A stretch of 64,000 nt of DNA from a virus (IMGVR_UViG_3300022871_000009:1-64000), one strand, 5' to 3'; shown: positions 1-64,000, counted from the first letter of the stretch. Notes: generated from the letters alone by a model not told the origin. Numbers and translations are program-made.

Positions 1-244
1 TGATTTTTTCAGAATGAAAATTACAAGTAGTGCAATCGTGTAAATAAATATTATGTGTGTCTAAACAATCTGCTAAGTATTTTATTGCTTCAATTATTTT
101 ATCTTGGTTCATATTATAATTGGGTTACTAATAAACAATCGCCTACACCTAAAGTCGAAACAGTTAGGATAGAGTTTGCTAGCTAAACTCGTCCTATTGC
201 GTAACAACCCATGCTTGTCCGGGTGCAGGAGACTATCTACTATT

Positions 245-715
245 TTAGTATAAATCTTCACTAAATAAAGTGTTACCCCTATACCCATCTAGGTCAACAG
301 ACTTCCAACTTACTTCATTCATCAACTTACGACCTTCTTCTCTTCCTACAAATCTATTCTTTCCTGTCATAAAACCCTGTTCAATTTCTTTCCAATCTTT
401 TCTATCTGGTCTGCCTGCTCTATTAGCAAAACAATCTCCGTGTCGGTGTCCGCGGATTATCCGCTGACCACTAGGTGTTTCAAATTTTATTGCAGCACAG
501 ATACAAATTTCTTTCTCTTTCTTAAAATAGTCCCAATAACCAAACTTCTTTCCGTACTCTCTCCATTGAGATACACCCATTGGCAACTCCACTCTTTTCT
601 CAACCAAATAACCTATCTGTCTTTCCAAATCAGCTAACAAGAGCCATCGTTCGGCACGGTTTTTAGTGCCGAACTCAGCACCCTTAAGTCTTTCAATTAT
701 ATTTTCTATTTTCAT
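245..715 (-). CDS. hypothetical protein (basic, His/Cys motif RGHRHGDCF)
   Basis: 156-aa ORF. No family recognised by eye. Sits in a minus-strand run of tightly abutting genes. Confidence 0.4.
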   Translation of the reverse strand: MKIENIIERLKGAEFGTKNRAERWLLLADLERQIGYLVEKRVELPMGVSQWREYGKKFGYWDYFKKEKEICICAAIKFETPSGQRIIRGHRHGDCFANRAGRPDRKDWKEIEQGFMTGKNRFVGREEGRKLMNEVSWKSVDLDGYRGNTLFSEDLY

Positions 716-1080
716 ACTCTCTCATGTTTGTTCCACTCTTCACGGCTAATACCGTTGTGGACTCTTTTAACTTTTATATTTATTTTTGCTAGGTCTACAT
801 CACAATCATCAAACGCTAAGTCAACACTATCACTCTTAGATTTAACTCGTATCTGTGCTTCCAGACCAAGCTTCTCAGCCCAAGTCTTCGCCCAATCAAT
901 ACCAGAGCTACTCCAGATAACCATTGTGTGACCTTGTGCTTGAAACCATTTGTACACCTCAATTGTTTCATAGTTTGGTGTGTCTCTGTCGAAACCAGTA
1001 ACAACTGCTGGTACGATTAGAGTATCATCCACATCAAACGCTATTGTCAGTTTTTTCTTGTTCATATTTTTTAGTATCAT
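712..1080 (-). CDS. HAD-superfamily phosphatase-like protein
   Basis: N-terminal FDVDDTL matches HAD motif I (DxDxT). 4-bp overlap with the upstream gene. Confidence 0.55.
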   Translation of the reverse strand: MILKNMNKKKLTIAFDVDDTLIVPAVVTGFDRDTPNYETIEVYKWFQAQGHTMVIWSSSGIDWAKTWAEKLGLEAQIRVKSKSDSVDLAFDDCDVDLAKINIKVKRVHNGISREEWNKHERV

Positions 1081-1585
1081 AACGAGCGTTCTGATATTTT
1101 CTTTGATAAGCTCGATATTTTTCAGTCCTATGATATTTATTAAGACGCTCCTTTACATTTTTCTTTTGATAATATTCTTTTCTATATTTCTTTGCTTCAG
1201 CGGTTGCATTCCTTTTTTTACTATAACATATAGAACACAATCCCATACTAATATGCCTTCTGTCTGACTTCCCACATTCTATGCAAACATCCAATTCATA
1301 AACAGGTGACCACATCATTTTTTTCTTTCTCATACACTCGTCACAAGTTGTAAGACAACCACCATCACCTCGATAAACATTTCCACCAGAACCTTCAGTA
1401 AATTGAACACCACACTTGTGACAGTTATATTTTTGAGCATATCTGGTACGCCCAAGTTCACCAGAATCATGAAGTACTTGGCTCACCCTCTGCCTGCTTA
1501 AACCATATTTGTCAGCAACTACCTGCAAAGTATGCCCAGCGGCATACAACGCACACATGTCTTGATTTCTCTTTTTTAGATTCAT
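1034..1585 (-). CDS. HTH (sigma-70 region-4-like) plus multi-CxxC zinc-ribbon regulatory protein
   Basis: ALYAAGHTLQVVADKYGLSRQRVSQVL resembles a sigma region 4.2 HTH. Four CxxC pairs follow (CHKCG, CDEC, CIECG, CSICY). The likely true start is the ATG at 1585, 1 nt after the Fic stop; the tracked ORF extends to 1654. Confidence 0.5.
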   Translation of the reverse strand: MNLKKRNQDMCALYAAGHTLQVVADKYGLSRQRVSQVLHDSGELGRTRYAQKYNCHKCGVQFTEGSGGNVYRGDGGCLTTCDECMRKKKMMWSPVYELDVCIECGKSDRRHISMGLCSICYSKKRNATAEAKKYRKEYYQKKNVKERLNKYHRTEKYRAYQRKYQNARYDTKKYEQEKTDNSV

Positions 1586-1586
1586 A

Positions 1587-2108
1587 TTAACGAAACCAAT
1601 AATAATAAGCTTTCTGTTGGGGGTGAAACTCTGTTTCATTTTTAGCCCAACCACGAATCACGTCAACAGGTAATCCTACACGTAGTCTCAAAAGGTTATA
1701 AAATATTCTACCAACTCTTCCGTTACCATCCTCAAATGGGTGAATCCTTTCAAACATTATATGATTCGATTTAACCAACTCCTTCAAACCAACAGCCCCT
1801 CGCATGCAAGACAACTTATTAAAATCTTTACAGAAATTAGCCACTTCACATTTGAGTAAATTACTACTGATAAATCTCTTACAATCTCCACCTATCCAAA
1901 CATCACACTCTCGGAACTTCCCAGCAATTCTAGGGTTTATATTTTTCAACAAATAGTTGTGTACTCTCAGAACATCACTAACTTTGATATCTCTCTTTTG
2001 CTTATCAATCCATGTCCATGCCTTCTCGGCGTCTTTCATAGACCTTTCGCTGTATTCACGCTCAATCCAGTTAGATTGCTCAAGAAAGTAGCTTACTTCA
2101 TCTTGCAT
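1587..2108 (-). CDS. Fic/Doc family protein (putative AMPylase)
   Basis: Canonical Fic motif HPFEDGNGRVGR (HxFx[D/E]GNGRxxR). Confidence 0.75.
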   Translation of the reverse strand: MQDEVSYFLEQSNWIEREYSERSMKDAEKAWTWIDKQKRDIKVSDVLRVHNYLLKNINPRIAGKFRECDVWIGGDCKRFISSNLLKCEVANFCKDFNKLSCMRGAVGLKELVKSNHIMFERIHPFEDGNGRVGRIFYNLLRLRVGLPVDVIRGWAKNETEFHPQQKAYYYWFR

Positions 2109-2995
2109 AAACTTTCTTTTAGTATTTTAGTTAACACTTTTTTAAATCTTTTTTTAGGGTTGTACTTCAGAACATAACCAGCTTTTAGAATGTTCGCGAA
2201 CGAATAAGAAATGTCTTCTTTCTGAGCAGGGATTCTATCGAAATTACACCAAATCTTTTTCTTCTCACATATCTTGGTGAAAATCTTTTCCATTTCATCC
2301 AACGTGATTACCTCTGCCCCACCAAGATGGAACACTCTAGCAATCTCTGGACTCTCAGAACTATAATCTGGCATTTTCTTTACCAACGAGCACACACCTT
2401 CCACCAAGTCTCCAACGTAGGTGTAGCCACGAGCTGATTTACCATCCCCATAAAAAGGGATTTCTTTTCCACTATTTATTTTCTCTATCCATTTGTAAAC
2501 TACCATATCTTTTCTACCATTTTCGCCATACACAGAGAATGGTCTTACAATAAACCAATTCAAGTCACTATTCTTCACAAGCATTTCTCCTGTCACCTTT
2601 GTTACTCCATAATTTGAAATTGGATTATACGGAGCACACTCTGCCAACCCTTTTTCGCTGTCACTATTTCCACCCAATACAGATGAACTGCTAAAGAAAA
2701 TAAGATTATCACAACCATGCTTTTCGCAGGCGCTAATCACGTTAGCAGTACCTTCGATGTTTGTGCTGATATATTCACTTGGATATTCGATACTCTTCAA
2801 AACTCCAGCTCTAGCTGCTAAATGGATTACAGCATCGAATTGACCCTCACCCATCACTTTGTCCAAATTGAACTTATCACGAGTGTCATCACCATCAACA
2901 ATATCATAACCGGTAACATCGTAGCCTTGTTTTTTTAATTGTTGGACAAGGCGTGTTCCAATGAAACCATGGTGCCCAGTTACTAATATTTTCAT
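2093..2995 (-). CDS. NAD-dependent sugar epimerase/dehydratase (UDP-glucose 4-epimerase-like)
   Basis: N-terminal Rossmann MKILVTGHHGFIGTRL. Catalytic YxxxK (YGVTK). Length 300 aa. Confidence 0.75.
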   Translation of the reverse strand: MKILVTGHHGFIGTRLVQQLKKQGYDVTGYDIVDGDDTRDKFNLDKVMGEGQFDAVIHLAARAGVLKSIEYPSEYISTNIEGTANVISACEKHGCDNLIFFSSSSVLGGNSDSEKGLAECAPYNPISNYGVTKVTGEMLVKNSDLNWFIVRPFSVYGENGRKDMVVYKWIEKINSGKEIPFYGDGKSARGYTYVGDLVEGVCSLVKKMPDYSSESPEIARVFHLGGAEVITLDEMEKIFTKICEKKKIWCNFDRIPAQKEDISYSFANILKAGYVLKYNPKKRFKKVLTKILKESLCKMK

Positions 2996-2997
2996 AT

Positions 2998-3165
2998 TTA
3001 TTTCTTTAACACATCTTCTAATTTAATACTTTTTCCACAGAACTCACATTTACCAGCACTGATAGTTTTCCCAGTAATAATCTTACTGCAATGTGGACAG
3101 GCAAGACCGCTCCTAGCAGGAGCTTCTTCTGGTTCTTCATACCACTTTTGTTTTGCTTTTGTCAT
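2998..3165 (-). CDS. small zinc-ribbon protein (55 aa), not in the ORF track
   Basis: Manual translation: MTKAKQKWYEEPEEAPARSGLACPHCSKIITGKTISAGKCEFCGKSIKLEDVLKK. Two CxxC pairs. Fills the 170-bp gap between flanking genes exactly (3-4 nt spacers). Confidence 0.4.
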   Translation of the reverse strand: MTKAKQKWYEEPEEAPARSGLACPHCSKIITGKTISAGKCEFCGKSIKLEDVLKK

Positions 3166-3169
3166 ATTG

Positions 3170-3586
3170 TTATATCAGTGTTTGTTGTGGTGAATATTCA
3201 TCCACTTTTAAATATTTCTCTCGTCTACCTTTTTGTAATCTTGACCCATTTTCATCATAGATATCCCACCATTTCTTTTCTAAAAACCTCTGCATTTCAT
3301 ATCCACCATAGCTCCAGTTCCAACCAATTTGTTTGAATAAATTAAACGGAGCTGACCACTTTTCAACATTATCCCCATCGTAAATTTCTACCACGTTACA
3401 ATTAGTTTTTTTCAATTCATCATAAACTTCCAAACTAATTCCGTATGCTTTATACTTTCTTAAAAAATGAATTGAACTACGAACGTATTTTATAAATACG
3501 CCAGTGTCAGTCAAATCTCCTACACTCACGGAACGACGCTTCTTTCCTTTGCCCAGAATGATTCTAAATTGTTTTACTACTTTCAT
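3170..3586 (-). CDS. hypothetical protein, early gene behind a consensus promoter
   Basis: ORF. Likely ATG start at 3586 (MKVVKQ...). The track shows a GTG at 3592. Confidence 0.45.
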   Translation of the reverse strand: MKVVKQFRIILGKGKKRRSVSVGDLTDTGVFIKYVRSSIHFLRKYKAYGISLEVYDELKKTNCNVVEIYDGDNVEKWSAPFNLFKQIGWNWSYGGYEMQRFLEKKWWDIYDENGSRLQKGRREKYLKVDEYSPQQTLI

Positions 3587-3597
3587 AAGCACTTACT

Positions 3598-3626
3598 ATT
3601 ATACCATACTTACTATGACTTGTCAA
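3598..3626 (-). promoter_or_regulatory. sigma70-like promoter (TTGACA-17-TATAAT) with palindromic -35 context
   Basis: Reverse complement reads CACTTGACAAGTcatagtaagtaTGGTATAAT. Same 30-mer architecture as the promoters at 8692 and 12032. Confidence 0.55.
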
Positions 3627-3629
3627 GTG

Positions 3630-3893
3630 TTAGTAAGTATCCAGATTTAATTTAGCAATTCTAGCCGCTATTGAAGCTCTTTTTCTCCAATCAGATTCAT
3701 TCTCCATTTGAACTTGAAGTATGGGGACAATGCCTCCCGCTACGGCTTCCGCTTCCATCCCAGCGGTCCGCGTACCGGAGAAAAGAGGTTTTTCAGACAA
3801 TTTAGCGTTCTCAGTCTCATTCTCAGCAGCCTCTGAGGCCTCCATTTTGGCTCTTTCAGAGGCGATAGGGTCGTAATTGGGCATAGATACCAT
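3630..3893 (-). CDS. hypothetical protein
   Basis: 87-aa ORF, acidic, Ala/Glu-rich. Confidence 0.4.
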   Translation of the reverse strand: MVSMPNYDPIASERAKMEASEAAENETENAKLSEKPLFSGTRTAGMEAEAVAGGIVPILQVQMENESDWRKRASIAARIAKLNLDTY

Positions 3894-3923
3894 TTTTAAA
3901 AATTAAGGTGCTTCTAGGGCATT

Positions 3924-5678
3924 TTAACTAACTATTTTTCCGCCAAATTCTTTTACCACTAATTTAGCTAGTTTGTTGTCTTCTCGAACGCTGTCCATTT
4001 CAGTTCCTCTCATCCATTCGCCAAGCTTCTTGTAGTCCCCAGTTTCTGAATCAAATTCAACTTCAACCATTCCCTCGCCATTTGGATTCCTGGCTTTTGG
4101 GATAAAGAATTTGGTTTTGTATTGTTTATGCTTCTCTTCCTTGCTAACTGACCTGTCTCTCCACAAACTAATCACGTAGTTAGCGTTCTGCACAATTGAA
4201 ATACTGTCTTTGAAACTATCGAGTGTAGGCTTCTTGCCTTCTAGTTTCTTGTAGTGAACAACGAGCAATATTCTCGCCCCTGTCCTACGTTGCAAGGTTC
4301 TAAGTCGAATCATTATTCGCTCAATGTAATCTGCTTTACTTCCGCTCTTTGCAAACAAATCGAAGTAATGCAAATGGTCCACAAGGAACATTCCCACACC
4401 TTGGGAGGCTTGTCTTTCTATCAACTCCTCGAGCAAATCAATGTTCATCATGCTATCAACTTTCGCAAACATGATATTCTCGTTCAGCAATTCGTAGCGT
4501 GCTTCTTCCAGATATCCTTTATAATTTTTATCAGTGATTTCGTTACGACGATATTCGTTCCAGTGATAATTCACAGAAGTTGCTCCCTCGTATTTTTTCT
4601 TAATTTGTCCTAGTTTGAAATACAAAGCCTTAATCCCATAGTCTTCAAGTCGGTCCTCGAGCGCATAGACTGCGCATTTGTTCTTCTTGCTTGCTTTATA
4701 AATTACGTTTGTAGCAAATGTTGTTTTTCCAGTTCCCGACTCTCCACCAATTACCACCAACTCGCCTGGGAAAATCCCGGTAAGCTGTTCGTCCAACCAA
4801 TCATATCCGAAGCTGACAATATCTTCTGACTTTGTGTTTCTTAATTCTTTAATTCCCAAGTCTAGAACAGAACTCATATCGAGAAACTCAACGTTATCAG
4901 CTTCAGCTTTTACATCTGCGTTGCTGATGTCTGGAGAATAATTCTTGTCTTTCGAATCAGCTGTCCTACCACGGAATTCTTTTTTACAAATACTATTAAA
5001 AGTTACTCTGAGTTCACTCTCAGGCAACGGAGGTACGTTTGATAAATTCCACTTCTGAACCGTAGGCCACACCATGGATTCCCACTCCCTAGGATTGATT
5101 GAACGAATCAATTTTCCTATGAACTGGGCTGCGGCGTTATTTCGTCCGCCTGATGAAACTCCACTAGAAACTTCGGCCCAATTCGTTTGAGGTAATTCTG
5201 CAGGCATTGGAACTGGGCTGAGGGAAACACCGAAGAATTCTTTTGGAAAATCAACCATGTCTTCATCGAAAGTTGACCACTCGTAGTGTTCTCCACTTGC
5301 GTGCAACGATGGTGGGGCTACTACATAGCCGCCTTCTCCACGAATATCTGTCAGCTCTTTGATACGAGCTTTGTTCCCAACACCCTCGCAATAATTATAA
5401 TAATAATGCCAACCACCCCCACCAGTTTTGACGATTTTAGTCATTGGCAAACCTTTGGTGTCTCCACCTTTTTCAACGTCAATGACTGTAATCCCAGAAA
5501 TTTTCCCTGTGATTATTCCGATATTTGCATCAGGGAATTTCGTCCACCACGCTTCGACTTCTTCTGCGGTTGCACGACGTTTTTGAAATTCTAACCAAGA
5601 GACCATCGGTAGTTTGTTCTTCCCAACGGGAATTACCGAGTAGCCTTGTGATAAATATTCTAGTGCGTATTTCTTCAT
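3924..5678 (-). CDS. bifunctional primase-polymerase (Prim-Pol N-terminal domain) / DnaB-like helicase
   Basis: N-terminal Prim-Pol-like region (YSVIPV...GGGGWHYYYNY). C-terminal P-loop GESGTGKTTFATNV, then a RecA/DnaB-like helicase fold with Walker B LFLVDHL. Confidence 0.8.
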   Translation of the reverse strand: MKKYALEYLSQGYSVIPVGKNKLPMVSWLEFQKRRATAEEVEAWWTKFPDANIGIITGKISGITVIDVEKGGDTKGLPMTKIVKTGGGGWHYYYNYCEGVGNKARIKELTDIRGEGGYVVAPPSLHASGEHYEWSTFDEDMVDFPKEFFGVSLSPVPMPAELPQTNWAEVSSGVSSGGRNNAAAQFIGKLIRSINPREWESMVWPTVQKWNLSNVPPLPESELRVTFNSICKKEFRGRTADSKDKNYSPDISNADVKAEADNVEFLDMSSVLDLGIKELRNTKSEDIVSFGYDWLDEQLTGIFPGELVVIGGESGTGKTTFATNVIYKASKKNKCAVYALEDRLEDYGIKALYFKLGQIKKKYEGATSVNYHWNEYRRNEITDKNYKGYLEEARYELLNENIMFAKVDSMMNIDLLEELIERQASQGVGMFLVDHLHYFDLFAKSGSKADYIERIMIRLRTLQRRTGARILLVVHYKKLEGKKPTLDSFKDSISIVQNANYVISLWRDRSVSKEEKHKQYKTKFFIPKARNPNGEGMVEVEFDSETGDYKKLGEWMRGTEMDSVREDNKLAKLVVKEFGGKIVS

Positions 5679-5682
5679 ATTT

Positions 5683-6969
5683 TTATAAGTTTACGTATTT
5701 TAGATATCCGCCTTCCTTCATCATGAAGTCGTACATGCTGTAGCGGTGCAGTTGATAGCCATTGCCATTTGCTGTGCGGTTTAGAATCTCTTTGGCATAT
5801 TTTGAAATGGCATTCTGCCATTGCGATTTTGAAATCCCTATTCCCTGCCAGTAGGTCGCTGTTAACTCTGTCGGACCGAGAACGGAAGGGAAAAGCCCCA
5901 AGTCATAAACCGACTGATTCAAGCAGTCAGCCACCTCAAGACGTTTCATTGCTTCGGTGCCAGCAAAATGGTTCCAGTTCTTGATAGCTTCGTTGAGCGT
6001 GAATCCAGTTGCAGATGTTATCTCGCCCCGTTCAGGACTGGCCGTTGTGGAAGCGTTGATTTTATCTCGGGTGGTATTCATGGACCGCTTTTGGTCCGCC
6101 AGGTTTCTTTGGTGCCAAGTAGATACAGCTGACTTCCACTTCTTCATTCGATTCGACCCAATCATCCAATCCTTAGATTCGTAGTGGTGCCAGAAACTGG
6201 TTGCGTCGATTTCTGTGTATTTGCTTTCTTTCAAATATTCTTCAACATCTTCGATTGTGGGTTTGATAAAACCATTTGAGAACTTCTTCCTTTTGGCCCC
6301 ACCCTCCCGCGCGCAAATCCTATTCTCTAAAGAGGGTTCTTTCTTTTGTTTAGTTTCTTTTGTTGTTATCAGGGCTGATAACACCCTGTTATCAGGGCTG
6401 ATAACACCCCCCCCATTTTTGGGTAGTGAGACCGTTTTGAGAGCACCCCTGTTTTCCGCTAAGCTATCATCTTTTTCGCATAAGTGAGACCGTTCTGATA
6501 ACACCCGTGAGACCGTTTTGATAACACCCCCATTTGCTGTTTTTTCATCATTCTCAAAAGTGCTATTCTCTTCATTTTCGCCTAAGGTTAGCGGAAAAGC
6601 GGTATTTTGGGCAGAATTGACTTTCTTCTTCTCTAGAACGACCCATTTTTCACTGTATTTTATGAATTTTAAGCTGTTTATCTTATGATTTTTAGCGTCT
6701 TTTTTCTCACGCACTACTTCTACTATACCCTTAGCTTCTAGTGAACGTAGAACTCTTGGGATGTTTTGGCGCATTATTCCTGTCTGCTCAGACAACTGAG
6801 ATAGGGCTATGTAATCTTCTTTTTTGTCCCAACCATACGTCTTCCTTATTATAGCCAAAACTATTCTAAATTCAACATTAGACAACTTCACCATGCAGAG
6901 GTCGTCTATAATTTCATTGGCTATTCTAGTGTAGCCATTTTCTAATTGTGCACCGTGAGCGTCTGACAT
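5683..6969 (-). CDS. phage replication initiator, lambda O-like N-terminal wHTH domain
   Basis: N-terminus (GYTRIANEIIDDL...VEFRIVLAIIRKTYGWDKKEDYIALSQLSEQTGIMRQNIPRVLRSLEAKGIV) closely matches the replication protein O N-terminal family. DNA iterons lie in the central linker. Confidence 0.8.
   Translation of the reverse strand: MSDAHGAQLENGYTRIANEIIDDLCMVKLSNVEFRIVLAIIRKTYGWDKKEDYIALSQLSEQTGIMRQNIPRVLRSLEAKGIVEVVREKKDAKNHKINSLKFIKYSEKWVVLEKKKVNSAQNTAFPLTLGENEENSTFENDEKTANGGVIKTVSRVLSERSHLCEKDDSLAENRGALKTVSLPKNGGGVISPDNRVLSALITTKETKQKKEPSLENRICAREGGAKRKKFSNGFIKPTIEDVEEYLKESKYTEIDATSFWHHYESKDWMIGSNRMKKWKSAVSTWHQRNLADQKRSMNTTRDKINASTTASPERGEITSATGFTLNEAIKNWNHFAGTEAMKRLEVADCLNQSVYDLGLFPSVLGPTELTATYWQGIGISKSQWQNAISKYAKEILNRTANGNGYQLHRYSMYDFMMKEGGYLKYVNL
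6365..6530. promoter_or_regulatory. candidate replication origin: five iterons with core TGA(T/G)A(A/G)CACCC inside the initiator gene
   Basis: Cores at 6376, 6399, 6438, 6496 and 6519. Two 23-bp tandem copies each contain the palindrome GTTATCAGGGCTGATAAC. Three copies of GTGAGACCGTT(T/C)TGATAACACCC. The arrangement matches ori-lambda lying inside the O gene. Confidence 0.6.
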
Positions 6970-6972
6970 AGT

Positions 6973-7380
6973 TTATTCTTCATTTTTCTCTGAGTTTGGC
7001 ATGAAAGCCTTGTTAAGACAAAATTTGTCTTTGCGCATTTTTATATAATCCATCTTATATAGGTAGTTGATATTTTTGAGCGTTCTGTATCTAGTCATTC
7101 CTGGTCGCTCTTTTAGACCTTTGCTCTTGAGGTCTTTTAATCTAAATTTGCGGGCCTGTTGATACGTCTCAGGAATTGACAAACACACTTTCGTGTCCTG
7201 AAACATGTCAGCAATATGTCTTGTCTGCACACTATGTAGTCTCTCTCTATAATCAATGTAGTCGTATGTTGTTTTTTTCATATTCATAAAATAAAAAATC
7301 CCTTGTAAGTGTCCACGACCCAAATGGTCGCCATGTCTATACAACGCCCAATTGGGAGTGCGCGCTTGAGAAGCGGACAT
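6973..7380 (-). CDS. hypothetical protein
   Basis: 135-aa ORF. Confidence 0.4.
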   Translation of the reverse strand: MSASQARTPNWALYRHGDHLGRGHLQGIFYFMNMKKTTYDYIDYRERLHSVQTRHIADMFQDTKVCLSIPETYQQARKFRLKDLKSKGLKERPGMTRYRTLKNINYLYKMDYIKMRKDKFCLNKAFMPNSEKNEE

Positions 7381-7440
7381 TTACAAGAGATTACATAGAC
7401 ATTTGGAATAAATTGTTAGTTCGTAGTCATTATACCACGA

Positions 7441-7782
7441 TTAATCCTTTTTGTCAAGTTCTTCTTTCTCCTCCTTAGGAGCGGAGCGAAAAGCTTGGTT
7501 GATTTTGTTGTTAGGATTTTTGTATTCGTTCATCACCATTGACTTCAGGCTCCACAAATTTGTAATTAGAGCTCTTGGGTCAACTTTCAACTTGCCTTGC
7601 CAGAATTCATTGACTGATTTAGACAACTCATCTGTTGGCTCAAAATTGAAATATCCAACTGGATTACGCTTCTCCCCTTCTATCTGGTAGTCTACTCTGA
7701 CAATATCAAATTTAAGAGTCACGAGTGTTGTTGCTAGGTAAATGTCCCTAGTAGAAAAAGTAGTCTTTTCCTTATTTTCCAT
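7441..7782 (-). CDS. hypothetical protein
   Basis: 113-aa ORF preceded by a promoter-like motif. Confidence 0.45.
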   Translation of the reverse strand: MENKEKTTFSTRDIYLATTLVTLKFDIVRVDYQIEGEKRNPVGYFNFEPTDELSKSVNEFWQGKLKVDPRALITNLWSLKSMVMNEYKNPNNKINQAFRSAPKEEKEELDKKD

Positions 7783-7815
7783 ATGATTTTATATTATTTT
7801 TTATATTCCGACCCT

Positions 7816-7844
7816 ATTATAGCATAAGTCCCTATTTACTATCA
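7816..7844 (-). promoter_or_regulatory. promoter with conserved extended -10 element AGGACTTATGCTATAAT
   Basis: Reverse complement TGATAG-17-TATAAT. A 16-nt block identical to the sites at 8632, 41388 and 55114. Confidence 0.45.
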
Positions 7845-7983
7845 GATACAAGCAAGACACGAAATAGCAGATGTAGAAGCACCCTGGACGAAAAGGATTT
7901 TGTGTCTTGCTATCATTCGCTTAAAAAAGCGACGCTGTTTGCACCTTTTCTATCTCATCGTATCTTCCTTGTAGCTGGTAGTT

Positions 7984-7999
7984 GTAAAGTACATTCACC
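7984..7999. repeat. 16-bp direct repeat TGTAAAGTACATTCAC, copy 1
   Basis: Exact second copy at 8403..8418. The two copies flank the small gene 8135..8359. Confidence 0.5.
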
Positions 8000-8134
8000 C
8001 AATCTCTATTAACTATGACCATGAAGTCCCAATATAAATTAGGCAATTACAGTCAATAGAGTTAGATGTAATTATACACACCAATTAACAAAATTGGATG
8101 AATATACTCTTAAAGCTCAGGGTCAAAGAATTAA

Positions 8135-8359
8135 TTATTCCTCTAGTGTTCCATCTGGATAAACATCTTCACTGCACACACAATGCCTCCAGAAAGCGTT
8201 AATACAATGACCAAAATCGTCTCTTGCCATATCTTTGACTGCTTTCTCTTGTCTCTCGTTGAGACCTATACCCTCTATTATGGTTAATATTTTTCCCTCT
8301 AAAAACTTGACTTGACCAGATGATTGGTCATAACTTAATAGTTTAGTTTTAACTTTCAT
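8135..8359 (-). CDS. hypothetical protein
   Basis: 74-aa ORF. Confidence 0.4.
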   Translation of the reverse strand: MKVKTKLLSYDQSSGQVKFLEGKILTIIEGIGLNERQEKAVKDMARDDFGHCINAFWRHCVCSEDVYPDGTLEE

Positions 8360-8402
8360 ACTTTACTTGACTTAACTTGACCCTGAATTGTAAAAGAACT
8401 AC

Positions 8403-8418
8403 TGTAAAGTACATTCAC
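8403..8418. repeat. 16-bp direct repeat TGTAAAGTACATTCAC, copy 2
   Basis: Exact match to 7984..7999. Confidence 0.5.
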
Positions 8419-8510
8419 AGACCGCACAATATACAGATAGCAGTCAGCACACCTAGGATACCCCAGGTCCACAGTACTACTCCTAAATTGCCGTCATATC
8501 TCTCTCTCAT
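8415..8510 (-). CDS. possible 31-aa hydrophobic micro-protein
   Basis: Manual translation MRERYDGNLGVVLWTWGILGVLTAICILCGL. About 120 nt downstream of the minus-strand promoter at 8632. No SD sequence. Confidence 0.2.
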   Translation of the reverse strand: MRERYDGNLGVVLWTWGILGVLTAICILCGL

Positions 8511-8631
8511 AATAAATATTATACTGTACCCCTAAAAAGGGGAGTGTAGGTCAACAACTAGTCATAACCGGCTCAGCCTATCTTCCTTTCGTTTTGTCGG
8601 ATACAGACAAATATCTACTATCTTTGACTAC

Positions 8632-8661
8632 ATTATAGCATAAGTCCTACCTAATTGTCAA
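8632..8661 (-). promoter_or_regulatory. promoter TTGACA-18-TATAAT carrying the AGGACTTATGCTATAAT element
   Basis: Reverse complement TTGACAattaggtAGGACTTATGCTATAAT. Divergent from the plus-strand promoter at 8692. Confidence 0.5.
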
Positions 8662-8691
8662 CCTGTTTTTAGACCCTGTGGATAGTAACAC

Positions 8692-8720
8692 TTGACAAGT
8701 TTTCAGTGCTATGGTATAAT
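8692..8720 (+). promoter_or_regulatory. consensus sigma70 promoter (TTGACA-17-TGGTATAAT)
   Basis: CACTTGACAAGTtttcagtgctaTGGTATAAT. Perfect hexamers, extended -10 TG, 17-nt spacer. Confidence 0.6.
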
Positions 8721-8750
8721 GTAGTTAACATTTATTCAAAAGGTCGAATC

Positions 8751-9239
8751 ATGAATAATATACTAATTCAAAAGGAGAAGGTAAAATATAAATATAAATT
8801 TATGAACAATAATACTTTGGTAGTTTCACTACCTAATGGATTGAAAATCTCAGGATTTACATCTGAATCACAAGCAATGAGAGTTGCACGTGGTGCTGAA
8901 TTATCAGAAGGTGTACCTGTAGCTATAAAGGAAAAGAAACTTGGCAGACCTGTAGGAAGTAAGTCAAAAAAGCGTAAGAAATCTTCTAGAGCGTCTTGGT
9001 CCCCAGAAGAAGCAAACTTCATCCTAGACAACCTAGACCAATCAAGCGCTTTCATGAAAAGAACGTTCCTAGCAAATAAACATACAAAAAATGCTATCGC
9101 TGCTCGTTTCTACAACATGAGACAATACATGCTAACTGGTGACGAGGCTTTGTCACGTCAACTAGATTCTTATAGCAGAAGTCGAATTAACGCCCTTAGA
9201 GAAGAAAGTCCATCTGGAGAAAAACTTCCACTGTTCTAA
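8751..9239 (+). CDS. basic DNA-binding protein with AT-hook-like motif (KKLGRPVGSKSKKRKK)
   Basis: The track ORF starts at 8706, but the promoter -10 lies inside that extension. The ATG at 8751 (MNNILIQ...) sits a proper distance from the promoter. Confidence 0.5.
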   Translation: MNNILIQKEKVKYKYKFMNNNTLVVSLPNGLKISGFTSESQAMRVARGAELSEGVPVAIKEKKLGRPVGSKSKKRKKSSRASWSPEEANFILDNLDQSSAFMKRTFLANKHTKNAIAARFYNMRQYMLTGDEALSRQLDSYSRSRINALREESPSGEKLPLF

Positions 9240-9250
9240 ACTAGTTAAGT

Positions 9251-10099
9251 ATGTTTGAACGAAAAAGACCATTGATTAGTATCATACTTCCATGTTGGTT
9301 TACAAAAGAGCAACATGGAAAGTATGGTAAACACGAGACATTCTGGTTTGCTACCAAATGTCTAGAAAGACTCATCGCTGTGACTCCGAAAGACTCCTAC
9401 GAAATAATCATGATTGATAACGGGAGTACTCTTTCAGATGAAGACATTGAGCACGAGGTACAACAACTTATGCTAGGAGCTCCACCTGTGGTTTTCCCGG
9501 CTTATTCTCCCTCAGACTATTGGGCAAAAGCAGATATCCTAATTCGCAATCAACAGAATCTAGGATTTGCACCTGCCTGTAATCAGGGGTTCGCTATCGC
9601 ACGCGGTGAGTACATTTGTTGCCTCAATGACGATATATTAGTTTGGGAAAACTGGGAGACGGCTCTAATCGAGGCATTAGCACTCGAAGTAGAACCTGCA
9701 CCTGGTATTGTTATGCCAGCGCTAATGCGCGAAACGCGTGTAGCCACGGAAGCAATTGAAACCAAAGAAATCGACTTGAAAACTAACGCAAACAAGTTCG
9801 GCCCAGGGGCTGAGTTTGGCTCTCTCTGGTTCTGTAAAAAAGAGCTGTTAGACGAGTTAGTTGTAAAAGACGGCTATGTATTCGATGAGAACTTTAAACT
9901 CGGTATGGGGGAAGATAGAGACCTCTGGGACAGAGTTAGAGTTCTAGGTTACGAGACATATAGAACCCACAACACAAGAGTATTCCACCAAGGCAACATG
10001 ACTATCGGAAAAGTTTCTGATAGAAAAGAATACACCACAAAAAACAGGGAGTACTTAGAGACAAAAAGGAAGGCCCGCGGACAGAGGGAAGAAATTTAA
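9251..10099 (+). CDS. family 2 glycosyltransferase (GT-A fold)
   Basis: N-terminal ISIILPCW...IIMIDNGS pattern plus a DxD-like CLNDD. Confidence 0.7.
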   Translation: MFERKRPLISIILPCWFTKEQHGKYGKHETFWFATKCLERLIAVTPKDSYEIIMIDNGSTLSDEDIEHEVQQLMLGAPPVVFPAYSPSDYWAKADILIRNQQNLGFAPACNQGFAIARGEYICCLNDDILVWENWETALIEALALEVEPAPGIVMPALMRETRVATEAIETKEIDLKTNANKFGPGAEFGSLWFCKKELLDELVVKDGYVFDENFKLGMGEDRDLWDRVRVLGYETYRTHNTRVFHQGNMTIGKVSDRKEYTTKNREYLETKRKARGQREEI

Positions 10100-10110
10100 T
10101 TAGGAAGCTT

Positions 10111-10332
10111 ATGAAAAACAAACTAGTTTCCTTAAATGAATTGGCAACGAAACTGAAGGTCAATAAGTCAACATTGCACTTCTATCAGCGTTCCGGTCTT
10201 ATAAAGCCTATAGAAACTTGCGGTAGAATGCACATCTTTGATGGGGCACCTACCCTAAAGAGGCTTAAGGAAATAATAAAATACAAAAAAGAAGGACTAA
10301 AATTAGAACAAATAAAAAAGAAATTGAAATGA
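10111..10332 (+). CDS. MerR-like HTH protein
   Basis: LNELATKLKVNKSTLHFYQRSGLIKP matches the MerR N-terminal HTH pattern. 73 aa. 4-bp overlap with the SNF2 gene. Confidence 0.45.
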   Translation: MKNKLVSLNELATKLKVNKSTLHFYQRSGLIKPIETCGRMHIFDGAPTLKRLKEIIKYKKEGLKLEQIKKKLK

Positions 10333-12035
10333 TAATATCCAAAAAGCCGACAACTAAATTCAAATACGAATTTGACTTTGACTTTTCTTACGATGTTCTC
10401 ACTATCTGCCGAGCTATCAAAATGAGACACGGCGCTGCCAACATGAATTTCAATGGAGGTAAATGGCGCTTTAATAATCTCGCTATCTTAGACGAACTTA
10501 AAAAAGTTTTTCCATCAATCAAAATTGATGTGTCTATGCATAATGATATGAAGCAATATAGTAGAGACAAAGAAGAGAAGCAAGACAAGATTGAAAGAGC
10601 TCATGAAATTAAAAAAGCTGTTGCTTCTGATTTGGATATTACTGGAATTAAAGGAGAACTCTACCCATATCAAAAACTAGGCGTAGAGTTCTTCATTAAT
10701 AACGGCGGACGTGGTATATTAGCTGATACAATGGGGCTTGGAAAGACTTTACAGACTCTGGCTTATATAGTGCATGCAAAGAAAAAGAAGACTATCGTAA
10801 TTTGCCCAGCGAGTGTTAAATATTCTTGGGAAAGCGAGGTCAAAAAATGGACGAAACTAAAATCAAAAGTTTTGAACAGTAAAGATTTTAGTGAGTTTAA
10901 TACTGAGGTATTTTCAGGGCATGATGTCTTTATCATAAATTACGATTTGATAAGAAAGTTTCTACCGAAACTACTTGCACTGAGGTGGGACTGCATGGTT
11001 TGTGATGAATTTCATTACATTAAAAACTCTGCGGCTCTCAGAACTAAAGCTACTAAGAAACTGGGCGGTCAGATTGAATCAATCTTACTTCTCAGTGGTA
11101 CTCCAATACTGAACAGACCAGTAGAATTGTTTAATGGATTGAACGTGTTAGAACCTACGGTGTGGAATGATTATTATCAGTACACATCAAGGTACTGTGG
11201 AGCTTATCAGGGACACTTTGGCTGGGATGCCCGTGGGGCTACTCACATAGATGAGTTGCAACAAAAAACTTCTCACTATTTCCTAAGAAGAAATAAAGAT
11301 GAAGTTTTGAGTGAGCTTCCTCCAAAAAGATTCATGGATAATCCTGTAGAGTTGGAAGCTGAAGTTCAGTCTAAATATAGATTGGCAGAAACAGCTTTCA
11401 TAAAATATTTACGAGAAGTAAAAAAGAAAAAAATATCAGAAAGTTCTGCTAACGAGCAGGCATACAAATTAGCTAGACTAAATGAACTGCGCCAATTGGC
11501 TTCAGAAGGAAAGGTCTACGCGGCCAAAGAAATCATAGAGAATGTAATTGATAATGGAGAAAAGATATTGGTTTTCTCAGCTTTCAACAAACCACTAGAG
11601 GACCTCAAAGAATACTTCGGAGATTCTGCTATAATTCTCACCGGCAAAACAAGTAGTGAAGACCGCAGAGATATCATAGAAAAATTTCAGAAAGATAAAA
11701 AAACTAAAATATTCTTAGGAGGAATCAAAAGCGCTGGTGTTGGAATAACATTAACTGCCGCTTCTAGTGTGTTGTTTGTTGACTACAGTTGGGTCCCTGC
11801 TGACCATGCTCAAGCTGTAGACAGGGCTCATAGGATTGGTCAAAAAGCTGACAGTATCTCTGTATACCAATTGTACTCAAAGGACACTATAGATGAGTAC
11901 ATGATGGAAACTATCAAACGTAAAGAGAAGATATTCAACCAACTTATTAACGGTGTTGGCAGCGAAGAAAAACAAACTAAACTGAGCATGGTCGGAGACG
12001 TAATAAAAAGTTTCGAACAGAAGTTATGCACTTGA
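10329..12035 (+). CDS. SNF2-family DNA-dependent ATPase/helicase
   Basis: Motif I ILADTMGLGKTLQ. Motif II DEFHYIKN. C-terminal helicase motifs (GGIKSAGVGITLT, VDRAHRIGQ). Confidence 0.85.
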   Translation: MIISKKPTTKFKYEFDFDFSYDVLTICRAIKMRHGAANMNFNGGKWRFNNLAILDELKKVFPSIKIDVSMHNDMKQYSRDKEEKQDKIERAHEIKKAVASDLDITGIKGELYPYQKLGVEFFINNGGRGILADTMGLGKTLQTLAYIVHAKKKKTIVICPASVKYSWESEVKKWTKLKSKVLNSKDFSEFNTEVFSGHDVFIINYDLIRKFLPKLLALRWDCMVCDEFHYIKNSAALRTKATKKLGGQIESILLLSGTPILNRPVELFNGLNVLEPTVWNDYYQYTSRYCGAYQGHFGWDARGATHIDELQQKTSHYFLRRNKDEVLSELPPKRFMDNPVELEAEVQSKYRLAETAFIKYLREVKKKKISESSANEQAYKLARLNELRQLASEGKVYAAKEIIENVIDNGEKILVFSAFNKPLEDLKEYFGDSAIILTGKTSSEDRRDIIEKFQKDKKTKIFLGGIKSAGVGITLTAASSVLFVDYSWVPADHAQAVDRAHRIGQKADSISVYQLYSKDTIDEYMMETIKRKEKIFNQLINGVGSEEKQTKLSMVGDVIKSFEQKLCT

Positions 12036-12060
12036 CAAGTTTAGAGTAATATGGTATAAT
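12032..12060 (+). promoter_or_regulatory. consensus sigma70 promoter (TTGACA-17-TGGTATAAT)
   Basis: CACTTGACAAGTttagagtaataTGGTATAAT, followed by AAAAGGTCGA as at 8737. Confidence 0.6.
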
Positions 12061-12116
12061 AGTTACATAACAAAAAGGTCGACATATAATTAATAACAGA
12101 AATAACCAAAGAAATT

Positions 12117-12737
12117 ATGTCAATATTTTCAGACGAAAATAAAGTATCTGGAAGCTGGGCTTCCTTTAAAGTAGTAGGAGACAAAGTAGAAGGTACACTT
12201 ATAGACAAGCGAACCACTTTCAATAAATTGAGTGGAAAAGACCAAATAATCTACGAGTTGAAAGACTCAGAGGATAATATAATCCTCGTTGGTGGTAAAC
12301 CTGCCGTAGATGCACAAATGAAACACGTTAGGTTAGGTCAGATTGTAGGATTTGAGTTCACAGAAGAACGTAAAGCTACAGTACCTGGTCATAGCCCTAC
12401 CAAGATTATCCAAATATTCGCCAACGTTAAAGTTGTAGACGAAGAATGGTTAGCAGTTCAAGAAGCTGCAAAAGAACTTGGTGGAACTGTCACTCAATCT
12501 CCTGCAGATGGTTCAGAGGAACCAAGTTACGAACCTGTAGAAGATAAAGTTGAAGAACCTGAAGTACCTGATTTTTCAGAAGGTGCCTCACAAGCAGAAG
12601 AAATTAATACTCTCGCAAAAGCTAAATTAGGTGCCGAAACTGATGCTGACGTACAAGCAAAAGTAATGGAGAGCACTAAACTTGCCTTTATCGAAGATAA
12701 TTATACTGCGATTCTAGAAGCTCTTAAAAAATTGTAA
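12117..12737 (+). CDS. hypothetical acidic protein, probably a highly expressed early protein
   Basis: 206 aa. The C-terminal half is very acidic (EEPSYEPVEDKVEEPEVPDFSEGASQAEE). Directly downstream of a consensus promoter. Confidence 0.5.
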   Translation: MSIFSDENKVSGSWASFKVVGDKVEGTLIDKRTTFNKLSGKDQIIYELKDSEDNIILVGGKPAVDAQMKHVRLGQIVGFEFTEERKATVPGHSPTKIIQIFANVKVVDEEWLAVQEAAKELGGTVTQSPADGSEEPSYEPVEDKVEEPEVPDFSEGASQAEEINTLAKAKLGAETDADVQAKVMESTKLAFIEDNYTAILEALKKL

Positions 12738-12738
12738 A

Positions 12739-12768
12739 CCCAAACTCAAACGACTTGTCGTTTGGGTA
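12739..12768 (+). terminator. stem-loop after the 12117..12737 gene
   Basis: CCCAAACtcAAACGACttGTCGTTTGGG inverted repeat. No clear U-tract. Confidence 0.35.
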
Positions 12769-13206
12769 GTGTCGCCCTGCCTAAGGTGGTTCCCCCTCCT
12801 TTCTGCCTGGGTAATCAGGCGATACTACTTAAACTATAATTTACTGAGTGTTGGGTTGGCTGAATAAACTCTTCGATAGGGAGTTAAAGCACAGCGAAAG
12901 TGGCATAGGAGTCATCATTAGCTGATTAGCAAGACAATTACAATTATGTAAAATGTACTATCGCGAAGAGCCTGTAAATAAACTGAATCAGGCCAGTTTC
13001 TACAAAAACACATTTTTGCTTCCTCCTAGGTTGGGTGAAGGTGTGAGGGACTGTTGGGCAAGTTCTGACTGCGTTGTCGGAAGCCCAGGTGAGCAGGGTA
13101 GGCCCTGTGTAGCCTAAATAAATAAAAGCTGAATAACGACTTGCTATGCAGGAAACCATAATCCTGTACCAAGCACTTAGTAAATTATATCTAGAAATAT
13201 TAAAGT

Positions 13207-13713
13207 ATGCCTACCGGTATCTACAAACGTAAATCATGTACATCCACAACAAAAATTAAAATAGGGAACGCCAACATAGGAAAAAAGAATGGTGTATATA
13301 AGCATGGCATGGTAAAAACAAAATTTTATAGGCATTGGAGAATAATGAAAAGTAGATGTTCTGATAAAAATAGACCGTCCTATTACAATAAGGTATCTGT
13401 TTGCAAAGAATGGACCGATTTTCTAAAATTTAAAGAAGATACACATAAATCATATATTAACCATGTAAAAATGTTTGGAGAGGCTAACACAACTCTAGAC
13501 AGAATTGATGGAAACGAAAACTATCACAAAGACAACTGTAGGTGGGCAACAAAAGAGTTGCAGGCTAATAACAGAAAAAATACGTTATTCTTTAAATTAG
13601 ATGATAAAAAATATACTATAAGAGATTTATCTAAATTAACTGGAATAACTTATAAAAATTTATTTAACAGATTGGTCGTTCACAAATGGCTAATTAGTAA
13701 AGCAATTAAATAA
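13207..13713 (+). CDS. free-standing HNH homing endonuclease (HNH_3/NUMOD-like)
   Basis: TLDRIDGNENYHKDNCRWATKELQANN matches the HNH_3 signature. Basic N-terminal region. Confidence 0.65.
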   Translation: MPTGIYKRKSCTSTTKIKIGNANIGKKNGVYKHGMVKTKFYRHWRIMKSRCSDKNRPSYYNKVSVCKEWTDFLKFKEDTHKSYINHVKMFGEANTTLDRIDGNENYHKDNCRWATKELQANNRKNTLFFKLDDKKYTIRDLSKLTGITYKNLFNRLVVHKWLISKAIK

Positions 13714-13714
13714 T

Positions 13715-14749
13715 ATGATGGGCGTAATCGGGGATATGCATTTACGTGAAAAACTTGGATATGCTGATTATCTACCTGATAAGCGTATCCCAGAAAAAGA
13801 AGCTGTTCTGAAATTTATCAGAAAGAAGTTTGAGAAATGCGATTCAATAGTATTTGTAGGTGACCAGCTTAACAGCAGGAACAACATATCAGAAGTAATT
13901 AGAGGATTCGTGCAGTTTGTAGAAACGTTCAATGATAAGAAAGTTTACATACTTGCAGGTAATCATGAGAAAAAAGGAGACGGTAAAAGTGCCATAGATT
14001 TCATGCGGGAGATAGACAAACCCAACTGGACGATAATCACAGACGATATACTCGTCACAGATATGAATGGTATAAAAGGAGCGTTCTGTCCATACTTCTA
14101 TAAGACAGAACTAGAAGTTGATACAAATGAAAAAGGTGCTAAAAAATTAATGAAAAAACTGGAAGCGGCTGGTGAAGCAGATATAATATTCCACCACCAC
14201 GCTGTGACTGACACTACTACAGAGGGAGGTACTCCGACCAGTATATTTGATGAGATAGTCCTATCTAGAAAAGCTCTTGAAAAGAAATACAAACTAGTAG
14301 TTGGAGGTCATGTACACAAACCTCAGATAGTAGATAAAACTATTGTAACTGGAAGTGTGTTTACACATGACGCTGGAGAGGTAGAGAAATCAATCTACAT
14401 AATTGATGAGAAGACATTGAAGGTAGAAACTATCAACTTACCTGTGAGACCTATATATAAGTTGGTTGACCCAACTGAAGAAGAGATAGGTAAACTGAGT
14501 GACAATGGAATAGCTAAAGTAGAACTAAAGAAAAAGTTGAATGCTAATAAGTTGATGGCTCTAAAAGAATTACTAGAAAAGAAACTGGATGCCTACGTTC
14601 TTCTAGAGAACTATGAAAAAGAAAGAAAGAAAGTTCATTTCGAAGAAGGCATGTTAGACTTCAGCATAGAGAACTTGCTGATAGAATACGCAAAACAAAA
14701 TAAAATCCCTAAAGGGAAGTTATTAACAGCATGGGAAACCATTAAGTAG
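13715..14749 (+). CDS. sbcD: SbcD/Mre11-like metallophosphoesterase nuclease
   Basis: Calcineurin-like motifs GDMHL, VFVGDQLN, LAGNHE and GGHVHKPQ in canonical order. Confidence 0.75.
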   Translation: MMGVIGDMHLREKLGYADYLPDKRIPEKEAVLKFIRKKFEKCDSIVFVGDQLNSRNNISEVIRGFVQFVETFNDKKVYILAGNHEKKGDGKSAIDFMREIDKPNWTIITDDILVTDMNGIKGAFCPYFYKTELEVDTNEKGAKKLMKKLEAAGEADIIFHHHAVTDTTTEGGTPTSIFDEIVLSRKALEKKYKLVVGGHVHKPQIVDKTIVTGSVFTHDAGEVEKSIYIIDEKTLKVETINLPVRPIYKLVDPTEEEIGKLSDNGIAKVELKKKLNANKLMALKELLEKKLDAYVLLENYEKERKKVHFEEGMLDFSIENLLIEYAKQNKIPKGKLLTAWETIK

Positions 14750-14755
14750 AACTGT

Positions 14756-14920
14756 ATGGCTAGAAAGATATACAACAAAATAATGTCTCTGAAAGCACTT
14801 CCATGTGCTCTTGGTTTGCACAGGTGGGTAAAACTTTCTATCCCAAAAGTTGGACAGAATAGCAGAGTGCATAAAGGTCGATGTACACATATCTGCTCAA
14901 AATGTTATAAATTAAAATAA
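14756..14920 (+). CDS. possible 54-aa Cys-rich small protein, not in the ORF track
   Basis: Manual translation MARKIYNKIMSLKALPCALGLHRWVKLSIPKVGQNSRVHKGRCTHICSKCYKLK. Fills the gap between the sbcD-like gene and the SPFH gene. Confidence 0.3.
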   Translation: MARKIYNKIMSLKALPCALGLHRWVKLSIPKVGQNSRVHKGRCTHICSKCYKLK

Positions 14921-14928
14921 AATAAAAT

Positions 14929-16278
14929 ATGTATATATTAATTGGACTAGGTGTAGTCTTTGTACTAGTAGTACTATTCTTGGCCACCTACAAAGTAGTT
15001 GACCCAAATGAGGCTCACATCGTAGTTAAGTTCGGTAGTGGTAGGAAGCTATATGCTCCTAAATCACAAGATGCAGAAGGTAAAGAAATACCTTCTAAAA
15101 CAAGTTACTTCTTTATCCCAAGATTGATGACAAGGGAAATTCTTCCTTTGACTAATGTGAAGATGAACATTCCAGAGATTCATTTGAATGATATCGAAGT
15201 TGCCCCTTTCGTGTGTGATGTAATTGCATGGATTCACGTTGATAATCCTATCATCGCCGCAGAAAGATTAAACGTTAATCATCCAGAAGGAACCTTCGGC
15301 TCATTAGGCGAGGACCTTAAAGGTATCGTACACGCTGTAGCTCGTGAGGTTGCTATGAGACAAGAGATTCTACAAATCTTACGTGATAGAAAAACCTTTT
15401 CAGAATCAGTTAGTAAAGCTGTAGACGGGGTTCTAAAATCATGGGGTGTAGAGTTAATTAACTTGGAAGTTATCGACATCAAAGATGATGCTTCAAAAAC
15501 TTCTAGAGTTATCGCTGATTACGAAAGTATCAGAAAAGTAAAAGTTAACACAGAAGCTCGTAAAGAGAATTCTGGACGTGATAGAGAAGCTGTAGTAGTA
15601 GAACAAGAGAATAGAGAGGCTGCTGAAATCGCTACTGCTGAAGCTGAAGAGAACTTAAGAAAAAGACAAATTAGTAAAGATAAAGAAATTGGTATTTCTG
15701 AACAGCAACAAGCAACAGAGGTTGCTAGAGCTGCTGAAATTGCCAATGAACAACGAGTTTCTGCAGAGAAGACTTTGCAAGTTGGTTTAGCTGCAGTTAC
15801 AAAGGAAGCTACCATTGAGGAAGCCCTTGGTCAAGGTGAAGCAGTTAAAATTAAAGGTGAAAAAGAAGCAGAAGTTATTACTCTAACAGGTAAAGCTCAA
15901 GGTAGTGCTATCGAGGCGAAAGGTCTTGCTGATGCCGTATCCAAAGATAAGATGGCAGAAGCTATGAAGAAATTTAATGATGCTGCTACGAACATTGAGA
16001 AGATTAATGCTTGGAAAACAGTTGAAATGTCTAAATATAGTGCTCTCGGTGATGCATTGTCTAAAGCTGATTTGAAGCTTGTTTCATCAGGTAAAGGTGG
16101 TAACCTATTTGGATTCCCTCTAAACGCTGAAACTGGTGCTGACCTTGGACAAATGTCAGAAGCTATGGGTGGAGGAAATAATCCAATCCAAGGAATTGGT
16201 GACTCTATCAAGAGTGTACTAAATAACCTTGTGGGTTCTAATAAAGAAGCTCCTAAAGGCCAACAGGATAACTCATAG
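14929..16278 (+). CDS. SPFH/band-7 (flotillin-like) membrane protein
   Basis: N-terminal TM helix (ILIGLGVVFVLVVLFLA). SPFH-like core. Long Glu/Ala-rich coiled-coil C-terminal half typical of flotillins. Confidence 0.7.
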   Translation: MYILIGLGVVFVLVVLFLATYKVVDPNEAHIVVKFGSGRKLYAPKSQDAEGKEIPSKTSYFFIPRLMTREILPLTNVKMNIPEIHLNDIEVAPFVCDVIAWIHVDNPIIAAERLNVNHPEGTFGSLGEDLKGIVHAVAREVAMRQEILQILRDRKTFSESVSKAVDGVLKSWGVELINLEVIDIKDDASKTSRVIADYESIRKVKVNTEARKENSGRDREAVVVEQENREAAEIATAEAEENLRKRQISKDKEIGISEQQQATEVARAAEIANEQRVSAEKTLQVGLAAVTKEATIEEALGQGEAVKIKGEKEAEVITLTGKAQGSAIEAKGLADAVSKDKMAEAMKKFNDAATNIEKINAWKTVEMSKYSALGDALSKADLKLVSSGKGGNLFGFPLNAETGADLGQMSEAMGGGNNPIQGIGDSIKSVLNNLVGSNKEAPKGQQDNS

Positions 16279-16283
16279 AGCCT

Positions 16284-16586
16284 ATGAAAGTATTCGCAAT
16301 AAAATATTCTTTCAAGAACAAAGATGGAAATAACATGTGGGGAATGAGAATGAATGTGGCCAATGGCCTCGAGGAACTTATTTCAACCACAGAAAAAAAT
16401 CTAGAAGAAGAAGAAGATGCTATTAAAGGCAGTTTTGAACTTGATATGCATTTATCGATGAAAATGGCTAAACTTTTCGATGAAATTAAGCGTTGTTCTA
16501 AAGAAGAGAATATAGAGAAAGAAACAGTCAGTGAAATTACTGCTGACCTCAAAAACTTTGACAACTTGATTACAGATAAATATTAA
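16284..16586 (+). CDS. hypothetical protein
   Basis: 100-aa acidic ORF. Confidence 0.4.
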   Translation: MKVFAIKYSFKNKDGNNMWGMRMNVANGLEELISTTEKNLEEEEDAIKGSFELDMHLSMKMAKLFDEIKRCSKEENIEKETVSEITADLKNFDNLITDKY

Positions 16587-16590
16587 CCCT

Positions 16591-17139
16591 ATGATAGTAC
16601 TCGGATTAGACTTGTCGTTAGTTGGCACGGGTTGTGTCGTGCTTGATGACGGAAAAATGAAGACATCAAGATTAATAACAAGTAAACCGAGTGGAAAGAA
16701 TCCTAAAAAAGAGTTAGAGAGGCTCCTGGGCATATGCAAACAGATTAGCATTATAGTGGATATGCATGACCCAAAGCTAGTCTGTATCGAAGGCATCGCA
16801 TTTATGTCTCGAAATTCAGGAGCTCTCTCTCAGCTCTCAGGGTTAAATTATCTTGTAAGAAGACTCTTACATGTCAGAGGAATAGACTTCGTTATTGCAG
16901 CCCCAACAGTACTCAAGAAGTTCGTAACAGGAAAAGGAAATTCTCCAAAAGAATTCATGCTCCTAGAAACATACAAAAGATACGGTGTCTCATTCAACGA
17001 CAACAACCTCTGCGACGCCTACGGGCTAGCGAGGATTGCCGAAGCGACACTAGACGACAACCTAAAACTAACAAAATTCCAAGCGGAAACATTAATTAAC
17101 GTAAAAAACGCATATGAAGAAAGTAAAACCTGCAGCTAA
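16591..17139 (+). CDS. ruvC: RuvC-like Holliday junction resolvase
   Basis: N-terminal MIVLGLDLSLVGTGCVVLDD matches the RuvC motif (hGhDPGxxxTG) with a catalytic Asp. Length 182 aa. Confidence 0.7.
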   Translation: MIVLGLDLSLVGTGCVVLDDGKMKTSRLITSKPSGKNPKKELERLLGICKQISIIVDMHDPKLVCIEGIAFMSRNSGALSQLSGLNYLVRRLLHVRGIDFVIAAPTVLKKFVTGKGNSPKEFMLLETYKRYGVSFNDNNLCDAYGLARIAEATLDDNLKLTKFQAETLINVKNAYEESKTCS

Positions 17140-17416
17140 ACCAATGAAGAGAGTTGCAAAAAAGATTACAAAAAAGAAAGTTGCTAAAAAAGATGATGGA
17201 ATAGCATTGCTTACTAAATGGCAAGTAGATGTTGTCACTAAGTGTTTTATGGACAAAACTGCAAAAGCCATATACAAATTTAGTAAAGACACTAGCATGC
17301 CTAAAGAAATGATGCAGAAGATGCTAGAAGACGCTCCAAACGCTGCTGAACATATCGTAGAAGATATCAACACAGCAATAGCATGGGAAATTGCTAAAAA
17401 AGAAATTTTAAAATAA
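17114..17416 (+). CDS. hypothetical Lys-rich protein
   Basis: 100-aa ORF with a basic N-terminus. Confidence 0.4.
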   Translation: MKKVKPAAKPMKRVAKKITKKKVAKKDDGIALLTKWQVDVVTKCFMDKTAKAIYKFSKDTSMPKEMMQKMLEDAPNAAEHIVEDINTAIAWEIAKKEILK

Positions 17417-17420
17417 ACCT

Positions 17421-17756
17421 ATGACTGAAAAGACACCAGAAACTCCAACAGAAGCCCCAAAAGAAGCAGTAAAACAACAAGAGCTACAGGTGCACAAAAC
17501 CATCGTTCCGATGTTGTGTCCTCATTGTAGCAAAGAAATCATGGTTGCTTCTAGGTCTTATCTACCTATTGTAGAATGGGTGCTAAGACAAGAAGACTTG
17601 GATAAAGCAAAAAGCACTGTTATAGAAGAGGTGCAAAGCTCAAAACTAACTGACGAAGAGAAGAAAGAAGTAATTGAATGGTTGAGCAAAGAAGACTTTT
17701 CATTCGGTCCAGCAGAAATGGAAATGATACTTGAGAGAGTATTAAATAAGAAATAG
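17421..17756 (+). CDS. hypothetical protein with a CPHC motif
   Basis: 111-aa ORF. Confidence 0.4.
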   Translation: MTEKTPETPTEAPKEAVKQQELQVHKTIVPMLCPHCSKEIMVASRSYLPIVEWVLRQEDLDKAKSTVIEEVQSSKLTDEEKKEVIEWLSKEDFSFGPAEMEMILERVLNKK

Positions 17757-17760
17757 ACTT

Positions 17761-18591
17761 ATGAAAATATTAATCTTTGGTGCAGGATGGATAGGCAAAC
17801 TCTGTAAAGAATACTGGGGCGATGAAGCCATACTTATAGATGAGTTTATCAAAAGTCCAGGACAAGCTGGGCACTTTATAGAAAAACATAAACCAGACGC
17901 AGTGCTTAACGCTGCAGGTATAGTAGGTAAACCTAATGTAGATTGGTGTGAAGACCATCAATTCGAAACATTTGAAGGCAACACTCAGTTACCGTTATTG
18001 ATTGCAAACGCTTGCCGCAAATATGGTGTCTATATGTTACATATTGGCACTGGTTGTATCTATTACGGATACAAAGATGGAGGCTGGCTTCCAGAAGACT
18101 ATGCTAACCCTGTCGCTGTATACACTCGTACAAAATACGCCGCTGACTTAGTTCTAGCAACTCTACCTAACGTAGGTATAGCTCGTATCAGAATGCCAAT
18201 CCACTCTGTTCCTAGTCGAGCAAACTTGATTGACAAATTAGCTTCGTATCCAAAAGTTGTAGATGTAGAAAATAGCGCTACAGTTGTAGAAGACATGCAA
18301 ATGGCATTCTATAAATTGATGGAACAGAAGGTTGAGGGTATCTTCCATGTAGTGAACCCAGGTTCTATCACACACAAGGAAATCCTCAAGCTATATGAAG
18401 AACATGTAGATGAAAATCATACTAACGAATGGATTACTGCACAAGAGCTTACAGACTTAGGTCTAGCTTCAAAAACTAGGTCTAACAATGTTCTAAATAC
18501 AGAAAGTTTAGAAGAGCTCGGTATTGAAATGCGACCTATAAGAGTTGCTGTTGCAGACGCCATGGAAAAATATAGCAAACTTAAAAAATAA
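17761..18591 (+). CDS. NAD(P)-dependent sugar-nucleotide reductase/epimerase (RmlD-like)
   Basis: Rossmann MKILIFGAGWIGK. YxxxK (YTRTKYAAD). Adjacent to rmlB/rmlA. Confidence 0.55.
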   Translation: MKILIFGAGWIGKLCKEYWGDEAILIDEFIKSPGQAGHFIEKHKPDAVLNAAGIVGKPNVDWCEDHQFETFEGNTQLPLLIANACRKYGVYMLHIGTGCIYYGYKDGGWLPEDYANPVAVYTRTKYAADLVLATLPNVGIARIRMPIHSVPSRANLIDKLASYPKVVDVENSATVVEDMQMAFYKLMEQKVEGIFHVVNPGSITHKEILKLYEEHVDENHTNEWITAQELTDLGLASKTRSNNVLNTESLEELGIEMRPIRVAVADAMEKYSKLKK

Positions 18592-18596
18592 CAGCT

Positions 18597-19556
18597 ATGA
18601 AACTATTAGTAACTGGAGGGGCAGGCTTTATAGGGTCAAACTTTATCCATTACTGGATGGAGCGACACCCAGCCGATGAAATATTAAATGTAGATAAACT
18701 AACTTACGCTGGTAATTTAGACAATCTCAAAGGTGTAGACAAATTAGATAATTACACTTTTGTACAAATGGACATCTGTGACCCAAAAATGGAAAATTCA
18801 ATAAAATGGTGTGACATAGTAGTGCACTTCGCTGCTGAAACACACGTTGATAATTCCTTAGAGTCAGCAGATGCATTCATCAAAACCAACGTGAATGGAA
18901 CTTACAACATTCTAAAATACGTACAAAAATACGATAAAAGAATGCACCATATTTCTACGGATGAAGTGTTTGGCTCGCTGCCTCTGGGAACTGATGAGAA
19001 ATTTAGCGAAAATACTCCATACTCTCCTAGAAATCCTTACTCAGTTACAAAAGCTGCCGCTGATTACATGGTTAGATGTTTCCATGATACGTATGGAACA
19101 AAGATAACCATCAGCAACTGCTCTAACAACTACGGACCACGTCAGCATATAGAGAAAATGATTCCTAAAGCTATCACCAACATCTTACAAGGAAAGACAG
19201 TCCCAGTATATGGTACAGGAGAAAACGTAAGAGATTGGTTGCATGTTACAGAACATTGCCGTGCTGTAGAAGCAATAATTTACAGAGGTAGAATAGGAGA
19301 GACTTATTGTGTTGGTGGTATGGATGAGGGTATAAGCAATTTGCAGTTGGTAGAAACAATGGCTGATATGCTACAACTCGATTCAAAGGATTGTATAAAA
19401 TTTGTAAAAGACAGGGCGGGACATGACCTGAAATATGCTGTTAACTGGAATAAAATTAACGGAGAACTGGGCTGGTCCCCAACATTAGACTTTGAAACTA
19501 ATTTAGCAGACACTATTCAGTGGTATAGAGAAAACCGTTGGTGGTGGAATGAATAA
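18597..19556 (+). CDS. rmlB: dTDP-glucose 4,6-dehydratase
   Basis: MKLLVTGGAGFIGSNF...DKLTYAGNL...YSVTKAAAD. Typical RfbB sequence and length. Confidence 0.85.
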   Translation: MKLLVTGGAGFIGSNFIHYWMERHPADEILNVDKLTYAGNLDNLKGVDKLDNYTFVQMDICDPKMENSIKWCDIVVHFAAETHVDNSLESADAFIKTNVNGTYNILKYVQKYDKRMHHISTDEVFGSLPLGTDEKFSENTPYSPRNPYSVTKAAADYMVRCFHDTYGTKITISNCSNNYGPRQHIEKMIPKAITNILQGKTVPVYGTGENVRDWLHVTEHCRAVEAIIYRGRIGETYCVGGMDEGISNLQLVETMADMLQLDSKDCIKFVKDRAGHDLKYAVNWNKINGELGWSPTLDFETNLADTIQWYRENRWWWNE

Positions 19557-20313
19557 AATTATGTCAAAAGCAAAAATAAAACAATGTAAAGGTATAATTT
19601 TAGCAGGTGGTTACGGCACGAGACTAAAGCCAATGACCTCTGTTACAAATAAACATCTTCTACCTGTGTACAATAAGCCGATGATTTATTACCCAATAGA
19701 CACATTGGTTTCCGCAGGGATTAAAGATATCATGATTTTGACTGGTAGTGAGCATGCGGGAGACTTCATCAACTTACTTGGAGACGGTTCAGACTTCGGA
19801 GCAAGTTTTACCTACCGACCGCAACAAGGTGCTGGTGGAATTGCTCACGCATTGGGCCTGTGTCGTGATTTTGCAGGAGATAGCCCAATTGCTGTAATCC
19901 TAGGAGATAACATCTTTGAAGATAATATCAAATCTAGAGTTCTAGCATTTGAAAGTGATTACTCAAAAGCGTCAATCTTTCTTAAGAAAGTAATGGACCC
20001 AGAGAGATTCGGTGTTGCAGAAATAGAAGGAGATAGAGTCACTACTATTATAGAAAAACCCGAGAATCCTAAATCTAACTTCGCTGTCACTGGATTGTAT
20101 TTCTACAATAACGCAGTTTGGAATATTATAGATAGTCTAAGTCCATCAGAACGTGGTGAATACGAGATAACTGATGTAAATAGTTGGTACGTAAACAACG
20201 GTCTCATGAATCATGAGATACTAGAAGGATATTGGTCAGACGCTGGAACTCCAGATAGTTTGTACCGCTCTTCTAAATACGCCTACGAAAAAGAATATAA
20301 AAGTAAAGAATAA
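19549..20313 (+). CDS. rmlA: glucose-1-phosphate thymidylyltransferase (short form)
   Basis: GIILAGGYGTRLKPMTSVTNKHLLPVYNKPMIYYPI matches the canonical RmlA N-terminus. Confidence 0.85.
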   Translation: MNKIMSKAKIKQCKGIILAGGYGTRLKPMTSVTNKHLLPVYNKPMIYYPIDTLVSAGIKDIMILTGSEHAGDFINLLGDGSDFGASFTYRPQQGAGGIAHALGLCRDFAGDSPIAVILGDNIFEDNIKSRVLAFESDYSKASIFLKKVMDPERFGVAEIEGDRVTTIIEKPENPKSNFAVTGLYFYNNAVWNIIDSLSPSERGEYEITDVNSWYVNNGLMNHEILEGYWSDAGTPDSLYRSSKYAYEKEYKSKE

Positions 20314-20315
20314 TT

Positions 20316-22427
20316 ATGTTGGCACTCAAGGAACTACAACTTAAGAATTTTCTAAGTCATAGCGACACGAAAATTGAATTCAAACCTAACCAGAAGATGC
20401 TTATTGATGGCAAATCTGGGGCAGGTAAATCTTCAATTGTGGAGGCTATCGTTTGGGTGCTATACGGAAAAGGAAGAACTGACAATAGGTCCTTGGTAAG
20501 ACAAGGAGAAAAGTCAGGTAAAGTAGTTTTGGTGCTGAGCACGACGGAAACTGGCGAAGTTTTGAAGATAGAGAGGGAAGCAACGCTTACAGGTAAGAAC
20601 ACCCTCAAAGTCTCTAAACAGACCAAGAAGGGCAATTTCTTGCCAGTTAAGGTAAATGGTTTACGTGCATTACAAGAGCATTTAGAGACAGAGATTTTAA
20701 ACTCTTCGTATCTGTTGTTCATCAACTCTATCGTTTATCCTCAAGATAGTATAGACAGTTTTGTAAAACAAACAGCGGTCAAAAGGAAAGAGATTATACT
20801 CGAGATTGCTAATGCTCAGAATTATGATGAGTACTATGACAAAGCAAAGGAAGCTCTCGCCAAGACAATCTCTGATACTGATAAGAACGATGCACTGATT
20901 CTAAATCTACAATCTCTGATAAAAGGAGATAAACTAGAGACAACAAAAACTGACGAACTTGAAAAAGACTATGCTACAAAAAGTGCAGCGTTAGAAGTTC
21001 AAAAGAAATCTCTAGAGGAATTATCTACAGCGCTATCATCTACACTTGAAAAAAGAAACAAAGCTAACGAAGTAAAGAGCAAAATTGCAGATGCAACTAC
21101 TAACAAGAAGATTCTAGAAAGTCAGATAGAAGAGGCAAACACCTCTTTGATTGGCTTACTAACAAGAGATTTATCTGAAGAAAAAAAAGAGCTAGAGAAA
21201 CTCCCTGGGGTAAGAAAAGATTTTGATAAAATTGAACAAACAGAAGAAGCAATGAGGAAATGGGATGAAGGACTCATCAAGTTGATGAACCTCAAACCAA
21301 TAGACTTCAACTTCGATACTGATATCAACTATCTGAATGAGCAGTTGATTTCTGCGCTAAAGGTAGATAAGTTTGTTTGTCCAGAGACCAAGAAGGAATG
21401 TCCATACATGAATAAAGACAAGAACGACCATATTGAACGTTTGAAAGATAAACTGAAAAGCAAAACAGAACAAAAAACGGCATACTTGGTAGAAGAGGAA
21501 AAGTACGTTAAACAAGTTGAGACATTAGGAATCAAACCTGAAGTAGATATAGCTTCAAAAAACTTTACTACTCGTGAGTTAAAGAAACTAGAGCTACTTG
21601 AGAATGAGATAAAGAAAACAGAAGAAACAATGGAAGAGCGTAAGAAAGATTATACTGACGTGATTACACAAAATAACATTACTATTAAAAAAGTAGATGC
21701 TGATATAGAAGAGTTGAGTGGCGGATTACCAAATACGGATGTTCTAGATACCGAAATTAATACATACATCGCGAAGCAGATGAAGCTACAAGTATCTGTC
21801 AATGACTTATCTGTCGTTACATCTGATATCAAATACAAACTATCAACAGCCCAAGGGGCAGCTAAAAGAATAGAGAAGAATGAGGCGTCAGTTACTAAAC
21901 TGAAAGAAGAAAATGTTAAATTATTAGATGAAGGAGAAGGATTCAAGTTGTTAAAAGGTGCCTTCAGTCAGAATGGAGTAAAGGCAATTGTGATAGATTA
22001 TATCATCCCTCGTCTAGAAGAGAAGATAAACAACATTTTGGAGCGCCTATCCAGCTTCAGGATACGCCTAGAGACGCAAAAATCAAGCGTTAAGGGCGAT
22101 TCCACCATAGAAGGTCTCTTTATCACCATTTTCAACGAACAAGGCTTAGAATTCAATTTCGACAATTATTCAGGTGGAGAAAGACTTAAGATAATTGTAG
22201 CCATATCAGAGGCTCTGGCAGAGATTCAGAAGATTGGATTCAGAGTTCTAGATGAATTGTTTATTGGCCTTGATGAAGAGTCAACTGAGAAGTTTGTAGA
22301 AGTGATGGCCACTCTACAAGAAAGATTCGACCAAATGCTCTGTATCTCACATCTACGTAATATCAAAGATACGTTTGATGAGAAAATAGAGATTGTTAAA
22401 AATAATGGAATATCTAAAATTGCGTAA
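20316..22427 (+). CDS. sbcC: SbcC/Rad50-like ATPase
   Basis: Walker A GKSGAGKSS. Long coiled coil with a CPETKKECPY zinc-hook-like CxxC. Signature YSGGERLK. Walker B VLDELFIGLDEE. H-loop ISHL. Confidence 0.8.
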   Translation: MLALKELQLKNFLSHSDTKIEFKPNQKMLIDGKSGAGKSSIVEAIVWVLYGKGRTDNRSLVRQGEKSGKVVLVLSTTETGEVLKIEREATLTGKNTLKVSKQTKKGNFLPVKVNGLRALQEHLETEILNSSYLLFINSIVYPQDSIDSFVKQTAVKRKEIILEIANAQNYDEYYDKAKEALAKTISDTDKNDALILNLQSLIKGDKLETTKTDELEKDYATKSAALEVQKKSLEELSTALSSTLEKRNKANEVKSKIADATTNKKILESQIEEANTSLIGLLTRDLSEEKKELEKLPGVRKDFDKIEQTEEAMRKWDEGLIKLMNLKPIDFNFDTDINYLNEQLISALKVDKFVCPETKKECPYMNKDKNDHIERLKDKLKSKTEQKTAYLVEEEKYVKQVETLGIKPEVDIASKNFTTRELKKLELLENEIKKTEETMEERKKDYTDVITQNNITIKKVDADIEELSGGLPNTDVLDTEINTYIAKQMKLQVSVNDLSVVTSDIKYKLSTAQGAAKRIEKNEASVTKLKEENVKLLDEGEGFKLLKGAFSQNGVKAIVIDYIIPRLEEKINNILERLSSFRIRLETQKSSVKGDSTIEGLFITIFNEQGLEFNFDNYSGGERLKIIVAISEALAEIQKIGFRVLDELFIGLDEESTEKFVEVMATLQERFDQMLCISHLRNIKDTFDEKIEIVKNNGISKIA

Positions 22428-22428
22428 T

Positions 22429-23109
22429 ATGACAAAAGAAACAATATTAAACATAATCAGAACTAACGTAGTCCGTGGTGGTGTAGAGCAACTAATAGAA
22501 TTCTTAGAGACTTCTGATTTCTTTACCGCTCCTGCTTCTACACAGTTCCATGGTTCAACAGAAGGTGGGTTAGCAGAACATTCCTTGGCAGTATATGGTA
22601 TCCTAAAAGATAAAAATCAAGCCTTCTCACTTGGATACTCTGAAGAAACGATTGCTATTACAGGATTGCTACATGATATCTGTAAGGTCAACTTCTACAA
22701 GAAAAAAGAATTCGAATCAGCTTCTGAGCCTCAACTAAGATATCTAAAATCTTTATCTGGTACAGACTTCGCTGGTCAAAAACTAAGCAAAGGAACAGCG
22801 TCGAAATTGATAGAGCAATACAAAGGAACTAAAGCTGGTGAGATTAAAAACCTGAATGCTCCAGAGTGGATAGTAGATGACCAATTACCTATCGGTCATG
22901 GAGAAAAATCAATATTCGTTATAGAGAAGTATATCCACCTGACTGATGACGAAGCTATGGCCATAAGATGGCACATGATTTCATTCGACCCAGGCATCCA
23001 CTTTAATTATCCATCAGGTTTTCCTTTCAGACAAGCATGCGAGAAATGTAAGTTGGTGGCAGCTATCGCGACATCTGATTATGAATCTGATAAACTACTT
23101 GATAAATAA
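22429..23109 (+). CDS. HD-domain phosphohydrolase
   Basis: H...HD motif (HSLAVYG...LLHDICK). Start taken at the ATG 2 nt after the sbcC stop; the track ORF starts at 22393. Confidence 0.6.
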   Translation: MTKETILNIIRTNVVRGGVEQLIEFLETSDFFTAPASTQFHGSTEGGLAEHSLAVYGILKDKNQAFSLGYSEETIAITGLLHDICKVNFYKKKEFESASEPQLRYLKSLSGTDFAGQKLSKGTASKLIEQYKGTKAGEIKNLNAPEWIVDDQLPIGHGEKSIFVIEKYIHLTDDEAMAIRWHMISFDPGIHFNYPSGFPFRQACEKCKLVAAIATSDYESDKLLDK

Positions 23110-23113
23110 CTCT

Positions 23114-23581
23114 ATGGTCAAGAAAAACAATAAAATGAAATTACATATCAATGCGAAATTACCATTGCAACTACACATCTTTACTGTTCGACCTAAGAGT
23201 TTCTTGGATGCGACAATGCCAGAGAGGATGGAAATGGCTCTAGCATATAAAATTGAGGGAGCATATGCAAGCATGGAAGGTAATTACGGGCCTAGAATGG
23301 ATATGTACAACTTCAAACATCACGGTGGTATAGATATAGATAACATTCTAAAAGCACTTGATGGAATCCCTATATCTGGAAGCAAGAAAGTAGTACAGCC
23401 TAAAATGACTATAAAGATTGTGGACGACAACCCTACGGAAAAACGAAGCGAGAATATAGACAGCTACTTGTTCAACCTGAAGTATGTGAAAGACAAGTTT
23501 TCTAAGATTCTGACAGATACTGACAAAAAATCTCTAGACAGAATAATTAATAAGGTTGGTAAACACCTTGCTAAAAAATAA
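23114..23581 (+). CDS. hypothetical protein
   Basis: ORF. Start placed at the first ATG after the upstream stop. Confidence 0.4.
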   Translation: MVKKNNKMKLHINAKLPLQLHIFTVRPKSFLDATMPERMEMALAYKIEGAYASMEGNYGPRMDMYNFKHHGGIDIDNILKALDGIPISGSKKVVQPKMTIKIVDDNPTEKRSENIDSYLFNLKYVKDKFSKILTDTDKKSLDRIINKVGKHLAKK

Positions 23582-23585
23582 CCCT

Positions 23586-23792
23586 ATGAAACTTACAGAA
23601 GAACAATTACGAGAAGAGTTCGTAGCAAAAGCAGAGAAGTTTAAAGAAGACATGATTGCTAGATTTGATGTCGGAAGAAAGAAATACAACAACGATATCG
23701 ATGAAATTGACTACGACAAAGAGATAAAAGAAGAAGAGTTAGACGTAGCTATTTATCGAATAATGCAAGAAATTAGTCAACAAAATAACTAG
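23586..23792 (+). CDS. hypothetical protein
   Basis: ORF. Start at the MKLTEEQL ATG after the upstream stop. Confidence 0.4.
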   Translation: MKLTEEQLREEFVAKAEKFKEDMIARFDVGRKKYNNDIDEIDYDKEIKEEELDVAIYRIMQEISQQNN

Positions 23793-23793
23793 T

Positions 23794-24111
23794 ATGGAAC
23801 AACAAATAATATTAGAACGGTGGGATAAACTGAGTGATGAACAAAAATTCACTTACGTTACAGCCGTATTTAAGGAAATTAAGACTAAAGAAGACTACAA
23901 AGGTTTCGAATGGTTAGAAGGTAAAGAGCCTAATATTGGTCAAATAATGGAATTTTTAGGAAAAGATTTACTAGAAGTACAGAACGTTGGACTTATTAAT
24001 AAATGGATTGTTGGTCTACACATTGGAGGAGGAGATATAAAAGATTTTACTAACGTAGAACCAGTATATGCTCTCTGGGAAGCAGCGGAGTATAAATTAA
24101 ATAATCTATAG
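23794..24111 (+). CDS. hypothetical protein
   Basis: 105-aa ORF. Confidence 0.4.
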   Translation: MEQQIILERWDKLSDEQKFTYVTAVFKEIKTKEDYKGFEWLEGKEPNIGQIMEFLGKDLLEVQNVGLINKWIVGLHIGGGDIKDFTNVEPVYALWEAAEYKLNNL

Positions 24112-24112
24112 T

Positions 24113-24505
24113 ATGGAATTTTTAGGAGCTCTAATAATGTTAACACTACTTTTTATACCGGTAGGAGAGGCCCCGCCAGCAGGACCTGTGTTGCATGAGG
24201 AGATATTCCCAATTGAAATCAGCCTTGAAGTTGTACGTGAAGAAATTATCAAACAAGCTACCGAAGTAAGCTTCGATGTTAATTTAGCATTGTTATTAGC
24301 AGATTGCGAAAGTGATTTCGTTTACAATGTTAAGAACAAATACTCATCTGCAAAAGGTGTCTACCAATTCACTGACCCAACGTGGAAATGGATTAAAGCA
24401 GAAGGTCATCAGTATGACTATCAGGAGAATATCAAACAATTTTTAAAGTATTATCCAAAGTATCCTGGGTGGTGGAAAGAGTGTAATATAATTTTAGACA
24501 TATAA
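24113..24505 (+). CDS. small membrane-anchored lytic transglycosylase-like protein
   Basis: N-terminal TM helix. LLLADCESDF...AKGVYQFTDPTW resembles the SLT catalytic Glu-Ser and GLMQ/TW motifs. Confidence 0.45.
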   Translation: MEFLGALIMLTLLFIPVGEAPPAGPVLHEEIFPIEISLEVVREEIIKQATEVSFDVNLALLLADCESDFVYNVKNKYSSAKGVYQFTDPTWKWIKAEGHQYDYQENIKQFLKYYPKYPGWWKECNIILDI

Positions 24506-24580
24506 CTACGAAAAACAAACATGAGATTGACCACTTAGACGCTATTTATATTTACGATAAAAAATCTTAATTTAAAAAAT

Positions 24581-24946
24581 ATGACTGACTACAAAAAACT
24601 ATACGATGATTTCATAACAACGTATACCACTGGTCAAACTAGTGGAGAAGAGACTGGAGCTATGGTAGCTATGATGGCACAATGCTATTGTGAAGCCAAC
24701 ATCGAACTTGGCAGAAGCGATAGAATATTCGCAAAAGCCTACGCGATTATAGTTGATTCTATTGACGAAGCTAGCGGGAAACCGATGAGCGTTTCAAAAG
24801 CTGATGTCTTAGCCAAAGCAACAGAAGAATATTCTATTTATAGTACATCGAAAGTTCATTTACAAAATATCGAACAATGTATTAATGCACTGAAATCTTT
24901 ACAAAAAGGAATTCTAAACGAATACTCACACGTCAGCAGTATCTAA
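24581..24946 (+). CDS. hypothetical protein
   Basis: 121-aa ORF. Confidence 0.4.
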   Translation: MTDYKKLYDDFITTYTTGQTSGEETGAMVAMMAQCYCEANIELGRSDRIFAKAYAIIVDSIDEASGKPMSVSKADVLAKATEEYSIYSTSKVHLQNIEQCINALKSLQKGILNEYSHVSSI

Positions 24947-24969
24947 ATCACGCCCAAAAGCCCACACTT

Positions 24970-25221
24970 TTGGTGTTTATGGTAAACAAAAAAATTTGTC
25001 CAGTTTGTTGTGAGGAATTTGAACCGAAGGTGTCCCACCAGACATACTGCCATCGCAAGTGTTTCAAAAAAGCTTACAACAAAAATTTCAAAGTTAGCGA
25101 TAAGCCTCATTATTGCTGCCCTTGTTGTGGTGCTAAAGTTAAACTAGATTTTTTCCCAAAAAGGAATATAAAAAGATGGTTAGATTTTGAATGCCCCTCA
25201 TGTGGAAATGGAAAGAAATAA
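24970..25221 (+). CDS. zinc-ribbon protein (four CxxC pairs)
   Basis: CPVCC, CHRKC, CCPCCG and CPSCG motifs. Confidence 0.45.
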   Translation: MVFMVNKKICPVCCEEFEPKVSHQTYCHRKCFKKAYNKNFKVSDKPHYCCPCCGAKVKLDFFPKRNIKRWLDFECPSCGNGKK

Positions 25222-25223
25222 AA

Positions 25224-25249
25224 AAGAAGAATATTATTCTTCTTTTTTT
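25224..25249. terminator. bidirectional rho-independent terminator between convergent genes
   Basis: AAGAAGAATA/TATTCTTCTT stem flanked by A-run and T-run. Overlaps the last codons (KKEE) of the minus-strand 1798-aa gene. Confidence 0.5.
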
Positions 25250-28200
25250 GATGAAAGTCCAGCAGTCATAGCCCCTAGAGTTCCCAATAACATGGTATAG
25301 AGAGGTGTTTTTCCAGAGTACCATTTTTTATCTGCACCTTGTCTCATGTTGTTTTTTACATCTTGTATAAACATGTAACTGGCTTTCTTTGCAAGTATCC
25401 TTGCTTCTTCCTTTGTTACGTCTTTTTGAGTTAGCGCTTCTAAGAACCATGTTAGTGAATTGAATTGTACTTCCTCAAGCTCTCTAGAAGTTTTCACAAA
25501 AGCAGAGTCTCCAGTGGACTCTCCAATTTCAGCACGAATAACCATATCATTTGTGTTCTCCCATGACTGTCTATCTTCAAGCCACTTTCTTTCTATTTTT
25601 TCGGAAACCCAATCAGGCAAAAATTCTTTTTTACCTGTCTCATCCCATCTATCTATAGCAGCTTTATCACTTCCTGAAAGTTTCTTGTATTCTACACCAA
25701 GTTTTTCTAACTCCGTTTTATTCTGTGGACCTGCAGTAAATTTACGAACAGCTTCATACATGTCGAACTGCTCAATTTTACTTTGTGCTTGTTTTTCAGT
25801 CATCTTGATATTTCTTCTCTTTGCATCTTTCAACATATCAGAGACCTGTTTTTCTTTGGCTGTAAACCCACCTCTTGCATATGTCCCAACCTGAATTCTA
25901 GCATTAGGATATGTTTCTTTTATACTTTTAACAAAGTTCTTCAAAACTTTAGGCAATTTATCAAATCTCTCTAGATTTACTAGTTGGCTAAGTTGAGAAA
26001 ATTCTTTAGTTACTGAAATATCATCCTTATGAAGAGTCCCGAGGGGTTTATCTATTTCAATATGTCTCCATGTTTCTTTTTTCCCACCTCTATCTAACCA
26101 TTTGTACCAGTCACTTATCGAATCTTTGATTCCCTTGAAGAACTCACTACCCATATCTTCTCCTTTGTAAAGTTGTCTACCAGAAGCAATGACTTCTTTT
26201 ATTTCAGCAGCTTGTTTATCAGGACTAACAGACTTTTTGATATTTTTTATCAACAACTCATTTTCATTGATTATATCATTTAATGTATAGTCACTTTTTT
26301 TCTTTCCGCCATATTTAGTTCTGAAATTTTTAGCAACATCGCTCTTACTGTTCGCTGTCTCTACTTTTTTACCAAGTTCTGATAACTGCTTATATAACAG
26401 GTTCTCTCTTTTCTCATTTATTCTAAGCATTTCTGTTGGAATAGCAGACTTGTTGGAGCTACCGGCTGGTTTTACAAATACAGTCATTCTTTCATCTGTT
26501 TTCCTAAATTCTACCTTATACTTTTTCTTCTGTTGTTCTGGTAACCAATTATCACCTAATCCTCCAGAGTACTCAAGGTCAGTCATTTCGAATGGTTTAA
26601 GGTACTCTTTCTGCTCTTGTAAATGGTTTTTTAATTGTTTTCTAAGTGTCTCTCTCTCAGCAAAATCAAGAATTGCTTTCTCAGTCTTATTCCCGGGAAT
26701 ATAGCGTGTTGTCACTGGAATGTCATCAACATTTTTGTTCATTATCTCAATTAACCTTTCATACTTCTGCTCAGTACTCGCCTTATTTTTTCCACCGAAC
26801 AATGTGTCCTCTGCCTTTACAAGCTTTTCTTTAATTAGTGAAAACTTGTTGTTGTATTCTTGCTTAGCTTTTTCTTTGGTCAATGTAGGAAGCTTTTCCC
26901 AATTTTGAGTTTTTTCTTCAAAAGCTTTTTTGAATTTCTTTCCAGCTGATTCTTCAGGAACTGCTATATCAACAGGATTTTTATCCTTAGTTTTGTTAAA
27001 TTTTTCAAATCTTTCTTTAGAAGATGTGATGGCTTTTTTTGCAATACTTCTAGATTCTTCTCCAGTTGCTTTTGTCTTTAAATTAAAAGCAGATTTCGGT
27101 CTTTTTTTCCAATCAACAATTCTTTCTGAAAATATATGGTCCATTGTCCCATCTTCTTTTCTTATTAACAACTTTCCACCTTGAGCCTCTTGGTTGCTTA
27201 AAATAGCTACTTCCTCATCAGATATCACTTTTTCTTTTTTTCTATCTACTTTGCCAGGGACGTACCCAAGAACTTCTCCAGAGGTTTCTGATATCGTTCC
27301 TTTTGAATCTAAACTCTTATGTCTAAGAGTAATAGTTTCTCCTGTTTTAAATGTCCCTTTCTTAGCCAACTCATCCACAAATACAGTTTCGTATCTTTTG
27401 GTTTTAAAGTTCAAACCTCTCTCTGGATTAACTATTCTTTCCGATAACAAACTAAAGTCATTCGTTTGATATTGTTTCTGTGCTTCTTTTAGAGATACCA
27501 CAGATACAATTGATTTCTTTCCATCTTTTTCAACTTGATATTTTGTTGCTATGTCTTCACCAGTTTTAAATCTAGAGGACTTTGTGGTTTCTCCATTATT
27601 TTTGTGGAAAACTACATATTGGTCTTTTCCTGTTTTATCTCCGTTTTGTGTTAATTTAGGAATTACATCACTCTTGTATTCATTCTTTATTTCTCTACCA
27701 GACGCTATAGCCTTTTTTGCAGTCTCTTTCGCTTCAACCTTCTTCTCTAATGCTTTTTTTGGTGTCACAAAACGCTCTTTAGCACCAACTATAGCTTTTT
27801 TCGCCGTCTCCTTGGCCTTCTTCTCAACCACCTTGGCTGTTTCTTTAACTGCATCCATCTTCTTTGAGAATCGTTCCTTGAATGGAATATCTTGCATAGG
27901 AAGTTGTGGTTGCTCTGGTTGTATATTTTGTGCTATCTCTCCTGTAGCCTGTCTTGTTGGTCGTCCTTGTAATTCAGCATCGTTAAACAAATACATGTTA
28001 TCTAATTTTGCTCTTTCTTCAGCAGGTAATTTTCTTAAATAACCATCTCTTTTCATTATCAAAGTATAATATCCGTCACCATTGCTATTTAGAACTCCCT
28101 CTCTTTTTAATTTTGTTATTGTATTTACGACATCTTTAATTCTAATATTTTTAGCGTTTTTGAGCATAGTTGTAGCTGTGGCTTCATTCATGTAAGACCC

Positions 28201-30630
28201 AAAAAGATTAGTCAACTTTTCATTTGCTAAACGAGGATTATCTACTAATAGTGTCTCTCTAAATTCTCTAAGGAAAGCATTGAAGAGTGCTTTACCATCC
28301 CCTTCTAGTTCGTTTGTAGGTGCAGATGGAAGACCATCTTTACCTGTATATACCTCTCTGTCAGTAGGAAGATTTTCCATGGCCGCTTTAACTTTACTTT
28401 TTTTAGTTGTAGCGTATTTTTCATTTAAGGTCTTTGCCATCTTCCAACTTTCTGCACTTGTCTGAAGCATTACGTACGGCTCAGGAGTAAATGGTCCGTC
28501 TGTTCTTATTGTTGTAATCCTAGCAGGCAAAACTTCATAACCGCTCTCTTTCATGGCGTTTACAACTGCCTCATTGTTAAATTTAGGTTCTAGTGGGGGC
28601 ATGTTCTCCAGCTTTGGATTTTTTTTGTGGTAGTTATTCATCTTCACAATTCCTTCTTCTGTAGGCCACATCCCTAATTGATATATTTCACCTTCTTTTG
28701 TCCCAAACCATTGTATATTTTTTTCGTTATACTTATTATTTTTTTGTCTATTCAGTGATAACGGTCCTCTTACTTTTTTATTTATAGCTTTGACAAACTC
28801 TGGTTCGTTTCTTATTAATCCAAAAATCATGTCACCCGATTGGCCACCAGCATTTTTATAGGCAATAATATCTTTCGCTGTAGCCGGGTTTGTATGAGAT
28901 GCCACACCTGTATTTAGTATTGTTCCAGTCGGTTCACCTTTATATTCCCCTACACTAGAAGGTTCACGTTTAAATGCGTTGAATCCTTTGGTAAAATTAG
29001 CAGCATTACTTGGTATAGCTTGGAGCTCTGCTTCTGTTAGTTTATTTGTCCTTTGAAATATAGATTTTAAGTCTTTGAATTCTTCAAGTAGTTTTTCTTC
29101 TTTTCCTAAACCACCTTTATAAAGTTGTCTGCCAGAAATAATAACTTTTCCTATCTCAGTTGCTTGTTCAGTTGGACCGACATTATTTCTGATAGTTTTT
29201 ATTAAAGCCTGATTTTCGTTTACTATATCGTCTAGTGTAGGTTTAATCTTCGATGTTATACCATATTTATGTCTAAAATTTCTAGCTATGTTGTTAGTAG
29301 CTTCTTCCATTCTTTCTGTATATTTAACACGACCAATACCATGCATGCCTACCATAAATGCAGTATTAGTAAGCGCTTCCATTGGTGTTGCACCTTCCAA
29401 TGAGGATAAAATCCACGCACCAATTGCTAAGTCAGTATATCCTTTCAAGCTTTGCCCTGGCAAAGAAAGCATCCCACCCCAAGCAGCGTCTTTAAAAAAT
29501 CTTTGAACTCTAGCTTCAAAACCTTTTTCTTCTTGTTTAGAAAGTTGACCCATTGTAGTGAACACACCTGTGTTTGCAAGTGCTTTCAAAGCAGTATTCC
29601 TCTCTAGGGTTATTCCTCCAGCTTTAAACAATTCTCCTGTTTGCCCTAATTTTTTTAACCAAGCTGGTGCTCTTTTAGCTGTCTGCAATAATTCAGGAGT
29701 TGTCTTACCTGCAGTTGCCATCTTCCTAAGTCCCAAAAATGTTTTAGCTCCTTTAACTCCTTTTTCAAATCCTAAAGTGGCCTTGGCAGCTTTTCCAAGC
29801 AATCCATAACCTAAGACAAAAGAGGCAAGAGAGCCAACGACTTCCCCACCAACTCTGGCTAGGCCAGCTCTTTTTGCTTCTTCATCCGTCTTATAAGCTT
29901 CTTTATGGCCTTCAGCAGGTATATACCCTAGACTTATTCCAGATGCAACGCCTTGCGCTGCTTCACCAACCACACCCTTAGGACCTTCTTTGAATGATTT
30001 CCACCATTCTTTTATTCCTACTTTTTGTGGTTTTAGCCACTCGGAGGCTTTATTTTCCGCAGTAGCCAAATCAGTTTGACCTTTTTCATCTAGATATATG
30101 TCATCTACATTTCTGTCTTCCCAGTTAAGTTGCATTACACGTGCCTCATTTATTGTAATTTTATCGTTATAATATAAAGCTTGTGCTACAGCACCGACTT
30201 TAGTTTTTATTGCATGGTCAGCTTTTTTCAATACTACTTTGTTTTCGTTGCTATCTTCTCCCCCAGCCCACAAAGGTACAGTATGGTCTACTTCGTAGTT
30301 CCAACTTGGTAAACCACCTCTTAACATCGCAGTATTTGCTGGATTATCTTCTCGCCACTCTTTTATCAAATTTTGAGATTTACCTTTTTCAGTAACGAAT
30401 TTTCCACCTGACAGAGGTTTAACTTCAATATCTTCTATCGGTACTTCTTTTTGCATGGACCTTATATCCAAATTAAAAGGATTCTTCTGTGCATCTGCTT
30501 CTGTACCCAAAGACCCAGCGGATGAATTGCCGCTAGGCTGTGTATCAAAACCATACCTAGTCTTGATTTCTTGGAAATCAGTATTTAATCTACCGAGGAT
30601 TTCTGATAAATCTGGTTGTTTAAATTCCAT
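25234..30630 (-). CDS. 1798-aa Lys-rich virion-associated protein (tape-measure/ejection-protein candidate) with HNH-like motif and internal duplication
   Basis: HNH-like VDHTVPLWAGGEDSNENKVVLKKADH near the N-terminus. About 60-aa duplicated segment (DDIVNENQALIKTIRNN...GRQLYKGG versus NDIINENELLIKNIKKS...GRQLYKGE). Sits in the structural gene block. Confidence 0.5.
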   Translation of the reverse strand: MEFKQPDLSEILGRLNTDFQEIKTRYGFDTQPSGNSSAGSLGTEADAQKNPFNLDIRSMQKEVPIEDIEVKPLSGGKFVTEKGKSQNLIKEWREDNPANTAMLRGGLPSWNYEVDHTVPLWAGGEDSNENKVVLKKADHAIKTKVGAVAQALYYNDKITINEARVMQLNWEDRNVDDIYLDEKGQTDLATAENKASEWLKPQKVGIKEWWKSFKEGPKGVVGEAAQGVASGISLGYIPAEGHKEAYKTDEEAKRAGLARVGGEVVGSLASFVLGYGLLGKAAKATLGFEKGVKGAKTFLGLRKMATAGKTTPELLQTAKRAPAWLKKLGQTGELFKAGGITLERNTALKALANTGVFTTMGQLSKQEEKGFEARVQRFFKDAAWGGMLSLPGQSLKGYTDLAIGAWILSSLEGATPMEALTNTAFMVGMHGIGRVKYTERMEEATNNIARNFRHKYGITSKIKPTLDDIVNENQALIKTIRNNVGPTEQATEIGKVIISGRQLYKGGLGKEEKLLEEFKDLKSIFQRTNKLTEAELQAIPSNAANFTKGFNAFKREPSSVGEYKGEPTGTILNTGVASHTNPATAKDIIAYKNAGGQSGDMIFGLIRNEPEFVKAINKKVRGPLSLNRQKNNKYNEKNIQWFGTKEGEIYQLGMWPTEEGIVKMNNYHKKNPKLENMPPLEPKFNNEAVVNAMKESGYEVLPARITTIRTDGPFTPEPYVMLQTSAESWKMAKTLNEKYATTKKSKVKAAMENLPTDREVYTGKDGLPSAPTNELEGDGKALFNAFLREFRETLLVDNPRLANEKLTNLFGSYMNEATATTMLKNAKNIRIKDVVNTITKLKREGVLNSNGDGYYTLIMKRDGYLRKLPAEERAKLDNMYLFNDAELQGRPTRQATGEIAQNIQPEQPQLPMQDIPFKERFSKKMDAVKETAKVVEKKAKETAKKAIVGAKERFVTPKKALEKKVEAKETAKKAIASGREIKNEYKSDVIPKLTQNGDKTGKDQYVVFHKNNGETTKSSRFKTGEDIATKYQVEKDGKKSIVSVVSLKEAQKQYQTNDFSLLSERIVNPERGLNFKTKRYETVFVDELAKKGTFKTGETITLRHKSLDSKGTISETSGEVLGYVPGKVDRKKEKVISDEEVAILSNQEAQGGKLLIRKEDGTMDHIFSERIVDWKKRPKSAFNLKTKATGEESRSIAKKAITSSKERFEKFNKTKDKNPVDIAVPEESAGKKFKKAFEEKTQNWEKLPTLTKEKAKQEYNNKFSLIKEKLVKAEDTLFGGKNKASTEQKYERLIEIMNKNVDDIPVTTRYIPGNKTEKAILDFAERETLRKQLKNHLQEQKEYLKPFEMTDLEYSGGLGDNWLPEQQKKKYKVEFRKTDERMTVFVKPAGSSNKSAIPTEMLRINEKRENLLYKQLSELGKKVETANSKSDVAKNFRTKYGGKKKSDYTLNDIINENELLIKNIKKSVSPDKQAAEIKEVIASGRQLYKGEDMGSEFFKGIKDSISDWYKWLDRGGKKETWRHIEIDKPLGTLHKDDISVTKEFSQLSQLVNLERFDKLPKVLKNFVKSIKETYPNARIQVGTYARGGFTAKEKQVSDMLKDAKRRNIKMTEKQAQSKIEQFDMYEAVRKFTAGPQNKTELEKLGVEYKKLSGSDKAAIDRWDETGKKEFLPDWVSEKIERKWLEDRQSWENTNDMVIRAEIGESTGDSAFVKTSRELEEVQFNSLTWFLEALTQKDVTKEEARILAKKASYMFIQDVKNNMRQGADKKWYSGKTPLYTMLLGTLGAMTAGLSSKKEE

Positions 30631-30634
30631 AATT

Positions 30635-32986
30635 TTATAAGCTTAACATGCTGTTCGCTATATTTGATGAAAGAGAATTTAGTAAATCGTTGTCACTTAG
30701 GGCAAGTAGGTTGGTGAATGTATTTTTAGGTTCTGTGCCATCTGCTACTTGGGAAACGTGAAAATCAAACAATGGGTATGCCCAATCCCCTAGTTCTCCT
30801 TTGTAACTATCCATAAATGACTGTTTGTCAGAGCTTGTTTTAGCTTTCCCCCAACCAGTACCTGATAAATTCTTCATAGCGTCTCTCAATTTACTAACTT
30901 TGTTCTCCATTCCTGCAAAATACTCTTTCATACCGCCAGTAATAGCTCCTCCTACAATAGAGCTGAAGTTTGACCAATCTCTGTCCAATTCCGCAAATGA
31001 CACCTCGTCTTTTTCCTCTATAGCAGTTGTCAAATAATCTCTGTAAACTTTTGTATACTTTCCAAGTTCGTCAACAAAGTTTCCCGTGCTAGCTTTTTCT
31101 TGAATATTTTTTGCACTGATACTATTAAACTTAAATTTGACATCCTCTCTTGGAAGACTGTACGCATCTGCTCTATTAGCAACTACATATGGGTCATATG
31201 ACTCGAAGTACATAGTGCCGTCCTCATTTTCTGTGACACCTAGTATGCTTTTAGTCATTTCGTTAAAACTAATAGTTTTGTAATCTGTTTTTACCCCAGA
31301 CAACTCTGCCGTTAGGGCGTAGTTTTTAAGTGTATTAGCGACTTGGGTTGCTTCAGCGTTAGCTACTTCGTATTCCCATCTTATATCATCTCTCGCTGCT
31401 TCTGTCTTTCCTTCTACGTTTGTATACATCTCTCCTAGCATATTACGAAGATTCTGATACGACTCAGCTGTAATCGCGGATTCGTCTTGGTACAAAGCTT
31501 CAGCTTTTTGATAAGAAGATTCATATAGATTTTGAGCAGCTTGCATTTGGTCATTATAATAACTGACTGAGGTATTAGCGAAATCGATGTAATTCTGTGT
31601 TTGACGTCCCTTGAGCATTGTTAGGTAAGTAGTGTAGTTGCCCATTCTTTTTGCAATGTGAGGATTAGACAAATCCATACTAACTGCGAGGTCTTTTGCT
31701 TGTTCAAGCATCCCATCAATTTTACCTAGGTACTCATCTTTACCTCTAATGTATGATTTGACATCTTTTTCTAATGTTAAACCTTGATTTTGTAAACTAG
31801 TCAACCTTGCCAATTGGGTATCTAGTTGGAAAGCAGTTTTTGTTTCGTCTCTCAATTGTTTTAGCTGGTCTGATAACAATCCAGAAGTAGGCATTGAGTC
31901 TATTACTTCCTGTGGAAGATTGAGATTTTTAAGTATCTCTTTATTACCTAACGCCATGGTTATCCATGTTTCAGCTCCTAACCCTAGTGTTACTGCATCA
32001 TAAATATCTGCAACTCTTGTCCTAGTTGCAGAGTCAAGACCATTAAACCAGGCTGCCCTCTCATTAACGTCCATGTTGTTTATAGCATCGTAGTTGGCGC
32101 TCTCGATTTGTAATTGTTGTTCAGGAGTAAGCTCTTCAGGATTTTCAATTGCATCTTCAACAAACATTTCTCCTGTCTCTGGGTCAGCTACTATTATAGC
32201 AGGTTTGTTCGATACTTCTGCTTCAGGTGAATCACTTGGCATTAACTTCCCTAACCATCTAGTCAGAGGTGTATCCATTGTTGGCATGTTCATCTTCTCA
32301 ATTTCAAATTTAGGTCTATCCTCACTAAATGCCGCATCCCAAAGATTTCTTTTTGTTTGATTGTTGGTTCTGATAGCTTCTACTCCTACGTCCAATAAGG
32401 CTTTTGCATCCCCGCCAATTTCTTCCCTGACTAAAGAGGGAATCTTTGACATATTATTAAGGGCTTTTGCTGTCCAGTTATATGCATCACCTGCCCTCGA
32501 GGTATTGTTTATTTGAGGCACCATGCCCATTAGGCTAAAAGCACTCTTTACAGGGGCACCGGGGATTAATGACGTTTCGGGGGAACCAACGAGGTGGTCG
32601 ATAGTTTTTATAAATTTAGTTTGCTTAGGCGGGATTGGCGCTGTAACATCAGGAGCCACTGACGTGGGGGCTGGTTGTGGAGCATTCTCTATTCTAGGTC
32701 CAGCTGCAGCAGGAGCTGCAGATTGGGATGGAGTCATAAAACTGTTAAATGGCGAAGAAGCTTGAGAGCTATAACCAGGTCCACCCATACCATCAGGAAT
32801 TCCAGAATTTCTTTGGTTCGTCATCAATATAGACCTAAGTACGGATTTCGCCTTGGTCCTTTTAGTACTACCGATAGGCGCTTTCCAAGCTTCGGATAAT
32901 ACATTTGAGAGTTTTTTATTCCCCATCAAAGTTTTTAAAGCTGTAGATTTTGCCGTATTCAATTGTTTATTTGCATCTGGAATCAT
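30635..32986 (-). CDS. hypothetical virion protein (783 aa) with Pro/Ala-rich C-terminal region
   Basis: ORF in the structural block. Confidence 0.45.
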   Translation of the reverse strand: MIPDANKQLNTAKSTALKTLMGNKKLSNVLSEAWKAPIGSTKRTKAKSVLRSILMTNQRNSGIPDGMGGPGYSSQASSPFNSFMTPSQSAAPAAAGPRIENAPQPAPTSVAPDVTAPIPPKQTKFIKTIDHLVGSPETSLIPGAPVKSAFSLMGMVPQINNTSRAGDAYNWTAKALNNMSKIPSLVREEIGGDAKALLDVGVEAIRTNNQTKRNLWDAAFSEDRPKFEIEKMNMPTMDTPLTRWLGKLMPSDSPEAEVSNKPAIIVADPETGEMFVEDAIENPEELTPEQQLQIESANYDAINNMDVNERAAWFNGLDSATRTRVADIYDAVTLGLGAETWITMALGNKEILKNLNLPQEVIDSMPTSGLLSDQLKQLRDETKTAFQLDTQLARLTSLQNQGLTLEKDVKSYIRGKDEYLGKIDGMLEQAKDLAVSMDLSNPHIAKRMGNYTTYLTMLKGRQTQNYIDFANTSVSYYNDQMQAAQNLYESSYQKAEALYQDESAITAESYQNLRNMLGEMYTNVEGKTEAARDDIRWEYEVANAEATQVANTLKNYALTAELSGVKTDYKTISFNEMTKSILGVTENEDGTMYFESYDPYVVANRADAYSLPREDVKFKFNSISAKNIQEKASTGNFVDELGKYTKVYRDYLTTAIEEKDEVSFAELDRDWSNFSSIVGGAITGGMKEYFAGMENKVSKLRDAMKNLSGTGWGKAKTSSDKQSFMDSYKGELGDWAYPLFDFHVSQVADGTEPKNTFTNLLALSDNDLLNSLSSNIANSMLSL

Positions 32987-32992
32987 ATTTAT

Positions 32993-33637
32993 TTAGTTTA
33001 AAAATCTAGTAGGATTAATATATTTATTGTACATATCTACCACTCTGTAATCTAAGTGACTTCCAGTTCCTCCACTATTACTATAAGTAGACCCGGTATT
33101 TCCCATTGTACCATAAAGCTGTCCTCTCTTAAGAGTATCTCCAGCTTTAACGTAAGCTTGGTTGAGATGGCTATACCTGTGTAGATTCCCATCTGCATCT
33201 TTTACTAAAACATAATTGCCATATCCTTTATCTCCCTGTTTTTTTCCTGACATAATTCCAGTTACTGTACCTCCGACTGTGGAGTAAAGAGGTGTTCCTA
33301 TCTTGTTTCCAATATCAATACCAGGGTGAACTTTTTCAAACTTAGTTGAACCTTCATAAGGCACAGAAACAGTACCTACGTTAGGGACGGATGACCCATA
33401 TTTTAGAGCTACCTGCTTAGAAAGTCCCCCATATTTACTTGTATCAAAAGCTTTAGGAGAAATCCTCGATTGAGGCATTCCAGTAGGTGCTGCTTGTGGT
33501 TGTTGCTGTGGTTTCTGTTTAGGCAAAGATTGTCCAATCCTAATAGCAGCCGCAGCCATTGGCTGTATAGCTCCGCTCAGATTATTGTAAGATGTTTTTT
33601 GCGATAGTGCCATATTTTTATTATTATAAGTAGCCAA
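32993..33637 (-). CDS. M23-family peptidase (peptidoglycan endopeptidase)
   Basis: HPGIDIG (HxxxD) ... GNTGSTYSNSGGTGSHLDY (HxH) M23 signature. Confidence 0.75.
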   Translation of the reverse strand: MATYNNKNMALSQKTSYNNLSGAIQPMAAAAIRIGQSLPKQKPQQQPQAAPTGMPQSRISPKAFDTSKYGGLSKQVALKYGSSVPNVGTVSVPYEGSTKFEKVHPGIDIGNKIGTPLYSTVGGTVTGIMSGKKQGDKGYGNYVLVKDADGNLHRYSHLNQAYVKAGDTLKRGQLYGTMGNTGSTYSNSGGTGSHLDYRVVDMYNKYINPTRFLN

Positions 33638-35837
33638 TCTTAGAGCCTTCTGGCGCAGCGCCTAAGCTCTTGTATTTTCTCTTGGTTGTTAAATAATCAA
33701 CTTGACTTTGAGGAACCACTCTTTTTCTTCCATCTCTTTCTAAAAGAGAATAATTGGAAGTGTTAGTTGGTACTTTTGTATTTTTAGTTACTGGTATTTC
33801 TGGGGTCTTTTGATTTTCAAGTGAATTCATAGTAGGCATTTTATAAGTTTGTCCAGCGTTTATCTGGTCTGGATTCTTTATAGTTGCAGCATTAGCTTTT
33901 TGTATCGCGTCTACTGTCGTTCCATATTTTCTTGCTAAAGCTGATAAAGTATCTCCTGATTGAACCTTATAATCAGAATAAGAAGGAGTTTCTGATTGTG
34001 ATTGAGATTGTTGTTGAGATTGTGAATCTTGAGTTCCTATTTCATTCGGAGACTTGTACCCTTGAGGTGCATCTTGGTAAATAGTTTCTTCAAATGTCTC
34101 AACAGGTGTTTCAGTGGTTGTGTCACCAGGTGTATCTCCATATATAGACCCTTCTGGGATATGACTAGAAAGACCATCAATCTTTGTAAAAGCTGCTCCA
34201 GCTTTCTCTGCCTCTCTTGCTTTTTGTGCCATGAGCATTTGTTGTTGATAGCCTGTTTTCTCTGTTGAGTAGTCGAATTTTTTAGCATACATGGTCTTAT
34301 ATATCTGGCTTCTATAATTACCAGATTCATCAAGCATCGTGTCATGTACTAATTTTATCTCTTCATCAGACATATCTGGGTAGAGTTGTTTTAGATTGTC
34401 TATATTATAAAATTGCTTAGTTTCATCACTAGGAATAAGTCCCCAATCTTTAGCAGTTTGTGGGTCTTTACTAATAAAATCTTGTATTTCTTCAGGTGTT
34501 CCAGCAGTCAACAAGTGATTTCTGTGTGCTGATTGCTCTTCATCTAACTTAGTTTCACGCAATATTTCATTACTACTTCTTACATCAGAAAGATAATTAT
34601 CCATGGCTTTGTTAAATAAACCACTTTGGCCAACTCCACGTTGCCCAAAAGAAGACGTCATTTCTTGGAACTGACCCCAAGCGCTTTTAGCATCAGCAGA
34701 TAACCTTAGACCATAAGTTTTTTCTAGGTCTTTTCTAAATGTATCCCATTGATTTTGTGCCAAAGCAGCATCTTGTTCAGTTTGGGATTCAGCTTGTTGC
34801 ATCATGATGTCATACCATGCTGCTTGTATCTTTTCTGCCTCTTCTTTAAATTCTGGAGAAGTCCAATCAACAGGTTCAACTAGAGTCTTAAAAGCTTCAG
34901 CAGGAATTTGAAAAAGGGGATTATTAAATAATTCACTATCAAATCCAGCAAGGTCCATAGGAGGCATTAGATTAGCGTCAGCACGAGATTTTTGACCATC
35001 AGTAGTTTTAGCCCATTGTTCGGCTGGGGCTGTTTCATGAATACCCTTAATATCATTATAAACAGCATTGCCCTGGTTAGACAATTCTACTGCTTTTATG
35101 TCTCTATATACATCAGCTAAATTGTACCCTCCATATGTCATTGCATTTACGTATTTTGCAAGTTGGCCATCATCCATCACAGTTTCATTAAAAGTTTCTT
35201 GAGATATAGCTCCACTATTTTTTAAATCTGTTAATTTAAAACTTATCAAACTTGCTGCCAACTTCTCGTACGATGAGTCTTTTTTTGTCTGTCCATATAA
35301 ACCTACAAGTCCACTTAAATTAGATTTCGTTTGTGGCTCTTTTAGAGCAGTTCCGTCTGACCTTACTTGATATTCAGGTCCTAGCCATAGACCTTCAAAA
35401 ACATCCTGATGAGCATCCCTAACTGTTGTCTCAAGCTCATTTATATTATCAGTGACATCTTTCGGGTTTAGATTAAAATAATTTGCTACAGCTTCTATAG
35501 ATTCAAATGGACGATATTCTTTGTTCCCTTGGTCAAATACCCAAAGAGTTCCACTATTATCATCAGTGAAATCTATGATTGCCAAGTTAGCCCCTCTAAA
35601 CTCAAATCGGTACATACTTGGGTCAAATGGTGCAGGGACTTCTGTAGATTCGATAGTTTTCCCATCTTTGTCAGTTTCAGGTTCTGCTGACATAGCTACT
35701 TTCTCTCCAGGTTGTATCATACCTGGATTAGCTTGATATTGGGGATTCAATGCTAACAACTGAGACACTGTTATGCCATTTGCTTTCGCAATTTTCCACA
35801 AAGAGTCGCCTTGTTGTACTGTATATTCTGTAGGCAT
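33624..35837 (-). CDS. protein with N- and C-terminal LysM domains
   Basis: YTVQQGDSLWKIAKANGITVSQLLALNP and YKVQSGDTLSALARKYGTTVDAIQKAN match the LysM consensus. Confidence 0.7.
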   Translation of the reverse strand: MPTEYTVQQGDSLWKIAKANGITVSQLLALNPQYQANPGMIQPGEKVAMSAEPETDKDGKTIESTEVPAPFDPSMYRFEFRGANLAIIDFTDDNSGTLWVFDQGNKEYRPFESIEAVANYFNLNPKDVTDNINELETTVRDAHQDVFEGLWLGPEYQVRSDGTALKEPQTKSNLSGLVGLYGQTKKDSSYEKLAASLISFKLTDLKNSGAISQETFNETVMDDGQLAKYVNAMTYGGYNLADVYRDIKAVELSNQGNAVYNDIKGIHETAPAEQWAKTTDGQKSRADANLMPPMDLAGFDSELFNNPLFQIPAEAFKTLVEPVDWTSPEFKEEAEKIQAAWYDIMMQQAESQTEQDAALAQNQWDTFRKDLEKTYGLRLSADAKSAWGQFQEMTSSFGQRGVGQSGLFNKAMDNYLSDVRSSNEILRETKLDEEQSAHRNHLLTAGTPEEIQDFISKDPQTAKDWGLIPSDETKQFYNIDNLKQLYPDMSDEEIKLVHDTMLDESGNYRSQIYKTMYAKKFDYSTEKTGYQQQMLMAQKAREAEKAGAAFTKIDGLSSHIPEGSIYGDTPGDTTTETPVETFEETIYQDAPQGYKSPNEIGTQDSQSQQQSQSQSETPSYSDYKVQSGDTLSALARKYGTTVDAIQKANAATIKNPDQINAGQTYKMPTMNSLENQKTPEIPVTKNTKVPTNTSNYSLLERDGRKRVVPQSQVDYLTTKRKYKSLGAAPEGSKIGYL

Positions 35838-35839
35838 AT

Positions 35840-36259
35840 TTAATTTTTATTAGTTTTTAATATTTTAATTTCAGTAACTAGTCCATCTATCTGCTGCTGC
35901 ATATCATTGCACCTGTTAGCAAACAAGAGATAAAGGTCTTGTTTACTTTCGTACATTCCTATCATCTGTCCTTCTCTGATTTCTTTCGGTTTGAGTCCAA
36001 GTGTTGGTAATTCTTTCGGTGGAGTAACTCTTTTTCTGTCAACTAATTCTGCTTCTGGCATATCGTCTAAAGGGTCAAAAGTTTCAGGGTCAAAGTCTTC
36101 AGTTGTTTTAGGATTCATCATTCCATCTATGAATGAGTCATAAGCTACCTTCCTTTCTTGGAGGGGTTTATCTTTATCTGCAAAAACTTTTTCTAAATTT
36201 TCTGAATCTTGTCTCATATTATAATACTCCTGATAAATCAAATTGACCTTTCCATCCAT
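35840..36259 (-). CDS. hypothetical protein
   Basis: 139-aa ORF. Confidence 0.4.
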   Translation of the reverse strand: MDGKVNLIYQEYYNMRQDSENLEKVFADKDKPLQERKVAYDSFIDGMMNPKTTEDFDPETFDPLDDMPEAELVDRKRVTPPKELPTLGLKPKEIREGQMIGMYESKQDLYLLFANRCNDMQQQIDGLVTEIKILKTNKN

Positions 36260-38216
36260 TTATATAGCCCCTGAATCCTTTTGTAGAACCATCATAATAA
36301 AGTATCTGACCGCTGGATGATGGATTATATGTGTAACCAGTCTGTAAATAAACTTTTTGTACGTAGATTGAGTCCCAATAATACGATGATGAACCTAAAT
36401 CGTAAATGCTACTAGAAGACGGTCTAAAATCTTGATGACTCTCTACATAACCTTGATATCTGTCATACAAATCATCCACATAAATTCTACTAGCACTTAC
36501 TCCATACCAATATTTAGAGGTAGTTCCTAAATTGTATGTCCCTGAAGATGAAGGGAATAAATCATCATGTAGATTTATATACCCCAAACCGTCCTCGTCA
36601 TACAAATCTTTGACATAAAGTGTCTTAGTATGTGCGTAATATATATATCCATAGTCGAAATATGTTGAAGTAAATCCATTTCCCAAATAGACTGTTCCAG
36701 AACCAGGATATAATGATTGTACGTTTGAACCTCCCAAGTATGCCCATGTAGCCGAACCATCTGAGCTATATTTTAAAAATTGACTACTAGAACCTCCAGA
36801 AGGTACGTGCTTATAACCGGAACTAGTCAAATGACTTATTGTACCACTAGTGGTAATTGTTCCGCCTGTGATAGCTCCTGACGTGGCTACAGAGGTTACT
36901 GAGCCGCTTCCTACCGGAGAGCCATTATACCAGAGTGCTCCACCGTTATCATATGCATAACCAGTTCCACCCAAATAAAGTCTTGACCAATATTGCGTAT
37001 TATTTCCTAAATATTTTCCTGTAGCATTCGGTCTTAAATTATTAAAAGATACAATATCAGAACTTGCTCCAGCGATGAATTTTATGTCGCCACCAGTAGT
37101 ATCCGCGTGATAGGTACTAAGCGTTAAATCACCAACATCAACTACAACTAAAGCATCAAAACTTGTTCCGACAGTGTATCCAGTTCCCGCCGAACTCATT
37201 GCAATTAAGTTTATATCAGCAACAGATGTTTGTAGAGAACTTGCGTATGACACTCCAGCCACAGCCTCTAACCCCTGAAATACGCCAACGATAGCATTAG
37301 CAGCATTGTAGATTGTTATCTTATTGCTTGCCATTACTACACGTTGTCCTGACGATGCTGTTTGAACCGTACCACCTGTAATGGTAGTACTTGTGACAGT
37401 AGAAGCAGAAATTGCCCCAGCAAATGTAGCATTTCCATTAGTAGCATCAATAGAGAATGTAACTGACCCAGCATTCGCCCCGACAATTCCTTTTCTGTAA
37501 ACCACCACACCAGAACCTCCTGTCACTGCACCAGTAGAGGTATTCCATGCTATGCTTCCAGCTTTAACTGCTCCAGCGTAATTTGTTGTACCAAAGTTGA
37601 AATCAGATAAAATCTTTTTTGAGCTAGTGTCTAATCTTACATTAATTAAATCAGTAATTAGTATTGCGCTAGCGTTTATAGCATCAGCCAAAGCTTGGCC
37701 GCTTCTGCCGTGAATATGAACAGATGAAAACGCAGCGTCGCCGCTCTTCAAAATGTAAGCATCTGCATTAGCATGGTCGGAGGCCCAGTCTGAAACTGTA
37801 CAACCCCACCATGTGTCACCGGTTACTGCTACATGGAAGCTATCAGAAGTTGTATCTGCATCTGGGATATTTATAGCACTCGCTTGAATTGTGCCTTCAA
37901 TTACAGCATTACTAGCATAGAAATCTCTACATTCGATATATCCACTGAGCCCATCTATCAGGAAGCCACGTGCCTTTGGTTGATAATTCTTTGATTTAAT
38001 CCAAGAACCTATCCATAGATTTTCGAAACTCTCACCCTCTAATGCACTACTCGCTATCTGACTTGGGTCTGATACAGCTAAATTCTGAGCAGCCAAAGCG
38101 CCCTCAAGGTTTAAATTGGGGTCAGCTTCTCCTGGAAGTATAGATTCAGACCTCTCAAGTGAGTTGTCATAAGGGCTATCTATACCTGTGTAGTTGTAAT
38201 CATTTGCTGTCCCCAT
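36219..38216 (-). CDS. tail-fibre-like protein
   Basis: Gly/Ser/Thr/Ala-rich, beta-rich composition. C-terminal repeated DLYD...PSSS..Y.LG..S.YW modules. Confidence 0.45.
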   Translation of the reverse strand: MGTANDYNYTGIDSPYDNSLERSESILPGEADPNLNLEGALAAQNLAVSDPSQIASSALEGESFENLWIGSWIKSKNYQPKARGFLIDGLSGYIECRDFYASNAVIEGTIQASAINIPDADTTSDSFHVAVTGDTWWGCTVSDWASDHANADAYILKSGDAAFSSVHIHGRSGQALADAINASAILITDLINVRLDTSSKKILSDFNFGTTNYAGAVKAGSIAWNTSTGAVTGGSGVVVYRKGIVGANAGSVTFSIDATNGNATFAGAISASTVTSTTITGGTVQTASSGQRVVMASNKITIYNAANAIVGVFQGLEAVAGVSYASSLQTSVADINLIAMSSAGTGYTVGTSFDALVVVDVGDLTLSTYHADTTGGDIKFIAGASSDIVSFNNLRPNATGKYLGNNTQYWSRLYLGGTGYAYDNGGALWYNGSPVGSGSVTSVATSGAITGGTITTSGTISHLTSSGYKHVPSGGSSSQFLKYSSDGSATWAYLGGSNVQSLYPGSGTVYLGNGFTSTYFDYGYIYYAHTKTLYVKDLYDEDGLGYINLHDDLFPSSSGTYNLGTTSKYWYGVSASRIYVDDLYDRYQGYVESHQDFRPSSSSIYDLGSSSYYWDSIYVQKVYLQTGYTYNPSSSGQILYYDGSTKGFRGYINGWKGQFDLSGVL

Positions 38217-38218
38217 AA

Positions 38219-39973
38219 TTATACTTGATTTTCTGTTTCAGAAGTCTCCTCGTAAACAACTGCCATACGGGAGATTTTACATTTCTTCTTAGTGAAATCT
38301 CTTATACTTATTTTTATCCGTCTACATCTTGGTGGTTGAGCTTGTTCAGAATCTTTGCTTGTAACTTTGAGTATTGCACATCCTTTATTAATGTTTCCTT
38401 TTATCTGATAAAAGGGTTCATTGTCTAGAGAAACAAAACACTCCATTCCACTTCCTCGTTCAACTTCTACAATTATGCTATGCACACGAGAGAAGTTCTC
38501 AAAATTTTGTGCTAATGTTAAGTTTTCTGTATCTATTCTGAAAGGAATCTCTTCACCACTGTCTTGTTCTGTATTGAATAATTCATAAATATTGTATTTT
38601 GAATCTTTAGAAGCGTATTCTAACCTATCTGGATTATCATCAGCAATGTAAGTAGCGAATATCGTAGCATCAATTTCTGTGTGTACATACCAATTCTCTT
38701 GGCGCATGTTGTATTCTAGACATACATCAGAAAGTGTTTTATCTATTGAGCCGTCGGGGTTGTATAGAGTCACATCTCCAATAGCGAAGAACACGCTCTC
38801 TCCTTTTTTACCTGCGGCGGCCGCCTCTAAGCCTGCTATGGTAGCTCCATCAATATACTTTTGTACTTTAGCTGACATTAATTTAGGAACACTACCATTT
38901 GTAGCGAATATACCCGTGTAATGAAGGAACCAAAGTCCCCCGAGTGTTTTGACAAAGCCGAAGTCAGACACACACCCTATACCTAGGTCTAAATTCTGTA
39001 AATTGTAATCATTCCATATGGCGAGGTTATTCTTATTCGCGATAACCATCATGTTCCCTATATTTGTGAGCATCTTGATGCTATCATTCTGATTTCCAGT
39101 TAGATAAAAAGTGTCGTATTCTTTTACAGGAGCTCCACTAGGAGAGTTGTTTACCCATCTGAATATCTTTTTCCCTATAAAAGTATTATTTACCCACAAC
39201 TCATCTGCACTTAAAATTGCGCTACTAGTAGCGCTGACAGTAATTGTGTTTTCTGTCTTGGCTGTTATAGTAAGCGTTTCAATCAGGCTCCCGCCCCTAT
39301 ACACCTGCAAAGTATCAGTTGAGTGTATATAAGTTGTATCAGTCACTTCTATACTTGTCACTCCTGCAACATGGTCTCCGCTCACTAAAGCCACAACGCC
39401 AAGCGGTGTGGACGATTGTTGTATACCATTCTTTTTTCTTGTTGAGCTAATATAGATATCAGCAATATATAATCTATCTTTATAAAAATTTACTTTATAT
39501 CCTTTAGGACTGTTATATAGATGTCCAGCCGCAATTGTTGAGGTGACAACAGTAGTTCCGTCAGATTCTATGTATCTATTAGCATCATTTCCATTTACAA
39601 TAAAACAGTTCTCCTCTGCAAATGTGTGGGATGTGTTGGCTGCTGTCAAGCCAGTTCCCCCAGTACCTAAGATTGTCCATGCTCCTGTAGCTCCAGCGTA
39701 ATAAATCGATACCACAGCTCCAACAGTACTACAACGATAAAAACCATTATTAGTGGAATTCTCGAAATAAAACAATCCGTAATTAGCCGTAGCGGCTATT
39801 TCACTCCCTAATCTTCTTGTGCCACCACGCTTCTCTATGGTACCTATCTCTTCTGACCTAGCATTCTCTATATACTTTAATTCATTTTTCTTCCCAATAT
39901 TAGAACCGACAAGAGAGTTAACTCCGTCAAAATACGAGATTTCCATTCTTTTCATTGAGCTTTTAGTAGCCAT
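38219..39973 (-). CDS. hypothetical structural protein (584 aa)
   Basis: ORF in the structural block. Confidence 0.4.
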   Translation of the reverse strand: MATKSSMKRMEISYFDGVNSLVGSNIGKKNELKYIENARSEEIGTIEKRGGTRRLGSEIAATANYGLFYFENSTNNGFYRCSTVGAVVSIYYAGATGAWTILGTGGTGLTAANTSHTFAEENCFIVNGNDANRYIESDGTTVVTSTIAAGHLYNSPKGYKVNFYKDRLYIADIYISSTRKKNGIQQSSTPLGVVALVSGDHVAGVTSIEVTDTTYIHSTDTLQVYRGGSLIETLTITAKTENTITVSATSSAILSADELWVNNTFIGKKIFRWVNNSPSGAPVKEYDTFYLTGNQNDSIKMLTNIGNMMVIANKNNLAIWNDYNLQNLDLGIGCVSDFGFVKTLGGLWFLHYTGIFATNGSVPKLMSAKVQKYIDGATIAGLEAAAAGKKGESVFFAIGDVTLYNPDGSIDKTLSDVCLEYNMRQENWYVHTEIDATIFATYIADDNPDRLEYASKDSKYNIYELFNTEQDSGEEIPFRIDTENLTLAQNFENFSRVHSIIVEVERGSGMECFVSLDNEPFYQIKGNINKGCAILKVTSKDSEQAQPPRCRRIKISIRDFTKKKCKISRMAVVYEETSETENQV

Positions 39974-39974
39974 A

Positions 39975-41366
39975 CTAGATTATTATACTTTCTGATGGTG
40001 TCCAGGAATCTAAATTACTGTTTCTTTTGATTGATGTAGTTTTCATGCGTCCAATTGCCATGTTGAATGACTCAAGTGACATTGCAGCATCGTTTCTACC
40101 TAATTTCGGAGCAGCTCTAAACATCATGTAATCGACAAGGCAAAAATGATTGTTCTCTGGCAAATCAATAGTATCGTACATTGAAGTCAGTTCGGCCCCT
40201 TTTTGTATGTATCTGATTGTATAAGTACTGGTTGCTGTCGGGGTAGGTGTGAAGCCAATATAGGCTCCTCTTAGATAGTATTTTATTGTATTGGCTGAAT
40301 CTTCATCATAAGCAGAAACTCCACTTAATTTTATAGCAGATAAAGAGACTTTATCTCCAGAATCTACTATGGAGAGCAAATCAGAGAAACTGTCTGGAAG
40401 TGCGTATTCCTTTGTTCCACTAATAATTGACAGGTCATATTCGTCAGAACCAGTATATTCTCTATTTACTAGATTTAATTCGTTTCTTGCTATCGCATAT
40501 GCTTCACTTAGCCAAGCAAAAGCATCCTCATTGGTGACAAGTTTAAGCTGTTTGTTGTTTAATAAACTGAAAAAATTCTCGATTATAGAGGATGCGGAGT
40601 TAGAATCGAAACCACCATACGGAATAGCATTTGAATTCTGCGAGGAAGACTCTGTATAAGAATTATAAAATGTAAACCAGCCAAAACCAGTTGAATTATC
40701 TGCGTCTCTGACAGATGTCAGAAATAACGATGTATCAATATCTAGATAATTTGTAAGTACATTTATATATCCAGTGCCTATTGTCTTATCACTTTCTACT
40801 ACACCAGACCCATTATCTATCTCAAAATATTTTTCTCTTACTGTTGTAACTACATAAGACCCCTTATTATTATCATCAAAATTTTCGCCATTTATTACTA
40901 TGGTATAACCATCTTGTACGTATTTATCTATTTCAGGGTTTGTACCGGTATCATCATATGTGTACCTCATTAGTGAGCCAGAAGGGTTTGTTATGTCGAA
41001 TTGTGTAGTCTCGTCTCCTAAAACAACTGTATCTCTAACTGGGTCGGTAGATGAGAAAGTTGCTGTAGTTGTGTGGAAAAACCTTACTTGGTCGTAATGT
41101 ATAATTGTGACTTTTGTACTTTCACTATGAGGGAAGCTAGTCGCGATATTTATAGTTAAAGTGTCAGAAGCACGTGTTATAGCTGTGACTCTTCTTATTT
41201 CTGCGTAAGCAGAGCCAAATTCACCTATTAAAATAAAGTCATTTGGTCTATATTCCTCGCTATTTGTAACAACCAAAGAAGTTTCACCTGATTGGTAATT
41301 AGCACTCAAATGAGAATATTTAGCATTTTGAGTTAGATTTCGATTATCTGCTGTCAATGTAGGCAT
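39975..41366 (-). CDS. hypothetical structural protein (463 aa)
   Basis: ORF preceded by the conserved promoter element. Confidence 0.4.
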   Translation of the reverse strand: MPTLTADNRNLTQNAKYSHLSANYQSGETSLVVTNSEEYRPNDFILIGEFGSAYAEIRRVTAITRASDTLTINIATSFPHSESTKVTIIHYDQVRFFHTTTATFSSTDPVRDTVVLGDETTQFDITNPSGSLMRYTYDDTGTNPEIDKYVQDGYTIVINGENFDDNNKGSYVVTTVREKYFEIDNGSGVVESDKTIGTGYINVLTNYLDIDTSLFLTSVRDADNSTGFGWFTFYNSYTESSSQNSNAIPYGGFDSNSASSIIENFFSLLNNKQLKLVTNEDAFAWLSEAYAIARNELNLVNREYTGSDEYDLSIISGTKEYALPDSFSDLLSIVDSGDKVSLSAIKLSGVSAYDEDSANTIKYYLRGAYIGFTPTPTATSTYTIRYIQKGAELTSMYDTIDLPENNHFCLVDYMMFRAAPKLGRNDAAMSLESFNMAIGRMKTTSIKRNSNLDSWTPSESIII

Positions 41367-41387
41367 ATTTTTCCTTTAATTATTTAT

Positions 41388-41417
41388 ATTATAGCATAAG
41401 TCCTCTTCTTTCTATCA
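41388..41417 (-). promoter_or_regulatory. promoter TGATAG-18-TATAAT with the AGGACTTATGCTATAAT element
   Basis: Reverse complement TGATAGaaagaagAGGACTTATGCTATAAT, 22 nt upstream of the 463-aa gene. Overlaps the stop region of the giant gene. Confidence 0.45.
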
Positions 41418-44400
41418 CTAAAATCCATAGTATCCTCCTCCAAAGACTCCTTGTGTGGATATTCCTCCACGTCTTCCTAGTGTTTCTAAACCACCAGTTA
41501 TCTCCATGTCTTCTATATAGAAACTTATTGTCGATGTGCTGGAACTGGTAGAACTAGATGTACTTGATGAAGTTGATGAACTAGTAGAACTTGAGGTGCT
41601 TGAAGAAGTCGAGCTAGTTGAGCTAGATGTACTTGAACTTGTAGAGCTAGATGTGGATGAACTTGTAGAGCTAGATGTGGATGAACTTGTAGATGACGTA
41701 CTAGAAGATGTACTAGAGCTTGTAGAACTAGAGGTAGAGCTAGATGTGGATGAACTTGTAGAACTAGAGGTAGAGCTAGATGTGGATGAACTTGTAGAAC
41801 TGGAAGTAGAGCTAGATGTGGATGAACTTGTACTGGATGACGTACTAGAAGATGTTGAGCTAGATGTTGAACTTGATGTAGAACTAGAAGTTGATGAGCT
41901 TGTGCTAGAAGAAGTACTAGACGATGTTGAGCTAGATGTCGAACTAGAAGTACTAGATGATGTGCTAGAGCTAGTAGAACTGGATGTACTAGATGATGTA
42001 GATGAAGTACTAGAACTAGTAGAACTAGAAGTACTCAAACTTGTAGAACTAGATGTTGAGGAAGTGCTTGAACTAGTAGAGCTAGAAGTAGAAGAACTAG
42101 TACTAGAGGTAGAACTAGAAGTGCTTGAACTAGTAGAGCTAGAAGTAGAAGAAGTAGAACTGGATGTGGAACTAGAAGTAGAAGAGCTTGTAGAACTTGT
42201 ACTAGATGATGTACTAGAGCTAGTAGAGCTAGAAGTAGAAGAGCTTGTAGAACTTGATGTACTAGAAGAAGTACTAGAGCTAGTAGAGCTAGAAGTAGAA
42301 GAGCTTGTAGAACTTGATGTACTAGAACTGGTAGAGGAGCTAGTAGAGCTTGATGTACTAGAACTAGTAGAGCTTGATGTACTAGAACTAGTAGAGCTTG
42401 ATGTTGATGATGATGTACTAGAACTAGTACTAGAACTAGTTGACGATGATGTTGAAGAACTAGTAGAACTTGATGTGCTAGAACTAGTGGAACTTGACGT
42501 GCTAGAACTAGTGCTAGAGCTAGTTGATGATGATGTAGATGATGAAGTACTACTAGACGTGCTTGAACTAGTAGAACTAGTAGAACTCGATGTACTTGAA
42601 GTTGACGAACTAGTAGAACTAGAAGTAGATGAACTAGTAGAACTAGAAGTAGATGAAGTTGTTGTTTCCGCTAACCTTCTCTTGTAATTCCCCCATGTTA
42701 AATCTCCTACATTACCATCAGGAATAAAACTGTCTTTAACTGTAGAACTGAATCCAGAATGCTGATAGACGTTACACCCAACGGGAATAAATATTGAGTA
42801 ATTAGTAGAATAAAAATCATTTTTGTCTAAAGTGAGGCCACCAGGCAAGGTAGAAGGAGTATTAAATGTGTCTGCTATTGTAGAAGTATAACCAGAGTGT
42901 CTATATACTTTATCCGACCCTCCGTCGATACTGAATAAGCGAGCAACATTTACTGTAAAACCTTTTGGCGAGCTGCTAGGAGAAGAAAAACTATCACTGA
43001 CTGTAGATGAAAAACCATTGTGAACGTATATTTTGTCAGTACCATTATCTATACTATAGAAATTTGTATAATCAATAGTTACACCTTGAGGACTGTCACT
43101 AGGCGAAGAAAAACTGCTAAGTATAGTAGAAGTGAAACCAGAATGTCTGTATATAACATCGGAAGAACTATCTCCACTATAGACATCTCCCAAGAATGTA
43201 AGGCCATATGGAGATGTACTTGGACTACTGAAACTATCAATTACAGTGGAAGAGAACCCAGAATATTTATAAATTTTGTCATCAGAATACTGAACGCCCA
43301 TCAAATTCTCGTATAGTGTGGTTGTTGTAGAAGTACTAGAAGAAGTAGAACTAGAAGTACTAGACGAAGTAGATGATGTACTAGAACTGGTAGAACTAGA
43401 TGTTGATGAGGTTGTCTCAAACCTAGCGTCACCGCCCCAGGCGATACCACCTAAGTTCCCAGTTGGCTGAGCAAAACTATCTAAAATTGTAGAAGTAAAT
43501 CTGTTATATTTGACAAAATCAGACACTGAACTTCCATAGGTATCATTTGCATCTCGTGCAACGCTAGAACGGACAGTAGCAAATGAATCAGAAATTGTTG
43601 AAGTAAAACCTGAATGGCGATATATTCCATATTCAACAGAAAGAGTAGCTCCACCTGAATACAGTCTATAAAGATTACTCTCTAATCCAGAAGGATATGG
43701 TATTATTGTTCCGAAACTATCTAAAATTGTAGAAGTAAATCCTGAATGTTTATAAATTTTAGCTGTATTTTTATCTACACTATATAAATCACCAGGTTCA
43801 GTCATAGTTAATTTTACATACCGAGTCGATGGCGAAGAGAAACTATCAATCATTGTAGTAGAAAAACCAGAGTGTTTATAAATTATATTTAATCCAGCAT
43901 CCCCACTGTACATTAATTTATCTTTCCAAGAAAGTCCAGCAGGTATGTTTGCTGATGGCACCGTAAAACTATCTAAAATAGTAGAACTAAAACCAGAATA
44001 TCTAAAAAATAAATCACCATAAACATGCACTGAATAAAAGTCGTCATTCAATAGTGTTGTACTAGAGGAAGTAGAACTAGATGTGGAACTAGTAGAAGAA
44101 CTAGTAGAGCTAGAAGTAGAAGAACTTGTCGAACTCGATGTTGATGATGAAGTAGACGAAGATGTAGATGATGTTGAGCTAGAAGTACTAGAAGAAGTCG
44201 AACTAGTTGAGCTAGATGTTGAAGAACTAGTAGAACTTGTGGTAGTTATTGCTAATCTTTTTACATAGTTCTCCCAGGCAAGACCAAAATTATTTGTTGC
44301 TGTTCTGAACACATCTAAAATTGTAGAACTAAATCCTGAATGTTTATATGCTTTTCTGTAACTAGCACTTCGTGGGTTAAAAATAGTGCTGTAAAAGTCT

Positions 44401-47400
44401 ATACTATCAGTTGTAAACCCACCAGGCCGTGTCCCTGGAGCAGCGAAACTATCTGATATCGTTGATGTGAATCCTGAATGTCTATACATTCTATCACTAC
44501 CGTCAATCAGACTAAACAACCTATACTTATTTACCGCTATATCTCTAGGATTGATAGCTTCAGCCGCAAAACTATCAGAAATTGTTGAAGAAAAACCGCT
44601 GTGGATGTAAATTTTTTCAGTGGTCAAGTCAGTGCTATACATCCTGTCTCTATCCGCTTCTAAGCCGTATGTTTCACTAGCAGCAGCAGCAAAATTATCA
44701 AGTAGTGTAGAACTAAATCCTGAAAAGTGATAAATAAGGTTGGTATTGTAGTTAGTACTATATAAATCTTTATTAAATGCTACACCTAACGAGCCAATTG
44801 CACTAACACCCCCTAAGCTCTCTAAAATAGTAGAACTAAATCCTGAATATTTGTAGATAATAGAAGGGGATATCGCTATCAAATTATCATCATACAATAT
44901 AGAGGTTGAACTTGATGTAGATGAACTTGTAGAACTTGATGTTGATGAGGTTGAAGAACTTGTGCTTGAACTTGTAGAACTTGATGTTGATGAAGTACTA
45001 GAACTTGTTGAACTAGAGGTTGAGCTAGATGTGCTAGAAGATGTACTAGAAGAAGTAGAACTAGAAGTACTAGAAGTACTAGAACTAGTAGAACTAGAAG
45101 TACTAGAACTTGTTGAACTAGAAGTTGATGATGAAGTTGATGAACTAGTAGAACTAGTAGAACTTGATGTACTAGAAGAAGTAGAAGAACTAGTTGAAGA
45201 AGTACTAGAAGAAGTAGAACTTGATGTACTAGAAGAAGTACTAGAAGTAGAAGAACTAGTTGAAGAAGTAGAAGTTGAACTAGATGTACTTGATGTACTA
45301 GAAGAAGTTGAGCTTGAAGTAGATGAGCTCGTTGAAGAAGTACTAGAACTTGTAGAACTAGATGTTGATGAACTTGTTGAAGATGTACTAGAACTTGTTG
45401 AACTAGAAGTACTAGAAGTGCTAGACGAAGTTGATGAACTTGTAGAACTAGAAGTAGATGAACTTGTAGAACTAGAAGTAGATGATGAAGTACTCGATGA
45501 GGTACTAGAACTTGTTGAACTAGAAGTACTAGAAGAAGTTGAACTAGATGTTGATGAACTTGTAGAACTAGAAGTAGATGAACTTGTAGAACTAGAAGTA
45601 GATGAACTTGTAGAACTAGAAGTACTTGAAGAAGTACTGGAAGTAGACGAACTAGTCGAACTAGATGTAGAAGATGAAGTTGAACTAGAAGTTGACGAAC
45701 TTGTTGAACTAGAAGTAGAAGAACTGGTAGAAGAAGTACTAGAACTTGTGCTTGAACTTGTAGAACTAGAAGTGCTTGAACTTGTAGAACTAGAAGTGCT
45801 TGAACTTGTTGAACTAGAAGTTGAACTTGTACTTGATGACGTACTAGAAGACGTACTAGAACTTGTAGAGCTAGATGTGCTTGATGACGTACTAGAGCTA
45901 GTTGAACTAGATGTAGAACTAGAAGTTGATGAGCTCGTGCTAGAAGAAGTAGAACTAGAAGTAGATGAACTTGTAGAACTAGTAGAACTAGAAGTAGATG
46001 AGCTCGTGCTTGATGATGTACTAGAAGACGTACTAGAACTTGTTGAACTAGATGTTGAAGAACTTGTACTTGATGATGTAGATGAACTAGTACTAGAAGA
46101 AGTAGAACTTGATGTAGAAGAACTTGTAGAAGATGTTGTGCTAATTTCTCTACTCCAAATATTATCCCATTCTACTCCTAATAGATATTCAGGTGTACCA
46201 TCGAATGAATCCATTATAGTAGTACTAAATCCTGCGTGTTTATAGGAATAGGCACTATTACCATCTGTAGTATATATGTGATACCCATCAAATGTTAAAC
46301 CAGCAATATCTGGAGTGACAGCTGCCATGCTATTTAAGACAGTAGAACTAAAACCAGAATGTTTATATACTTTTTCTGTTGCATCGTCAGCGGAATAAAT
46401 ATTTTTTCCGTCTAATGTTATATCTAACGAACCACTACTAGGAGTTGAGAAACTGTTTAAAATTGTAGAACTAAAACCAGAATGCCTATATAAGACATCG
46501 CTGTCTATATCTCCAGAATAAATTCTATCGTCTCCCCAAGTTAACCCCCACGGTTTAATTGAAGGAGAAGAAAAACTATCTGAAACAGTTGAACTAAAAC
46601 CAGAATGTTTAAATATTCTATTAAGACCGACATCAGATGTATAGGAATCTTCTCCATCAGAAGTAACGCCAAAACCATACGAAGATGGGGAACTAAAACT
46701 ATCAGTAATTGTGGATGAAAAACCTGAATATTTGAATACCTCTGTGTTCCAGTAGTATCCTATTCCAATATAATTATTTGTTTCTAATCTTCCACCATAA
46801 TCCATGTAGTCGATGCCAGAACCTTGGTTGGCTACACCTGTAAAGCTATCCAAAACAGTAGATGTAAATCCAGAATGTTTGTAGAATTCGTCAGGAGATT
46901 GCTCAGCGGTAATAAAATGTTGGCCAGTGTAAGTAAGTCCTGTACGTGAGCCAACTGCTGCGAAACTCTCTAAGATTGTTGATGTAAATCCAGAATGTTT
47001 GTAAACTTTATCTATGCCTGTATCTGTACTATATAAGTCAGTTGCATCGTAGGTTAAATCGTATGGGTTCAAATTTGGACTAGAAAAACTATCACTAATC
47101 GTAGATGAGTAACCGCTGTGTTTATAAATTTGGTCTGATACACCGTCTGTGCTATATAATGTATCTTTTTGAACTGTCAAACCTCTAGGGTCAGCAGATG
47201 GTGATGCAAAACTATCTAAAATTGTAGATGTAAATCCAGAATGTTGATATATATATCCTGCCAAATCTCCTGACAAAATATATTTGCTATCCCATGTTAC
47301 ACCACGAGGAGCAGTACTTGGAGTTGAAAAACTATCTACTACTGTAGAACTGAATCCTGAATATTTGTATACCTTACTACTAATAGCGTTATCATCAATC

Positions 47401-50400
47401 TCTATTAATTCGTCGAATATAATTGTGGTAGAGGAACTAGTTGAACTAGAAGTAGAAGAACTAGTTGAAGATGTGCTTGATGATGTGCTAGAACTTGTAG
47501 AGCTAGATGTTGAACTTGATGTACTAGAACTAGTTGAACTTGAAGTACTAGAAGTACTAGATGATGTACTAGAAGAAGTACTAGAAGTAGAAGAACTAGT
47601 AGAACTAGAAGTACTAGATGATGTAGAGGATGTACTAGAACTAGTTGAACTAGAAGTAGAAGAACTAGTAGAACTTGTACTAGACGATGTACTAGAAGTT
47701 GAAGTAGAGGAACTAGTTGAACTAGTAGAACTAGAAGTTGATGAACTAGTAGAACTGGAAGTACTAGATGTACTTGATGATGTAGAACTAGATGTACTTG
47801 ATGAAGTTGATGAGCTAGTAGAACTAGATGTACTAGAAGATGTACTCGAACTAGTAGAGCTAGAAGTAGATGATGTTGATGAACTAGTAGAACTAGATGT
47901 AGATGATGATGTACTAGAACTTGTAGAACTTGATGTGCTGGATGTAGTTTCAGCTGTTCTTGACCAATAATCTTCCCATGTAATGCCACGGCTATCGGTC
48001 CCAATTGCCGATGTATCTATTGTGTCTATAATTGTAGAAGAAAAACCTCTGTGCTTATTAACACCGTAGTCTTTTGTATTATAAAGATTTTTTCCATCCC
48101 ATGTGATACCGACCCCAGTGGCACCCTCAAAACTATCTACAACAGTAGAACTAAATCCAGAGTATTTGAAAATAGCTGCATCAGGAAGATTCTGAGCATA
48201 TATATTTGCTCCATCCATTGTTATATCTGCAGGTAAGAATTGTGTAAATGAATCTAGAATAGTAGAACTAAACCCAGAATGTCTGTATATTTTATCCCAA
48301 TAATCAGAACTATAAATTCTTTCATCTCCGTAAACAACACCCCAAACTGACTTAGGCATGCCGAAACTATCTAAAATAGTAGAGCTAAATCCAGAATGGT
48401 GATATATGTCACGTGTAGAATAATTAGCACTATAAATATCAAAGCCATCGTACGAAAGTCCTGAAGGACTAGTAGAAGGAGAGCCGAATGAATCTAACAC
48501 TGTTGATGAGAATCCACTAAATTTATATATCTTATCAGTATCATCGTTAGTCATCATTAAATTTTCGATGCCGAGTCTCTTTCCTATACTTTCATATTCT
48601 ATACCTGTAGGTGTAGTTGAAGGAGTACTAAAACTACTCACAATTGTTGATGTAAATCCTGAATGTTTGTACATTTTTCCTGGAGGACCACTTGCATAAA
48701 TATCTCCTTCTTTCAAAGTAATGCCGACTGATGGGAAGTTAGCCAGATTGGTAAAACTACCCAATATAGTTGATGTGAATCCTGAATGTTTGTAGACTGT
48801 TTCTGTAAAGTAATCTGAACTATACGTATCATCCCCATCTTGTGTGATACCAGTAGGTGCATTTGAAGGGCTGTTGAAGCTGTCAGAGATAGTAGTAGAG
48901 AACCCAGAATGCTGGTAAAGTTTTCCAGCAGTATAATCTACACTATAAATATTTACTGTATCATGTGTTAATCCTCTTGGGGCAATTGATGGGCTGCTAA
49001 AACTATCTAAGATAACCGAACTAAACCCAGAATGTTTATACATTTTTGTGACTAACATGTCCATGTCAGAATCAGAACTGTAAGCATTTACGCCGTCCCA
49101 AGTTACGCCCTCTGGCACAGGAGAAGGACTGCTAAAACTGTCAGAAATTGTGGAAGAGAATCCTACATGTCTGTAAAGTTTTCCGCTAATAGAATCTGCA
49201 CTCAAGAAGTTATCAAACAAAATTGTTGTCGAACTGGAAGTTGATGAGCTTGTGCTAGAAGAAGTCGAACTAGAAGTTGAAGAGCTTGTAGAACTAGAAG
49301 TAGAGGAAGTAGTAGAAGAACTTGTTGAGCTAGAAGTAGAGGAGCTAGTTGAACTAGAGGTAGAGGAGCTAGTCGAACTAGTTGAACTAGATGTACTAGA
49401 AGAAGTGCTAGAGCTTGTTGAGCTAGAGGTACTAGAAGAAGTAGAACTTGTAGAACTAGAAGTTGATGAACTTGTGCTAGAACTAGTAGAACTAGAAGTA
49501 CTTGTTGTAGTTGTTGTGCCTACTCTAGATGAGTAATGACCCCAAGTGATGTCAAAATCATAATCGCTAGGAATGAAACTATCTAATATTGTAGATGAAA
49601 AACCAGAGTGTTTATAATCCAATCTAGATTCACTAACCCATGGTAAAGCATTAGTAGAATAAATATATTTTCCATCGTATGCCAATCCACGAGGCATTGA
49701 AGACGGAGATGCGAAGCTACTTTGGATTGTAGAAGTAAATCCAGAATGTTGATAAATTTTATCAGAAGCAGTATCTGTACTAAATAATCTATATTTATTA
49801 GAAGTAAGTCCATTCGGAGCGCTTGATGGACTGCTAAAACTGTCTGCAATTGTGGAACTAAACCCTAAATGTTGGTATATCTTATCTGAAACATAATCAC
49901 TACTAAATAAAGCAGTATCATTTATAGTTACACCACCCAGATATCCACTTGGAGAACTAAAACTATCTAGAATTGTTGTTGAAAAACCAGAGTGTTTGTA
50001 CACTGCGTCATTAGTACTTACAAAATCACCAGCTGTATAAAGATACGTTTTGTCTTTAGTAACTCCAGTTGTATATAGAGCAGCTGCAAAACTATCTTTC
50101 ACTGTAGAAGAAAATCCAGAATATTTATAAACATTATGGACATCTCCAGTATTTAGTCCAATCGAAATTAAATCGTCTAATAGAGAAGTGGAACTAGATG
50201 TACTAGAAGAAGTTGAACTAGATGTACTAGAACTGGTAGAAGATGATGTGGATGAACTAGTAGAGCTAGTACTTGAACTAGTAGAGCTAGTAGAAGATGA
50301 AGTACTAGAAGAAGTTGAACTAGAAGTACTAGAAGTAGTAGTTGTAGAATAAAATGAAACTCTTTTATTATAGTTATCCCAAGTAAATCCATAAATAGAA

Positions 50401-52412
50401 GGATTAAAGTAAAATGATAATGAATCTAATATAGTTGTACTAAATCCTGCGTGTTTATACGCATATCGTGTTACTGCATCACTAGAATAAAAATTATTTT
50501 TATTAGTTGTTAGTGCTGTTGTATAATTAGCAGGGGGTTTAAGATAATCTTTAAGTGTTGATGAAAAACCAGAATGTTTATATATTTTGTCAGACACATT
50601 ATCAGTACTATATAAATTATAATAATCTAATGTAACATCTTTTAAATTTATGCTAGGAGATGAAAAACTATTTAAAACTGTGGATGAAAAACCAGAATAA
50701 TGATATATTCTTCCACGGTCAGGTGCACAAAAAAGTGCACCGTTTATTGCTAAACCTCTCACAACACGAGTATTAGAACCAGAGAAACTATCCAGTACAG
50801 TTGTACTAAATCCAGAATGTTTGTAAATTTGGTGACTAATTCCAGTTTCTCTAGAATATAAATAATTTAAATCTTTAGTAACTCCGTTAGATGATGATTC
50901 TACAGTAGGAGGAATTATAGATTCAATAACTGTAGTAGAAAAACCACTAAACTTATAAATTAATTTATCAGAACACGCAGCAATCAAATTATCTAGAAAT
51001 AATGATGTACTTGAACTAGTGGAGCTAGACGTTGACGAACTTGTTGAACTTGTAGAAGAACTAGTAGAACTCGTAGAACTAGATGTACTAGAACTTGTTG
51101 AAGAACTAGAAGTAGATAAGCTAGTCGAACTAGAAGTGGATGAACTAGTCGAACTAGAAGTGGATGAACTAGTAGAACTAGAAGTTGAGGAACTAGTAGA
51201 ACTCGATGTTGAGGAACTAGTAGAACTTGATGTAGAACTTGATGTACTAGAAGAAGTCGAACTAGAAGTAGACGAGCTAGTAGAACTAGTAGAGCTTGAT
51301 GTTGAGGAGCTAGTAGAACTTGAAGTGCTAGAAGATGTACTAGAACTAGTAGAGCTAGAAGTTGAAGACGACGTACTCGATGTTGAAGAACTAGTAGAAC
51401 TAGATGTTGAAGAGCTAGTAGAACTTGATGTTGAAGAGCTAGTAGAACTTGATGTTGAAGAGCTAGTAGAACTTGATGTAGAAGATGATGTACTTGAAGA
51501 AGTCGAACTAGAAGTAGAAGAACTAGTTGACGATGTACTGGAAGAAGTCGAACTAGAAGTAGATGAGCTAGTTGACGATGTACTCGAAGAAGTCGAACTA
51601 GATGTACTAGAGCTAGTAGAACTAGTAGAAGAACTAGTAGATGATGAAGTAGAAGATGTGGTATATCTAGCTGCAGCATCCTGCCATGAGGCTGCTGTAG
51701 AATAGGTTGATGAGTCAAAACTATCTAAAATTGTGGATGAAAATCCTGCATGTTTATAAACATCTCCAGGTGTAAAGTCAGAACTAAAAATATTAGTTCC
51801 ATCACCAGACATATCACCAATGTTGTCACCTGGTGAAGAGAAACTATCGGTAATTGTAGTAGAGAATCCAGAATGTTTAAATAATGAATCAGGAGTATTA
51901 CCATCTGCGCTATAAAAAATTCCAGATACATATGTAAAGCCCTCTGGTCTAGTAGAAGGGCCAGTAAAACTATCTAACACCGTAGAACTGAATCCATCAT
52001 GTTTATATATTTTACTAAGAGACACATCTGTACTATAAGTATTAGTCCCATCATCTGTGACAGCATACGTTTCTGTGCCTGGAGCTGAAAAGCTGTCGCT
52101 AATTGTAGTAGAAAATCCTGAATGTTTATAGACTCTTTCCGAATTCGCATCTGCAGACAAAACACCAGTAGTTGAATATTCAACTCCAAAAGGAAAAGTA
52201 CTTGGAGTAGAAAAACTATCTATTATTGTAGAACTGAATCCAGAATACTTATAAATTTGTTGGAGTGAGTATTCAGAAGTAATTGTATTATTACTATCTC
52301 CAGCAGCTTTAGACACCTCTTCATTATCAACAAAAAGATTACCTTTAATTGCTTCAAGGTAATCTTCGTCTGATAACTCGTCTGAATTTTTATGGTCGAG
52401 GTGGTCCGTCAT
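41418..52412 (-). CDS. giant 3664-aa modular fibre protein
   Basis: About 50 copies of a 38-42-aa repeat around (I/V)YKHSGFSSTILDSF...P.G(L/V)T.DG.N.YS.D. They fall into blocks of 5,5,5,10,10,5,5,5. Each block is capped by a (L/I)TW(D/E).Y..R motif and followed by an (SSST)n tract of about 30 to over 300 residues. One continuous ORF. Confidence 0.7.
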   Translation of the reverse strand: MTDHLDHKNSDELSDEDYLEAIKGNLFVDNEEVSKAAGDSNNTITSEYSLQQIYKYSGFSSTIIDSFSTPSTFPFGVEYSTTGVLSADANSERVYKHSGFSTTISDSFSAPGTETYAVTDDGTNTYSTDVSLSKIYKHDGFSSTVLDSFTGPSTRPEGFTYVSGIFYSADGNTPDSLFKHSGFSTTITDSFSSPGDNIGDMSGDGTNIFSSDFTPGDVYKHAGFSSTILDSFDSSTYSTAASWQDAAARYTTSSTSSSTSSSTSSTSSSTSSSTSSSTSSTSSSTSSSTSSSTSSTSSSTSSSTSSSTSSSTSSSTSSSTSSSTSSSTSSSTSSSTSSSTSSSTSSTSSSTSSSTSSSTSSSTSSSTSSSTSSSTSSTSSSTSSSTSSSTSSSTSSSTSSSTSSSTSSSTSSSTSSSTSSSTSSSTSSSTSLSTSSSSTSSSTSSSTSSTSSSTSSTSSSTSSSTSSSTSLFLDNLIAACSDKLIYKFSGFSTTVIESIIPPTVESSSNGVTKDLNYLYSRETGISHQIYKHSGFSTTVLDSFSGSNTRVVRGLAINGALFCAPDRGRIYHYSGFSSTVLNSFSSPSINLKDVTLDYYNLYSTDNVSDKIYKHSGFSSTLKDYLKPPANYTTALTTNKNNFYSSDAVTRYAYKHAGFSTTILDSLSFYFNPSIYGFTWDNYNKRVSFYSTTTTSSTSSSTSSSTSSSTSSTSSSTSSTSSSTSSSTSSSTSSSTSSSTSSSTSLLDDLISIGLNTGDVHNVYKYSGFSSTVKDSFAAALYTTGVTKDKTYLYTAGDFVSTNDAVYKHSGFSTTILDSFSSPSGYLGGVTINDTALFSSDYVSDKIYQHLGFSSTIADSFSSPSSAPNGLTSNKYRLFSTDTASDKIYQHSGFTSTIQSSFASPSSMPRGLAYDGKYIYSTNALPWVSESRLDYKHSGFSSTILDSFIPSDYDFDITWGHYSSRVGTTTTTSTSSSTSSSTSSSTSSSTSSTSSSTSSSTSSSTSSSTSSSTSSTSSSTSSSTSSSTSSSTSSSTTSSTSSSTSSSTSSSTSSSTSSSTSSSTTILFDNFLSADSISGKLYRHVGFSSTISDSFSSPSPVPEGVTWDGVNAYSSDSDMDMLVTKMYKHSGFSSVILDSFSSPSIAPRGLTHDTVNIYSVDYTAGKLYQHSGFSTTISDSFNSPSNAPTGITQDGDDTYSSDYFTETVYKHSGFTSTILGSFTNLANFPSVGITLKEGDIYASGPPGKMYKHSGFTSTIVSSFSTPSTTPTGIEYESIGKRLGIENLMMTNDDTDKIYKFSGFSSTVLDSFGSPSTSPSGLSYDGFDIYSANYSTRDIYHHSGFSSTILDSFGMPKSVWGVVYGDERIYSSDYWDKIYRHSGFSSTILDSFTQFLPADITMDGANIYAQNLPDAAIFKYSGFSSTVVDSFEGATGVGITWDGKNLYNTKDYGVNKHRGFSSTIIDTIDTSAIGTDSRGITWEDYWSRTAETTSSTSSSTSSSTSSSTSSSTSSSTSSTSSSTSSSTSSSTSSSTSSSTSSSTSSSTSSSTSSTSSSTSSSTSSSTSSTSSSTSTSSTSSSTSSTSSSTSSSTSSSTSSTSSSTSSSTSSSTSSTSSSTSSSTSSTSSSTSSSTSSSTSSSTSSSTSSSTSSTSSSTSSSTSSSTTIIFDELIEIDDNAISSKVYKYSGFSSTVVDSFSTPSTAPRGVTWDSKYILSGDLAGYIYQHSGFTSTILDSFASPSADPRGLTVQKDTLYSTDGVSDQIYKHSGYSSTISDSFSSPNLNPYDLTYDATDLYSTDTGIDKVYKHSGFTSTILESFAAVGSRTGLTYTGQHFITAEQSPDEFYKHSGFTSTVLDSFTGVANQGSGIDYMDYGGRLETNNYIGIGYYWNTEVFKYSGFSSTITDSFSSPSSYGFGVTSDGEDSYTSDVGLNRIFKHSGFSSTVSDSFSSPSIKPWGLTWGDDRIYSGDIDSDVLYRHSGFSSTILNSFSTPSSGSLDITLDGKNIYSADDATEKVYKHSGFSSTVLNSMAAVTPDIAGLTFDGYHIYTTDGNSAYSYKHAGFSTTIMDSFDGTPEYLLGVEWDNIWSREISTTSSTSSSTSSSTSSSTSSSTSSSTSSSTSSSTSSSTSSSTSSSTSSSTSSSTSSTSSSTSSSTSSSTSSSTSSSTSSSTSSSTSSSTSSSTSSSTSSSTSSSTSSTSSSTSSSTSSSTSSSTSSSTSSSTSSSTSSTSSSTSSSTSSSTSSSTSSSTSSSTSSSTSSTSSSTSSSTSSSTSSSTSSSTSSSTSSSTSSSTSSSTSSSTSSSTSSSTSSSTSSSTSSSTSSSTSSSTSSSTSSTSSSTSSSTSSTSSSTSSSTSSSTSSTSSSTSSSTSSSTSSTSSSTSTSSTSSSTSSTSSSTSSSTSSSTSSTSSSTSSSTSSSTSSTSSSTSSSTSSSTSSSTSSSTSSSTSSTSSSTSSSTSSSTSSSTSSSTSSSTSSTSSSTSSSTSSSTSSTSSSTSSSTSSSTSILYDDNLIAISPSIIYKYSGFSSTILESLGGVSAIGSLGVAFNKDLYSTNYNTNLIYHFSGFSSTLLDNFAAAASETYGLEADRDRMYSTDLTTEKIYIHSGFSSTISDSFAAEAINPRDIAVNKYRLFSLIDGSDRMYRHSGFTSTISDSFAAPGTRPGGFTTDSIDFYSTIFNPRSASYRKAYKHSGFSSTILDVFRTATNNFGLAWENYVKRLAITTTSSTSSSTSSSTSSTSSSTSSSTSSTSSSTSSSTSSSTSSSTSSSTSSSTSSTSSSTSSSTTLLNDDFYSVHVYGDLFFRYSGFSSTILDSFTVPSANIPAGLSWKDKLMYSGDAGLNIIYKHSGFSTTMIDSFSSPSTRYVKLTMTEPGDLYSVDKNTAKIYKHSGFTSTILDSFGTIIPYPSGLESNLYRLYSGGATLSVEYGIYRHSGFTSTISDSFATVRSSVARDANDTYGSSVSDFVKYNRFTSTILDSFAQPTGNLGGIAWGGDARFETTSSTSSSTSSSTSSTSSSTSSSTSSSTSTTTTLYENLMGVQYSDDKIYKYSGFSSTVIDSFSSPSTSPYGLTFLGDVYSGDSSSDVIYRHSGFTSTILSSFSSPSDSPQGVTIDYTNFYSIDNGTDKIYVHNGFSSTVSDSFSSPSSSPKGFTVNVARLFSIDGGSDKVYRHSGYTSTIADTFNTPSTLPGGLTLDKNDFYSTNYSIFIPVGCNVYQHSGFSSTVKDSFIPDGNVGDLTWGNYKRRLAETTTSSTSSSTSSSTSSSTSSSTSSTSSSTSSTSSSTSSSTSSSTSSSTSSSTSSSTSSSTSSSTSSSTSSSTSSSTSSSTSSSTSSSTSSSTSSSTSSSTSSSTSSSTSSSTSSSTSSSTSSSTSSSTSSSTSSSTSSSTSSSTSSSTSSSTSSSTSSTSSSTSSSTSSSTSSTSSSTSSSTSSSTSSTSSSTSSSTSSSTSSTSSSTSLSTSSSTSSSTSSTSSSTSSSTSSSTSSSTSSSTSSSTSSSTSSSTSSSTSSSTSSSTSSSTSSSTSSSTSSSTSSSTSSSTSSSTSSSTSSSTSSSTSSSTSSSTSSSTSSSTSSTSSSTSSSTSSSTSSSTSSSTSSSTSSTSSSTSSSTSSSTSSSTSSSTSSSTSTISFYIEDMEITGGLETLGRRGGISTQGVFGGGYYGF
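41521..42660. repeat. (AGT/AGA/ACT)n low-complexity DNA encoding the C-terminal (SSST)n tract (approximate bounds)
   Basis: Imperfect triplet repeats. Produces a spurious antisense E/L/V-rich ORF at 41536..42687. Confidence 0.7.
44890..46150. repeat. (SSST)n-encoding triplet-repeat tract (approximate)
   Basis: Same repeat class. Spurious antisense ORF 44962..46245. Confidence 0.7.
47425..47950. repeat. (SSST)n-encoding triplet-repeat tract (approximate)
   Basis: Same repeat class. Spurious ORFs 47284..47970 (+) and 47405..48004 (-). Confidence 0.7.
50990..51660. repeat. (SSST)n-encoding triplet-repeat tract (approximate)
   Basis: Same repeat class. Spurious ORFs 51019..51705 and 50993..51718. 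Shorter tracts lie near 43320-43430, 44070-44260, 49225-49510 and 50190-50340. Confidence 0.7.
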
Positions 52413-53802
52413 AACTTGGACGCTGTGACGTTACCTTCAGTAGAAGGTCGTTCACGCTTTTAATGTCCAAGGTTTTCATATGTTTACAAAGTAAACCGAA
52501 ATGAGTATATAGTTTGTATCCCAATTTCTGGGCTTGTTGTGAAAATACAAAATCTTCTGAATATTCGACAGTTCCGTTAGAATGGTAGGTAAAGTAAAAT
52601 GGTCTATCCATCTTCTCTAAAACCTCTCTCTTAATCATAAACATTCCACCTGTGACTACATCAGTCTCTTCGACTCCAGAACCGTAATACGGCCTGTATT
52701 TGCCCTCTGAGTCGTATCTGTGAGCCACTGGTATAGGTGCCATAAGCCCATCATCATCAACTTTCGTCGTTAGACAGGTTGGGGCCACTACGTCCTTATC
52801 AGCTTTGATAAGTTCTCTCAGTGTCTCTAAAGGAGGAATAATATCATTATCAATCATCACAAGATAATCAAAATAATCTTCTAGAAAGCTTTTTACAATA
52901 AAGTTCCGGGCATTATCCAATGGAAACATGTGTGACGCAGGGAATATCTTAACGACAAACTCTGGGTCGTGTGTCCATTGAATCAGCCTCATGGCCAGTT
53001 CAATATGTAATTTACCATCTGCTGTAGGTAGGCCTATGAAAATCCTAGGCTTTTCGCCTAGCTCATCTTTCCACTTAGCACGGTGTTTATTATATTGGCC
53101 AACAGCATACTTCTTAGAGTAGTCGACATCGTGGTCGAACAATTCTCTAAAAGCAGCTGAACCATAATGATACATGAACGAGCTTCGCACGGCTCCAATT
53201 TTGTAACCAAGCTTTTTCACTCTAAGACATATATCATTGTCATCGCCACCACCAGTACCAAATCTCTCGTCTAAGATGTGTCCTTCTCCCAAACCGAATT
53301 CTTTATTATGAGAAACCAGTTTATCAACTACTTCTCTTGTCATTGGGACACACACACCTTTTACCTCAGGAGCCTCTTCTATGCCGCCGAGATGAGAGTA
53401 TTCAATACTTTGTTTACTATCGGCCTCGCCTATTAGCGGTGCCAATATACCGTACTCTGGATTTTTCTTAAACGCTTCAACGATTTTCTCTATCCAACCT
53501 GGAACGCAGACAACGTCTGAATTCAAAAGAACTACATATTCACTATCGGGGGATACTTTAGCAAAACCTGCATTTATGGCACCGGTGTAACCCTTAGCTT
53601 CTTCATGATAGACTGACGCTGCAAAGGTATACTTTGATAACATCTCTTTCATCTCATCATCTTTTCCGTCTTGGACAATGATGAGCTCTAAGTTTGGGGT
53701 GTAACCGAATACGCTTTCAATCGCTACTCTGGTCAAATCAGGTCTAAACCTGACTGGCATTATTATTGAAACCCTCGGAAATGAATTTAAAATTTCCTTC
53801 AT
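52390..53802 (-). CDS. tandem two-domain glycosyltransferase (two GT-A/GT2-like halves)
   Basis: N-terminal half SIIMPVRFRPDLTRVAIESV...IIVQDG (GT2). Second half IFIGLPTADGKLH...VMIDNDIIPP. Immediately upstream of the giant fibre gene, with overlapping stop and start. Confidence 0.6.
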   Translation of the reverse strand: MKEILNSFPRVSIIMPVRFRPDLTRVAIESVFGYTPNLELIIVQDGKDDEMKEMLSKYTFAASVYHEEAKGYTGAINAGFAKVSPDSEYVVLLNSDVVCVPGWIEKIVEAFKKNPEYGILAPLIGEADSKQSIEYSHLGGIEEAPEVKGVCVPMTREVVDKLVSHNKEFGLGEGHILDERFGTGGGDDNDICLRVKKLGYKIGAVRSSFMYHYGSAAFRELFDHDVDYSKKYAVGQYNKHRAKWKDELGEKPRIFIGLPTADGKLHIELAMRLIQWTHDPEFVVKIFPASHMFPLDNARNFIVKSFLEDYFDYLVMIDNDIIPPLETLRELIKADKDVVAPTCLTTKVDDDGLMAPIPVAHRYDSEGKYRPYYGSGVEETDVVTGGMFMIKREVLEKMDRPFYFTYHSNGTVEYSEDFVFSQQAQKLGYKLYTHFGLLCKHMKTLDIKSVNDLLLKVTSQRPSYDGPPRP

Positions 53803-54274
53803 ATGCTTTTATTTCATTTATTTCATATAGGACATCATCATAGATATGTGAATTAACAATGATGTCTTGATTATACTCGCCAATCTGCCGAAGAGGCTGA
53901 ATTCGTGATTGGTGAGCCACATACCAAAAACCCATATCCCTTAATATCGGATATGTGCTTGCGGTAATTTGAAACCCAGGTGCTCTAAACCCGAATTTGT
54001 TAGGTAGGAGTGACGATAGTCTGCCATAAGATTCTTTTATTAATTCTTCGCGATTATCTCGCTCACATTCAGGTGGGTCGTCGTGCAACCAACCATGAAT
54101 TCCTACCTCTACCCAGTCTTTATTTTTAACTAGCCAGTTCTCAATCAATGAGTCCACTTCTCCAGCTATAGGAAAGACTGTAACTTTAAAATCTGGACGA
54201 ACTATTTTAAACTCCTCCAGTTTGTACAAATTACTAATGTATCTCTTTGATATATCATCAACAGTGAAATACAT
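53744..54274 (-). CDS. hypothetical protein (possible carbohydrate deacetylase-like)
   Basis: 176-aa ORF. Weak by-eye resemblance only (GIHGWLHDD). Confidence 0.3.
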   Translation of the reverse strand: MYFTVDDISKRYISNLYKLEEFKIVRPDFKVTVFPIAGEVDSLIENWLVKNKDWVEVGIHGWLHDDPPECERDNREELIKESYGRLSSLLPNKFGFRAPGFQITASTYPILRDMGFWYVAHQSRIQPLRQIGEYNQDIIVNSHIYDDVLYEINEIKAYEGNFKFISEGFNNNASQV

Positions 54275-54280
54275 AACTAG

Positions 54281-54730
54281 TTAGGCTTGTTTTGCTTGTC
54301 TTTTTACTTTAGCTTCAGAAATTCTGTCTGAGAATCTCTTGTTGTAACTGACACCCTTTACATCTTTAGATGGGTCAATAGCGTCAAGTTCATCAGTTGT
54401 GAATTCAAGACCTAGTTGACTTTTTATAGTCAAACGTTTAATCTTTGCTTCGTCAGTGATTTGTTCTGATAACTCTTCGTTATCATTTGAAAACGCGATA
54501 GCTTCTATTTCTGACATATCAGAAACTCTATCTTTGTCGCCAAGTATAGTTTTCCAATCGACACCGTCTCTTATTTCTAGTAACAAATCTGTTGATTTGA
54601 TACCTTCTGCAGATTCTTCTTCTGCATACAAGTGGTCTGTAATAAAAGGTTCTAGGCTACTATATCCAGAAGGATATTTCATGCCGCCTTCACCATGGGG
54701 TAGGCTTATCTTGATGTAGTTCATACACAA
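54281..54730 (-). CDS. hypothetical protein
   Basis: 149-aa ORF. Confidence 0.4.
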   Translation of the reverse strand: MCMNYIKISLPHGEGGMKYPSGYSSLEPFITDHLYAEEESAEGIKSTDLLLEIRDGVDWKTILGDKDRVSDMSEIEAIAFSNDNEELSEQITDEAKIKRLTIKSQLGLEFTTDELDAIDPSKDVKGVSYNKRFSDRISEAKVKRQAKQA

Positions 54731-54747
54731 ATTAAATTAAATGAATA

Positions 54748-55071
54748 TTATTTTTTGTCTTTTTCTTCATCTTTCTCTTCTTCATCTAGTATAAGTAGAA
54801 TTTTTCCAGCTACGAGTGGACCGTAAGCTTTATCAGTCTCTACCATCTTTTTTACTTTTTTAATGTCTGCTTTGTCTATGTCTACTACTTCTTCTGTATA
54901 AAAGCGTTGAGCTAAAACGTAAATTTTGACTTTCTCCATTTCGTAACCGCTTTGTCTTGGTGCTAAAAGGATATTAGCCATAGCCATACCCACAGTTAGG
55001 ACTTCTCCGTCTGGGGATTTTAGTGCTTCTCCCTTGAAACTTGTTATCTCCTCGTTTGTTCTAATCTTCAT
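54748..55071 (-). CDS. hypothetical protein
   Basis: 107-aa ORF downstream of the conserved promoter element. Confidence 0.4.
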   Translation of the reverse strand: MKIRTNEEITSFKGEALKSPDGEVLTVGMAMANILLAPRQSGYEMEKVKIYVLAQRFYTEEVVDIDKADIKKVKKMVETDKAYGPLVAGKILLILDEEEKDEEKDKK

Positions 55072-55113
55072 ATATTTTGAGATTAAGTTAATAAAATTTT
55101 TTAATCTAGTGAT

Positions 55114-55145
55114 ATTATAGCATAAGTCCTTATCTTCTCGTCTAC
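55114..55145 (-). promoter_or_regulatory. promoter-like site with the AGGACTTATGCTATAAT element
   Basis: Reverse complement ...gagaagatAAGGACTTATGCTATAAT. -35 is weak. Confidence 0.4.
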
Positions 55146-55537
55146 ATTTTTTCCCTAAGCATGGTAGAAGATATGTCTTTTGTGTAAGGGAGGTAAATTA
55201 CAGGCGGGCCCAAGCCTTCACCAGTGTAGTTACCCTTCCAGTCATCTCCGACAAATAACACGTCTGCATCGTATTTATCAATAGCATCTGTCTTGCTGAA
55301 GTCGCGAGACTGGATATCTATTCCATCTATAACATTTATAGTCTCTAGGTGTGCTCGTCTAGTATGAAAATCTAACGGAGGCTCATATCCTTTGTGAGCA
55401 CGAATGTACTCATCGCTAGACATACAAACAATCAACTTCTCACAATACCTCTTTGCTTCTATGAATAGGTTGATATGTCCGTAGTGTAGCGGAGAGAAAG
55501 CTCCGAAAGTTAGTCCAACTTTATATTTTGCATGCAT
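55142..55537 (-). CDS. cytidylyltransferase-family nucleotidyltransferase (glycerol-3-phosphate/choline-phosphate cytidylyltransferase-like)
   Basis: GAFSPLHYGH (HxGH motif). Fits the short approximately 130-aa CTP_transf_like proteins. Probable start at MHAKYKVG; the track ORF extends to 55594. Confidence 0.6.
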   Translation of the reverse strand: MHAKYKVGLTFGAFSPLHYGHINLFIEAKRYCEKLIVCMSSDEYIRAHKGYEPPLDFHTRRAHLETINVIDGIDIQSRDFSKTDAIDKYDADVLFVGDDWKGNYTGEGLGPPVIYLPYTKDISSTMLREKM

Positions 55538-56924
55538 AATATTGACTTGTACAAGCCCTGCGAGACCAGGCCATAGGCCCATAAATAGGCTCACTCCACG
55601 TTTTTCCGTAGTTAGACTCTAGATATTCGTCCACAGGGTTAGGAATTAAGTACCCTTTTCCATCATATTTTATCATTTTTGCATTTTCGAACCACTCTTT
55701 TGGATGTTTTGCACAGAACTTCTGCCGCTTTCTACCCTTGAGAATGTTCATTGTGGCGTCATCTTCATCATAATAGATGGGGTCTAGGTCATTTCTTACC
55801 CCATATTTCTTGAAACTTAGAGTCCTAACGTAGGTTTCTGGGCTTTCATACCCATCTTTTTTCTTTACTCTAGGTATATCCTTTTTTATCTTTATATCAG
55901 TAAAGCCAGCTTTTGCGAACACATTCACATCAATTTTGTGCGTATCTCTAGCATCTATGATGAAATCATTATCCCAGTCATATTTCAGAATGTCTCCGTC
56001 TCTCACTATGCCTAGGCATGTCCCGAAAGCTAAAAAGTGTTTTACCCCCATTTTGTCTAGCAAATCGCTAGTTTCCCTGAGTGCTTTCTTGGCATTCTCA
56101 CGACCAACAGGCACACGCTTGTCTCCTCCACGAAGGTAGTCCTCTACAGTCATATCAGGCTCGCGCCTGAACGTGTCTCTTACTTCTTGTGGGTGCATCT
56201 CAGTAACTGGCTTAGGTAGACGCCAAAGAGCCTCGGAGTTGCGTGAGTTTCCCTTCCAATGGTCATTTCGCCAGTTTCGTTTTTCTATAGTAAGACTACA
56301 CAAATGTGTCAATGTTCTTGTGTCACCCATTCTGTCCTGTTTTGTAAGAGGATGGTAATTGCAAGCAGTTCTATAAGGAATAGCAGTTAACTCAGTAAAA
56401 AACTTAAAAATACGGGTATGCCCTGTCATGCTTTTATTGTGGATTGTCATCATATCACCGAAGACATCTACAGGTTTCATTGTTAAAGCTTTTTTTGTCT
56501 TATCAGCCCAAAACTTCTCAAGTAACTCAGGTAAGTGGTCATTAAATATCTCGTCAGAATCAGGCCAAATCAACATATCTACTTTCTCTCCACCTTTTTC
56601 AACGTCCCTCATATACTGGAATACTGTCTCTCTTATTGGCCCCTGCAGGGGTTTAAACCTGTGGAAAAGACCTCTGCGTGAAGATTCCTGCTCTGGAGTT
56701 GCTCTGGGCAACCCCGAATGAGCTATTCTGATTCTATCTGGATATCTGTCCTTATATTCCTGAACAATCTTCATTGTAGTTTCGTCTTCGTTATCTATCA
56801 TAAGCAATACCCAATCACACCATTTTAATAAGTTCGGGATTGAGTGATGTAAAATACCACCACATCTAGCGACAAGGGTAGCTCCCACGATATTTATATC
56901 TTGTAAAAAATCTCTATGCTTCAT
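55521..56924 (-). CDS. fusion protein: GT-A-like glycosyltransferase N-terminal domain plus LicD-family phosphotransferase C-terminal domain
   Basis: C-terminal FLAFGTCLGIVRDGDILKYDWDNDFII matches the LicD nucleotidyltransferase-fold motif (GTxLGxxRxxxxIPWDDDxD). The N-terminal region resembles a GT2 fold. Confidence 0.55.
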   Translation of the reverse strand: MKHRDFLQDINIVGATLVARCGGILHHSIPNLLKWCDWVLLMIDNEDETTMKIVQEYKDRYPDRIRIAHSGLPRATPEQESSRRGLFHRFKPLQGPIRETVFQYMRDVEKGGEKVDMLIWPDSDEIFNDHLPELLEKFWADKTKKALTMKPVDVFGDMMTIHNKSMTGHTRIFKFFTELTAIPYRTACNYHPLTKQDRMGDTRTLTHLCSLTIEKRNWRNDHWKGNSRNSEALWRLPKPVTEMHPQEVRDTFRREPDMTVEDYLRGGDKRVPVGRENAKKALRETSDLLDKMGVKHFLAFGTCLGIVRDGDILKYDWDNDFIIDARDTHKIDVNVFAKAGFTDIKIKKDIPRVKKKDGYESPETYVRTLSFKKYGVRNDLDPIYYDEDDATMNILKGRKRQKFCAKHPKEWFENAKMIKYDGKGYLIPNPVDEYLESNYGKTWSEPIYGPMAWSRRACTSQYYACKI

Positions 56925-57481
56925 GTTATTGTTTTTAATTTAGTCTCGTGATGACATTCCATACATAATGTTTTTCCGTTGTTTAGATTCCATAATTCAT
57001 TACACTGCAAAGCATCTTCAATTGAGTTAATATTGTTATCTATTATAATATCTATAAACCTTTTGATATGATGTGCTTCCAAATTACCTCCATGTTTTTC
57101 ACACTCAACACATGTGTAATTATCTCTCCTAAATACCTTATTTCTCCACTCAAAATATTTTGGGATATTTCTTATAGCTTTAGTCAACTTAGTTTTTCCT
57201 CCTCTCCAATTTGGGTGTTTTTCTCTAGCATGCTGCCCCTTTTTAAAATGAGTTCTGCCAGTATTTAATTGAGCATGCCCTCTCTGGAATCCCTCAACTT
57301 TCTTGTGTTTTCTTTTACTATTAGCTGAACCTATTCTTTCTTTATGTATTTTAGATAATTTTCTATTTCTGATACTCCTGTAAAAACAATTGCGACTACA
57401 ATACTTAGCTTGCTTTCTAGAAGATGGATAAAAACTAAATTTTTTACCGCATATCCTACATTTTACCTGTTCTTTTTTCAT
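56921..57481 (-). CDS. free-standing HNH endonuclease with zinc fingers
   Basis: CVECEKHGGNLEAHHIKRF...NLNNGKTLCMECHHETK HNH signature plus N-terminal CxxC pairs. Confidence 0.6.
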   Translation of the reverse strand: MKKEQVKCRICGKKFSFYPSSRKQAKYCSRNCFYRSIRNRKLSKIHKERIGSANSKRKHKKVEGFQRGHAQLNTGRTHFKKGQHAREKHPNWRGGKTKLTKAIRNIPKYFEWRNKVFRRDNYTCVECEKHGGNLEAHHIKRFIDIIIDNNINSIEDALQCNELWNLNNGKTLCMECHHETKLKTIT

Positions 57482-57489
57482 GCAAATTA

Positions 57490-58686
57490 CTAATATCGTT
57501 TATGATGGAAAATAAAAGTAGGTTTATTAGTACAAATAAAATTTTCTGTTCCCTCCCCATCGAAAATCTTGTGCATGAAATCGAAGTCGTACGTGACTTG
57601 TCTAGTATCCTGAAAATATCCATATTTAATGAAGTGGTCTTTTCTGTACAACAAACAACCTAAATCTATTCCCTGTCTACCGAAATGAGTTTGTTTTATC
57701 CGATTGTAAGTAGACTCTGGCTTCTTACCAATCAGTCTCATCCAGCAATAAGGAATTTTACCAGTAGTCATTTCAGCTTCTACCATTGATTGTAAATGCT
57801 CTGGAGTCCATTCGTTATCATCATCTAAGAAAACAATACGGTCATATTTAGCTATCATCGCACCAATATTTCTGGAGTATAGGCCAAATCTACCACGTGT
57901 TTCTTCTACGTCTACAAAAGATACGTCTATTCCTTGTTCAAGAAGATAATCCTTACCTAACCGATACCATTCGCGTATTTCTTTTTGTCCATCATTTACA
58001 ATTATCCATTCAAAATCTTCAAATGATTGTCTCATAATAGAAGCTACAACCGCCCCCATGTTTTCAGCCCTAAAAGCGGCTGTGACGATAGATACTTTTA
58101 TGTTTTGCTTGATAGGTACGAACTTGAGCATAGACTGTCTAAAACAGCCGTTTTTGCCCACCAGGGTGACGTTCCAGCCAGTTGCTAGCTCTTTTATCTC
58201 GTCTATTATATAACTGAATCTTTTTGTCTCGCTATCTTCAGTAGGGTTGTTTTTTGAATCACCCATAGAGATAGAAGCATAAAACTTCCCATCAGCATTC
58301 ATTACAGGAAGGAGATTATCCAAACACTCCTTAATTTTATCTTTTACTAAGTGTGTGAATACAGACTTTGCAATTACGTAATCAAATTTTCTTTCTTTAA
58401 ATGAAGAAAAATCGAAGTTATCTGTATGAACTAGGTTAGGTCTGTTTCTACGCTGGTTTTTATCCATTTCCTTCTCTACACCAGCATCAAGTAGCCACTG
58501 GTGCTTTTCAACACCGTGATAGTTCCCTGGGTCAAGATAATCTATAAAGTGAACTCCCGCCCTTAGAGACCCGCAACCGATATCCAAAAACTTATGATAA
58601 GGTTGCAAACCTTCCTCCTTGAGAAAATCTATTTGTTTCTTGCCAGCTTCCTCCCAGTTGCCGCCAACGTATTTTCTGTGGTCCAT
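57490..58686 (-). CDS. bifunctional class I SAM methyltransferase (N-terminal) / GT2 glycosyltransferase (C-terminal)
   Basis: FLDIGCGSLRAG matches SAM motif I. C-terminal VSIVTAAFRAENMGAVVASIMRQSFEDFEWIIVNDG matches the GT2 start. Confidence 0.6.
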   Translation of the reverse strand: MDHRKYVGGNWEEAGKKQIDFLKEEGLQPYHKFLDIGCGSLRAGVHFIDYLDPGNYHGVEKHQWLLDAGVEKEMDKNQRRNRPNLVHTDNFDFSSFKERKFDYVIAKSVFTHLVKDKIKECLDNLLPVMNADGKFYASISMGDSKNNPTEDSETKRFSYIIDEIKELATGWNVTLVGKNGCFRQSMLKFVPIKQNIKVSIVTAAFRAENMGAVVASIMRQSFEDFEWIIVNDGQKEIREWYRLGKDYLLEQGIDVSFVDVEETRGRFGLYSRNIGAMIAKYDRIVFLDDDNEWTPEHLQSMVEAEMTTGKIPYCWMRLIGKKPESTYNRIKQTHFGRQGIDLGCLLYRKDHFIKYGYFQDTRQVTYDFDFMHKIFDGEGTENFICTNKPTFIFHHKRY

Positions 58687-58687
58687 A

Positions 58688-59278
58688 TTATTTTCCTTCA
58701 GCTATACCTTCATGGCCATAACGGATTAGGTCATCTTTGTAGTATGGCTTATGAATTTTATAAATTATTCCTAGACCTGATTTTGATAGTGGCAAAGCAG
58801 ACTTTGGATAGTCAACTTCATCCCAAAAGAATCGTACTACGCCTTTATGAGGCCAAAGTACATCATGCATGAGGATTATTCCACCTTCCTTCACAAAAGG
58901 CTCAAAACGTTCATAATCGGCCTTCACGCCTTCGTAAGAGTGGTCTCCATCTATAAGTAGTACATCTATTTCCTTGTCCCATGGCAGAGTTTTAGAATCT
59001 CCTTGCATAAACTCCCAATGCTTCTTTAGCTCTGGGTCTTTCACAACTCCAGTACAATCCTCGATATCCATGCTATACAACTTAAGATTCTTATGTCCTC
59101 TGTCGTGTATACCATGTAGGAAGGCCAATGTGCTTGTACCCCATCTTGTTCCAATTTCTAAAATTGTACGCGCACCTTTTTTATAGTCAGTAGCGACTGA
59201 GTAAAGTAGTGGTACGAATCCTCCCATATTAGCTCCCTTACGTTTTACGTCGTTTAACTCTTGTGGGTAGTTTTCCAT
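58688..59278 (-). CDS. class I SAM-dependent methyltransferase (O-methyltransferase/Methyltransf_24-like)
   Basis: ILEIGTRWGTSTLAF...LIDGDHSYEGVKAD pattern. Confidence 0.55.
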   Translation of the reverse strand: MENYPQELNDVKRKGANMGGFVPLLYSVATDYKKGARTILEIGTRWGTSTLAFLHGIHDRGHKNLKLYSMDIEDCTGVVKDPELKKHWEFMQGDSKTLPWDKEIDVLLIDGDHSYEGVKADYERFEPFVKEGGIILMHDVLWPHKGVVRFFWDEVDYPKSALPLSKSGLGIIYKIHKPYYKDDLIRYGHEGIAEGK

Positions 59279-59289
59279 ATTTTATCTTT

Positions 59290-60030
59290 TTATTTAAAAA
59301 TTCTCTCACCATCCAATGGCTTATTAGTCATTAAATCTATTTGTGGGTATGGTTTTTCTTCCAATGCTTGACCACGTCTCCATGTCCCAGTTCCATGTTT
59401 TTCTGTCTTTATTTTATATCCCTTATCTTTACCATAGCCTAAATGGTTACACCACAAATCTGATGCCCATCCAGCTTCTTTCCCAATTTTGCGTATTAAA
59501 GATGTGAAACCAAACTCTTCATAGTGCTTCTTGCCAAAACCACCAGCTTCCAGTATGTCATCTAATCTCTGGATTCTGAAATAACTAGCTAATCCTTTTC
59601 TAGCTGGTGTTATATCAGAATCGAGCCAATTCATATTAGGTATTCTTTGTATTCTACAACTTATACCACCATATTCTGGATATTTTTTCATTAAAAAAAT
59701 CAACTGGTCAACAACATCTGGTTTTAAAGATGGGATGATAATATCGTCAAAGGTCGTTATGAAATATTCAGATTTTACATATTTTAAACCCTCATCCCAT
59801 GCGACAGAGATGCCTCTGTACCCTTTCCCATTATTATTTAGTAGAGTACTTACAACTTTTTTTTCAACCATCTCTTCCAAAAATTCAAATGTTCCATCAC
59901 TTGATAAATCGTCAGTTACTATAAGGTTAACTCTACTAAAAGGTATAATTCTTTTTGTTAGTTCTTCTATACATTTTTTTGTAAACTCCAACCTATTACA
60001 CGTCATTAATATAATATCTATTTTATTCAT
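59290..60030 (-). CDS. family 2 glycosyltransferase
   Basis: IDIILMTCNRLEFTKKCIE...IVTDDLSSDGT. Confidence 0.65.
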   Translation of the reverse strand: MNKIDIILMTCNRLEFTKKCIEELTKRIIPFSRVNLIVTDDLSSDGTFEFLEEMVEKKVVSTLLNNNGKGYRGISVAWDEGLKYVKSEYFITTFDDIIIPSLKPDVVDQLIFLMKKYPEYGGISCRIQRIPNMNWLDSDITPARKGLASYFRIQRLDDILEAGGFGKKHYEEFGFTSLIRKIGKEAGWASDLWCNHLGYGKDKGYKIKTEKHGTGTWRRGQALEEKPYPQIDLMTNKPLDGERIFK

Positions 60031-60034
60031 ATAA

Positions 60035-61348
60035 TTATCTTTTTTTAGCTACGATTAAAGCGACAAATTTACTAGGATTATTTTTCTCAACGTGGCAAGA
60101 ACGTATAACTCTCATGCCGAGCAGTCTCCTAAGCATTAGGTTAAGTGTATTCAGCCCAAGGTTAGCCTTGTGCCCGTTGTATATTATGTACTTGGGTTTT
60201 ATTTCTCCATCAGGGACTGCGATAGCTAGTACCCCCCCTGGTTTTAAAACTCTTTTCCATTCTGCTATTGCAGCCACAGTATCTGGTAAATGTTCCAACA
60301 AATGTGAACTAACAATGAAATCAAGTTCGTTATCTTTAAACATCCACAAATCTGTACAATCTCCTACAATATCTACGTTATCATGAGGATATACATCCAT
60401 ACCCATGGCATTTTCGTGGCATTTCATAAAACCACAGCCTAAGTCCAACCCTTTCCCTGTTTCACAGTATTTTGATAGTTCAATCTGCTCGGCAATCAAT
60501 CTTTTTCTAGCATTACCAGCTCTATCATCTCTGCCCCAATAATCGTAATATGCTTGCCTCCTCTTATGTTCCTCACTGTCTCTTACTGTGTTTATTTTAA
60601 GAGGAATATTAGTCCTCTTGTCTATTTCTGGATATGGTTGCTCTTTGTTTTGAAATACACGTTCTTCAGCATAAGTATGATAATCAGTAAACCCAGTTTT
60701 GAACCCCTTATTATCTACAAAACCGATATGAGACGCATAGACCTTAGTAGCCATTCCAACTTTTTTTCCAGTCTTCTTAACTTTATCTGAAAAAGTATGA
60801 GACTCCCAATGAGGTCTATTTGAAAAACCGATATGTTCCAGCATGTCTCTACCAGTTATTCTAAAAACAGCAGGACATGCTGTGTCAGAAGGAATTATTT
60901 TAGAAAATTCATCGATATCTCTCCTTCTTGTTCTTTCTATTCTCATAGAGACAGCGCCATAATCTACGTTATCCTCCAATAGATGAATCATTCCTTCCAG
61001 CCAACATGGTCTCAAATCTGGCGGCAACAAATCATCTTGAGTTTGAACTACCAGGTCGCTTATTTTCCCTTTTAACTTACTATTAGCATAATTATATAAA
61101 AATTTGTAACCTGCAGCTTGGCCACCATTATCCTCTGCAACAACAAAATCATACACATACCCCCAACTTTTAGCCTGTTTTAGATATCTTGTAGTGTCAT
61201 TATCATTTTTATTATTATTGACAATCCACAATCTAAACGGATAACGTGTTCTTTCGTATATATGTTTTACTGTTCTTTTAAGTAAATGAAGTCTGTTATA
61301 TGTTACCAAAAAAATATCTACAAAGTCTTTGTTTTCTATTTTTTCCAT
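60035..61348 (-). CDS. bifunctional GT2 glycosyltransferase (N-terminal) / class I SAM methyltransferase (C-terminal)
   Basis: N-terminal VDIFLVTYNRLHLLKRTV matches GT2. C-terminal GLDLGCGFMKCHENAMGMDV...LKPGGVLAIAVP matches SAM MTase motifs I and post-I. Confidence 0.6.
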   Translation of the reverse strand: MEKIENKDFVDIFLVTYNRLHLLKRTVKHIYERTRYPFRLWIVNNNKNDNDTTRYLKQAKSWGYVYDFVVAEDNGGQAAGYKFLYNYANSKLKGKISDLVVQTQDDLLPPDLRPCWLEGMIHLLEDNVDYGAVSMRIERTRRRDIDEFSKIIPSDTACPAVFRITGRDMLEHIGFSNRPHWESHTFSDKVKKTGKKVGMATKVYASHIGFVDNKGFKTGFTDYHTYAEERVFQNKEQPYPEIDKRTNIPLKINTVRDSEEHKRRQAYYDYWGRDDRAGNARKRLIAEQIELSKYCETGKGLDLGCGFMKCHENAMGMDVYPHDNVDIVGDCTDLWMFKDNELDFIVSSHLLEHLPDTVAAIAEWKRVLKPGGVLAIAVPDGEIKPKYIIYNGHKANLGLNTLNLMLRRLLGMRVIRSCHVEKNNPSKFVALIVAKKR

Positions 61349-61349
61349 A

Positions 61350-61976
61350 TTATAATATTTTATCTTTTTTTCTGTAATTATCTAACGCTTCTAAAGGTCT
61401 CAAATTATCTAGAGACCAACAGGACTCAAACTCATCATCATCTACTGAGGAATAATTAAATTTAGAGTCAGGAATTATGTGGTCAATATTCCACTCCCCC
61501 CTATTAAATCCATAATTATCCCAAGACATCCATGATTCAAATTTTGATTCTAAATTTTTAATAAGGTCATCTATGGTATAAGGCAGAATATCAAAAGTAG
61601 GCACCCCTTTTTTAGACAATAATCTTTTTTTAAGTCTATTTCTAACCAACCAAGATACCGTATATCTAAGCTTAAAATGTGGATTATTCTTATTTCTATG
61701 ATAATATCTTCTCCTACTCTCTTTTATTCCTCCCTTGTAATTCATCTTGTCCCTACAAACTAATGAACAATAATTATGTTTATTCTCTCTCAACTTAGAT
61801 GGTATACGTAACAATTCTTCGCCGCAGGAATCACATTGAACCTTTTGCACTTTAACCTGTGCTCTATGCTTGCATTTCCTTGAACAATATTTTCTTTTTT
61901 TTAATAATGACCTTTGAACATAAAAACTTTTTCCACAAAAAATACAGACCTTATTTGCTCCAGCACGATTATTCAT
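61350..61976 (-). CDS. free-standing HNH-like endonuclease with zinc fingers
   Basis: CIFCGKSF...CSRKC...CDSCGEE...CSLVC zinc knuckles. NIDHIIPDSKF HNH-like core. Confidence 0.5.
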   Translation of the reverse strand: MNNRAGANKVCIFCGKSFYVQRSLLKKRKYCSRKCKHRAQVKVQKVQCDSCGEELLRIPSKLRENKHNYCSLVCRDKMNYKGGIKESRRRYYHRNKNNPHFKLRYTVSWLVRNRLKKRLLSKKGVPTFDILPYTIDDLIKNLESKFESWMSWDNYGFNRGEWNIDHIIPDSKFNYSSVDDDEFESCWSLDNLRPLEALDNYRKKDKIL

Positions 61977-63402
61977 AGAGCACAGGTGCTAACATTTTAT
62001 GATATATAGCATCGAAACTGTGGGTGCTCCAAACCTTTCTGAATTGTTTGTCAGGTTTATTTGATTCTAACTGTCCGATAATAATCTTAGCCAATCTATC
62101 GAAGGCCTGAGGGTCTCGCTCTGCGTAGTGCATGCTCTTCAAAGAAGTGAAAGGGTGCTTGAGCACAGCATTAGTATCTACGAAATCAAACAAACAAGGT
62201 AAATCTTCGTTAATAACTAGTAAGTTTTTAGCCATAGAAGCTTCCAGCAATACATTGCTACACACCTCCGCTATGGTAGGGAATACAAACAAGTTAGATA
62301 TTTGCATTAATTGTGCTACGACTTTATTTGGAACCTCAGTAAGAGTATCGTAGCCGTCATCACTGAGCAAGCTAGTAAACACAAAATCAGTCTCATCAAG
62401 ACCGTGCACTTCTCTAGCAAATTTTAATTTATCTTCAATTTCGTCTACTCTTCGTCTGCCGTTTGAATTGCAGACAATTAGAGCGACATTCTTGCCCTGT
62501 CTCTTAAGAGCTCCGAATGTAGCTATTACAGAATTTAGACCTTTGGCATCCATTCTTGTGGTACAGATAGGATATGTCTGGATGACATCTTTCTCCCACA
62601 ATCTCATCTTGTCGCTGACCATCCTAGTCGTAGGATGCCAATCAAACATTAGTGATGGGTCTTTCTCGTTAAAAATCACACGCACATCGCTATCTCTTAC
62701 TCCGATGTTTCTAGCAAAACCACCAACATCTGCATAGTTCATATAGACATACTTTGTGTTGTCCATTCTGAAATCAATCGGTCTGCCCACTCCAGAACGG
62801 GCCCAGTGTAGCCATTTAATAGGAACTCCACATTCTCTTATAGCTTCTCGGTATGTTATACAATCGTCTATATAAAAATCATGAGTTATAGCGATATCGA
62901 AATCATTTGTAAGCGCACTCCTGAGCATATCAATCATCCTAGTCTTTGCATCCTCATCAACTATACCCTTCTCACGCTTGAATTTAGGTACCACAGGGCG
63001 CATTTCACACCCAATGTCTAATGTACTGCCTTCTTGTGTAAAAAAAACAACCTCGTGCCCATAATGCTGTAACATCTTGATTTGATTCTTTACAGCACGC
63101 CCAGGAGAATAGCTATCAGGGCATCTGTTAAAATGCGTAATTATAGCTATCTTCAGAGGTTTCTCATTTTCAAGAGCCTCAGGCGCTTTAGTTATTGGCA
63201 CAGGTTGTTCTGGTTTTATTCCAAGTGACCTGACAGCATGGTCTAGTGAAGGGATTATATCGTCTCTAGGGAATTCTTCTTGTACTGCATAGTGAGCCAA
63301 GTTATTCTCCTCTTTACTAGGGTCTTTGATTGTAGCAGTTATAAAATAACTGCCAGAGTTCTTTGCTGCCTGGATTATACTGTCTATGTTGCTATTATTC
63401 AT
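61969..63402 (-). CDS. hypothetical protein, possible glycosyltransferase (GT-B-like)
   Basis: 477-aa ORF at the end of the GT island. No firm motif. Confidence 0.3.
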   Translation of the reverse strand: MNNSNIDSIIQAAKNSGSYFITATIKDPSKEENNLAHYAVQEEFPRDDIIPSLDHAVRSLGIKPEQPVPITKAPEALENEKPLKIAIITHFNRCPDSYSPGRAVKNQIKMLQHYGHEVVFFTQEGSTLDIGCEMRPVVPKFKREKGIVDEDAKTRMIDMLRSALTNDFDIAITHDFYIDDCITYREAIRECGVPIKWLHWARSGVGRPIDFRMDNTKYVYMNYADVGGFARNIGVRDSDVRVIFNEKDPSLMFDWHPTTRMVSDKMRLWEKDVIQTYPICTTRMDAKGLNSVIATFGALKRQGKNVALIVCNSNGRRRVDEIEDKLKFAREVHGLDETDFVFTSLLSDDGYDTLTEVPNKVVAQLMQISNLFVFPTIAEVCSNVLLEASMAKNLLVINEDLPCLFDFVDTNAVLKHPFTSLKSMHYAERDPQAFDRLAKIIIGQLESNKPDKQFRKVWSTHSFDAIYHKMLAPVLYE

Positions 63403-63465
63403 ATTTCATTTTATTTACTCTTTTTCCTTCTGTATTATACCTCAAAAAACGTGTTTTGTCAAGTT

Positions 63466-63735
63466 CTATTTTTTCTTTTTGATAAGAGAAAGGAACGGTC
63501 CGACTCTCTTAAGTATAACTTCGTATGTACCTACGGCACTAAACACAGTTGCTGCAAATATCTTCAATGCATCTACTGAAATAGGGTAAACTTGTTGTAG
63601 TAGTGTGTAACCGAGTGCTATCACGAATAAACCTAGGTAGATACTCTTAAATGTAGCTTCTGAACCGAACTTTATAGACAATTTTTTGTACCCTTCCATT
63701 AGGATAGAAAGAATTATACCAAGTAGTATTTCCAT
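63466..63735 (-). CDS. holin-like small membrane protein
   Basis: 89 aa. 2-3 predicted TM helices. KKKK C-terminus. Adjacent to a PG-binding-domain gene. Confidence 0.4.
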   Translation of the reverse strand: MEILLGIILSILMEGYKKLSIKFGSEATFKSIYLGLFVIALGYTLLQQVYPISVDALKIFAATVFSAVGTYEVILKRVGPFLSLIKKKK

Positions 63736-63740
63736 ATGCT

Positions 63741-64000
63741 CTAGTTATTGAATAAATCGTTTAATTTTTTACGAGTAGTCCTCCCAACAAAACCAGTACC
63801 ATGAGAGAGATTCCACGGATGTAGTATCTCTTTGGAGTAAGCTTCTTGGAATAGATTGACAGATTTCATAGTTATCCCGCCATAATATCCTGTACAAACG
63901 ATATTTGATGGGAAAAATTTGAGGTATTTTAGACAGCACTGTAACATCCTGACATCTTCGTTCCTAGCTCCTACTTTCAAATCTTTGCTGAATTTATACT
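63741..64000 (-). CDS. endolysin C-terminal fragment (PG_binding_1-like peptidoglycan-binding domain); gene continues past the window end
   Basis: VRMLQCCLKYLKFF...GYYGGITMKSVNLFQEAY resembles a PG-binding domain. The reading frame stays open upstream to position 64000, so the N-terminal catalytic part lies outside the window. Confidence 0.45.
   Translation of the reverse strand, partial: YKFSKDLKVGARNEDVRMLQCCLKYLKFFPSNIVCTGYYGGITMKSVNLFQEAYSKEILHPWNLSHGTGFVGRTTRKKLNDLFNN

Follow-up and report, generated by a model that had tools for sequence, protein, structure and literature searches.

Two glycosyltransferase-methyltransferase fusions of opposite domain order in a phage enzyme island beside a giant Ser/Thr-rich reading frame

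The window analysed here, a 64,000 nt stretch of DNA from an uncultured phage (IMGVR_UViG_3300022871_000009:1-64000), carries two genes that each appear to join a family 2 glycosyltransferase (GT2) to an S-adenosylmethionine (SAM) methyltransferase, in opposite domain orders. Are these fusions real, how did the two orders arise, and what do the enzymes modify? The first-pass annotation read them as producing methylated sugars on the phage fibre, as in mycobacterial or giant-virus glycans.

Two fusion genes and their origin

The fusions and the genes between them are:

57490..58686, minus strand: MT-GT2, bifunctional protein of 398 aa (Pfam), with a class I SAM methyltransferase (aa ~1-190) followed by GT2 (aa ~193-398)
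58688..59278, minus strand: stand-alone SAM methyltransferase (Methyltransf_24), 196 aa, Pfam E 3e-19
59290..60030, minus strand: stand-alone GT2, 246 aa, Pfam GT2 E 5e-10
60035..61348, minus strand: GT2-MT, bifunctional protein of 437 aa (Pfam), with GT2 (aa ~1-260) followed by a class I SAM methyltransferase (aa ~262-437)

Both fusion genes are single, uninterrupted ORFs on the minus strand, and Pfam annotation, the check suggested with the original reading, gave two domain types in each protein rather than one, in the predicted orders and above the family cut-offs. MT-GT2 matches Methyltransf_12/25/11 at aa 34-135 (E 2e-10, 41.5 bits, cut-off 30) and Glycos_transf_2 at aa 200-317 (E 3e-12, 47 bits, cut-off 23.3), while GT2-MT matches Glycos_transf_2 at aa 12-137 (E 1e-7, 32 bits, cut-off 23.3) and Methyltransf_11/23 at aa 299-383 (E 9e-13, 49 bits, cut-off 21.2). 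The intervening pair was also correctly described as a methyltransferase and another GT2, the latter a paralogue of the GT2 domain of GT2-MT (29% identity over 243 aa, E 1e-23). The methyltransferase had been called O-methyltransferase-like, and here the likeness is weak: matches to O-methyltransferase and rhamnosyl-O-methyltransferase/CmcI (RMNT_CmcI) families lie below cut-off, and PDB matches to O-methyltransferases are also weak.

Full-length fused homologues number about 50 for GT2-MT (40-58% identity) and eight for MT-GT2 (54-70%), but none of the sequence matches to either fusion came from cultured phages. Among 38 homologues of GT2-MT, D105 of the DXD motif is invariant and D104 is found in at least 90%; in the glycine-rich SAM motif I, G303 and C304 are each present in at least 90% and G305 is invariant, as is D317. 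The residues invariant across nine MT-GT2 homologues include C37/G38 (SAM motif), N230/D231 and D287/D288/D289 (DXD). AlphaFold2 models of both proteins are confident (GT2-MT, pLDDT 93, pTM 0.90; MT-GT2, pLDDT 87, pTM 0.85). In a second, separately assembled sequence (L019, JGI 3300005935), these genes are again single ORFs, with 17 nt differences over 8.6 kb. The homologues, conserved motifs, confident models and second assembly together show that the fusions are not chance ORFs.

GT2-MT and MT-GT2 are unrelated to each other. Among 1.84 billion cluster representatives (50% identity), a single cluster spans both halves of MT-GT2, and in two relatives (L005 and L006) these halves are separate adjacent genes. 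Since relatives carry the same domains as separate neighbouring genes in the same order, the two proteins arose by independent fusions of neighbouring genes, and their opposite domain orders would reflect only the order of the neighbours before fusion (GT2a by MTa, MTb by GT2b).

In fold searches with the models, the glycosyltransferase domain of GT2-MT matched GT-A GT2s, and the nearest folds to its methyltransferase domain were the sugar O-methyltransferases AtmM and RebM. The glycosyltransferase domain of MT-GT2 lies close to the GT-A GT2s SpsA, RmlT and 6p61, and its methyltransferase domain to the class I methyltransferases MtfA, TylM1 and TehB; this domain is as close to N-methyltransferases (TylM1, MtfA) as to O-methyltransferases.

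An island of soluble enzymes

The fusions belong to an island of about 11 kb of tightly packed genes for soluble enzymes, inside the structural operon and between a peptidoglycan-binding gene on one side and a giant ORF and an SU10-type adaptor gene on the other. In relatives, the island comes just after the capsid gene or genes. Its other members are:

61969..63402, minus strand: GT-B (GT4-like) glycosyltransferase, first gene of the island, 477 aa, PHROG 2170 glycosyltransferase E 4e-8
61350..61976, minus strand: HNH homing endonuclease, an insertion separating the GT4-like gene from GT2-MT, PHROG 1271, 1035 (HNH endonuclease / endonuclease VII)
56921..57481, minus strand: second HNH homing endonuclease, within the island, PHROG 8446, 589 and others
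55521..56924, minus strand: GT-A-like N-domain (weak evidence) fused to a LicD-type phosphotransferase, Pfam LicD aa 382-440
55142..55594, minus strand: cytidylyltransferase, Pfam CTP_transf_like E 8e-15
53744..54274, minus strand: polysaccharide deacetylase-like protein, Pfam Polysacc_deac_1 E 7e-5, 23.3 bits (cut-off 23.1)
52390..53802, minus strand: double GT-A glycosyltransferase (GT2 and GT2/Anp1-like), Pfam GT2 E 2e-25, Anp1 E 8e-7

In most related loci the GT4-like gene immediately precedes GT2-MT, and in most relatives the endonuclease of 61350..61976 is missing from this position. The window protein gives weak Pfam matches (Glycos_transf_1, Glyco_trans_1_4), no PDB sequence match and generic GT-B matches only; among 11 orthologues, Glycos_transf_1 is found in 10 (best E 6e-9) and Glyco_transf_4 in 5. 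It is a candidate initiating protein O-glycosyltransferase. The LicD fusion resembles the NCBIfam Mf1 cholinephosphotransferase-like family (E 3e-14), and in L001 its N and C halves are separate genes. Glycerol-3-phosphate cytidylyltransferase is the best match of the cytidylyltransferase, with 79 bits against a TIGR01518 cut-off of 165.

The pairing of a TagD-like cytidylyltransferase with LicD is of the teichoic acid type, and it fits the main competing explanation, in which the enzymes alter an envelope polymer of the infected host (teichoic acid, capsule or LPS), for instance to keep out superinfecting phages or to give the cell different surface properties, and the Ser/Thr-rich ORF has nothing to do with the island. 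The wall teichoic acid enzymes TarP and RmlT are among the fold matches, cell-wall polymers can also serve as acceptors for soluble phage GT2s, and most phage GT2s in PHROGs carry a moron or O-antigen-conversion annotation. However, the cluster includes no flippase, polymerase, initiating phosphoglycosyltransferase or membrane protein of any kind. No Pfam families for an initiating phosphoglycosyltransferase, flippase, ABC transporter, polymerase or ligase were found in the window ORFs scanned, and hydropathy stays at or below 1.6 in every 19-residue window of the ORFs from 63980 to 25234, cluster enzymes included. The island is also embedded in the structural operon and translationally coupled to the giant ORF, it follows the capsid gene in relatives, and across the family it co-occurs with Ser/Thr-tract proteins. 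Envelope remodelling is an unlikely role for the island.

The giant Ser/Thr-rich reading frame and its relatives

The last island gene, the double GT-A glycosyltransferase, overlaps by 23 nt the start of the giant ORF:

41418..52412, minus strand: giant mucin-like ORF, 3,664 aa (translation)

Ser and Thr make up 55% of its product. Eight (SSST)n tracts of 33-414 aa each (1,438 aa in total, about 304 SSST units) alternate with ten propeller-like units of about 215 aa, each of about five blade-like repeats and 34-50% identical to one another. The tracts contain only two residues other than Ser or Thr and use all six Ser codons; the presence of both the TCN and AGY families indicates selection on the peptide rather than on a DNA repeat. 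The ORF is intact in the independent assembly (3,662 aa). It has no match in Pfam, PHROG or PDB sequences and no hydrophobic signal or anchor segment; its units have 128 metagenomic homologues, one of which has an NHL Pfam match. We propose that its product is an O-glycosylation substrate and a virion fibre, the virion location being suggested by the position of the gene, which lies between the GT island and the SU10-type adaptor gene. The fibre that the first-pass annotation had in mind takes a different form: the enzyme cluster does run directly into a Ser/Thr-rich ORF, and tract proteins accompany it in relatives, but what is encoded is a mucin-like chain of propeller-like units, whose place in the virion is suggested by gene position.

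Same-strand ORFs with pure Ser/Thr tracts of 70-410 aa, carried on varied globular domains, were found in 10 of 13 distinct related loci. Of 120 control viral loci, pre-selected for Ser/Thr-coding DNA, only 5 reach 70 aa and none has cluster-enzyme homologues; the comparison is rough, as phylogeny links the related loci to one another and the controls are not a random sample. The commonest tract protein in relatives has a conserved domain of about 200 aa followed by a C-terminal tract, and its gene follows the SU10-type capsid gene at a distance of two or three genes; the propeller-containing giant was seen only in this phage and L019.

These last two observations favour a different main target, namely another virion protein (the capsid protein, or a capsid-decoration protein that has a Ser/Thr tail and whose gene lies outside the window), with the tracts of the giant ORF serving as unmodified flexible linkers. 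Capsid and tail-tube proteins are indeed modified by mycobacteriophages, according to the account in PMC11600133. Against this, tract sequence of the same kind is present in the giant ORF, so that an enzyme recognising Ser/Thr tracts would act there too, and the last glycosyltransferase of the island overlaps it by the 23 nt noted above. Judging from Ser/Thr linkers and serine-rich repeat proteins in general, it would be unusual for 1,438 residues of poly-Ser/Thr to stay unmodified. We regard a main target elsewhere as improbable; most likely, the island coats the 3,664-residue phage protein with methylated sugars.

Proposed pathway and comparison with known systems

Elsewhere in the window are genes that may supply the donor sugar:

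17761-18591, plus strand: RmlD-like reductase, Pfam; NCBIfam 80 bits, below the cut-off of 224
18597-19556, plus strand: RmlB, Pfam; TIGR01181 421 bits, above the cut-off of 365
19549-20313, plus strand: RmlA-like, Pfam; TIGR01207 250 bits, short of the equivalog cut-off though a clear family member

RmlC was not found among the ORFs scanned in the window, which is part of the genome, and the sugar may therefore not be L-rhamnose. Together with the AtmM- and RebM-like folds, these genes lend support to the sugar half of the original idea of methylated sugars on a fibre, tempered by the equally N-methyltransferase-like domain of MT-GT2.

On balance, we favour the view that both fusions are active bifunctional enzymes of a phage-encoded cytoplasmic O-glycosylation pathway, which would place methylated 6-deoxyhexose glycans on Ser/Thr tracts of virion proteins. 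In the pathway that we infer, as to acceptor, sugar identities, methylation sites, virion location and all of the chemistry, RmlA, RmlB and the RmlD-like reductase would make a dTDP-6-deoxyhexose donor (rhamnose-like) and the TagD-like cytidylyltransferase a CDP-alcohol donor. The late operon would co-express the soluble transferases with virion proteins bearing long Ser/Thr tracts, here the 3,664-aa (SSST)n ORF. Glycosylation of the Ser/Thr hydroxyls probably begins with the GT4-like enzyme, which adds the first sugar, and the GT2 domains would then lengthen the glycan. Each fused methyltransferase domain may methylate the sugar handled by its own glycosyltransferase domain, or the nucleotide-sugar donor, so that fusion would couple transfer to capping, as in the C. 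difficile, WsaE and A064R enzymes compared below. Further decoration could come from the stand-alone methyltransferase, with another methyl group, and from LicD, with a phospho-alcohol, and the deacetylase could trim N-acetyl groups; the outcome would be a mucin-like fibre or coat covered in methyl-sugars.

That a fused methyltransferase acts on the sugar of its glycosyltransferase is suggested, indirectly, by the AtmM/RebM-like fold of the model and by gene neighbourhood. In all the loci compared, the GT2b-type glycosyltransferase neighbours a methyltransferase: it is fused to one in the window and L001-L003, is a separate gene beside one in L005, L006 and L009, and is next to an MT24 gene in L008, L010, L013, L014, L016 and L017. 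The Methyltransf_24 gene is itself kept in relatives, often adjoining this glycosyltransferase.

Phage glycosyltransferases that add diverse glycans to 5hmC DNA are described in a preprint (bioRxiv 10.1101/2023.12.21.572611), which brings up the idea that these enzymes put methylated glycans on the bases of the phage DNA. However, hydroxymethylase, TET/5mYOX and DNA-methyltransferase-type domains are all missing from the annotated ORFs of the window; the methyltransferase domains are small-molecule class I types; LicD, the deacetylase and the cytidylyltransferase have no obvious role in DNA modification; and it is the structural operon, rather than the replication module, that houses the island. 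We consider base hypermodification very improbable. Protein O-glycosylation can, more tentatively, be extended to this whole family of uncultured phages of about 100 kb with SU10-type capsid genes: it is conceivable, if somewhat short of an even chance, that pure Ser/Thr tracts are portable 'glyco-tags' on their virion proteins, coated by a fast-evolving cytoplasmic glycosylation/methylation island. The extreme here would be a phage-made mucin of 3,664 residues, with ten lectin-like propellers on about 304 SSST repeats and glycans of methylated 6-deoxyhexose and phospho-alcohol.

Fusions of glycosyltransferase and methyltransferase have precedents in the C. difficile flagellin GT2, in WsaE of Geobacillus and in chlorovirus A064R, and the notable part of this locus is its genomic context rather than the fusions themselves. 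The C. difficile type B flagellin GT2 (CDR20291_0242) has the same Pfam pair, PF00535 and PF08241, on one soluble polypeptide, a likeness at the domain level. It is proposed to add and methylate rhamnose after a separate glycosyltransferase has placed the first sugar, in a cytoplasmic Ser/Thr O-glycosylation pathway encoded beside the substrate gene (PMC5207246). That system is bacterial and its flagellin substrate has few sites, whereas the phage has kilobase-scale (SSST)n tracts, two fusions in opposite orders, LicD, a cytidylyltransferase and a deacetylase. WsaE of Geobacillus stearothermophilus also combines both activities on one protein, a rhamnosyltransferase and a methyltransferase domain whose target is the terminal rhamnose of a glycan attached to protein (PMC3898925), but works with a lipid-linked polyrhamnan, ABC transporter export and the oligosaccharyltransferase WsaB, membrane machinery that the phage island lacks.

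The parallels drawn by the first-pass annotation with giant-virus and mycobacterial systems hold for function, not for shared ancestry. In chlorovirus PBCV-1, the soluble A064R (GT-GT-MT) attaches two rhamnoses and methylates the terminal one at O-2, after which the stand-alone methyltransferase A061L adds a second methyl group; the finished glycan is carried by a virion protein (PMC9614988). This layout resembles the phage set GT2-MT, GT2, MT and MT-GT2, and both are virus-encoded; A064R, however, comes from a eukaryotic giant virus that makes N-linked glycans on its capsid protein, and has one domain order only. It is absent from the best 50 PDB fold matches of both fusions, and the resemblance is therefore functional rather than ancestral. 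Mycobacteriophage Che8 and cluster O phages use tandem glycosyltransferases and an O-methyltransferase gene to modify virion proteins (Freeman et al. 2023, as reported in PMC11600133). Tandem glycosyltransferase genes with a methyltransferase gene are shared with the phage island, but these are actinobacterial siphoviruses with three glycosyltransferases and a separate methyltransferase, and the targets named in that report are capsid and tail-tube proteins, not giant Ser/Thr-repeat proteins.

A GT2-type domain of a serine-rich repeat pathway enzyme (PDB 5hea) was among the sequence and fold matches. That pathway (GtfA/GtfB) builds O-glycans on the serine-rich repeat adhesins of Gram-positive bacteria while they are still in the cytoplasm: a GT4-type enzyme starts, GT-A enzymes follow, and the adhesins have very long Ser-rich repeats in common with the giant ORF. 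The analysis turned up neither a DUF1975/GtfA signature nor an accessory Sec system, a signal peptide or an LPXTG anchor, and the window has no Sec genes. The phage system differs further in its SSST repeat, its propeller-like globular units and its viral origin.

Domain architecture and origin of the two fusions

Each of the two fusion proteins carries two domain types by Pfam, and all four domain scores lie above the curated cut-offs. The 398 aa product of the minus-strand gene at 57490–58686 (MT-GT2) consists of a class I SAM-methyltransferase (Methyltransf_12, aa 34–135, E 2e-10) followed by a GT2 glycosyltransferase (aa 200–317, E 3e-12). The 437 aa product of the minus-strand gene at 60035–61348 (GT2-MT) begins with GT2 (aa 12–137, E 1e-7) and ends with a methyltransferase (Methyltransf_11/23, aa 299–383, E 9e-13). 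The first-pass annotation had described these opposite orders, with an O-MTase-like gene and another GT2 in between, and its description is correct because the domains, their orders and the intervening genes all match, although the Methyltransf_24 protein is only weakly O-MT-like.

About 50 full-length metagenomic homologues of GT2-MT were found (40–58% identity). Across an alignment of 38 sequences, the DXD motif keeps D105 in all and D104 in at least 90%. G303 and C304 of the SAM motif likewise occur in at least 90% of the sequences, and neither G305 nor D317 varies. MT-GT2 has 8 full-length homologues (54–70% identity), in which C37/G38, N230/D231 and D287–D289 are all invariant. AlphaFold2 gave confident two-domain models of both GT2-MT (pLDDT 93, pTM 0.90) and MT-GT2 (pLDDT 87, pTM 0.85), and none of the solved structures spans the two domains of either fusion. 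By Foldseek against PDB, the nearest folds to the methyltransferase domain of GT2-MT are the sugar O-methyltransferases AtmM and RebM, and its GT domain groups with GT-A GT2s (WrtF, TarP, RmlT, SpsA and the SRRP-pathway enzyme 5hea). The methyltransferase of MT-GT2 is closest in fold to MtfA, the amino-sugar N,N-dimethyltransferase TylM1, TehB and phosphoethanolamine methyltransferases, and may perform either O- or N-methylation, both being compatible with these folds.

The possibility that the two fusions are permuted copies of one another was rejected, because a BLASTP comparison of the two gave no significant match. The GT2 half of GT2-MT and the stand-alone GT2 are paralogues (29% identity over 243 aa, E 1e-23). 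In related metagenomic loci the halves of MT-GT2 are found as separate, adjoining genes in unchanged order (L005, L006) or are split by one inserted GT gene (L009). The methyltransferase of MT-GT2 is absent in six others (L008, L010, L013, L014, L016 and L017), where the cognate GT2 adjoins a Methyltransf_24 gene, and in L017 that of GT2-MT has a stand-alone homologue. Among the matches listed from a full HMMER search against 1.84 billion cluster representatives, there is a single 50%-identity cluster that spans both halves of MT-GT2. The other top matches listed cover one half each, mostly stand-alone methyltransferases of about 200–240 aa, along with some longer proteins that have the methyltransferase at their C-terminal end, and a few that are GT2 alone. 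Because the fusions are mutually dissimilar, and their halves occur as separate or adjacent genes in relatives, the two architectures are independent, lineage-specific fusions of neighbouring genes. What recurs across the loci is the coupling of a GT to a methyltransferase.

The proposed glycosylation island and sugar-donor genes

The window belongs to an uncultured tailed phage, and encodes a primase/helicase, an O-like initiator, SbcCD, an SU10-type adaptor, and LysM and M23 lytic proteins. By tblastn, neither the fusions nor the adaptor protein matched any of 50,697 records from cultured phages, the primase/helicase has only distant, partial matches to cultured phages (≤31% identity), and no relative was found among the GTDB genome representatives scanned. 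From 63980 down to 25234 the minus strand carries every gene, and intergenic distances range from −74 to +70 nt. The fusions lie here within an island of glycosylation-type genes of about 11 kb, in the following order of transcription:

minus strand: GT4-like GT-B enzyme
61350–61976, minus strand: HNH homing endonuclease
60035–61348, minus strand: GT2-MT
59290–60030, minus strand: stand-alone GT2 (Pfam E 5e-10)
58688–59278, minus strand: Methyltransf_24 protein, weakly O-MT-/CmcI-like (Pfam E 3e-19)
57490–58686, minus strand: MT-GT2
56921–57481, minus strand: second HNH homing endonuclease
55521–56924, minus strand: GT-A-like and LicD fusion
minus strand: TagD-like cytidylyltransferase
minus strand: two small ORFs
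minus strand: polysaccharide-deacetylase-like protein
52390–53802, minus strand: double GT2, the last island gene
41418–52412, minus strand: giant ORF, 3,664 aa, its start overlapped by 23 nt by the double GT2

The GT-A-like/LicD fusion and the double GT2 are two more bifunctional enzymes within the island; the GT-A-like and LicD halves are separate genes in the related locus L001. Searching PDB with a profile of the GT4-like family yielded no useful match.

No island protein has a predicted membrane segment, and no flippase, polymerase or initiating phosphoglycosyltransferase was found with the island. We consider it fairly likely that the fusions and the island carry out cytoplasmic O-glycosylation, with methylated sugars, of Ser/Thr tracts in virion proteins. 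The TarP- and RmlT-like folds and the pairing of TagD with LicD would also suit remodelling of host wall polymers, but the operon position of the island, its coupling to the giant ORF and the absence of any membrane machinery make that role unlikely. Hypermodification of DNA by the island enzymes is extremely improbable. In the cytoplasmic O-glycosylation pathway, phage enzymes would make the donors (dTDP-6-deoxyhexose and a CDP-alcohol), soluble transferases would O-glycosylate the tracts in the cytoplasm, and each fused methyltransferase domain would methylate the sugar handled by its own GT domain; the stand-alone methyltransferase, LicD and deacetylase could supply further decoration.

Other genes lie outside the island, elsewhere in the window:

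17761–20313, plus strand: RmlD-like reductase, RmlB and RmlA-like genes (dTDP-6-deoxyhexose), ~35 kb from the island
9251–10099, plus strand: further GT2
2093–2995, minus strand: SDR sugar epimerase/dehydratase
1587–2108, minus strand: Fic-like protein
14929–16278, plus strand: SPFH/Band-7 protein

RmlB scores 421 bits, exceeding the equivalog cut-off, and RmlC was not found in the window. With RmlB, RmlA-like and RmlD-like genes present, the phage is predicted to supply its own dTDP-6-deoxyhexose.

Ser/Thr tracts in the giant ORF and in related loci

Ser and Thr together make up 55% of the giant ORF. Eight pure Ser/Thr tracts of 33–414 aa each (1,438 aa in sum, about 304 SSST units) alternate with ten units of ~215 aa, which contain about five blade-like repeats apiece (consensus YKHSGFSSTIxDSFSSPS...G.T.D....YS.D) and share only 34–50% mutual identity. 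Among 128 metagenomic relatives of these units, mostly single-unit proteins, are one NHL Pfam match and one protein labelled a YncE-like propeller by JGI; the propeller unit itself gave nothing significant in sequence searches of Pfam and PDB, and no PHROG match. All six Ser codons are used in the tracts (TCT 390, AGT 288, TCA 204, AGC 86, and others) and only 2 of the 1,438 residues are not Ser or Thr, which indicates selection on the peptide and not a DNA repeat. A near-identical, separate assembly (L019) shows 17 nt differences over 8.6 kb of the island, and its giant ORF is intact (3,662 aa), each tract having the same length as in the window.

An assembly or low-complexity artefact was rejected on the basis of the mixed codons, the two exceptional residues and the intact copy in L019. 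The size of the ORF had raised the idea of an N4-like virion RNA polymerase, which was rejected given the tracts, the propeller-like repeats and the lack of a PHROG or Pfam match. Plus-strand ORFs at 41536–42687, 44962–46245, 47284–47970 and 51019–51705 were rejected as genes, being shadow ORFs of the tracts. The JGI gene calls on L019 break the giant gene into pieces and annotate spurious genes on the opposite strand within the tracts.

Eighteen loci with a GT2-MT homologue were retrieved, representing 13 distinct lineages. Same-strand ORFs with pure Ser/Thr tracts of 70–410 aa occur within about 10 kb in 10 of the 13, and the three lineages without one are all short contigs. As a rough control, 120 viral loci were picked only for 16 consecutive Ser/Thr (WCN) codons; just five included an ORF whose pure Ser/Thr stretch reached 70 aa, and none carried homologues of the cluster enzymes. 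A GT4-like gene directly upstream of GT2-MT is a conserved arrangement. The commonest tract protein in the relatives has a conserved ~200 aa domain (motif FLYDPYIYG...GDSRVWGLYSRAYGNRNAAYFFISGTNFY...RIDRVEFWI) and a C-terminal pure Ser/Thr tail ending LLG or LIG:

L004 8738–9940, L005 4837–6009, L006 5806–6981, L009 5404–6537, L012 3473–4369, L014 5617–6534: ~200 aa domain with Ser/Thr tail

Its gene lies two or three genes past the SU10-type capsid gene, and it is probably a head-decoration protein; the single member scanned (L006) had no Pfam match. Other tracts in the relatives are joined to different globular domains. That another virion protein is the target, the tracts of the giant ORF staying bare, seems to us quite improbable.

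Pure Ser/Thr stretches of 70 aa or more also occur in ORFs of five unrelated IMG/VR loci (L023, L042, L067, L105 and L106), and the same scan returned giant-virus contigs.

Comparison with known systems

The first-pass annotation had proposed methylated sugars on the fibre. This was borne out in part: the domains, their motifs, the solubility of the enzymes, the synteny and the co-occurrence with Ser/Thr tracts are shown by the sequence data, while the acceptor, sugar identities, sites of methylation and virion location are what we infer.

To our knowledge, phage virion glycosylation has been demonstrated in mycobacteriophages only, and glycan machinery encoded by viruses is otherwise a subject mainly of giant-virus research. 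Mycobacteriophage capsid and tail-tube proteins are described as modified by tandem GTs with an O-MT gene (PMC11600133). The closest functional analogue of the fusions is the type B flagellin GT2 of C. difficile, which shares the Pfam pair PF00535 and PF08241 and whose proposed role in building an O-linked glycan is both to attach rhamnose and to methylate it (PMC5207246). Further precedents are chlorovirus A064R (GT-GT-MT, with the stand-alone methyltransferase A061L; PMC9614988) and Geobacillus WsaE (PMC3898925). Given these precedents, and the proteins matching both domains that a search of predicted viral structures found in other uncultured phages and giant viruses, GT/MT fusions as such are an already known type of enzyme. 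New, as a form of virus-encoded protein glycosylation, is the combination of an extensive island of soluble enzymes, donors synthesised by the phage itself, a giant mucin-like (SSST)n protein with propeller units and lineage-wide Ser/Thr tracts. No description of this combination was found in the literature searched, nor anything directly relevant on phage mucin-like or Ser-rich glycosylated proteins.

If the proposed pathway is correct, tailed phages can encode a complete soluble route (donor synthesis, transfer, methylation and phospho-alcohol decoration) together with a dedicated mucin-like substrate, and Ser/Thr tracts would be substrate marks throughout a phage lineage. The island would then be a source of testable enzymes making methylated O-glycans on simple repeat peptides. 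Glycan coats could influence adhesion, protease and immune resistance, and environmental persistence. A GT/MT island accompanied by a Ser/Thr tract 70 aa or longer is suggested as a rule for recognising glycosylated phages in metagenomes.

The region of the glycosylation island is apparently a hotspot of selfish elements. The two HNH homing endonucleases (61350–61976 and 56921–57481, both minus strand) interrupt the island, and in relatives (L001 14508–16766; L004 1416–4469) inteins/LAGLIDADG elements occur in a DegT aminotransferase, the portal gene and a GT2 (P0131). The end of the structural operon carries two ORFs with no significant PHROG or Pfam match, which adjoin an M23 peptidase and a 737 aa protein with LysM domains and endolysin-family matches:

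25234–30630, minus strand: ORF, 1,798 aa
30635–32986, minus strand: ORF, 783 aa
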